Assembly: GCF_022558445.1 (NCBI RefSeq)
Contig: NZ_CP054699.1
Span: 2,154,004 to 2,178,003 of the forward strand
Direction: 5' to 3'
DNA length: 24,000 nucleotides
From: Candidatus Contubernalis alkaliaceticus
Lineage (GTDB): Bacteria > Bacillota > Dethiobacteria > SKNC01
In this document: positions 1-24,000 of the stretch, in pieces
Numbering within the stretch: the stretch's first letter is position 1
Layout: every line of letters begins with the position of its first letter
Made by a program: the position numbers and the translations under genes
Notes under the pieces: generated by a model
Database searches by the model: none
What the model was told of the DNA's origin: nothing
Seen by the model: the letters and a program-made list of their open reading frames with translations, nothing else

Positions 1-38
1 ATCAACGCAATATTTTTAATATACAATTCCGTAAGCAT
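1..38 (-). CDS. recN: DNA repair protein RecN, N-terminal 12 codons only (runs off the window)
   Basis: The minus strand reads ATG CTT ACG GAA TTG TAT ATT AAA AAT ATT GCG TTG = MLTELYIKNIAL. This matches the conserved RecN N-terminus (ML-EL-I-NFA-I). It is preceded by AAGGGTGG plus 4 nt. Position downstream of nadK fits the usual Firmicute synteny. Only 12 residues are visible. Confidence 0.5.
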   Translation of the reverse strand, partial: MLTELYIKNIAL

Positions 39-56
39 AAAACCACCCTTTATTAT

Positions 57-908
57 TTATCTCTCTCTAAGCTTCCGATGTAGAAGAGCATAAAAATTTA
101 CGTCGGTGAGTTTAACCAGTTTTGTATAGTAATCTGCTTTTTTTACTATTATTTCATCATCATTTTTTAATTGAAACCCCTGCTGACCATCAACAGTCAG
201 AACTACTTCTGCCTGCTGGGTATAAGCTTTGATACGGACCTTTTCATTCTCGGCTATAATCACCGAACGATGATGCATCATGTGTGGACATATGGGAGTC
301 ACCACCAAAAGGTTTAGCGCCGGATTAACAATAGGGCCCCCCGCAGATAGTGAATAACCGGTTGAACCGGTAGGGCTGGCAATAATTACCCCATCTCCCG
401 GATAAGCCTCCAAAAGATGATTATTGATATAAGTCTTCAATTTTATAGTTCGGGAAAAAGGCCCTTTAGATATAACTATATCATTTAGAGCATAAAAAGA
501 AGCTTCCACCTGACTGTTTCGAATTACTTCCGCATACAGCATCATTCTATCCTGAACTACAAACTGATTACTTACAATTTTCTCCATGGAAGACTCCAGG
601 TCTGATACTTCCACTTCAGCTAAAAATCCCACATGTCCAAGATTAATTCCCAAAATTGGTATATTGGTTCCAACAACTTTTCTGGCTGCCGCTAAAATGG
701 TTCCATCTCCCCCCAGCACCAACAGCAGATCTACCATTTCAGGAATCCGGTGAACCGGATAACCCAGTTCAGGAAGGCCCAGAAGGCTTGCACATTCTAC
801 TGTAAAAAATACCTGCAGATCATGTTCCCGGCAGAGAGTTAGAATTCTTTCTGCTGTTGCCAGTGTCTCTTCTTTTTGAAGATTTGTTATTATACCAACA
901 GCCTTCAT
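57..908 (-). CDS. nadK: NAD+ kinase
   Basis: 283-aa ORF with the GGDGT motif (VLGGDGTILAAARK), the NDIVISKG segment and the ASPTGSTGYSLSAGGPI motif typical of NadK/PpnK. GGAGG SD upstream of the ATG. Confidence 0.92.
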   Translation of the reverse strand: MKAVGIITNLQKEETLATAERILTLCREHDLQVFFTVECASLLGLPELGYPVHRIPEMVDLLLVLGGDGTILAAARKVVGTNIPILGINLGHVGFLAEVEVSDLESSMEKIVSNQFVVQDRMMLYAEVIRNSQVEASFYALNDIVISKGPFSRTIKLKTYINNHLLEAYPGDGVIIASPTGSTGYSLSAGGPIVNPALNLLVVTPICPHMMHHRSVIIAENEKVRIKAYTQQAEVVLTVDGQQGFQLKNDDEIIVKKADYYTKLVKLTDVNFYALLHRKLRER

Positions 909-947
909 TAGTTAAACCTCCTATCTCTTCCCTCATTATTTCCTTAT

Positions 948-1742
948 TTATAATTCTTCTACAGCCCTGCTCACCGTGGTTTCAATTAAAGAAATTAGGT
1001 CAGGGTTGTCCATAGGGTGGTTTTCAATCTCAAATAGAGCCAGGTATTCAATATTGCCCTGGGGACCTTTAATGGGAGAGAAGGTCAGTGCTGTTAGAGT
1101 ATAGCCCTGTTGTTTTGCCTGGTTCAACACAGTACCAATCACTTCCCGATGCACTTTAGGATCCTTAACTACTCCCTTTCTCCCCACTTTATCTTTTCCT
1201 GCTTCAAACTGAGGTTTGATTAAAGCAATTATTTTTTTTGTGCCGGTCCGGCGCAGTATGGGAAATATGTGTTTCAAAGATATAAAAGCCACATCCACTG
1301 TGGCTATTTCCGGTATATCCTGAATAGTATCAGGATTTAAGTAACGGATATTTGTCCTTTCAATATTTACCACCCGGGGGTCATTTCTAAGAGACCAGGC
1401 TAACTGCCCATACCCAACGTCTACGGCATATACTTTTTCAGCACCATCTTTCAGCGCACAGTGAGTAAAACCTCCGGTAGAAGCACCCACATCTATAACA
1501 ATCTTTCCAGTTAGGGAGACCTGAAACTCTTTCAACGCTTTCTCAAGTTTTAACCCTCCCCGGCTCACATAGGGAATATCTTGCTGGACCTCTATTCTTG
1601 ACGAAGGATCCACCGGGCATCCTGCCTTGTCCACCCGCTTCCCGTCAACAAATACTTTTCCCATCATAATTAATGCTTTAGCCCGGGAACGGCTGGAACA
1701 GTAACCCTTGGCAACCATCAGATTATCCAGTCGCTCTTTCAT
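948..1742 (-). CDS. tlyA: TlyA-family 16S/23S rRNA (cytidine-2'-O)-methyltransferase (hemolysin A-like)
   Basis: 264 aa. N-terminal S4-like RNA-binding segment (RLDNLMV..GYCSSRSRAKALI..G.V.V.G) followed by an FtsJ-type SAM motif (VIDVGASTGGFT). Located dxs-tlyA-nadK as in other Firmicutes. Confidence 0.9.
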   Translation of the reverse strand: MKERLDNLMVAKGYCSSRSRAKALIMMGKVFVDGKRVDKAGCPVDPSSRIEVQQDIPYVSRGGLKLEKALKEFQVSLTGKIVIDVGASTGGFTHCALKDGAEKVYAVDVGYGQLAWSLRNDPRVVNIERTNIRYLNPDTIQDIPEIATVDVAFISLKHIFPILRRTGTKKIIALIKPQFEAGKDKVGRKGVVKDPKVHREVIGTVLNQAKQQGYTLTALTFSPIKGPQGNIEYLALFEIENHPMDNPDLISLIETTVSRAVEEL

Positions 1743-1752
1743 TAGTGAATTA

Positions 1753-3660
1753 TCATCCTCTTACTGGTTTAATTTTTTTAATATCTGTAGTTCTAACCAT
1801 AGCCAATGCCTGTTGAACTACATTTTCGACGCTTAACCCACATTTTTCCAGTAGATAATCCCGTTTACCTTGTTCCACAAAATGGTCACAAATACCTAAT
1901 CTTTTCACCTCTAAATGAGCCATATCTGATGAGTCCAATAATTCAAGCACAGCACTGCCAAATCCACCCTGCAGCGTGTTATCTTCCATAGTAATTATTT
2001 TTTTACATTTATGAGCTATACTTAGTAGAAGATGATCATCTATGGGTTTTACAAACCTGGCGTTGACCAGAGTTGTTTTTAAACCGTACGTTTTCAATTC
2101 TTCAACAGCTTTACGGGCAATTGGAACCATCGCCCCCAGAGCAAAAATTGCCAGGTCTGAACCCTTTTCCAAAATTTCTGATTTACCCATTTCAATTATA
2201 TCAAAATCAAAGCCTATAGGGACTCCCACCCCATGACCCCGGGGGAACCTTATAGCCACAGGGCCATCATACTGGATGGCTGTAAATAACATGTTCTGAA
2301 GTTCTCTTTCGTCTTTAGGAGCCATGACTACCATATTAGGGATATGCCGCAAAAAGCATAGATCAAAGGTGCCCTGATGGGTTTCCCCATCTTCCCCCAC
2401 AATTCCTGCTCTATCCACAGCCAAAATCACCGGTAGTTTTTGCAAACAAATATCGTGGACAACCTGATCATAGCCCCTCTGTAGAAAGGTTGAATAAATA
2501 GCAACCACAGGCTTAAAACCCTCCTTGGCCATTCCAGCACTGAAAGTAAGGGCGTGCTGTTCGGCAATCCCTACATCAAAAAACCGGTCAGAATATTTAA
2601 ATCCAAATTTGTCCAGGCCGGTACCTGAGGGCATAGCTGCCGTTACTCCTATTATGCGTTTATCTTTTTCGGCCAATTTAATCAAAGTTTGGCTGAAAAC
2701 TTCTGTATACGTAGGGATTTTAGAATTTTTTACCGTATCTCCATTTTTTATATTGAAAGGACCTATCCCGTGAAATTTATCAGGATTCTTTTCAGCGATT
2801 TTAAATCCTTTTCCCTTTTTAGTTAAAGCATGGATAAGAACGGGCCCTTTTAATTTTTTTGCACTCATAAACACCTGCCTGAGATGATTTATATTATGTC
2901 CATCTATGGGCCCAAGATAAGTAAATCCCAGTTCTTCAAACAACATACCTGGAACCAGCAGGTATTTCAAAGTATCTTTCACTCTGCCTAAAGACTTGTA
3001 AACCGCATCCCCTATGGCTGGTATTTTTCGCGTCAAAACTTCTACGTCTTCTTTGATTCTAGAATAAGTGGGGTCTGTCCTGATCCTGCTTAAGTAAGCA
3101 GATAAACCACCTACATTTTTTGAAATGGACATTTCATTATCATTTAAAACTACTAATAAATTAGTTTTGGTATGAGAGGCATGATTTAGAGCTTCAAAAG
3201 CCATTCCTCCAGTAAGAGCCCCATCTCCAATTACAGCAATTACATGATGTTCCTCTTTCTTTAAATCCCTGGCCATAGCCATCCCCAAAGCTGCAGAAAC
3301 TGAGGTGCTGCTGTGACCGGTTTGAAATACGTCGTGTGGACTCTCTGAGCACTTAGGAAATCCACTTAAGCCGCCGTGACACCGAAGTGTTGAAAAACAA
3401 TCTTTTCTTCCGGTAAGAAGCTTATGTACGTAAGACTGATGCCCTACATCCCAAATGATTTTGTCCCGGGGGCTTTCAAAAACACTGTGTAAAGCTATAG
3501 TTAATTCTACGACTCCCAAGTTGGCTGCTAAATGTCCTCCATTTAACGAAACCGTAGTAGTTAGAGTTTCCCTAATTTCTTTAGAAAGTTGACTTAAACT
3601 TTCAGATGTTAATTTTTTTAAATCTAAGGGACTTTTAATTTCCTCAATAACTCCGGACAT
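1753..3660 (-). CDS. dxs: 1-deoxy-D-xylulose-5-phosphate synthase
   Basis: 635 aa. Contains GGHLAANLGVVELT, DVGHQSYVHK, GHSSTS, the ThDP motif IGDGALTGGMAFEALN...NDN and the transketolase-like C-terminal half (IAEQHA..). Confidence 0.96.
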   Translation of the reverse strand: MSGVIEEIKSPLDLKKLTSESLSQLSKEIRETLTTTVSLNGGHLAANLGVVELTIALHSVFESPRDKIIWDVGHQSYVHKLLTGRKDCFSTLRCHGGLSGFPKCSESPHDVFQTGHSSTSVSAALGMAMARDLKKEEHHVIAVIGDGALTGGMAFEALNHASHTKTNLLVVLNDNEMSISKNVGGLSAYLSRIRTDPTYSRIKEDVEVLTRKIPAIGDAVYKSLGRVKDTLKYLLVPGMLFEELGFTYLGPIDGHNINHLRQVFMSAKKLKGPVLIHALTKKGKGFKIAEKNPDKFHGIGPFNIKNGDTVKNSKIPTYTEVFSQTLIKLAEKDKRIIGVTAAMPSGTGLDKFGFKYSDRFFDVGIAEQHALTFSAGMAKEGFKPVVAIYSTFLQRGYDQVVHDICLQKLPVILAVDRAGIVGEDGETHQGTFDLCFLRHIPNMVVMAPKDERELQNMLFTAIQYDGPVAIRFPRGHGVGVPIGFDFDIIEMGKSEILEKGSDLAIFALGAMVPIARKAVEELKTYGLKTTLVNARFVKPIDDHLLLSIAHKCKKIITMEDNTLQGGFGSAVLELLDSSDMAHLEVKRLGICDHFVEQGKRDYLLEKCGLSVENVVQQALAMVRTTDIKKIKPVRG

Positions 3661-3669
3661 TTAACGCTC

Positions 3670-4269
3670 TCACTTTCTCTTTTTGTTTGATTTATTATTC
3701 CAAGGGATAATTCCCGGAATAAATTGATCCAGGCGAGTTAGAATCAAGCTGATCATAAAAATTATAGAATTTGCTCTTTCCAGGGCAATTATTTTTCCCA
3801 CCGCCTTACCTCCCACCGTCAAGGAAGCGATAAAGCCGGTCATAACCACACTGAACAGCGCTCTGTCAATACCCGGTTGTTCTGACACAAAACGAACCAC
3901 CAGAGCAGCTCCAATTACACCACTGACAATTCCACTAATATCACCTACTACATCGTTACAGAAATTAGCTACCTGATCTGCATTTCTTACCAAATATATG
4001 GCCCTTTTGGCACCAGAAACTTTTTTTGCAGCCTTAGCATGAAAAGGAGTCTCGTCGGCTGCTGTCGCAGCAATTCCAATGGTATCAAATATAATCCCAA
4101 TAATCACAACCAGCAACAAAATTATAAAAGAAATTATTAGTGATTGTATATTTTCTAACAAAAACTCAGAAGCTATACCTATAAGTACTGCTAAAATAAA
4201 AGTCCCTAAAGAAACGACTAAAACCCATTTTAGACGGGGACGCAAAAAATTATAATCATTATCTGACAA
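3670..4269 (-). CDS. oapA: Small polytopic membrane protein, proposed OLE-associated protein A (OapA)
   Basis: 199 aa with at least four hydrophobic helices (WVLVVSLGTFILAVLIGIA; LIISFIILLLVVIIGIIFDTIGIAA; ISGIVSGVIGAALVV; LFSVVMTGFIASLTVGG). TTG start with AAGGGTGA SD. It lies immediately 3' of the ~600-nt non-coding segment and 5' of dxs, which is the position of oapA in OLE loci. No diagnostic OapA residues could be checked from memory. Confidence 0.65.
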   Translation of the reverse strand: MSDNDYNFLRPRLKWVLVVSLGTFILAVLIGIASEFLLENIQSLIISFIILLLVVIIGIIFDTIGIAATAADETPFHAKAAKKVSGAKRAIYLVRNADQVANFCNDVVGDISGIVSGVIGAALVVRFVSEQPGIDRALFSVVMTGFIASLTVGGKAVGKIIALERANSIIFMISLILTRLDQFIPGIIPWNNKSNKKRK

Positions 4270-4284
4270 AAGATCACCCTTTTA

Positions 4285-4892
4285 AACAAAAAAAATAGAC
4301 TTAAGCTTATACAAAGTTATGCGTAGACAGTAGTCCAAAGAGTAAACGTTGCGGCTTAGGTCCAGCAGGTTTTCCCCAGTAATTACCAAATCGTTGCCGT
4401 ATTGGCGGTTACCCTTTAAAATTACTTCTACCGTGTCGCCACCGATAGGACTGGATTGCCACTTAGTCCGCACTTTAATCCCCTTTGGACCTCTCTAGAT
4501 GAGAACAGTCTAGGAGTTTTCCTCAATAATTCACCCTATCCTCTAGCCTCTTTTGCAGGGATGGTTTCGAGAAGGATGATTCTCTCCCTCCATCACCACT
4601 CAAGGCAGGCTACACTGTACACAGCTTTGGACCGCATACAGGTTCTATCCCAACCAGTAATCATTTACTTATTAGGTAATTCACCACCAAATTGGGTCTC
4701 CACGGAACCAGGGTCAACGCCTACATGCCATTGTAGATCGCCCCGATTCCTTAACCCTCAGCACCAACCCCTGACTGGGCGTCAAGAGCCAGCACCAAGA
4801 ACTTCATCGTTGTGCCCTCAGCGGATTTTTAGCCCCGCCTTCAAAGATAGGGGTATTAACTAGAATACTGCACCACCTACGCTTATTTAACT
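4285..4892 (-). ncRNA. ole: Large structured non-coding RNA, best explained as OLE (ornate, large, extremophilic) RNA
   Basis: About 690-bp gap between ispA and the membrane-protein gene with no credible CDS. Sampled 60-nt lines are ~50-60% G+C, versus ~25% in the neighbouring CDS, and the minus strand is G-rich. It has a dedicated sigma-A promoter. Short local stems and long-range complementary 7-8-mers are visible. The ispA-[RNA]-4TM protein-dxs-tlyA-nadK-recN context is the known OLE locus. Ends are approximate: the 5' end is inferred from the promoter, and the 3' end is placed before the downstream SD. Confidence 0.7.
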
Positions 4893-4897
4893 CCTAA

Positions 4898-4926
4898 AGT
4901 ATAGCATATTTTTCAAGCTGTAACAA
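4898..4926 (-). promoter_or_regulatory. Sigma-A type promoter driving the non-coding RNA (and probably the downstream membrane gene/dxs)
   Basis: Minus strand: -35 TTGTTA (4926-4921), 17-nt spacer, extended -10 TGcTATACT (4906-4898). Predicted start is near 4891-4892. Confidence 0.6.
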
Positions 4927-4961
4927 CTTGAACTACACCCCTTAGTGAACCTTTTTTTCCT

Positions 4962-5843
4962 CTAATAATCCCTGTTAACTAAAAAATGGGCCAGGATTTT
5001 AAGCACTTCTCCTCTAGCTTCAAAAACCTCCACGGCTCTCAGGGATTCATTATATAATTCCTTAACTTTTTCCTTGGCTGCACTTAATCCGTGTATCCCC
5101 GGATAAGTAGCCTTTTCTTTCCAAGTATCCATCCCGGTCTTCTTCCCAAGCTTTTCCTCTTCTCCCTCGATATCTAAAATATCATCAATGATTTGAAAGG
5201 CCAGTCCCAAGCATTCACCATACCGTGTAAGCCTCTCCAACTCAGCCTCTGCTGCACCTGCGATTATTCCACCCACCCTGACTGATGCATTAATCAGTGC
5301 TCCGGTTTTTTTTCTGTGAATGTAATCCAGCGTTTCAGCTCCAACAGGTCTACCTTCGGATTTCAGGTCAACCACCTGTCCTCCAATCATACCTCTGGTT
5401 CCCGAGGCAAAAGCAATTTCTTGAATTACCTTTAAAGTTACTTGAGGATCAATAACAGAATCCCAAGACAAGACATCAAAAGCCATAGTAAGCAGAGCAT
5501 CTCCAGCCAGGACTGCCATGGCTTCACCATAAACCTTATGATTGGTAAGCTTACCCCGGCGATATTCATCATCATCCATAGCCGGAAGATCATCATGGAT
5601 TAGGGAATAGCAGTGTATCATCTCCAATGCACAGGCCGCCGGTAAAAACAGAGACAAATCCTGATGGTAAACATCTCCCACCGCCAGAGTTAAAATAGGC
5701 CTTAACCTTTTACCTCCCGCAAAAATACTGTATCTAATACTGTCATGAATAATATCAGGATAGGTTTTCTTTGGAGGTAGAAACCTGTCCAACGCGTCAT
5801 CCACCAACTCTTTTCTTTGCTTCAGGTATAGTTCTATCTCCAT
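4962..5843 (-). CDS. ispA: (2E,6E)-farnesyl/geranylgeranyl diphosphate synthase
   Basis: Both aspartate-rich motifs of trans-prenyltransferases are present (LIHDDLPAMDDDEYRRG and FQIIDDILD). The ORF track starts at 5855, but the GGAGG SD sits 5 nt before the second ATG (MEIELY...), so the start is taken as 5843. Confidence 0.9.
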   Translation of the reverse strand: MEIELYLKQRKELVDDALDRFLPPKKTYPDIIHDSIRYSIFAGGKRLRPILTLAVGDVYHQDLSLFLPAACALEMIHCYSLIHDDLPAMDDDEYRRGKLTNHKVYGEAMAVLAGDALLTMAFDVLSWDSVIDPQVTLKVIQEIAFASGTRGMIGGQVVDLKSEGRPVGAETLDYIHRKKTGALINASVRVGGIIAGAAEAELERLTRYGECLGLAFQIIDDILDIEGEEEKLGKKTGMDTWKEKATYPGIHGLSAAKEKVKELYNESLRAVEVFEARGEVLKILAHFLVNRDY

Positions 5844-5874
5844 AAAAACCTCCATACTTACCGGTAATCAGTTT

Positions 5875-5958
5875 GACAGGGGACAGTGGACAGTAAATAG
5901 TCAAACATCATCGATCTGCCGATATATGTATCTGTCCCCGTGACCAACTGTCCCCTGT
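5875..5958. repeat. Palindromic intergenic repeat (copy 1 of the GACAG/ACAGTTGG family)
   Basis: ACAGGGGACAGT (5876-5887) is perfectly complementary to ACTGTCCCCTGT (5947-5958). An inner GGACAG (5888-5893) is complementary to CTGTCC (5932-5937). It shares the string ATCTGTC..(C)AACTGTCCCCTG with the copy at 14521-14540. Confidence 0.7.
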
Positions 5959-6016
5959 AAAGGGAAAGGCCCCCCATATAATACAGGAGACCTTTAATAA
6001 CTACATTATAAACTTC

Positions 6017-6874
6017 TTACGCGTTTTGTGCTTCACAGCCCATAATAGTATGTTTGCAAAGAACGATAGTGGTTACGGAACCAACTCCACCGGGAACCGG
6101 AGAAATCTGCTCTACAATACCTTCTACGGCAGCAGTGTTAACGTCTCCACAGTATTTGCCGGGGTTATCAGGATCTTCGTTGATACCCACATCAACCACG
6201 ATTTGGCCGGGTTTTACGTATTTTTCATCAACCATCTTGGCTCTTCCCACAGCAGCAATCAAAATATCCGCATCAGCACAAACGGCGGGCAGATTGTCAG
6301 TTCTCGAATGACAGATGGTAACGGTAGCATTTTCCCGAAGCAAAAGCATTGCTACAGGCTTTCCAACAACCATGGAACGACCAAGGACAACAGCTTTTTT
6401 ACCACTTAAAGGAACGTTATAAAACTTTAACAGATCCATGCAGGCGGTAGGTGTGCAAGGAGGAAATCCGGAAACGTCATCAGAGAATACCTTGCCGGCG
6501 CCTGCCTGGGTCATGCAGTCAACATCTTTTTCTACGGGAATTAAAGAACGGATTTTCGCCTCATCCAACTGCTTGGGCAGAGGGGAGAACATAAGAATGC
6601 CGTTAATTTCTTTGTTGTTGGCAACATCAGTCATACCTTTTTCAAAAGTGGCTTGATCAACATCCTCAGGGTATGCAAAAACTTCAACTTCAACGCCAAT
6701 GGCACCTAAGGTCTTTGTAGCACCCTTCTCATAGTACAGATCATCGGGGCGACCACCGGCTCTTACGATGCCCAGCTTAGGAGTAAGCCCCTTAGCTTTT
6801 AAATCTTCAACCCTTTTGGTCAGTTCTTCCTTCATTGCATCAGCAACGGCTTTACCTTTTAATCTTTCGGCCAT
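6017..6874 (-). CDS. FolD-family methylenetetrahydrofolate dehydrogenase, divergent paralog (probably dehydrogenase only)
   Basis: 285 aa with the FolD fold signatures ([40 protein letters not shown]). The cyclohydrolase positions are substituted when aligned by eye to E. coli FolD: YxxxK reads YEKGA (Lys to Ala) and GILVQLPLP reads GILMFSPLP (Gln to Phe). Confidence 0.85.
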
Positions 6875-6894
6875 ATTATATAATACCTCCTTAA

Positions 6895-7530
6895 TTATTT
6901 TGTAAGCTTATCAATAACCAACTGCAGAGTTTCATCAGCAACCCTGTTGCCATCTTCCAAAAGCCTTTTCATCTCTTCTGAGGTGTTCTTCACGTACTCC
7001 TCATCTTTAATGGAATTTACATTGATCAATACGTTCTGCATACCGGAAACTAAAGCTGCTTTTAAAAATACAACCCCGCATCCCACGTCGGAGATAGCCA
7101 ACTTAGATCCAATCTGGCCCATTCTCTCATGAATCTTAATCCCTTCATAAGACTTCCGCATGATATCCATGGGAACTGTACAGGCTAACTTGGAACATTC
7201 TTCCATAGTATCTGCTTTGAATTTCTTCTGCTCGTCAGTTTCTGTGGGCAAACCGTAAGCCTTGGACAGAGGCTCAAATACTTCGGCGTCTTTATCTACC
7301 AGCACTATTAATTCTTCAAGGACCTTATAACCTTGAGCCAATAGTTCCTTAACTTCATCCTCAACATCAGCATATTTTTTCTTACCAACGGTCAAGTTGC
7401 CCACCATGTTAGACAAAGCCATCCCAATGGCACCGCCTAAAGCTGCTGCTCCACCACCGCCCGGCACAGGGGCTTTAGAAGACAATACGTCAAGAAAGTC
7501 AACACAAGTTCTATCTACCATTTTTGTCAT
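6895..7530 (-). CDS. fchA: Methenyltetrahydrofolate cyclohydrolase / formimino-THF cyclodeaminase family protein
   Basis: 211 aa. The N-terminal [35 protein letters not shown] motif is typical of the FTCD C-terminal/FchA family. Adjacent to a FolD-family dehydrogenase, as in clostridial C1 clusters. Confidence 0.85.
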
Positions 7531-7604
7531 TAATACGTTCCTCCCTTTACTTTAATAAATATATCTTTCTTAAATACACCAGGATTTAAATTAAAATCCT
7601 GGTC

Positions 7605-8471
7605 TTATTGAACAAATGTTGCATGATGAATACTTTTAAAAGACTGCAATGTGTTAAGCATAAACATGGTATCCGTCATGGCTCCCACTTCTCCAGGAGG
7701 GGTGATAAAACCAGCTACCTGTGAAACTTTTAAGAAATCCACATCTCCCAGAACCCTGTCTCCCACCCGGTTTATGCCTACATCAATTACCACCGCACCA
7801 GGTTTCACCCATTCCTTTTTTACCAGCTGAGGACGACCGATAGCCACTACTAATACATCGGCCATATAACAGACTTCAGGAAGATTAGCTGTACGGGAAT
7901 GACATGTTGTCACTGTAGCGTCTTGTTGAAGAAGAATCGCCGACATAGGCTTTCCCATAATGTTGCTTCGGCCCACTACAACGGCATGTTTTCCCTTCAA
8001 ATCGTAATTGATACTCGTAAGCATTTTTAAGCAGGCCAGGGGAGCAATGGGAATATGAGTTTCTTCCTCCCCTAAAATCAAGTTTCCCATATTAGCCGGA
8101 TGAAGGCCGTCAACCTCCTTATGGGGTTGAACTGCCTCTATCACTCTGTGTTCATCGAGATAATCGGGTAGCGGAAGCTGCACACGAATGGCATGGATAT
8201 TATTATTACTATTGAACCTATGAATTACGGCAATTAATTCTTCTTGGTTGATGGTTGCCGGGAAGCTCTTCACTACAGAAAAAAAACCCAACTCCTCTGC
8301 CATCTTCTCTTTGTCTAAAGCACTGGCCCTGGATACAGGATTATCCCCCACCAATATAATGGACAAACCGGGGCGTTTTCCTGTCTGCTCCCTGATTTTA
8401 TGGACCTCTTTAATGATTTCATCTTTGATTGCTTTTTCAACAACCGGTCCCCTGATTAGTTCGGCTGTCAT
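7605..8471 (-). CDS. folD: Bifunctional-type methylenetetrahydrofolate dehydrogenase/cyclohydrolase FolD
   Basis: 288 aa with PGLSIILVGDNP, VQLPLP, KEVDGLHP, VVGRSNIMGKPMS, TTCHSRT, IDVGINR. The catalytic Lys and Gln positions are retained. The Tyr of YxxxK reads Ser (SALDK). Confidence 0.9.
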   Translation of the reverse strand: MTAELIRGPVVEKAIKDEIIKEVHKIREQTGKRPGLSIILVGDNPVSRASALDKEKMAEELGFFSVVKSFPATINQEELIAVIHRFNSNNNIHAIRVQLPLPDYLDEHRVIEAVQPHKEVDGLHPANMGNLILGEEETHIPIAPLACLKMLTSINYDLKGKHAVVVGRSNIMGKPMSAILLQQDATVTTCHSRTANLPEVCYMADVLVVAIGRPQLVKKEWVKPGAVVIDVGINRVGDRVLGDVDFLKVSQVAGFITPPGEVGAMTDTMFMLNTLQSFKSIHHATFVQ

Positions 8472-8622
8472 TAAAAATTCCCTTCTAAAACAAATTTTAT
8501 GTATGTGAAATTCCTTTTAACTTGTGAAAGCAATATCACGGTACCAATTAGTTAATTTCTCCATTACCATAATAAAATCCTTTTTTCAAACAATTATTTT
8601 TAGACTTTTTTAAAATTTTAAA

Positions 8623-9570
8623 TTACTGCAACTTATATAATACATTTCTTATCAAGCCATAATATGAGATTCCTACAGCATTGTCTGAAGATAATTTTGA
8701 ACCGGCGAAATAAAACCGACACTCCGGCAGTCTTATCTCTAACTGCTGTCTGATAAAAACATTAGAACCTACTCCCCCTACTATCATCACCTCTTTTATT
8801 CCCGTTTCCCGTATCCCCTGCTTTAAAACAGCCACCAGAGAATTAATGGCACATATTTCAATTCCTCTGGCCAAATCCCATGGTTCTATGATGCTGCTGC
8901 TCATCAACCTCTCCACATGGGAAAGGGGACCGGAAAAACTGGTCCAGCAGCCCTTTATTGAAACAGGTATAGGAATAGGGTTCCTGCTCTCACGCGCCAG
9001 CTTCTCTAGGGACGGCCCACAGGGAAAGGACAGGCCTAGTTTAACTCCGACCCTGTCAATGAACTGCCCTAAAGGCAGGTCAGAACTTCCTCCTATCATA
9101 TCCAAGGTTAGAGCTTGACTTTCTTTATTAACTTTCATTAATTCCGTGGTGCCCCCGGAAATATGAAGGACTAAAAAATCCGCCGGATGCTCCTGGACAG
9201 AAAATAAGCCTGCCCAGATATGCCCCTCCTGATGGGTGGTGGGATAAAGAGGGACTCCCAGCAGACGGGAAAAACTTAAAGCATAAGATTCCCCCACCTT
9301 AAATACCGGCATATATGAATTCTCAGCCGGCCTGGGTTTTACACTGACCGAAATACAGGAGGTTTTTTTAAAATCAAAATTATTTCCAGCTGTTTCCAAT
9401 AAAAGAGGGACATTCTTCATGTGCTGAAAAACAGCTTTTGACTGTCTTAAACCCTTATCCCCAGGTTTCACCTCCAGCAGTATTCTTTCATCAATTAACA
9501 ACTCCCCGTTATGATTCACAACCGCCAGGGAAGTAGTATATCCGCTGGTATCAAAACCCATAGAGTACAT
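8623..9570 (-). CDS. TsaD/Kae1 (Peptidase_M22, ASKHA fold) family protein, divergent paralog
   Basis: 315 aa. N-terminal GFDTSGYTTSLAVV (compare GIDTSCDET.VA), metal-binding HQEGH (the HxEGH motif of TsaD), ISGGTTEL and C-terminal SSDNAVGISYYG (compare CTDNGAMIA). Confidence 0.6.
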   Translation of the reverse strand: MYSMGFDTSGYTTSLAVVNHNGELLIDERILLEVKPGDKGLRQSKAVFQHMKNVPLLLETAGNNFDFKKTSCISVSVKPRPAENSYMPVFKVGESYALSFSRLLGVPLYPTTHQEGHIWAGLFSVQEHPADFLVLHISGGTTELMKVNKESQALTLDMIGGSSDLPLGQFIDRVGVKLGLSFPCGPSLEKLARESRNPIPIPVSIKGCWTSFSGPLSHVERLMSSSIIEPWDLARGIEICAINSLVAVLKQGIRETGIKEVMIVGGVGSNVFIRQQLEIRLPECRFYFAGSKLSSDNAVGISYYGLIRNVLYKLQ

Positions 9571-9638
9571 TCATATCACCAGCCTTTATAATAGAATAGT
9601 CCTCCTGCTTCTTCTGTTTTTTGAACATACACCCTGGT

Positions 9639-10049
9639 TTAACTTTTGCTATCCTTGTCTTTTAACACACTGTCAAGAATACCGTTTATAAATTTAGCTG
9701 AGTCATCCCCATTATAGACCTTCGCCAGTTCAATAGCTTCATTAACTGAAACCACCGGTGGGATATCCTCCTCAAACTTGATCTCGTATACCGCCAATCG
9801 TAAAAGGCTACGGTCAATCCCTGAAATACGAAGAATATTCCATCCACGCAGGTATTTCTGAATAAAGCCGTCAATAACCCCCATATGTTCTAAACATTTC
9901 TCAATGATCTCTTTTACCTGGATTTTTTCTGAGGCAGTTAACGTTTCTTCCTCCAGCCAGTTTTCTCCTAAAAAATCAGGCAGGTTATTACCCACATCGA
10001 TTTGAAAAAGCACTTTAAAAACTGTCTCTCTGACCCCTCTACGACTCAC
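9639..10049 (-). CDS. nusB: Transcription antitermination factor NusB
   Basis: 136 aa. R..RE.VFKVLFQ.D at the N-terminus, the RL...DRSLLRLAVYE box and NEAIELAK.Y..D.SAKFINGILD. GTG start 6 nt after GAGGAGGG. Confidence 0.92.
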   Translation of the reverse strand: MSRRGVRETVFKVLFQIDVGNNLPDFLGENWLEEETLTASEKIQVKEIIEKCLEHMGVIDGFIQKYLRGWNILRISGIDRSLLRLAVYEIKFEEDIPPVVSVNEAIELAKVYNGDDSAKFINGILDSVLKDKDSKS

Positions 10050-10093
10050 ACCATACCCTCCTCAAATGAAAAACCACCAACTTGGTGGCTAAA

Positions 10094-10327
10094 TTACCAA
10101 TCATGTTTGTTTGGAGGCCACAAATTTTCTAAAAAATTTTCCCAGTTATGGCTTTTCTCCATGACAGCACCTAAGTAAATTCCTAAAACCATACAGACCA
10201 TTATAAATGAGCCTTTTAAAAAACCAAATCTTAAGAAAATAAATCCCAAGATGAGTCCGGCCACCGCACCCAAAATTTTTCCCATATTTTCAATTAATAA
10301 TTCATTCCACCGGACGTTTTTCATCAA
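10094..10327 (-). CDS. Small integral membrane protein (DUF2273-like), third gene of the Asp23 module
   Basis: 77 aa with two hydrophobic helices (KILGAVAGLILGFIFLRFGFLKGSFIMVCMVLGIYLGAV). Lies directly after the AmaP-like gene, as in asp23 operons. Confidence 0.6.
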   Translation of the reverse strand: MMKNVRWNELLIENMGKILGAVAGLILGFIFLRFGFLKGSFIMVCMVLGIYLGAVMEKSHNWENFLENLWPPNKHDW

Positions 10328-10366
10328 AGCACCTCGCTTCTCATTTTTTTAATTAACTGTAGATGC

Positions 10367-10885
10367 TCATCCTGTCAAATTATCCAGAACTACTTTCACT
10401 TCAACCACTAAAATCCCTGTCATTAACTCCAAATGTTCTTTCACAGACATCTGAAGTTCTTCCACTAATTGAGGTATATTTTTTTGAGGGGGGCTGCTGA
10501 TATTTATACTTACCCCTATACCTTCCTTGAAATTTCTTACTTTAATTTTGTTTACTTTAGAATTGTCCTTTTGAGACACAGCATTCTGAACCAGATTCTC
10601 TACTGCCGGGACAGAGATATTAATATCCCCCAGAGCCACCTTTAAAGAAACATATTTTTGAATTTGAGAAACCTTAAGCCCTTTTAGCAAAAGGGGTAGT
10701 GCTATCGAGAGCAAAACCAAAGAGGGGACAACTAACCACAGATTACCATAATATAAGCCCAGGCCTGTCCTTACATATTCCAGAGATACCAAAGGCAGGG
10801 CTAAAAAAAATAATCCTATAGATATAAAAAGCAGAAGTAAAGCCATAAAAACTAAAAAAAATTTCTCCGTAAGTTTCATCGACAT
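10367..10885 (-). CDS. amaP: Alkaline shock response membrane anchor protein AmaP-like
   Basis: 172 aa. Two N-terminal TM helices then a soluble tail. Immediately downstream of an Asp23-family gene. The assignment rests on architecture and context. Confidence 0.55.
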   Translation of the reverse strand: MSMKLTEKFFLVFMALLLLFISIGLFFLALPLVSLEYVRTGLGLYYGNLWLVVPSLVLLSIALPLLLKGLKVSQIQKYVSLKVALGDINISVPAVENLVQNAVSQKDNSKVNKIKVRNFKEGIGVSINISSPPQKNIPQLVEELQMSVKEHLELMTGILVVEVKVVLDNLTG

Positions 10886-10905
10886 AACCCCTTTTCTAGC
10901 TAAAA

Positions 10906-10929
10906 CCCCCTGAAATCAGGTTCAGGGGG
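10906..10929 (-). terminator. GC-rich hairpin between asp23 and amaP (partial terminator/attenuator)
   Basis: CCCCCTGAA (10906-10914) pairs with TTCAGGGGG (10921-10929), a 9-bp stem with a 6-nt loop, flanked by A-run/T-run on both sides. On the minus strand it is followed by TTTTAGC. Confidence 0.5.
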
Positions 10930-10945
10930 TTTTATTATTTTAAAT

Positions 10946-11320
10946 CTATTCCTCTGTCTTCTGAAAACTTACTCCTTGTACTTGAATATTTATCTCAGAA
11001 ACCTTTAAACCAGTCATATATTCCACAGCCTTGATTACCTTCTCCTGCACCTCCATGGCTACGGAGGGAATGGGAATTCCATACTTTACAGTGATAAATA
11101 TATTAATGAAAGCTTCTGTCTCTCCTACTACAACCTTTACCCCTTTGGATAAATTTTTCTTTTTCAATATATCCACTATATCACCGGCAAATCCACCGCT
11201 CATCTCTGCTACGCCTTGGACTTCAGCAGTGGCCAGGCCTGCAATAATGGCAACAACCTCATCGGCTATTTTTATTGCCCCAAGTTCGCTGGTTTGGTTA
11301 TTCTCGGCCAATAATTTCAC
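10946..11320 (-). CDS. asp23: Asp23/Gls24-family (alkaline shock protein) envelope stress protein
   Basis: 124 aa. G.I.IADEVVA.IAGLAA.EV.GVA.M......D.........KGV.V.....E..I.I...V.YG..IP.V...VQ.KV..AVE.MTGL.V..INI.V.GV matches the DUF322/Asp23 pattern. Confidence 0.85.
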   Translation of the reverse strand: MKLLAENNQTSELGAIKIADEVVAIIAGLATAEVQGVAEMSGGFAGDIVDILKKKNLSKGVKVVVGETEAFINIFITVKYGIPIPSVAMEVQEKVIKAVEYMTGLKVSEINIQVQGVSFQKTEE

Positions 11321-11406
11321 CTCCTGAATTTTTCTGCTTGATTTCTTATATTATACCAATTATCACCGAAAAATTCAATTTACGAGGCTTTAATTTGACA
11401 AATATA

Positions 11407-11925
11407 TTAATTGTTAGCGATCACCAATATGTTTTCCAGCTTTTCTTCAGTTATTTTAGCTGTAGTTTCCGCGATTTGAAAAAACTCAGCATCGGTAATT
11501 TCCTCCGCCTTTACCACTACATTGGCTGCGCCATCTTTAAAAAAGAACACTACATCTTCAAAACCTTTGGCTTTAATCATATTCTCCAGCATCAGCTCCT
11601 GCTCCATTTTAGAAACTAAAGAGATTAATTTGTTCTCCGCCTCCTGCTTGGCTTCACTGCTGGAAGAGGTATTATTGACAATATCCTTTAGCAGCTCAAT
11701 TTCCTGTCCTCTTACCCGATCCCTCTGCATTCGATACTCCACAAAATAAGTGCTCCCATCTACTTCAACGTCCCCCAGATTTACAGTATCCTCAAGCATC
11801 CCCCTAATTCCATCATCCTGGGGAATAAGAGTTACTTCTTGAAGCTCTTTTTCAACGTTGAACCACCATATAAAACCAGAAAAAAGAGTTAACAAAACAA
11901 CCGCCCAAATAGTTTTATTGTTCAT
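11407..11925 (-). CDS. spoIIIAH: Stage III sporulation protein AH
   Basis: 172 aa. N-terminal TM anchor, FVEYRMQRDRVRGQEIELL, then E..LEN.IKAKGFEDVVFF..DG.ANVVVKAEE.T. Last gene of the spoIIIA block. Confidence 0.85.
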   Translation of the reverse strand: MNNKTIWAVVLLTLFSGFIWWFNVEKELQEVTLIPQDDGIRGMLEDTVNLGDVEVDGSTYFVEYRMQRDRVRGQEIELLKDIVNNTSSSSEAKQEAENKLISLVSKMEQELMLENMIKAKGFEDVVFFFKDGAANVVVKAEEITDAEFFQIAETTAKITEEKLENILVIANN

Positions 11926-11972
11926 ATAGATCCCTCCATTTTATAATCTTTTAAGCCCCCCGCTAAAAGGCA

Positions 11973-12638
11973 TTATCTGCCCCTGGGCAGTACCACTACT
12001 TTATGATAGGGAAGGTCTAAAATCGTTTTTACTGCCTCTACGATTTGAGACTTCTTTATGGGCTGCTCCACCCCCCGGGCTACCACCAAAACCCCCTGAA
12101 CTTCGGGATGTATCTCTTCTATGATTAAAGGTATTTCCTCTCCGTTTTCTCCCCTTCTCAACACTATATTATCCTTGTGGTTTTCTTCCATTATATCCCT
12201 AGACCCACCATCCTTGTCCCTTTCCTCCGTCTGCCGGATATTTTCCTCATAATTGGCAGCATAAATATATTTAGATCCAGCATAAAAACTAATCATGACT
12301 GAAACATCTGATACCCCCTCAATCTCGCCAAGAATGTTTTCCAGATCCTTTTCCATTTTCTCTTCCTGACTATCCTGTTTATTAGCAAAAACTGAAAGAG
12401 CTTCTTCCTCAGTCCAATTTACAGTCTCTGAGGGACTTTTGTCAGTGTTATTCGTAAAAAATGAACTGAACATCATCAATAAAGCCCCTGCCAATAATAT
12501 TAAAATCCATCTTAAATCTTTTTTTTGTTTAGTCATTTTCTGTTCATTCTTTTTATCTGGAGAACAGAACTGCACAAATATAAAATTATTTTTAAGCTTT
12601 TCCCAAAAAGCAGACAACTTACCCTCACCCCCAAACAC
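11973..12638 (-). CDS. spoIIIAG: Stage III sporulation protein AG
   Basis: 221 aa. A single TM (WILILLAGALLMMF) and the conserved C-terminus GVLVVARGVEQPIKKSQIVEAVKTILDLPYHKVVVLPRG, similar to B. subtilis SpoIIIAG. Confidence 0.88.
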   Translation of the reverse strand: MFGGEGKLSAFWEKLKNNFIFVQFCSPDKKNEQKMTKQKKDLRWILILLAGALLMMFSSFFTNNTDKSPSETVNWTEEEALSVFANKQDSQEEKMEKDLENILGEIEGVSDVSVMISFYAGSKYIYAANYEENIRQTEERDKDGGSRDIMEENHKDNIVLRRGENGEEIPLIIEEIHPEVQGVLVVARGVEQPIKKSQIVEAVKTILDLPYHKVVVLPRGR

Positions 12639-12645
12639 TGTAACC

Positions 12646-13269
12646 TTACTTCACAAAAAATAAATCTATTGAATCCTTTTCCAGAGAAAAATGGCTGGAA
12701 ACATCTTCAGCAATATTATCTAACTTAAAAAGATGCTCCTGTGTAAGCTCCTCCAATTCCTCTTCCGTCACCCCTTCACCCCCCACTTGAATTACCACTG
12801 AATCTATAAAAATACCCTCCTCCTGTTTTTCAGCTCTCCGCGGTTTTAAAGCAATACTCATAGCCAAAATATTTCCAAAATCTTCCCTTTCTATATCCTC
12901 AACAATTTCAACAGTAACGTTGACTATTTCTACCCCCCCGTAACTTTCCGCCAATTTCTTAATTTCGCCTGTTATACGGCGTTTATACTCCTTGGCAATC
13001 AAGCTCTGGGACTGCTGCACTGCATAATTATCCACATAACTTTGTCCTTCATAGATATGTATTTGAGACTTCAGAATTTCCATTTCCAAGTCCGGAACGA
13101 TCCTGAAAAGCTGCAGCATAGGATTTAAAATGCTGACTATAATAACCAAACCAACTATCAGCTTAATATAGGGCTGATACTTATTCTCCGGAAGGATTAA
13201 TTCCATAAAAGAAGCTAAAATAATAATAATTACTAAACTTTTTACCACTTGACTTATGGTGTGGAGCAA
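12646..13269 (-). CDS. spoIIIAF: Stage III sporulation protein AF
   Basis: 207 aa. Two N-terminal TM helices with the ELILPENKYQPYIKLIVGLVIIVSILNP motif. Correct position in the operon. Confidence 0.85.
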   Translation of the reverse strand: MLHTISQVVKSLVIIIILASFMELILPENKYQPYIKLIVGLVIIVSILNPMLQLFRIVPDLEMEILKSQIHIYEGQSYVDNYAVQQSQSLIAKEYKRRITGEIKKLAESYGGVEIVNVTVEIVEDIEREDFGNILAMSIALKPRRAEKQEEGIFIDSVVIQVGGEGVTEEELEELTQEHLFKLDNIAEDVSSHFSLEKDSIDLFFVK

Positions 13270-13282
13270 GAATTTTCACCCC

Positions 13283-14608
13283 TCATGTCCGTAACATAAC
13301 AGCTGCATTTCCTGCCCCCATAATTATCACCAGGATGATAAAAAAAATCATACTTACCGCTACAACTGCTGCAAAAATTAAAAGCAGGCTGTTGCCCATG
13401 GTGTTAAGGCAGTCACATAATGAACTATCCCCCAGAGGTTGTATAAGAGCAGAGGAAAACTTATAAATAAATACTATTGATATAATTTTCAAAAGGGGAA
13501 AAACCAGGGACAAAAAAAGGATTATAATTCCCGCCAGGACCAATCCATTTGTTAACAGCAAAGATGCTCCGATTACTGCTTCCAGAGCTTCGGCCACCAT
13601 CCCACCTACCACGGGGATAAAAACTCCTGTAACGAACTTCGCGGTGCGAAGAGTCACTCCGTCGCTTACCGCTCCCGCTACTCCACTAATGGAAAGTATA
13701 CCCACAAAAATAGTTAGAGATAAACCCATAATAAAAATGGCGGCGTCTTTAAATAACTGTCCTAACCTGGATATCTTAAAATTTTCTGAAAAACTATCCA
13801 ATAAAAGCAGCACCGTAGCTAAAAAAATTAAAGGAAAAACCAAATTTTTAACTAAAATCACTATAAAACTTGCAGAAAAAATAATCACCGGCTGAAATAT
13901 AGCAGCAGAACCCAGGCTTCCCAGGGTAGCTAACAAAGTTAGCAGCAGAGGAATGAGAGCCATAATAAAATCTGACATCCTCTCAATTACTGATTGTCCA
14001 ATACTGATGGCCAGGGAAAAACTCTGCAGAGCAATACTCATCAGCAATATAAATATGATTCCCTGAGCTAAACTGCTAAGCTTAGAACTGCTGAATGCCT
14101 GCTGCAGGTTTTTTAGAAGGACTGCAATCACCGCCAGGATTACCAGACGTCCCATAAAATACAAATTGGCCGTTACTTCCTTGAACAAATAACTGCAAAG
14201 ACCCTTAAATATTCCCATCAGGTCCAGCGGGCTTTCTCCTCTTCCCCTTATCCAATCAAAAATATCATTAAACTCCATGTGAGGCAGATAATCATCCATT
14301 TCTCCGGTAATCTCCTGCCAGTACTGCTCAATAATCTTTAAATCCACCACATCTTTTTGGTCTTCCCACAACTCTTCTTCCAAAGGCATGGCAAACAAAA
14401 CTGAAGACTTTAAAAACAAAACTAAAAATATTACCACCGTAGTAAAGGAGACGATTCTTTTTTTAGGCTGACAGTTGGACAATGGATCAGTTTGACAGTT
14501 AGGAACGAACTGATTTTTGTTATCTGTCAACTGTCCCCTGGCCTCCCCAGGTTTTGGTATTACCAAAACTTGCCACCGCACTTCACTGTTTTTTATTAAT
14601 TTATCCAT
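13283..14608 (-). CDS. spoIIIAE: Stage III sporulation protein AE (polytopic membrane protein); 5' end uncertain
   Basis: 441 aa. Strong similarity by eye to B. subtilis SpoIIIAE (GVTLRTAKFVTGVFIPVVGGM, IYKFSSALIQPLG). The ATG at 14608 has an AGGTGA SD 4 nt upstream. The first ~47 codons have no B. subtilis counterpart, and codons ~23-47 are encoded by a repeat element. Confidence 0.88.
   Translation of the reverse strand: MDKLIKNSEVRWQVLVIPKPGEARGQLTDNKNQFVPNCQTDPLSNCQPKKRIVSFTTVVIFLVLFLKSSVLFAMPLEEELWEDQKDVVDLKIIEQYWQEITGEMDDYLPHMEFNDIFDWIRGRGESPLDLMGIFKGLCSYLFKEVTANLYFMGRLVILAVIAVLLKNLQQAFSSSKLSSLAQGIIFILLMSIALQSFSLAISIGQSVIERMSDFIMALIPLLLTLLATLGSLGSAAIFQPVIIFSASFIVILVKNLVFPLIFLATVLLLLDSFSENFKISRLGQLFKDAAIFIMGLSLTIFVGILSISGVAGAVSDGVTLRTAKFVTGVFIPVVGGMVAEALEAVIGASLLLTNGLVLAGIIILFLSLVFPLLKIISIVFIYKFSSALIQPLGDSSLCDCLNTMGNSLLLIFAAVVAVSMIFFIILVIIMGAGNAAVMLRT
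14467..14540. repeat. Palindromic repeat (copy 2, compact) inside the 5' end of the spoIIIAE ORF
   Basis: Nested arms: GACAGTTGGACA (14470-14481) pairs with TGTCAACTGTC (14525-14535), and ATCAGTT (14486-14492) pairs with AACTGAT (14508-14514). It shares GCTGACAGTTGG, CAGTTAGGAACGA and TTATCTGTC.ACTGTCC with the expanded copy at 14635-14815. Confidence 0.7.
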
Positions 14609-14635
14609 GTTCTCACCTGTATTTTTATAATTTAG

Positions 14636-14877
14636 CTGACAGTTGGTCGGTTGGTCGGTTGGTCGGTTGGTCGGTTGGTCAGTTGGATAGTTGGATAGTT
14701 GGATAGTGGGATAGTTGGATAGTGGGATAGTGGGATAGTGGGTCAGTTAGGAACGATCTTTTTTTATTATTTGTCCAACTATCATCTATCCAACTGTTAT
14801 CTGTCCACTGTCCTGTCCAACTGTCATCTTTTGTCTGTTATCTATCTAACTATCCATCTATCCAACTATCCAACTAC
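14636..14877. repeat. Expanded palindromic repeat (copy 3): two opposed arrays of an 8-nt unit filling the spoIIIAD-spoIIIAE spacer
   Basis: Left arm 14645-14748 holds 13 head-to-tail octamers: GGTCGGTT x4, GGTCAGTT, GGATAGTT x2, GGATAGTG, GGATAGTT, GGATAGTG x3, GGTCAGTT. Central A/T-rich segment at ~14749-14772. The right arm (14773-14877) is a degenerate array of the complementary unit (CCAACTAT / CCAACTGT / CCAACTAC). Confidence 0.9.
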
Positions 14878-14884
14878 CCCCCAT

Positions 14885-15271
14885 TCAGGGAATTAAAGAA
14901 ATAATGGTTTCCAGGACTACTACCACCAAAGGTATTGCCAAAAATAATATTATGATTTTCCCTGCAAATTCTATCTTGCTGGCCGTGGTCCCCTCCCCTG
15001 CATCTCGGCAGACCTGGGCTCCAAACTCTGCAATGTATGCAATACCGATTATTTTTAAAAGGGTATTTAAATACAAAAGGTTAATGTCTGCCCTAATGGT
15101 CAATTCTTCTAATATATACAGCACACTGGATATATAGTTCATCATCGATAAAAAGATAATAACCCCTACGGCAATAGATAAAAATATAGCCAGCTCCGGT
15201 TTACTTTCCCTTAAGATTAATATAAAGACGGCGGCTAAAAGGCCAAGAGCTACAACCTGTATAATGGTCAT
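14885..15271 (-). CDS. spoIIIAD: Stage III sporulation protein AD
   Basis: 128 aa. The LLKIIGIAYIAEFGAQVCRDAGEGTTASKIEFAGKIIIL block is near-identical to B. subtilis SpoIIIAD. Confidence 0.93.
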   Translation of the reverse strand: MTIIQVVALGLLAAVFILILRESKPELAIFLSIAVGVIIFLSMMNYISSVLYILEELTIRADINLLYLNTLLKIIGIAYIAEFGAQVCRDAGEGTTASKIEFAGKIIILFLAIPLVVVVLETIISLIP

Positions 15272-15290
15272 AAATAAGGAAAACCTCCGG

Positions 15291-15497
15291 TTAATAAATG
15301 TTAAAAATCGTCCTTATGCTGATAAAAAGCTCATTAATCAGCTGTATTACCACCATCAGTACGATCACCACCCCCACCAGGGTAAGCATTTGCGCCTGTT
15401 CTTCCTTATTGGCCTGTTTTAAAACCATATTTAAAACGGATATGAAAATGCCGATTCCAGCGATTTTAAATAGGATGTCTACATTTACGATATCCAT
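15291..15497 (-). CDS. spoIIIAC: Stage III sporulation protein AC
   Basis: 68 aa with two TM helices. IAGIGIFISVLNMVLKQANKEEQAQMLTLVG resembles B. subtilis SpoIIIAC. Confidence 0.9.
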   Translation of the reverse strand: MDIVNVDILFKIAGIGIFISVLNMVLKQANKEEQAQMLTLVGVVIVLMVVIQLINELFISIRTIFNIY

Positions 15498-15513
15498 CTA
15501 CAACTCCCCTTTA

Positions 15514-16035
15514 CTAATAAAGCAGAATGACCAGCATTAATCCACCCATAACGCCCAGGTAACGCCACATTCTTTCGTTTTTGTGCATGGCCTCCAAAGC
15601 ATCTTCTTCAGACTGCTCCAACTGATGAAGAATCAGCTTAATTTGCTTTTCCTGATGCTGTTGATCCGATACTCCTATAAAAGAACTAATAGACAAAAGC
15701 AGGTCTTCATCACTTTTCAACAAAACAGTTTGGTGAAAATATTCCTTCACCACCCTCCGCCAAATAGTGGAAAAGTCATCTTGAGACGGGTCATCTAACA
15801 GTTGTGAACTTTTTAAGAAAAAGCAAGATATGGGCTCATCTATTCTGCTCCCGATTTTTTTAAAAGCAGCAGGGACCGGTGTAGCCGTGTAACTAATCTC
15901 TGAGCTGAGCATATTAAAAGCTGTTTGCAGACACCTTAACTCCCTTATTCGTTCTCGATATTTACCAGCCTTCATAAAACCCAGGATTGTTGCGGCCATC
16001 AATATCATTACTGCTCCAATAAAATTAATTAACAT
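15514..16035 (-). CDS. spoIIIAB: Stage III sporulation protein AB
   Basis: 173 aa. N- and C-terminal TM helices, with RIRELRCLQTAFNMLSSEISYTATP and QQHQEKQIKLILHQLEQSEEDALEAMHKNERM resembling SpoIIIAB. Confidence 0.88.
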   Translation of the reverse strand: MLINFIGAVMILMAATILGFMKAGKYRERIRELRCLQTAFNMLSSEISYTATPVPAAFKKIGSRIDEPISCFFLKSSQLLDDPSQDDFSTIWRRVVKEYFHQTVLLKSDEDLLLSISSFIGVSDQQHQEKQIKLILHQLEQSEEDALEAMHKNERMWRYLGVMGGLMLVILLY

Positions 16036-16053
16036 AATTTCACCATCTCATTA

Positions 16054-17025
16054 CTATAATAAAAGGTTTCGAGACTTTTCCTCATCCCAGATCCTTTCTA
16101 CTGTACCTACTCCTTTGGACATTCCCAAAATAATAACTCTTTGAAAAACTTTGCTTTCAAACAACCTTTTTAGCCCGGGCCTTTCTCTATAATCTTTCAT
16201 GCTACTGCCGTGAGCTGTGGTTATTACAGAAACTCCGGCATTCAGAGCTTCTTCCACGGCTGCAGCATCTTCAATTTTACCAATCTCATCGGTGACCAAA
16301 ACCTGAGGAGACATAGACCGTATTAAAATCATCATTCCCTGAACTTTGGGGCAGCCGTCAATAACATCTGTCCTGATTCCAATATCATTCTGTGGAACCC
16401 CTTCATAGCAGGCAGCAATCTCAGAACGCTCATCAACCAGTCCTACTTTAACTCCAGAAAAACCATAAGAATCAACGCCGCCGCTCAAAAGCCTGACCAA
16501 ATCTCTCAGTAAAGTAGTTTTTCCACACTGAGGTGGAGAAACAATCAAAGTACTGTAAACATAACTATTTTTTCCCAGTAAGTAGTGAACCACTTTCTCC
16601 CCTGCACCGATTACCTCCCGGGATATTCTAATATTGACTCCAGAAATATATTTCTGAAGCTTTATCCTGCCATCTACCATTACCGCTTTACCCACCAGTC
16701 CGATGCGATGTCCCCCGGGAACGGTTAAATACCCGTTTCTTAACTCCTCTTCAAAAGCATAAAGAGAATGATTGCTGATAGTCTGCAGCAGCTGTTGTAA
16801 TTCCTCTTTTTTTAACCTGTAAGCATCCTCTTTTCTTTTTACGGCTTCTCCCCGAATATTCAGCATTACATCTCCCTGGGACCAAACCAACATCAGCGGC
16901 CTTTCTTCCCGCAAGCGGATCTCCTGAACTTTATCCAACAATAAGGGGGAGCATCTTGTAATAATTTTTTTAATAATAGGGGGCAACAAAGGCGTGATTT
17001 GTTTCATAATGATTTTTGTAGACAT
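16054..17025 (-). CDS. spoIIIAA: Stage III sporulation protein AA (secretion-type AAA+ ATPase)
   Basis: 323 aa. Walker A SPPQCGKTTLLRDL and Walker B-like QVLVTDEIG. First gene of the eight-gene block. Confidence 0.92.
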   Translation of the reverse strand: MSTKIIMKQITPLLPPIIKKIITRCSPLLLDKVQEIRLREERPLMLVWSQGDVMLNIRGEAVKRKEDAYRLKKEELQQLLQTISNHSLYAFEEELRNGYLTVPGGHRIGLVGKAVMVDGRIKLQKYISGVNIRISREVIGAGEKVVHYLLGKNSYVYSTLIVSPPQCGKTTLLRDLVRLLSGGVDSYGFSGVKVGLVDERSEIAACYEGVPQNDIGIRTDVIDGCPKVQGMMILIRSMSPQVLVTDEIGKIEDAAAVEEALNAGVSVITTAHGSSMKDYRERPGLKRLFESKVFQRVIILGMSKGVGTVERIWDEEKSRNLLL

Positions 17026-17085
17026 GTCATGCTCCCTTCACTAAATAATTATTTAAACCAGGAGAACATTATGCTTTATAAATGA

Positions 17086-17112
17086 AATATATGGTAGAAA
17101 AGTTCATTTATG
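17086..17112 (-). promoter_or_regulatory. Candidate sigma-E-type promoter for spoIIIA
   Basis: Minus strand: CATAAAT (17112-17106), 12-nt spacer, CATATATT (17093-17086), about 60 nt upstream of the spoIIIAA ATG. It resembles the mother-cell sigma-E consensus (ATATT ... CATACA-T), but the spacing is a little short. Confidence 0.3.
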
Positions 17113-17123
17113 CGTGTTAAACC

Positions 17124-17151
17124 AAAAAACTACCGGCAAAATTGCCGGTAG
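17124..17151 (-). terminator. Rho-independent terminator after the acidic zinc-ribbon gene
   Basis: CTACCGGCA (17130-17138) pairs with TGCCGGTAG (17143-17151), a 9-bp stem with a 4-nt loop. On the minus strand it is followed by TTTTTT (complement of 17124-17129). Confidence 0.75.
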
Positions 17152-17204
17152 TTTTAAAAAATTAAAAATAAGTATTTTCTATTGTTTATAGTTTTACTTA
17201 AATA

Positions 17205-17633
17205 TTACTCCTGAACTTCCACTTCGTCATCCAAATCTTCTTCCTCCCACAACTCCCCTTGAACAAACACAACTCTGTGACAGTTAGGACAGAGCACTTC
17301 TATATCAGCTTCATCCAAGGTATCACCATCGATGTATACAATTTCATTGCAATCAGGACACTCCAAAGAAAATTCTTCTAAGTCGTCCTCTTCCTCGTCA
17401 TCAAATGGCTCCTCGTAAACGTCGTCTTCTAAATCTGTTAAATCTTGATCAATAGCTTCAACATATTCAAACATTTCATCATAGTCAGCTTGAAGATTAT
17501 CTACCACATCAGTAATCCCTTCCAAAAGAAAGATAATCTGTGAAAACAGTTTTCCCTCCTTTGAATTACTATCCAAATCCAGTCCCTCAGAAAGCCCCTT
17601 TAAGTAAGCTAATTTTCCTCGTAAGTCTTCCAT
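17205..17633 (-). CDS. Highly acidic hypothetical protein with a C-terminal CxxC...CxxC zinc ribbon
   Basis: 142 aa. Long D/E runs (DDEEEDDLEE, EEEDLDDEVEVQE), CPDCNEIVYIDGD...VLCPNCHRVV, and a GGAGG SD. Sits between efp and spoIIIAA. Confidence 0.6.
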   Translation of the reverse strand: MEDLRGKLAYLKGLSEGLDLDSNSKEGKLFSQIIFLLEGITDVVDNLQADYDEMFEYVEAIDQDLTDLEDDVYEEPFDDEEEDDLEEFSLECPDCNEIVYIDGDTLDEADIEVLCPNCHRVVFVQGELWEEEDLDDEVEVQE

Positions 17634-17673
17634 AATAAACCTCCTTTAGTATCATGCAATTTTTATTATAACA

Positions 17674-18231
17674 CTATACTCTTTCCATATACTCACCGTT
17701 TTTAGTATTTACCTTAAGCACATCCCCTATGTTAATAAAAAAGGGAACTTGAACAATAAGACCGGTTTCCAATGTTGCCGGTTTAGAACCCCCGGAGGCA
17801 GTGTCTCCCTTGTAACCAGGATCTGTTTCAGTAACTGTTAATTCCACAAAATTTGGCACTTCTACCCCCATAATTAGGCCCTGATACATCATGAAATCTG
17901 CTTCCATATTTTCTTTTAAATAGTATGCGGTGTCTCCCAACTTCTCTGAATCTACAGTCAACTGCTCGTAGGATTCCAGGTCCATAAATATAAAATCTTC
18001 TCCGGTGTTATATAGATACTGCATTGTTTTACGTTCTATATGTGCTTTAGATACCTTTTCACCGGCTCGAAATGTTTTTTCAGTAACAGCTCCTGTTTGT
18101 AAATTTTTTAATTTGGTACGGACGAAAGCAGCTCCCTTCCCCGGTTTTACATGCTGGAATTCAACCACTGTATATACCTGTCCTTCCAACTCAATGGTCA
18201 AACCTGTACGAAAATCGTTGGTAGATATCAT
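17674..18231 (-). CDS. efp: Translation elongation factor P
   Basis: [43 protein letters not shown] is the canonical EF-P N-terminus with the modified-Lys loop PGKG. The ORF track starts 2 codons earlier (18237), but GGAGGG is 7 nt from the ATG at 18231. Confidence 0.95.
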
Positions 18232-18254
18232 ATACATTCCCTCCTACAAAAAAA

Positions 18255-19337
18255 CTATAATATCAACAGCTCTTCCTTATGCTTTTGAGTAAGCATTTCT
18301 AAACCCTCATCAGTGATTAAAACCATATCTTCGATTCTGACACCCCCAAAGCCCGGCAGATAAACTCCAGGCTCAACGGTTACCACAGCATTAGGCTTTA
18401 GAATAGTTTTTATACCAGGAGCCAGCCTGGGTTCCTCATGGACTTCCAATCCTAGGCCATGCCCCAAACCGTGACCAAAATTACTGCCCAACCCTCTGCC
18501 AGCAATCAACTTCCTGGCAAAATCATCAGCTGTTTCCCCAGTTATACCGGGACCAATGTGTTTAAGAGCTTCCAATTGGGCCTTGAGCACAAGCTGATAA
18601 AGATCCTTTTCCCGTTCACCAACAAAACCAACTGCTACTGTTCGGGTCATATCAGAACAATAGCCCTGGTACTTTATACCAAAATCAAGAGTTAGCAAGT
18701 CACCTGGTTCTATTATCTTAGAGGAAGCAGTACCATGAGGCATGGATGACCTTTTCCCCGATGCTGCAATAAAGTCAAAAGCCGTTTTCTCCCCTCCTTC
18801 TTTCTTCAATAAATACTCCAACTCTATGGATATTTCCCTTTCTTTCCTACCTGCCTTAATAAAGGGTAAAATCTTTTCAAAACTTTCTTCCGTGATTTGT
18901 GCAGCTTTGCGGATTAAAGATATTTCCAGGGGATCCTTAATTACCCTTAATTCCTCCACAGTTCGATATAAAGGTATCAAATTAACGTCCGAGAGACTTC
19001 CCTTCAATAACTCCAATCCGTAAACAGTCAAATAGTTCTGTTCAAAAGCAATATTTTTAAAAGAATAATCTTTACACAATTTCTCCAATGATGATCGTGT
19101 AGGCCCACTGGTTATTAATGTAAACAGCGGTGCTTCTTCTTGAGCCTGCTGCGCATAACGAAAATCAGTTATTAAAAAAGCTTCCTTGAGGCCAATCAAA
19201 AGGGTTACAGTGCTTCCGGAAAAACCGCTTAGATATCTACAATTAACAGGGTTGGCAATGATAAAAGCTTCCAGATTTTTCCCCATCAGCTTTTCCCTAA
19301 GTTTACTCAATCTCTTTATAAAATAATCTTCATTCAT
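18255..19337 (-). CDS. pepP: Xaa-Pro aminopeptidase (M24B family)
   Basis: 360 aa. Creatinase-like N-domain plus M24 metal ligands ([46 protein letters not shown]). Located aroQ-pepP-efp as in B. subtilis yqhS-yqhT-efp. Confidence 0.9.
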
Positions 19338-19782
19338 TTACTGATTTCCTTTTGCAAAGAATCGCTATAAGAGCTTCCAATGCCAATAAATAGCTAAGAG
19401 AGCCAAATCCAGAAATTTGTCCCTTACAGACAGGAGCAGTCACAGAGTTATGGCGGAATTCTTCTCTTGCATAAATGTTTGAAAGATGCACTTCTACGAT
19501 AGGCACAGTAAGTACTGATAAAGCATCCCTGATGGCTATGCTGTAATGAGTATATGCTGCAGGATTGATAATAACCCCAGAAACCTCTACTCCGTATTCC
19601 TGGAGATAATCAACAATCTTACCCTCATGGTTGGATTGTTTAATGATTAATTCTATCCCGTGTTTTGCAGCCTGTTCATTCAACCAGAAATTAATATCTT
19701 CAAGGGTTGATGCTCCATAAATTTCCGGCTCCCTGTTACCTAACATATTCAAATTTGGACCGTGAATGACCAATACCTGCAT
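19330..19782 (-). CDS. aroQ: Type II 3-dehydroquinate dehydratase
   Basis: [58 protein letters not shown]. The ORF track starts at a GTG (19791), but the SD GAGGGG is 8 nt before the ATG at 19782. It overlaps the pepP start by 8 nt. Confidence 0.92.
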
Positions 19783-19858
19783 TCCTAACACCCCTCATAC
19801 CCTTCACTATGCAGTATTTCTTTTTAATCAAATGAACTAACCCTAAAAGGGCAGTTTA

Positions 19859-20803
19859 TCATTTGATTTTATTCAATCCGGATATAAGCTGATTAAAGAT
19901 TTCCGGTACCGAAAGAATCTCCTTGATTTTAAATACGTTTTCTCCGGAAAAAATCAATCCCTTTTTAGTATCACCTTTTTCTGCTCTTCCCAGAGCATCC
20001 ATTATACAAAACTCCTGGCTGCACACCTTAAGGCACCCATCACAACTATCAATCTCAACCTCTTCTTTCAAAAGCTGCTCAGTTAATGGGTTTCTTATAG
20101 CCCTGCCCGGAAAACCCACCGGACTTTTTACCAGGACTACGTCCTCCTTATTAGCCTGAAGATAGTGATTTTTAAAATTATTGTGTACTGTACATTCTTT
20201 ACTTAATACAAACCGTGTAGCCATTTGAACTCCATCAGCCCCAAGCTTTAAAACCTCCGCAATGCCTTTAGCATCTACGATACCCCCAGCGGCAACCACC
20301 GGTATTTTAACAACACTGCGAACCTCTTGCAAAATCTCCTTTAAGGGACGATCTGTCCCCAGGTGTCCGCCCGCTTCCTTACCCTCTACTACTACTGCCG
20401 CTGCGCCCATTTTTTCAGATATCTTGGCAAGCTTAGCAGAAGATACAATAGGAATAATGGGAACATCAGCTTCTTTCCCCCAGCTGAACATATCCCGAGA
20501 AAACCCAGCTCCTGAGACGATAAAATCAATTTTTTCATGAATTGCCGCTCTTACTAGTTCGGCAAAATTACTGACGGCAAAAAGCACATTTACCCCCAGT
20601 ATTCCTGATGTAAGACTCCTGGCTTTTTTTATTTCAACTGCTAATTCCCCAGGCTGCATGCCAGATCCAGCGATGGTACCAACACCCCCACAATTAGCCA
20701 CAGCAGCAGCCAGTGGAGCCAGAGAAACCCTAACAGCCATGCCCCCTTGAAATATTGGCAGCTTAACAATTTTTTCACCTAGTCTCAAAGGCGCTAGTTT
20801 CAA
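19859..20803 (-). CDS. FMN-dependent NAD(P)H oxidoreductase of the nitronate monooxygenase / FabK (enoyl-ACP reductase II) family
   Basis: 314 aa. PIFQGGMA, VVEGKEAGGHLG, PVVAAGGI.D..G....L.LGADGVQMATRF match the NMO/FabK TIM-barrel pattern. There is an extra C-terminal CDGCLKVCSQEFC cluster. Confidence 0.75.
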   Translation of the reverse strand: MKLAPLRLGEKIVKLPIFQGGMAVRVSLAPLAAAVANCGGVGTIAGSGMQPGELAVEIKKARSLTSGILGVNVLFAVSNFAELVRAAIHEKIDFIVSGAGFSRDMFSWGKEADVPIIPIVSSAKLAKISEKMGAAAVVVEGKEAGGHLGTDRPLKEILQEVRSVVKIPVVAAGGIVDAKGIAEVLKLGADGVQMATRFVLSKECTVHNNFKNHYLQANKEDVVLVKSPVGFPGRAIRNPLTEQLLKEEVEIDSCDGCLKVCSQEFCIMDALGRAEKGDTKKGLIFSGENVFKIKEILSVPEIFNQLISGLNKIK

Positions 20804-20954
20804 AAGGCCTTCCCCCTCTATGTATAGTAATCTAGTATAAATATGAACTTATCTCATTTTATAGGATTTATGTTTTAATGTCTACCTTAAATAAACCACT
20901 TATTAGAAATGTTAGCAACTTTTAAGTAACCTTAGTATTTTTCCCCTAACAACC

Positions 20955-21470
20955 CTATTTTCCCTCTAATTCTTTAACTATTTTAAAAATTCTTTTCGCC
21001 ACTTCCTCCGGACTTTTACCATCAGTCTCAATAGAATGGGAAACTTCATTATAAATTGATTGTCTTTCTGATAGAATCATTCGAATTTTATTTAATGGAT
21101 CCTTACCCTCCAAAAGCGGTCTGCCTCCAGCCCCACCTACCCTCCGATAAATTTCTTCAGGGGAGGCAGAAAGACAGAATAAGAGCCCACCGTCCTTCAA
21201 TAGTTTCCTGTTTTCCTGCTTTAACAAGGAACCTCCTCCGGTAGATATGACCTGTCCCTCTCTCTTTAGAACTCTTTTAATCGCCTGAGTCTCCAACTTA
21301 CGAAAATAATCTTCCCCTTTTTCTTTAAAAATATTAGAAATACTTTTCATCTCCATCTCTTCTACCACTGCATCAATATCTATAAAGGGACATTTCAAAT
21401 ACTGAGACAGTTTAATTCCAGTTACCGTCTTTCCTGTTCCCATAAAACCTGAAATTATAATATTTCTCAT
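20955..21470 (-). CDS. aroK: Shikimate kinase
   Basis: 171 aa. Walker A GFMGTGKTVTG, D.D....E, FR..E, ISTGGG. SD AAGGGGGG upstream. Confidence 0.9.
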   Translation of the reverse strand: MRNIIISGFMGTGKTVTGIKLSQYLKCPFIDIDAVVEEMEMKSISNIFKEKGEDYFRKLETQAIKRVLKREGQVISTGGGSLLKQENRKLLKDGGLLFCLSASPEEIYRRVGGAGGRPLLEGKDPLNKIRMILSERQSIYNEVSHSIETDGKSPEEVAKRIFKIVKELEGK

Positions 21471-21599
21471 AACAAAAATGCCCCCCTTAAAGAAGCCTGT
21501 CAGCTTAAATATTTGCTTATTAACCTCTGTTATCAGCCAAAAACCTGATAAAGTTATTTTACACCAAGTGAACTGGTTTCAGCAAGCTGAAACATGGAA

Positions 21600-21629
21600 A
21601 ATCAGGTGGAGTAGAGTCTCCACCTGATT
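21600..21629 (-). terminator. Perfect 12-bp hairpin downstream of the pilin genes (probable terminator)
   Basis: AATCAGGTGGAG (21600-21611) pairs with CTCCACCTGATT (21618-21629) with a 6-nt loop. On the minus strand it runs into TTTTCC, so the U-tract is short. A second 7-bp hairpin (21576-21593) follows. Confidence 0.45.
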
Positions 21630-21734
21630 AGAAGCCCCACCCTAAGCTAACGCATAGAGGTAGGAGTCTTATACCTTAAAAAAAAGAGATAAAGGAAAAA
21701 ACAGAACGAGTAAACCCCGAAGACGCATCCAGGC

Positions 21735-22214
21735 CTAGGGAGGGTTTTTGCTAATTCTAACCCTTCCGGTAACGGGTGTAATAATAACGTACAACTTGTC
21801 CCCCCGGCGGTTTTCCAGGCCCACATGTCCTCCCTGGTTAGGTGTTCCCAAGCTATTAAAAGTTAAGGTTTCCCTTCCTCCGGACTTTGGAAAATTAATA
21901 GCACAAATACTTATCCCCTGAGGGATATCTATCCATTCCTTCACCAAAGACAGTTCAACCATATATAAGTTTGAAAATCTGTGAAATACCAGACGGGTAA
22001 ACTGGTTAGTGGTGATGGCATGACTTTGGGCTAGACGCATATTAGCTGCCATTTTACCGGCAGTGGTATCTAAAGAATGGTAATCTAGGACCATATCTAA
22101 GACAGGAATAACCACTGCCGTCAGGATTCCTAAAATCGTTAGAACCAACAATACTTCAATCAGAGAAAACCCTTTCTGTTGGTTATTAAACAACCTTTCA
22201 AGCGGAGAAAACAT
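21735..22214 (-). CDS. Prepilin-type minor pilin, GspH/FimT-like
   Basis: 159 aa. Class III signal QQKG|FSLIEVLLVLTILGILTAVVIP, then the MAANMRLAQSHAITTNQ segment typical of FimT/GspH. Confidence 0.75.
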   Translation of the reverse strand: MFSPLERLFNNQQKGFSLIEVLLVLTILGILTAVVIPVLDMVLDYHSLDTTAGKMAANMRLAQSHAITTNQFTRLVFHRFSNLYMVELSLVKEWIDIPQGISICAINFPKSGGRETLTFNSLGTPNQGGHVGLENRRGDKLYVIITPVTGRVRISKNPP

Positions 22215-22266
22215 ATGTCCTTATCCTTCCCTAAAAAAAATTGAATCTTTCATGAACACATTAACT

Positions 22267-22680
22267 TTAAAAACTTAAATCAAGATTATCTAGATTTAAA
22301 TCGACTTCTGAACCATTCTTGGTAAAATCTATGGGGATTACAACTGTAAGCGTTTCTTTTGCTTTCCCTACGTATCCGCTGGAAACGATAACTCTTCCAC
22401 TGCCCTCTATTTCCCCCAGTACAATTTCTATGAAACCGTCTTCCAAGAAGATCAATTCCAGATTTCCCGAAGGGAAAGAAGGGTCTTTATATAACAAGGC
22501 ATATGCCAATTCAACCCCTGCTTCAGCAGCATAATACGCCATGGTATTTTCTTGATGGTTAGAAGCGATGGTAAACTCAATGAGGGCACAATGTAAAAAA
22601 ACACCTCCCAAAAGCAGTAATACGGATACCGAAATCATTACTACCACTAGAACAGCGCCCCGCCTATTTGTTATAACCAC
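22267..22680 (-). CDS. PilX-like minor pilin / pilus assembly protein
   Basis: 137 aa. N-terminus RRGAVLVVVMISVSVLLLLGG...ASNHQENTMAYYAAEAGVELA fits the PilX N-terminal pattern (no Glu5). Confidence 0.6.
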   Translation of the reverse strand: MVITNRRGAVLVVVMISVSVLLLLGGVFLHCALIEFTIASNHQENTMAYYAAEAGVELAYALLYKDPSFPSGNLELIFLEDGFIEIVLGEIEGSGRVIVSSGYVGKAKETLTVVIPIDFTKNGSEVDLNLDNLDLSF

Positions 22681-22686
22681 ACCCTC

Positions 22687-23145
22687 CTACCCCCCGACAT
22701 TTCTGGGTTTTACTGCTGAAGACAACGAGTATTCCTGTCCCTCTTTTTCTACGGTAACACGATAATGAATTACGCCGTCCTCCCCTTGGAAAATATCCAG
22801 GCTCTTTACATAACTTGCAACCTTGGTTACCCCTGGTCCAATCAATAATTCCAAATCCCGGTTCCTTACCCGAAAAAAGTATAACCTGGAATCTCCTGGA
22901 AGATTAAAATGTATCTGGTTTCCCTGGGAATACACAAGGTAATCCTCTGCCTTTATTAATTCTTTATCCATTCGTGCTATGGCTGCCCGGCCATTCTGCT
23001 GTAGATCCCAGCGGTGAGAACCTCGGGAGTAGGAATTTACCCCCATGTAATAAAACCCATAGGCAGAGACCAGCACCATACCTAAAAGCCCTATACAGAT
23101 AATTAATTCTAATAGAATAAAACCATTCTGCCTGTGTAGACGCAT
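22687..23145 (-). CDS. Prepilin-type minor pilin, PilW-like
   Basis: 152 aa. QNG|FILLELIICIGLLGMV followed by LQQNGRAAIARMDKELIKA. Confidence 0.7.
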   Translation of the reverse strand: MRLHRQNGFILLELIICIGLLGMVLVSAYGFYYMGVNSYSRGSHRWDLQQNGRAAIARMDKELIKAEDYLVYSQGNQIHFNLPGDSRLYFFRVRNRDLELLIGPGVTKVASYVKSLDIFQGEDGVIHYRVTVEKEGQEYSLSSAVKPRNVGG

Positions 23146-23149
23146 CCCA

Positions 23150-23578
23150 TTACCTACCAGACAGGAAGGAAGTAAGCACTACTTCCTGATCAGTTCTATC
23201 AAAATAATTAACGTATACAGTTATTTCCAATACTTCAACAGATTCGGTGCTAAACCCATTCTGCACTTCCCTAAAAACATGCTGAACTTCATAGAAACAG
23301 TTGTAACCTTCTTCTACCCAACTTTCTCTCTTGGGATACAGAGAATGTTGACCCTCTATAGTCTCCACCAACTTATCAAAACCTTGAGCCTTTATTAATT
23401 CCATACCCTCTCGAGAATAGGACACTGCTATTGTCTTCATACCGGCAGACTGAGTAATAAGGAAACCCTGCAAAAAAAGCGACAAAAAGGGCCCTGACAC
23501 AACAGCCAATACGGCTACAGATAAAAGAACTTCGATCAGGGTAAATCCCCGGTTTTTATTTTTTAGCCTCACCATCAA
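23150..23578 (-). CDS. Prepilin-type minor pilin, PilV-like
   Basis: 142 aa. NRG|FTLIEVLLSVAVLAVVSG followed by IAVSYSREGMELIKAQGF. Confidence 0.7.
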   Translation of the reverse strand: MMVRLKNKNRGFTLIEVLLSVAVLAVVSGPFLSLFLQGFLITQSAGMKTIAVSYSREGMELIKAQGFDKLVETIEGQHSLYPKRESWVEEGYNCFYEVQHVFREVQNGFSTESVEVLEITVYVNYFDRTDQEVVLTSFLSGR

Positions 23579-23679
23579 AGTTTATCTTCCTTTCTATGTT
23601 TAAAACCTTTACCTTCTCCCTCTACTGCTCATAATCTGGAAAATGATCCTAAAAAATCCAGACACCAAAGCCAGTGATA

Positions 23680-24000
23680 TTAAAAACGCAGCGTCCCCTT
23701 CACCCTGAGGTTACAATATAACATTGGGGTTCCTTTTTGAAAACTAAGTTTTTCTACCATCAATCCCGGAAAATTTGCTTCAATATTATTGATATAACTC
23801 AATAAATCCTCTTGGGTACCTTCAAAAGTTATATCCAGTATCATGAAACCGTAACTAGACTCTTGGGGGAACACAACACCCCCAAGTTCTATCTCCTGGT
23901 GTTTAAAATTTAAAAATAATAATGCTTCCTCCATCATTGTAAATACTTCCTCCAGCTGACTGCCACAAAAGGTAAGGTACTCCAGTTCGTTGAAAGACTC
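23680..24000 (-). CDS. C-terminal part of a pilus-assembly-associated protein (possibly PilO-like); 5' end outside the window
   Basis: The reading frame stays open from 23937 to the window edge (ESFNELEYLTFCGSQLEEVFTMM...), so the 85-aa ORF in the track is a truncation. The function is inferred only from its position directly upstream of the minor pilins. Confidence 0.35.
   Translation of the reverse strand, partial: ESFNELEYLTFCGSQLEEVFTMMEEALLFLNFKHQEIELGGVVFPQESSYGFMILDITFEGTQEDLLSYINNIEANFPGLMVEKLSFQKGTPMLYCNLRVKGTLRF

Follow-up and report, generated by a model that had tools for sequence, protein, structure and literature searches.

The 199-aa reading frame that follows the OLE RNA gene in this region very probably encodes OapA (OLE-associated protein A), a small protein integral to the membrane and the partner of OLE RNA. 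The first-pass annotation had proposed such a partner from the DNA letters, and the proposal is supported by the presence of OLE RNA directly 5′ of the frame, by the adjacency of OLE at nearly all homologous loci, by the co-occurrence of the protein family with OLE and by the DxxxD motif of the protein. The window, i.e. the whole stretch of 24,000 nt analysed here, comes from Candidatus Contubernalis alkaliaceticus, and the genes and signals around the frame are as follows (window coordinates):

4962..5855, minus strand, ispA-type polyprenyl synthetase gene, the upstream neighbour of OLE (PF00348, 194 bits)
4898..4926, minus strand, putative promoter-like site TTGTTA-17-TATACT with TG before the −10 (consensus scan only)
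4311..4892, minus strand, full-length OLE RNA gene (Rfam RF01071, 498.9 bits, E 8e-144, model positions 1-616)
4272..4279, minus strand, Shine-Dalgarno sequence GGGTGATC of oapA (read from the sequence; arrangement kept in locus L001)
3670..4269, minus strand, oapA coding sequence, 199 aa (from the list of open reading frames; TTG start at 4269-4267, TGA stop at 3672-3670)
1753..3660, minus strand, dxs (DXP synthase) gene (PF13292, 417 bits)
948..1742, minus strand, tlyA-like gene for an S4 + FtsJ rRNA methyltransferase (PF01728, PF01479)
57..908, minus strand, NAD kinase gene (PF20143, PF01513)

The gene order at the locus is the usual one, ispA-ole-oapA-dxs-tlyA-nadK. OLE was the single Rfam family matched in the window, and both OLE and oapA are present in one copy in the host genome. 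The OLE RNA that the first-pass annotation had assumed upstream of the frame is there in full length, its 3′ end separated from the TTG of oapA by 41 nt on the same strand, with oapA downstream. The promoter-like site found by the consensus scan ends 6 nt before the 5′ end of OLE. No terminator-like hairpin was detected by a scan for intrinsic terminators in the OLE-oapA spacer, and the spacer did not fold better than shuffled sequences (z −0.47). Since the gap is short and free of a terminator-like hairpin and a promoter-like site stands just before OLE, co-transcription of OLE and oapA is plausible as judged from the sequence. On the other side of the gene, the oapA stop codon is followed by the dxs start after 9 nt.

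The frame reported in the first-pass annotation is real and lies on the minus strand, which had been left unstated, and the TTG start with its Shine-Dalgarno sequence is equally well founded. GGGTGATC, at 4279-4272, matches the complement of the 16S rRNA 3′ end over 7 nt, and the final G of its GGAGG-equivalent stands 7 nt from the TTG, a good spacing. It is very improbable that the frame was mis-called, either as a spurious frame or as a gene that starts at the internal TTG (Leu9) and encodes 191 aa, even though the database also lists a 191-aa form of the gene under an entry of its own (P0002). The frame did not arise by chance, because the protein database search with the 199-aa protein returned 2055 homologues at E <= 1e-3. 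The internal TTG was rejected as the true start: it is preceded by no Shine-Dalgarno sequence, and residues 1-9 are kept in relatives of 77-90 % identity in the family alignment. Furthermore, L001, the nearest species-level relative (80 % identical), carries AAAAGGGTGAT-N-TTG at the start of oapA and has CTG in place of the Leu9 codon. It is therefore the upstream TTG that is conserved as the start of the gene.

The closest homologues were found in Candidatus Contubernalis (91 % identity), Candidatus Syntrophonatronum (72 %) and Dethiobacter (about 51 %). In the homology comparison BH2780 of H. halodurans was represented by a proxy, the protein encoded next to OLE in Halalkalibacter wakoensis, which is 43 % identical to this OapA over 197 residues (E 5e-52). 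The sole NCBIfam match of the 199-aa protein was a meaningless one to CrcB (14.9 bits), NCBIfam having no OapA model. Sequence searches of the PDB with the single protein and with the family profile gave no match, so no structure of OapA or of a relative detectable by sequence is deposited there.

In Kyte-Doolittle plots (19-residue windows) strong peaks were obtained at about residues 16-34 (2.57), 43-61 (3.33) and 107-125 (2.07), and a moderate one at about 137-158 (1.52). Of the four clear hydrophobic helices noted in the first-pass annotation, three are therefore strong and the fourth only moderate, and besides these four the protein has an amphipathic helix (residues 166-183; hydrophobic moment 1.37, highest hydropathy 1.36). 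The AlphaFold2 model based on an 82-sequence alignment (mean pLDDT 84.6, pTM 0.76) has helices at 3-40, 44-70, 97-130, 136-164 and 166-183, together with short helices at 74-81 and 87-95 in the basic loop. A reading of helix 166-183 as a fifth span of the membrane was discarded, since the helix is amphipathic and aligns just after TM3 of CNNM domains, with a stretch which we take to be the juxtamembrane helix of the CorB/CorC structures. A fifth span is also unlikely because the basic tail would then lie outside. The four-helix prediction in the OapA literature agrees with the hydropathy of this protein. The Pfam search of the 199-aa protein revealed no domain besides CNNM and no soluble domain.

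Four segments of the protein were marked in the sequence:

3985..4044, minus strand, conserved basic loop, residues 76-95 (FHAKAAKKVSGAKRAIYLVR), with K79, A80, K83, G86 and A87 invariant or nearly so
3940..3954, minus strand, DxxxD, the OapA hallmark, D106-V-V-G-D110 within FCNDVVGDISG, with D106 and D110 invariant in the 32- and 82-member alignments
3793..3813, minus strand, GGKAVGK, residues 153-159, with G154, K155 and K159 invariant in 82 sequences
3673..3699, minus strand, basic C-terminal tail NNKSNKKRK, residues 191-199 (read from the sequence)

The DxxxD motif has been described as distinctive for OapA (Fernando & Breaker 2024, PMC11332333), and PM1, the double mutant with both aspartates changed to alanine, is dominant negative (PMC7936274). 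D62 is likewise invariant in the family alignments, as is E73, where TM2 ends on the cytoplasmic side, and TVGGKAxGK is also conserved in them. In the basic loop the alignments showed the motif HAKAAKKxxGAK, with K79, K83 and R95 conserved, and the wider loop (residues 70-100) contains 6 K/R versus 3 D/E. The positive-inside rule predicts that this loop is cytoplasmic, and the literature on RNA binding makes it a candidate RNA-binding face. The basic tail pointed out in the first-pass annotation is present at residues 191-199 and is a family trait, K/R-rich C-terminal tails being common in the OapA alignments.

The known OapA proteins, BH2780 of Halalkalibacterium halodurans and CLB_RS09010 of Clostridium botulinum, are also encoded directly 3′ of ole and are about 200 aa long. 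They share with the present protein the four predicted membrane helices and the lack of a soluble domain, the invariant DxxxD, the conserved basic loop and the basic C-terminal tail, as well as the strict co-occurrence with OLE. No essential difference was found; the TTG start of this oapA can be listed as a difference. H. halodurans OapA is a dimer that binds OLE cooperatively, and it is needed to hold OLE RNA at the membrane and for tolerance of ethanol, cold and a modest excess of Mg2+ (>2 mM) (PMC12265935, PMC7936274). The binding of at least two proteins per RNA and the localisation of OLE to the membrane go back to Block 2011, as cited in PMC12265935.

The linkage of oapA to OLE was analysed in 80 homologous loci taken from contigs, one genome per species. 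In all 40 of the 40 loci scanned with Rfam, OLE (full or truncated by the contig end) immediately precedes the gene on its own strand. With nhmmer, using the OLE of the window as the query, it was found upstream of the oapA homologue in 78 of 80 loci, and one of the two misses, L053, still has the final 56 nt of OLE where its contig begins, which brings the total to 79 of 80. The end of OLE and the protein match were a median of 72.5 nt apart, and in 73 of the 78 loci no more than 150 nt. The sole OLE-less locus is L056 (1-1062; MAG Eubacteriales S8M_St_43), where the 570 nt ahead of the oapA homologue, at the start of the contig, carry the C-terminal part of an IS3-like transposase; an insertion may have displaced OLE there, or the contig may contain an assembly join.

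The co-occurrence of the family with OLE, proposed as a check in the first-pass annotation, was all-or-none. OLE was found in 113 and the OapA family in 112 of 151 genomes of the phylum, and these were the same genomes, i.e. the family is present in 112 of the 113 OLE-positive and in none of the 38 OLE-negative genomes of the sample; as the genomes are related, the counts overstate the independent support. The single discordant genome contains only fragments of OLE at a contig end. In view of this distribution it is extremely improbable that the protein is a free-standing minimal CNNM/DUF21 transporter beside which OLE lies by coincidence. The names 'DUF21' or 'CNNM domain-containing' given to its relatives in the sources, the locus L056 and the separation of OLE from oapA in five sampled genomes speak for such a transporter, whereas the OLE adjacency of the other 79 loci, the absence of the family from all OLE-negative genomes, the fragmentary, contig-end state of OLE in the only genome that has it without the family, and the OLE binding shown biochemically for an orthologue (Block 2011, cited in PMC12265935) speak against it.

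Several variants of the pair were encountered in the survey. In the five genomes with unlinked OLE and oapA (G085, G097, G137, G010 and G004), the two are on separate contigs or 65-800 kb from each other, and OLE has the lowest scores among full-length copies, about 400-417 bits. In the sampled genome G070 of the phylum (C15:391342-392325) OLE scores only 170 bits and the adjacent oapA is split in two by TAA/TGA stops, which looks, from the sequence, like a decaying OLE/oapA pair; the same genome carries an MpfA-type CorC_HlyC gene. In L091 (2500-3830; G096:C30, very GC-rich) oapA, placed between OLE and tlyA, is encoded on the strand opposite to that of OLE, in a tail-to-tail arrangement. This orientation is a local inversion. 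The motifs of this oapA are divergent, reading GGKAAEK and ICGDVIGD, and an open frame of 765 aa at the locus is a GC artefact. Four loci (L007, L010, L046 and L079) with OLE and oapA are on MAG contigs labelled Limnocylindrales, Desulfovibrionaceae or Actinomycetota, which is explained either by an error of binning or by a rare transfer beyond Bacillota; the literature has 24 copies of OLE on record from outside this phylum.

The first-pass annotation had noted by eye a likeness of the central segment of the protein to CNNM (DUF21) transmembrane domains. The Pfam CNNM model (PF01595) aligned residues 49-179 of OapA to its positions 1-126 with 21 bits and E 3e-4, below the gathering cut-off of 28.4 bits, and in a six-frame search of the genome oapA scored 25.3 bits, still below this cut-off. 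In the family as a whole PF01595 matched 72 of 82 members at E <= 0.01 (best 4.8e-8), and many database relatives of OapA bear a precomputed PF01595 label. A profile of the 82 OapA sequences was compared by hhalign with a second profile, for which eight CNNM domains of MpfA type had been taken from genomes of the phylum that are poor in OLE. P values of 3.3e-5 (global) and 4e-4 (local) and a probability of 35-46 % were obtained for OapA residues 38-199; the register was identical in three modes, and the alignment is of low confidence.

In the Foldseek search the top structural neighbour of the AlphaFold2 model was MtCorB (7m1t; prob 1.00, TM 0.47-0.52, rmsd 4.9 Å over 145 columns), followed by 7m1u and by the membrane domain of CorC (7cfg/7cff), with TM 0.42-0.52 overall and E values of only 0.06-4. 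The model built from 32 sequences (pLDDT 69.9) gave the same top neighbours as the 82-sequence model. The impression gained by eye is thus weakly borne out by the sub-threshold Pfam match, the hhalign P values and the first place of MtCorB. The fold of OapA appears to be CNNM/DUF21-like, with CBS and CorC domains absent, the likeness being real and statistically weak on every measure. The resemblance of OapA to CNNM is already in print (Harris et al. 2019; Fernando & Breaker 2024, PMC11332333).

In comparison to the CNNM membrane domain (PF01595; 7M1T, 7M1U, 7CFG), TM1-TM3 and the juxtamembrane helix align with helices 2-4 of OapA, its short loop helices and its amphipathic helix, and OapA has an extra N-terminal membrane helix. 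In contrast to MpfA, CorB and CorC, OapA ends at residue 199, with neither the CBS pair nor a CorC_HlyC match, and unlike these exporters it works with a 600-nt RNA. DxxxD is a feature of OapA that is absent from CNNM domains (PMC11332333).

The Mg2+-site motif of CorC is Gly129-Glu130-x-x-Pro133-Lys134 (PMC7875539). In the low-confidence hhalign register this GExxPK motif is aligned to G154-K155-A-V-G158-K159 of OapA: the equivalents of Gly129 and Lys134 are kept as G154 and K159, Glu130 is replaced by the invariant Lys155, and Pro133 by the near-invariant Gly158. The positions of the TM1 motif SE..A, which contains the Ser ligands of CorC, correspond in the same register to I64/G65. Since the ligand Glu is Lys and the Pro is Gly, a CorC-like Mg2+ site would not be conserved in OapA, as far as this low-confidence alignment indicates. 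The missing proline of OapA is already in print, and the Glu-to-Lys change was not seen in the main text of Fernando & Breaker 2024 (PMC11332333); the change at the aligned metal site is offered as a lead only.

These replacements bear on the main alternative to an ion-handling OapA, namely that OapA is only an anchor or scaffold for the RNA, its CNNM-like fold docking or shielding OLE RNA in the membrane without handling ions, so that the Mg2+ phenotypes would be indirect. We regard this as rather unlikely. The loss of Glu130 and Pro133 and of the serine-ligand positions would allow a scaffold without transport, and a transport assay for any OapA is absent from both PMC12265935 and PMC11332333. 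However, the invariant DxxxD within the membrane, together with D62 and E73, would be hard to explain in a scaffold that binds neither an ion nor a polar substrate, and the dominant-negative effect of the D-to-A mutant (PMC7936274) also argues against it. So do the anticorrelation of OLE/OapA with MpfA, seen in the 151 genomes and published in PMC11332333, and the cross-rescue between the OLE/OapA and MpfA systems, an unpublished result cited in PMC12265935.

The host assembly consists of one contig of 3.56 Mb and is 100 % complete. PF01595 had no match above cut-off in it and none other than oapA itself, and CorC_HlyC had no match, i.e. no MpfA-type protein was detected in the complete genome. 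The other sampled genomes of the same class (4 of 4) also contain OLE and OapA and no CorC_HlyC. In the sample of 151 genomes, CorC_HlyC, counted in frames of 400 aa or more, was found in 35 of 113 OLE-positive in comparison to 33 of 38 OLE-negative genomes, which reproduces the published OLE/MpfA anticorrelation (PMC11332333).

As to the other proteins of the particle, that of H. halodurans requires OapA, OapB and OapC, whereas the host studied here has no detectable OapB, so its particle would be composed differently. DUF2187, which we take to be the ybzG/OapB family, was not found in the complete genome; among the genomes searched this profile matched only the Bacillus subtilis control. OapB is present in only about 60 % of OLE species (PMC11332333). 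A single gene of the L7Ae family was found in the host (G000:C1:395983-396222; L082:1483-1734), between rpoC and rpsL. This interval is presumably the YbxF position, by the gene order of B. subtilis. No YlxQ-type paralogue was detected in the host genome. YbxF is of the OapC type (PMC11332333).

The reading that we prefer is that of an ion-handling OapA partnered by OLE RNA. By the positive-inside rule the N terminus, the basic loop (residues ~71-99) and the basic tail would be cytoplasmic (N-in/C-in) and would contact OLE RNA. The CNNM-like membrane core, built around DxxxD, would handle a divalent cation, most likely in Mg2+ efflux or sensing, and OLE RNA would take the place of the regulatory domains (CBS/CorC) that MpfA-type proteins possess. 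The OLE-OapA particle would then be the sole CNNM-type device of the host cell, because the complete genome holds no MpfA-type protein. A more specific version of the proposal is doubtful, and we put it forward as a speculation: the cation site may have been rebuilt, with Glu changed to Lys and the DxxxD pair placed near the Asn90 position, so as to accept another ion or to couple ion binding to the RNA in a manner unlike that of any CNNM protein, and OLE-OapA(-YbxF), with two or three components, may be the sole CNNM-type system where neither MpfA nor OapB is present.

The OLE/OapA system and the link between OapA and CNNM are already known and published (Block 2011; Harris 2019; Fernando & Breaker 2024), and the locus is picked up by a routine search with Rfam, so the finding carries little weight as a discovery. 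Its value lies in annotation, since the entries of this protein and of its close relatives, now called 'hypothetical', 'DUF21' or 'CBS domain containing-hemolysin-like', could be named OapA. The complete genome provides a clean natural case of OLE-OapA without an MpfA-type protein and without OapB, which makes the system of this host useful when minimal systems are to be picked for structural or transport studies of the OLE particle.

Follow-up and report, generated by a model that had tools for sequence, protein, structure and literature searches.

The ispA-oapA interval of Candidatus Contubernalis alkaliaceticus very probably holds an OLE RNA gene with a short P9 arm

Introduction

In the 24-kb window considered here, i.e., the whole stretch of DNA that was analyzed, a gap of 692 bp (4270-4961) separates the stop codon of ispA from the TTG start codon of a gene coding for a 199-aa membrane protein. 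Does this gap encode small proteins, does it act as a leader of the genes downstream, or does it specify an RNA in its own right? A previous sequence-only reading proposed a candidate OLE RNA. OLE is among the largest bacterial non-coding RNAs of unresolved biochemical function, and annotated examples have some value.

Candidatus Contubernalis alkaliaceticus (Bacillota, Dethiobacteria) is a soda-lake syntroph with an alkaliphilic, anaerobic and syntrophic lifestyle. On the minus strand of the window, nusB, folD, ispA, OLE, oapA, dxs, tlyA (or a tlyA-like gene) and nadK follow one another in the order of the classic OLE neighborhood, as the sequence-only reading had recognized; recN, which it also listed, lies outside the window itself, but a RecN-like gene follows tlyA in two relatives (L006 and L007). 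Upstream of ispA, xseA and xseB are absent, and a folD-fchA-folD cluster and a TsaD-like gene lie between nusB and ispA. Neither oapB nor oapC is present within the 24-kb window. An anaerobic, extremophilic host belonging to the Bacillota fits the known distribution of OLE (PMC11332333), a published survey of GTDB genomes having counted 2,822 OLE hits across Bacillota; one supplement file of PMC11332333 contains neither Contubernalis nor Dethiobacter.

Identity of the RNA

Searching the gap with the Rfam covariance model of OLE (RF01071), the check that the sequence-only reading had recommended, yielded a significant match from 4892 to 4311 on the minus strand, with a score of 498.9 bits (E = 8.2e-144) against a gathering cut-off of 50 bits. 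The match is untruncated and spans model positions 1-616 of 616. Agreement with the upper-case consensus blocks of RF01071, GUGGUGCAGUAUUCUAGU, CGAUGAAGU, AUUAAAGUGCGGACUAAGUGG and CUGGACCUAAGCCGCAA, is nearly letter for letter, and the sequence thereby displays the large near-invariant blocks typical of the family, in which ~25% of nucleotides are >97% conserved. Seven relatives carry OLE in the same ispA-oapA gap, with scores of 478-511 bits, and seven OapA homologues adjoin an OLE match in the loci that were fetched.

Taken as a whole, the region is best explained, with very little room for doubt, as the ole gene of Candidatus Contubernalis alkaliaceticus, located at 4311..4892 on the minus strand (Table 1). 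Family membership, a structure supported by covariation, synteny, conservation of the promoter and the lack of coding potential are all observed at this locus, and the proposal of a candidate OLE RNA is thus supported by a significant hit, by covariation and by the lack of a conserved ORF. This OLE is an unremarkable representative of a family already described, which the standard Rfam model suffices to find.

The G+C fractions counted by hand in the earlier reading are exact (0.60 at 4741-4800, 0.50 at 4561-4620 and 0.25 at 4081-4140), but the counted lines are extremes and the overall contrast is modest, with 47.6% for the OLE RNA and 40.4% for the window. Likewise, the minus strand is indeed G-rich (166 G for 111 C), but the flanking genes have the same excess, which is therefore not specific to the RNA.

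Table 1. Coordinates of the features of the ole locus in the window
Feature	Coordinates	Strand	Basis
Putative sigma-A-type promoter, extended -10: TTGTTA (4926-4921), 17-nt hexamer spacing, TGCTATACT (4906-4898)	4898..4926	-	sequence and conservation
OLE RNA gene (RF01071), full length, 582 nt	4311..4892	-	covariance-model match
P1, 5' strand GCGUAGGUGGU; pairs with 4331-4321, 11 bp	4872..4882	-	consensus fold
Helix 5' strand with CUAG palindrome (GCAG...UCUAG); pairs with 4513-4505 CUAGACUGU	4860..4871	-	
P3/P3.1, 5' strand; pairs with 4543-4527 (13 bp, six with compensatory changes)	4843..4858	-	
P4 hairpin, conserved A-rich loop CUAAAAAU	4820..4839	-	Rfam alignment and consensus fold
Long hairpin P5/P5.1, 20 bp, invariant GCCCA loop	4755..4801	-	Rfam alignment
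Hairpin P6/P6.1, 19 bp, AAUGGCAU loop complementary to GCCCA	4704..4750	-	
P7 hairpin, full length, contains AAUUACC 4681-4675	4649..4696	-	Rfam alignment and consensus fold
P8 hairpin, 13 bp, GUCCAAAG (4632-4625) at apex, spanning loop	4612..4643	-	
P9, truncated; 43 nt between conserved flanking anchors, apical loop AAUCAUCC	4546..4606	-	
Domain 2 (P10-P15), including helix 4491-4481 with 4342-4332	4332..4504	-	consensus fold
P13 hairpin, GCGA (GNRA) tetraloop, single bulged nucleotide	4428..4448	-	consensus fold
P14.1 hairpin, GCAA (GNRA) tetraloop, 9 bp, compensatory changes	4385..4406	-	
P1, 3' strand ACUGUCUACGC; closes whole RNA	4321..4331	-	consensus fold
Conserved U8 tract, 26 nt past P1, weak A+U-rich hairpin ahead	4288..4295	-	92% conserved
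oapA ribosome-binding site AAGGGUGAUC	4272..4281	-	read from sequence
oapA, 199-aa membrane protein, TTG start, distantly CNNM/DUF21-related	3670..4269	-	

Secondary Structure

The consensus fold computed by RNAalifold from eight clade sequences (the window and seven relatives), without the Rfam model, comprises 191 pairs, 43 of which show compensatory changes, bearing in mind that these sequences are kin to each other and that many pairs never vary. P1, P2, P3/P3.1, P4-P9 and P10-P15 were all recovered, and the comparative analysis suggested by the sequence-only reading thus lends support to the structure from an independent set of sequences. The ~570-nt RNA would fold into the OLE architecture, with the molecule closed by P1, a long connecting helix made up of P2, P3 and P3.1, and two domains, P4-P9 (domain 1) and P10-P15 (domain 2).

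P1 shows compensatory changes from U-A to C-G at two of its positions, each of them in three sequences. The 9-bp helix bearing the CUAG palindrome is almost invariant and presumably corresponds to P2, described in PMC12265935 as one of the two mapped OapA-binding regions. The P3/P3.1 helix, which encloses domain 1 and for which a membrane-spanning role has been proposed in the literature, typically totals 12 bp for P3 and P3.1 together, according to the same report. Within domain 1, the CUAAAAAU loop of P4 is invariant in all eight sequences and its motif is found in 67 of the 67 OLEs examined; PMC12286853 and PMC12265935 assign this A-rich loop (L4) to the dimer bridge B1, formed by A-A pairs. 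The GCCCA and AAUGGCAU loops are also invariant in all eight sequences, P6/P6.1 showing compensatory changes at three pairs, and the GCCCA loop of P5.1 takes part, according to PMC12265935, in an intermolecular kissing contact. The protein-binding motifs and two of the three dimer motifs are present in this OLE.

In domain 2, the P13 hairpin reads CUAUCG-G-UG, the GCGA loop and CACGGUAG, i.e., 8 bp interrupted by a single unpaired column occupied by G, A or U, and thus combines the GNRA tetraloop and the single-nucleotide bulge of the predicted OapB site. P13 is the primary OapB site and requires both the GNRA loop and the bulge, P14.1 being the secondary site (PMC7936274).

Among the four pairings that had been proposed by eye, only that of 4490-4483 (GUCCAAAG) with 4340-4333 (CUUUGGAC) coincides with a conserved helix, which extends over 11 bp (4491-4481 with 4342-4332), eight of them with compensatory changes. 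The other copy of GUCCAAAG, at 4632-4625, had been matched to the same 4340-4333 segment and sits instead at the apex of P8; this hairpin was assessed from the Rfam alignment, fuzzy anchor matching across genomes being unreliable as the anchor matched inside the stem. AAUUACC, placed 10 nt off at 4691-4685 in the earlier reading, belongs to the P7 hairpin, and its supposed partner GGUAAUU (4387-4381) pairs locally with 4426-4420. Finally, GGACU and AGUCC, taken for a local stem, are not partners in the consensus fold, where each pairs with a distant strand. The apex of P7 is ~17 nt shorter in one relative (L005).

Transcription

The promoter motif TTGTTA-17 nt-TGcTATACT (4926-4898) is present as first described. 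A scan for promoters returned 13 sites compared with 6.0 +/- 2.3 in shuffled sequences, and a single consensus match therefore means little; the assignment is supported because the motif is conserved across relatives. In the six closest of them, identity reaches 97% for the -35 hexamer and 96% for the extended -10. The spacer (74%), the stretch from the -10 to P1 (60%) and the 35 nt upstream of the motif (43%) are less conserved. Transcription from this conserved sigma-A promoter would start at ~4892-4890, ~10 nt before P1, a predicted position that falls on position 1 of the Rfam model and agrees with the start near 4891 put forward in the sequence-only reading. In Halalkalibacterium halodurans, the proximal ole promoter was established experimentally, accounts for >100-fold expression and yields 5' ends located where P1 begins (PMC3413148). 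Comparison of relatives indicates that this proximal-promoter arrangement is conserved in a distant class. For Ca. Contubernalis itself, the promoter is a prediction, as are the 3' end of the RNA and its abundance. Read-through from ispA upstream may also contribute.

At the other end, a terminator scan between OLE and oapA found nothing. The U8 tract was considered as an intrinsic terminator and rejected, as only weak A+U-rich hairpins precede it, the local folds of the closest relatives reaching no more than -3 to -5 kcal/mol; it is a leaky terminator at most. Since no convincing terminator separates OLE from oapA, read-through is likely, and part of the transcription probably runs on into oapA, dxs and tlyA.

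The Short P9 Arm

P9 is the one arm that departs from the model: 44 positions of RF01071 are replaced by 6 nt, and the apical loop AAUCAUCC contains no self-complementary tetranucleotide of the kind that marks the L9.3 kissing loop. In a survey of unrelated OLEs, P9 was long (73-96 nt) in 53 of 59, and the apical loop contained GGCC, GATC or AGCT in 44 of these 53; about half of the 120 matches of the underlying genome scan were chance matches on non-Bacillota contigs, which were removed by requiring the second P9 anchor. A short P9 (36-48 nt) is found in the window, in its seven relatives and in six other OLEs, with a palindrome in only one of these 14. Because six of the 59 other OLEs lack it and short P9 stems have already been described in natural OLE variants (PMC11332333), the long P9 arm with a self-complementary L9.3 loop is not a defining feature of OLE.

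Alternative Readings of the Gap

Could the gap instead encode one or two small proteins? Its only ORFs of at least 50 aa lie at 4282..4473 on the minus strand (63 aa, GTG start) and at 4456..4863 on the plus strand (135 aa, TTG start) and, as previously noted, they overlap, by 18 nt. Neither is interrupted in the window, and the three closest relatives likewise keep the 63-aa ORF open, an apparent conservation that is explained by constraint on the RNA sequence itself. Both ORFs are broken by 2-7 stop codons or frame shifts in relatives L005-L008, in which the RNA still scores 478-505 bits. Among the relatives compared, variable columns are distributed over the codon positions without third-position bias (25/22/27 and 45/33/36 for the two ORFs), and the variation is concentrated in compensatory base-pair changes. 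With decaying ORFs and no codon periodicity, the earlier view that the gap holds no credible coding sequence stands, and a protein-coding role is so improbable as to be negligible.

The element could also be chiefly a long structured 5' leader with a cis effect on oapA-dxs-tlyA, and not a stable independent RNA, given the interval without convincing terminator between OLE and oapA, the position of the nearest promoter upstream of oapA, which is that in front of OLE, and the joint conservation of the U8 tract and of the oapA ribosome-binding site. This is very unlikely. In H. halodurans, OLE is a discrete, exceptionally stable and abundant RNA that gives a single northern band (PMC3413148), and P1 closes the molecule here 50 nt ahead of the start of oapA. 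Moreover, the intact OLE (479 bits) of Dethiobacter alkaliphilus is cut off from oapA by an IS110 element and by a canonical terminator, so that the RNA is kept even where it does not serve as a leader. The replacement of 44 consensus positions in P9, together with the missing GGCC kissing loop, might in turn evoke a decaying or non-functional remnant of OLE, a view to which we give practically no credence. All other elements are intact and near consensus, the promoter and oapA are conserved, and the short P9, known from natural variants (PMC11332333), still forms a helix with compensatory changes and recurs in eight genomes with OapA identities of only 51-90%. A complete ole gene thus remains the preferred reading.

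OapA and Proposed Function

The oapA gene starts 41 nt past the end of the Rfam match and 51 nt past P1. Its ribosome-binding site is complementary to the 16S rRNA 3' end; GGTGAT within this site is kept in the five closest relatives and replaced by GGTGGT in L006 and L007. A homology search with the encoded protein returned 2055 homologues, including a 100% identical protein of Ca. Contubernalis alkaliaceticus. Hydrophobic segments at ~15-35, 43-68, 107-127 and 138-182 correspond to about four helices, and the K79-R95 cluster keeps its basic residues without change, or nearly so, across 26 aligned homologues. The Pfam family CNNM is matched by 22 of these 26 proteins (best E of 4.8e-8), the protein of the window falling below the cut-off (21 bits for 28.4). 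The top five matches to PDB folds obtained with Foldseek, led by 7m1t, 7cfg and 7cff, are weak (probability of 0.84-0.99, TM of 0.35-0.51, E of 0.1-0.3, pLDDT of 66.8), and all are CNNM/CorB/CorC transmembrane domains; a profile search against PDB sequences gave no match at E up to 1. These weak but specific matches suggest that OapA shares the DUF21/CNNM transmembrane fold. The protein thus has the attributes of OapA, namely ~200 aa, about four transmembrane helices, a conserved basic cluster and a CNNM-like fold, the latter by a weak match.

The leading hypothesis for the mechanism of OLE is drawn by homology from H. halodurans and from the cryo-EM structures of Clostridium RNAs. The CNNM-like OapA, encoded directly downstream, would bind OLE and anchor it to the membrane, OapB would bind the GNRA tetraloops of P13 and P14.1, and OLE would dimerize by contacts of its A-rich L4 loop and by kissing of the GCCCA and UGGC loops. 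The resulting particle would aid survival under stress by alcohols, cold, excess Mg2+ or poor carbon sources, most plausibly by modulating the handling of divalent cations through OapA. Abundance, membrane localization, dimerization, protein partners and physiological role are carried over from other species and would apply here by analogy. A modest gain is the clean annotation of an ole locus in a soda-lake syntroph, including its promoter, helices, protein-binding sites, and oapA with its start codon.

Comparison with Known Systems

The OLE of H. halodurans and that of Ca. Contubernalis alkaliaceticus share a full-length match to the model, the same helices and conserved single-stranded stretches, a site flanked by ispA and oapA-dxs, a proximal promoter just before P1, the P13 tetraloop and bulge for OapB, and a host that is an extremophilic or anaerobic member of the Bacillota. 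They differ in the distal P9 arm, ~35-40 nt shorter and devoid of a self-complementary loop in Contubernalis, in the upstream genes, where folD-fchA-folD and a TsaD-like gene replace xseA/xseB, and in the host, an obligately anaerobic syntroph of the Dethiobacteria rather than a relative of Bacillus. OapA resembles the MpfA/CorC/CNNM Mg2+ transporters in its DUF21/CNNM transmembrane fold (a weak match), but lacks their CBS and CorC_HlyC domains; it has been proposed in the literature that domain 1 of OLE supplies functions equivalent to these absent domains.

The variants described by Fernando and Breaker in 2024 (PMC11332333) include a variant 1 with, among other traits, a shortened P9 stem. 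However, P7 and P8, which are shortened in variant 1 and missing from variant 2, are full length here, the P13 site for OapB, often missing in variant 1, is intact, and the host is free-living, with a contig of 3.56 Mb, and not a gut symbiont with a reduced genome. The OLEs of Dethiobacteria and ~10% of the others sampled may form a P9-short subtype that kept P7, P8 and the OapB site but no longer has the P9.3 arm with its GGCC kissing loop, a proposition that we consider evenly balanced.

The cryo-EM dimers of Clostridium acetobutylicum and Clostridium botulinum OLE (PMC12286853) have nearly the same length (577 nt for 582 nt here), the same L4 loop (B1) and the same GCCCA and AAUGGCAU loops (B2), whereas their bridge B3, an L9.3 kissing loop with a GGCC/GAUC/AGCU core, has no counterpart here. 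As this lineage has neither the distal P9 arm nor its GGCC kissing loop, any dimer would lack the P9 arch. The absence of this bridge from the whole clade and from about one in ten of the other OLEs sampled bears on which dimer contacts are essential. If P9-short OLEs still dimerize and function, the P9 arch (bridge B3) would be dispensable and the minimal interface would consist of B1 and B2; if they do not dimerize, OLE could act as a monomer in certain lineages. In both cases, such a subtype, if real, would constitute a natural deletion for structure-function work on OLE.

Identity of the RNA

Searched in full against Rfam 15 with gathering thresholds applied, the window yielded a single match, RF01071 (OLE), on the minus strand (4892..4311). 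The match spans the model untruncated (1-616 of 616) and scores 498.9 bits (cut-off 50, E 8.2e-144). This match settles the identity of the RNA and bears out the sequence-only reading, which had proposed a candidate OLE RNA and called for a covariance-model comparison. The RNA is a routine member of an already known family, reportedly first described in 2006, and is readily detected by the standard model. A 2024 GTDB survey counted 2,822 OLE matches in Bacillota (PMC11332333), to which the host genus belongs (class Dethiobacteria). The locus retains a small residual value in its P9-short subtype and conserved promoter.

The OapA encoded downstream of the RNA matches a hypothetical protein of Candidatus Contubernalis alkaliaceticus at 100% identity. 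The comparison set comprised seven loci with OapA homologues (51-90% identity), including those of Ca. Syntrophonatronum acetioxidans and Dethiobacter alkaliphilus. All seven hold a full-length OLE match (478-511 bits), which lies directly upstream of the OapA homologue in six. In D. alkaliphilus (L008, 1026-4094), an intact OLE (1026-1610, 479 bits) and oapA (3501-4094) are separated by an inserted transposase gene of the IS110 family, which lies on the opposite strand (1921-3132). The OLE of another relative (L005, 2896-3461) lacks ~17 nt of the P7 apex and still scores 478 bits; P7 length thus varies within the clade.

The interval between the ispA stop and the TTG start of oapA (4270-4961) contains only two ORFs of at least 50 aa, one of 63 aa (4282..4473, minus strand) and one of 135 aa (4456..4863, plus strand), the same two that had earlier been dismissed as no credible CDS. 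In four of the relatives (L005-L008), where the RNA score is still high, both are interrupted by 2-7 stops or by frame shifts, and their variable columns show no codon-phase bias, being even across the three phases. On these two grounds a protein-coding reading was rejected. The G+C content of the RNA is 47.6% vs 40.4% for the window; the hand counts first made on single lines (0.60, 0.50 and 0.25) were exact, but the lines chosen were extremes. The excess of G over C on the minus strand is common to the flanking genes too.

Secondary structure

RNAalifold was run on eight OLE sequences (the window and seven relatives) independently of Rfam, and gave a consensus of 191 pairs, 43 of them with compensatory double changes. 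Helix names follow the text of PMC12265935 and PMC12286853, and we infer the naming of P2 and P3 in the window RNA.

Features of the OLE locus (window positions)
Feature	Position	Strand	Basis or remark
P1	4882-4872 with 4331-4321	-	RNAalifold
P2 (assigned here), near-invariant helix with CUAG palindromes	4871-4860 with 4513-4505	-	RNAalifold
P3/P3.1, 13 bp	4858-4843 with 4543-4527	-	RNAalifold
P4, loop CUAAAAAU	4839-4820	-	RNAalifold
Long hairpin, loop GCCCA	4801-4755	-	RNAalifold
Long hairpin, loop AAUGGCAU	4750-4704	-	RNAalifold
P7	4696-4649	-	RNAalifold
P8	4643-4612	-	RNAalifold
P9	4606-4546	-	RNAalifold
Domain 2	4504-4332	-	RNAalifold
Promoter-like TTGTTA, 17-nt spacing, TGCTATACT	4926-4898	-	
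oapA ribosome-binding site AAGGGUGAUC	4281-4272	-	conserved
oapA, 199-aa membrane protein, TTG start	3670-4269	-	
ispA, farnesyl-diphosphate synthase	4962-5855	-	NCBIfam FPPsyn 372 bits
Asp23 (yqhY-like)	10946-11320	-	in yqh/spoIIIA block

Among the pairings proposed by eye, that of GUCCAAAG (4490-4483) with CUUUGGAC (4340-4333) is correct and belongs to an 11-bp helix with eight covarying pairs. The others do not hold: the second copy of GUCCAAAG (4632-4625) occupies the tip of P8, running across the loop of that hairpin; AAUUACC lies in fact at 4681-4675, within P7, while its supposed partner GGUAAUU (4387-4381) pairs locally with 4426-4420; and each strand of the GGACU/AGUCC stem pairs with distant strands.

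Protein-binding and dimer motifs

Judged by the criteria of PMC7936274, the OapB-site motif is present, with P13 (4448-4428) capped by a GCGA tetraloop and carrying a one-nucleotide bulge; P14.1 (4406-4385) carries a GCAA tetraloop. Neither the A-rich L4 loop nor the complementary GCCCA and AAUGGCAU loops vary among the eight sequences. The window RNA lacks the third dimer bridge; in the Rfam alignment its distal P9 has 6 nt opposite 44 consensus positions.

The conserved 5' anchor of P9 served as the query in a scan of one genome per species, which gave at least 120 matches; about half of the 120 listed are chance matches. Together with the window and the seven relatives, the 59 new loci that also have the 3' anchor make 67 OLEs among the matches listed. 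Their inter-anchor length is bimodal: 53 of the loci listed measure 73-96 nt, and the other six, the window and all seven relatives fall at 36-48 nt. Among the long P9 arms listed, 44 of 53 have a palindrome in the predicted apical loop (GGCC in 42, GATC and AGCT in one each), and these are the three palindromes that PMC12286853 reports to covary in L9.3. Any 4-nt palindrome occurs in one of the 14 short arms among the matches listed, and the window has none. Short P9 stems are also mentioned for 'variant 1' OLEs (PMC11332333) but, unlike these, the window RNA keeps P7, P8 and the OapB site intact and is therefore a milder variant. One surveyed locus (L052), whose OLE-type P9 has both anchors, comes from a contig that bears the label 'uncultured Desulfovibrionaceae', probably through mis-binning, which echoes the 24 non-Bacillota matches discussed in PMC11332333.

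Transcription signals

The promoter-like sequence earlier read upstream of the RNA is present. A lone consensus match is not significant, the scan giving 13 sites vs 6.0 +/- 2.3 in shuffles. Compared with the window, its six closest relatives show 97% identity in the -35 hexamer and 96% in the extended -10; the corresponding values are 43% for the 35 nt upstream of the promoter, 74% for the spacer and 60% from the -10 to P1. The element of D. alkaliphilus differs but is equivalent (TGTTACAAT). The predicted start (4892-4890) coincides with Rfam model position 1, and P1 begins 10 nt later. In H. halodurans, a proximal promoter lifts OLE expression >100-fold and 5' ends map to the start of P1 (PMC3413148).

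At a distance of 26 nt beyond P1 comes a conserved U8 tract (4295-4288), with only weak A+U-rich hairpins in front of it, and a scan of the OLE-oapA gap found no terminator; we therefore infer read-through into oapA. Unlike the window, D. alkaliphilus has a canonical G+C-rich terminator 3' of OLE. A terminator scan between ispA and the OLE promoter likewise found none, so that co-transcription with upstream genes is possible, as reported for H. halodurans ole.

OapA and the proposed mechanism

The hydrophobic segments of OapA fit about four transmembrane helices, and a basic cluster (K79, K82, K83, K88, R89, R95) lies within a loop with the motif HAKAAKK..GAK.AIYLVRNAD, most of which is kept among 26 homologues. 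Pfam CNNM scores the window protein at 21 bits, under the cut-off of 28.4, and matches 22 of the 26 family members (best E 4.8e-8). An AlphaFold2 model was of moderate quality (pLDDT 66.8), and its five best PDB matches are archaeal and bacterial CNNM/CorB/CorC transmembrane domains (prob 0.84-0.99, TM 0.35-0.51, E 0.1-0.3). Profile and predicted fold suggest a weak but specific relationship to the CNNM transmembrane domain, in agreement with the published OapA-MpfA relation (PMC11332333; PMC12265935).

According to the field's leading model, drawn in part from PMC12265935 and adopted here for this locus, strong transcription from its own promoter would yield OLE RNA, which would fold into two domains linked by P2 and P3. 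By analogy with work on H. halodurans and Clostridium, from which the steps beyond folding derive, dimers of OapA, encoded next door, would bind the RNA and keep it at the membrane; OapB would also bind, and probably OapC and bS21. The RNA would dimerise via L4 and the P5.1/P6.1 loops, and the particle may tune stress responses, most plausibly divalent-cation homeostasis via the CNNM-like OapA.

Gene neighbourhood

The xseA and xseB genes that Bacillus-type OLE neighbourhoods usually carry between folD and ispA are missing from the window, where the gap (5856-6016) is just 161 nt. Next to it, in a folD-fchA-folD cluster (6017-8471, minus strand), two FolD paralogues (285 and 288 aa) stand on either side of the methenyl-tetrahydrofolate cyclohydrolase FchA (211 aa), an order kept in the closest relatives (L001 1-1664, L003 1-1741) that may be linked to C1 metabolism of the Wood-Ljungdahl type in a syntrophic acetate oxidiser. 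A TsaD/Kae1-family paralogue between nusB and folD (8623-9570, minus strand; also L005 123-971) scores 133.6 bits, well under the NCBIfam TsaD cut-off of 207.8, and is therefore probably not the housekeeping TsaD. A classic Bacillota yqh/spoIIIA block (9639-17025, minus strand) holds spoIIIAA-AH, Asp23, amaP, DUF2273 and nusB; PMC12265935 names yqhY as one of the genes that accompany ole most often. Between efp and spoIIIAA, a 142-aa ORF (17205-17633, minus strand) has a weak HNH-endonuclease match (E 7.6e-5). Finally, four successive small ORFs with type IV pilin-like features form a minor-pilin cluster (21735-23578, minus strand). An N-terminal methylation motif is present in three of the four, including one that also matches GspH, and one of the four has a weak PilX_N match.

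Follow-up and report, generated by a model that had tools for sequence, protein, structure and literature searches.

The window (the whole stretch of DNA that was analysed, 24 kb in length) carries a spoIIIA operon on its minus strand, in which spoIIIAA, AB, AC, AD, AE, AF and AG were recognized by NCBIfam equivalog models and AH by Pfam. The SpoIIIAE protein of the window was 100% identical to WP_241420668.1 of 'Candidatus Contubernalis alkaliaceticus' (Dethiobacteraceae), and the family model spanned only residues 50-433 of the 441-aa open reading frame. A preliminary description of this DNA had reported a spacer of 276 bp between spoIIIAD and spoIIIAE and junctions of 7-19 bp elsewhere in the operon. 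The length of the AD-AE spacer was confirmed from the AD stop codon to the AE start codon. The short junctions could be verified from AA to AG (19, 16, 18, 13 and 7 bp), but the AG-AH junction measures 47 bp and lies outside the given range. The AD-AE spacer is filled by a palindromic element, called C below. Two related elements were found beyond those described earlier, i.e. element B in the 5' end of spoIIIAE and the hairpin element A after folD. The features of the locus are the following.

16054-17025, minus strand: spoIIIAA, NCBIfam equivalog.
14885-15271, minus strand: spoIIIAD, 128 aa, NCBIfam TIGR02849 equivalog (E = 6.5e-36), with its stop codon TGA at 14885-14887.
14634-14880, no strand assigned: element C, the whole palindromic octamer-array element filling the AD-AE spacer, from tandem (TRF) and inverted repeats and from folding.
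14773-14877, minus strand: 5' arm of C in the mRNA, degenerate GGATAGTT / GGACAGTT-type units with a sub-period of about 15 nt, from repeat analysis.
14749-14772, minus strand: A/T-rich centre (loop) of C, 24 nt, adjoining the GATCGTTCCTAAC core.
14645-14748, minus strand: 3' arm of C in the mRNA, 13 phased octamers, CCCACTAT / CCAACTAT units and then four CCAACCGA, from repeat analysis.
14612-14618, minus strand: Shine-Dalgarno sequence AGGTGAG of spoIIIAE, separated from the ATG by 3 nt.
13283-14608, minus strand: spoIIIAE, 441 aa, NCBIfam equivalog, with its ATG at 14606-14608.
14453-14572, minus strand: in-frame insertion of about 120 nt in the SpoIIIAE signal-peptide n-region (codons about 13-52), from DNA and protein alignments against the relatives L130 and L005.
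14537-14569, no strand assigned: two small hairpins, CCTGGCCTCCCCAGG and GTTTTGGTATTACCAAAAC, which arrived with the B insertion and are terminator-like on the plus strand only.
14466-14538, minus strand: element B, built of GGGGACAGTTG, loop and CCAACTGTCAGCC, a shorter paralogue of C located in the spoIIIAE reading frame.
5867-5958, minus strand: element A, a GACAG-unit hairpin and looser relative of B and C, directly after the folD terminator.

Directly upstream of spoIIIAA, at the position of yqhV in B. subtilis, a 142-aa ORF (17205-17633, minus strand) was noticed, which is kept in all relatives and gave only a weak HNH-endonuclease match in Pfam. Elsewhere in the window a full-length OLE (Ornate Large Extremophilic) RNA was detected at 4311-4892 on the minus strand (498.9 bits, E = 8e-144). 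It lies between ispA and a downstream ORF for a 199-aa membrane protein (3670-4269, minus strand), which has a weak CNNM match and stands at the position of OapA, upstream of dxs. The OLE gap of about 690 bp is conserved in all relatives.

The repeat analysis of element C reproduced exactly the 13 perfectly phased octamers that had been reported at 14645-14748. Their order is GGTCGGTT x4, GGTCAGTT, GGATAGTT x2, GGATAGTG, GGATAGTT, GGATAGTG x3 and GGTCAGTT, and TRF assigned the arrays of C a period of 8 with 94-97% matches. The degenerate reverse-complement array at 14773-14877 and the A/T-rich centre between both arrays were likewise recovered. The motif RYAGTTGG occurs 15 times in the 24-kb window against 2.9 expected, a count reached in none of 100 shuffles. 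The GATCGTTCCTAAC core beside the loop is conserved between C and B and across species. Of the proposed inverted repeat with arms of about 100 bp, the two opposed arms of about 105 nt do exist, but their end-to-end complementarity is limited to 66 of 115 positions (57%), with a best stretch of 38 nt at 89%.

Folding of the mRNA-sense strand of C gave -84.8 kcal/mol (z = -6.7), which supports the earlier prediction of a long imperfect hairpin in the polycistronic mRNA. The minimum free energy structure contains 84 pairs, and its longest uninterrupted helix of 21 bp is part of a near-continuous outer stem of about 34 bp; four to five of the outer CCAACCGA units stay unpaired. The opposite strand folded at -106.6 kcal/mol (z = -6.9). 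Strand asymmetry was considered as a clue to the functional strand and rejected, the G/T-rich strand folding only slightly better with similar z-scores. A comparison of C with Rfam 15 returned only chance matches to miRNA precursors (19.3 and 15.5 bits against gathering scores of 73 and 64). Scanning of C revealed no terminator-like site on either strand, its 3' flank being A-rich and not U-rich, and no sigma-70 promoter-like site; a check by eye found no fit to a sigmaE-type promoter.

Element B shares its ends and loop core with C. In the sister species (contig L001) the two elements are 87.5% identical over 56 nt. The termini of B, GGGGACAGTTG / CAACTGTCAGCC, form terminal inverted repeats, and similar ends are found in C. 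The insertion that contains B precedes a KKR / hydrophobic core / VLFA-MPLEEE segment, and this segment aligns with the short presequences of the relatives. B is equally long in the window and L001, and the length of the whole insertion is kept between the window and the sister species, with frame 0 as the only frame open in both. The 23 substitutions between the two insertions are distributed 7/8/8 over the three codon positions, whereas the 600 nt of coding sequence that follow show 11/4/51. These counts indicate that selection acts on the frame of the B stretch and not on the encoded peptide. The inner structure of B, as seen by folding, is not conserved between species. B is probably translated within the 441-aa SpoIIIAE, the PGAP-annotated product, and the repeat-encoded peptide would be discarded if signal peptidase cuts at the presumed site after VLFA. 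A HMMER search with this peptide against 1.8 billion representatives, i.e. cluster representatives that may lack an insertion, found two unrelated repetitive proteins only.

The Shine-Dalgarno sequence of spoIIIAE is located 16-27 nt past the end of C, and its context together with the ATG, RCRGGTGAGRMYATG, is conserved in DNA alignments with relatives that carry no repeat at all, down to 76% SpoIIIAE identity. This argues that the ATG at 14606-14608 is the ancestral start codon and that about 120 nt were inserted in frame behind it. A downstream GTG or TTG was also considered as the true start of spoIIIAE. It was rejected, as such a start has no Shine-Dalgarno sequence and would remove the KKR n-region, and the upstream signals appear ancestral. 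The n-region of the SpoIIIAE signal peptide seems to be a permissive hotspot for insertions.

Two further observations were made in this region. One of the small hairpins in the B-bearing insertion, CCTGGCCTCCCCAGG, is followed by TTTTGGTATT and resembles a terminator at 14537-14551 on the plus strand, antisense to spoIIIAE. In the relative L132 (positions 8858-9000; 76% SpoIIIAE identity) the AE presequence has an extension of its own of about 30 aa at the same place, which is unrelated and bounded by GAAGACAG and CTGTCTTC.

Element A has AGGGGACAGTTG and the GACAG unit in common with B, and its likeness to B and C is confined to a 12-nt seed and the type of unit. GGGGACAG occurs five times in the window against 0.57 expected, four of the five being located in A and B. 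At the orthologous site A is absent from the sister species (L133) and from four more distant relatives (L137, L132, L177 and L178), and the alignment of the window with L133 breaks at 5864/5958, i.e. at A. The known copies are the three in the 24-kb window (A, B and C). No further copy was found in about 229 kb of related loci and window, of which about 22 kb belong to the sister species, and two scans of viral contigs with the end and loop motifs of the element returned chance single matches only. No transposase or RAYT gene was seen in the 24-kb window. No flanking direct repeat that could represent a target-site duplication was evident next to the elements, the empty sites of the relatives being too diverged to define exact boundaries. 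Presence and absence among relatives suggest that the element may be mobile.

Repeats of another kind were seen in two other places. In the Dethiobacter MAG (L007 7400-7600, also L008 at about 7467) an element of about 105 bp is present as a tandem duplicate just upstream of spoIIIAA; it begins with GGGACAGGGGGACAGGTGATTTGTCCCAC, continues with G+C-rich hairpins and is a different repeat which also contains GGGGACAG. The dxs-tlyA spacer of relatives with about 80% identity (L177 9935-9995; L137 at about 10949) contains GGGGACAG(Y)(W)TACTTAATT, with a 30-bp tandem duplicate in L177, and the dxs-tlyA junction of the window is only 10 bp long (1743-1752).

The AD-AE junction was compared across the relatives.

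L001-L003, sister species, SpoIIIAE 91% and DNA 87-88% identical: B and C at the same sites.
L130, SpoIIIAE 82% identical: junction of 47 bp, repeat-free, short presequence.
L005, SpoIIIAE 76% identical: junction of 77 bp, repeat-free.
L132, SpoIIIAE 76% identical: junction of about 86 bp, repeat-free, with its own AE N-terminal extension.
L006, SpoIIIAE 63% identical: junction of 16 bp, repeat-free.
L007, Dethiobacter MAG, SpoIIIAE about 47% identical: junction of 5 bp, repeat-free.

B and C are thus polymorphic for presence and absence at orthologous sites, being absent from L130, L005, L132, L006 and L007. This distribution indicates that both were gained after the split from relatives with about 80% DNA identity, and that A was added later, in the window species only. 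In the three sister-species contigs C has a shorter and variable form compared with the window. Their flanks are 99.5-99.65% identical, yet their versions of C are very different, with a 5' arm of 34 nt or about 72 nt and a 3' arm built of CCAACTGA or CCAACCGA units. The contigs L002 (5190-5211) and L003 (4350-4372), which are independent short-read assemblies, end inside the 3' arm of C. The suggestion that octamer number is a slipped-strand variable agrees well with such differences between nearly identical contigs, two of which end within the array. The unit change from CAGTTGG/CCAACTG in L001 to CGGTTGG/CCAACCG in L002 and L003 looks compensatory. A change by one 8-nt unit shifts the frame in coding sequence, and the comparisons show that C changes on a strain-level time scale and that B, in coding sequence, is frozen in length.

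The best reading of C is that of a palindromic repeat which is specific to this lineage, prone to slippage and of the STRR / GGGNATC / REP-MITE kind. We consider it reasonably probable that it is a tolerated, self-propagating or self-expanding repeat, and that its transcribed hairpin is at most modulatory. C would have entered the spoIIIAD-spoIIIAE junction in the Contubernalis lineage together with its paralogous copy B, which landed in frame in the signal-peptide n-region of SpoIIIAE, and the looser relative A would have been gained later behind folD. The arms of C would evolve by gain and loss of units. The two arms are made of one unit that runs in opposite directions. A hairpin is therefore still possible after slippage of any kind, which explains how the structure can be kept without selection. 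C is presumably co-transcribed with the operon and would form a long imperfect hairpin upstream of an independent and ancestral Shine-Dalgarno sequence and ATG, where it would be tolerated and not required; an effect on segmental mRNA stability or cleavage by RNase III would be incidental and modulatory. The host organism is described as spore-forming, which would mean that the spoIIIA operon works with these insertions.

Several proposals of the preliminary description find no support in these results. A dedicated regulatory role is not supported in view of the repeat-free junctions of L130 (47 bp), L005 (77 bp) and L006 (16 bp), whose SpoIIIAE identities are 82, 76 and 63%, and of the Dethiobacter MAG (5 bp). 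Short junctions in close relatives are what the preliminary description itself had named as speaking for selfish or neutral DNA. The spoIIIAE Shine-Dalgarno sequence and ATG predate the repeat and their context is conserved without it, and translational uncoupling between AD and AE therefore did not arrive with the element. The element is also not peculiar to the intergenic spacer, a paralogue lying within the spoIIIAE frame and a looser relative behind folD.

The main alternative holds that C is a selected intercistronic RNA hairpin, at which the transcript would be cut by RNase III or otherwise processed, or which would block 3' exonucleases, and that it sets different levels for AA-AD and AE-AH, as REP/BIME and Correia elements do in other bacteria. 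The hairpins of REP elements protect the mRNA that lies upstream of them, those of Correia elements are cleaved by RNase III, and a 21-bp helix in a stem of about 34 bp is long enough for this enzyme. The strong and significant fold on the mRNA strand, the long outer stem and the apparently compensatory unit switch between strains are all consistent with such a role. B and C moreover persist at the same sites in two species that differ by about 12% in DNA, with all versions still capable of forming a hairpin, a point against the reading as a tolerated repeat, since the same pattern would be expected from a selected RNA structure. Hairpins of short tandem repeats in the cyanobacterial hupS-hupL spacer have been proposed to stabilise transcripts or to couple translation (PMC2670836). 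We nevertheless regard selection for the hairpin as rather unlikely, because close relatives without C keep the same Shine-Dalgarno sequence and ATG, and because size and sequence of C differ wildly among 99.6%-identical strains, which is not expected of a tuned structure. The two strands fold about equally, the opposite strand as well as or better than the mRNA strand, and the two species differ in the inner structure of B; together this marks the palindrome as a property of the DNA and not of a tuned RNA. The location of a paralogue in a coding region and of a relative after an unrelated terminator also does not fit this explanation. A local origin, in which a simple sequence expanded at the junction and was copied about 170 nt downstream, with A as an unrelated look-alike, was judged improbable. 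Clear homology exists only between B and C, A being matched through its 12-nt seed, and the lack of other copies in the sequence searched, of a visible transposase or target duplication and of the B peptide in any other of the 1.8 billion representatives could all be explained in this way. Against it, B and C are discrete units of about 75-100 nt with matching ends and loop and unrelated flanks, for which insertion fits better than a regional duplication. The excess of GGGGACAG falls mostly in A and B, and the gain of three elements over a short evolutionary period within 24 kb points to an active family.

Two remaining explanations concern the DNA itself and its assembly. Protein-binding sites, e.g. 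a SpoIIID roadblock, or a G-quadruplex of the GG strand could impede RNA polymerase between AD and AE. SpoIIID has the degenerate consensus WWRRACAR-Y, to which units of the form TTGGACARNY fit, and the template strand has GG tracts at 2-nt spacing. In B. subtilis SpoIIID represses spoIIIA, with a ChIP signal near spoIIIAF (PMC517825), and G-rich heptamer repeats gave G4 structures in vitro (PMC4692102). The 8-bp spacing of the units is out of step with the helical repeat. The arrays of C were rejected as SpoIIID sites, as C contains one perfect match and the window, with 27 matches to this degenerate consensus against 20.7 expected, shows no enrichment. The units of C carry GG tracts only, and not the tracts of at least three G of a canonical G-quadruplex, which would allow no more than weak two-tetrad structures. 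C is also absent in relatives and unstable in copy number. A function of this type is very improbable. For a mis-assembly of repetitive reads, which might have created the array or its unit count, it can be argued that two contigs assembled from short reads of the sister species stop within C, so that arrays of this kind do trouble assemblers. The source genome is one circular contig from 170x Nanopore and Illumina data (PMC10608574), and in the sister species the element is present at this site in independent assemblies. The closed hybrid genome therefore makes an artefact hardly credible.

Opposed 8-nt arrays were also encountered outside this lineage. Metagenomes were scanned with CCAACYRNCCAACYRNCCAACYR, a permissive pattern for which the matches listed were mostly CCAA microsatellites and eukaryotic DNA, and none of the matches listed was a contig of the window lineage. 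Among the 32 non-microsatellite matches listed, at least 8 unrelated, mostly high-GC bacterial contigs carry such arrays, at the following positions.

L100: 8648-8749 and 3441-3514
L071: 6638-6704
L078: 1270-1361
L074: 62-149
L030: 559-656
L048: about 520-603
L090: 1425-1575
L010: 1814-1991

These arrays form strong intergenic hairpins (-37 to -99 kcal/mol), which often occupy the gap from a stop codon to the following ATG. The unit in L100 is identical to the GGTCGGTT of the window, and the second opposed 8-nt pair of that contig has a different unit. This suggests that the architecture recurs widely. That opposed 8-nt array hairpins with a GGTTGG/CCAACC-type core represent a widespread, undescribed class of bacterial intercistronic elements is a speculative idea with little probability. 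If such a class existed, its upkeep might come from the hairpin or the G-rich strand acting in mRNA processing, segmental stability or polymerase pausing, and the Contubernalis case would be one in which it settled in an essential sporulation operon and in a signal peptide.

With C as a tolerated repeat, the odd 276-bp gap in a tightly packed and conserved sporulation operon can be explained without new regulation. The locus would add an example from the Dethiobacteria to a repeat type known until now chiefly from cyanobacteria and xanthomonads. The locus also offers a natural experiment, in which the same element appears frozen in length and free in sequence in its presumably translated copy (B) and hypervariable in the untranslated one (C), and it presents the n-region of the SpoIIIAE signal peptide as permissive for insertions. 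Arrays of this type interrupt assemblies made from short reads and lead to inflated ORF predictions, and unit counts from short reads are unreliable. If the hairpin affects mRNA processing, the locus could serve as a simple model of selfish repeats that rewire expression ratios within an operon.

REP/BIME, REPIN and MITE-type elements (such as Correia/NEMIS) are likewise small non-coding palindromes which come and go between close relatives, in intercistronic or post-terminator locations where they are co-transcribed as hairpins. REPINs consist of two inverted repeats that make one long hairpin (PMC3116915). In C, two inverted and conserved REPs of about 20-40 nt were not found, conservation being restricted to the ends GACAGTTG and CAACTGTC and the loop core. 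Unlike REP, REPIN and MITE elements, C has no unit of fixed sequence, its arms being variable tandem arrays, and for a C-type element no target-site duplication was seen and no RAYT or transposase is known. Element B recalls the Rickettsia palindromic elements (RPE), which Ogata and co-workers are said to have described in 2000 as inserted in frame in protein genes. B is likewise palindromic, in frame in a gene of an essential pathway, apparently translated, and its peptide seems to be tolerated. It differs as the single known coding insertion of its kind, located in the n-region of a signal peptide and thus probably removed by cleavage, and has no sequence relationship with RPE.

The cyanobacterial units STRR2 (TTGGTCA) and STRR3 (CAACAGT) are only loosely resembled by the units of the window. 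Like C, the cyanobacterial STRRs (short tandemly repeated repetitive sequences) are runs of short units that fold into a hairpin in a spacer within an operon (PMC2670836), but the STRRs are heptamers with other unit sequences and occur in cyanobacteria only. The TAACTGA heptamers of Beggiatoaceae, Cyanobacteria and Bacteroidetes also form short-unit arrays a few nt upstream of start codons, and their unit is similar to CCAACTGA / TAACTGAC (PMC4679880). Unlike C, these repeats are heptameric and almost always direct, being inverted in 1 of 170 sets, and they often replace a recognisable Shine-Dalgarno sequence, whereas a strong one follows C (PMC4679880).

The GGGNATC repeats known from Xanthomonas and Nostoc (Rehm et al. 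2015, PMC4692102), one of the dispersed simple-sequence repeat families with units of 6-9 nt and inverted pairs, are similar to C in more respects. In Xanthomonas, GGGAATC arrays occupy about 185 sites, with 70-75 convergent inverted pairs per genome that are capable of forming stem-loops; they are located preferentially between aligned ORFs and are transcribed, and their length varies between species while the array type is kept (PMC4692102). As in C, short units are arranged head to tail, often in two convergent stem-loop-forming arrays, and lie between co-oriented ORFs including positions inside operons (pecE-pecF in their case); transcription is reported for the GGGNATC arrays, and unit number differs between related genomes with the type, single or inverted pair, being retained (PMC4692102). 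C differs in its unit of 8 instead of 7 nt, in its GG instead of GGG tracts, in its host, a spore-former of the Dethiobacteria, and in the conserved loop core enclosed by its arms. By this comparison, the dispersed heptamer SSR families would be the closest description of C.
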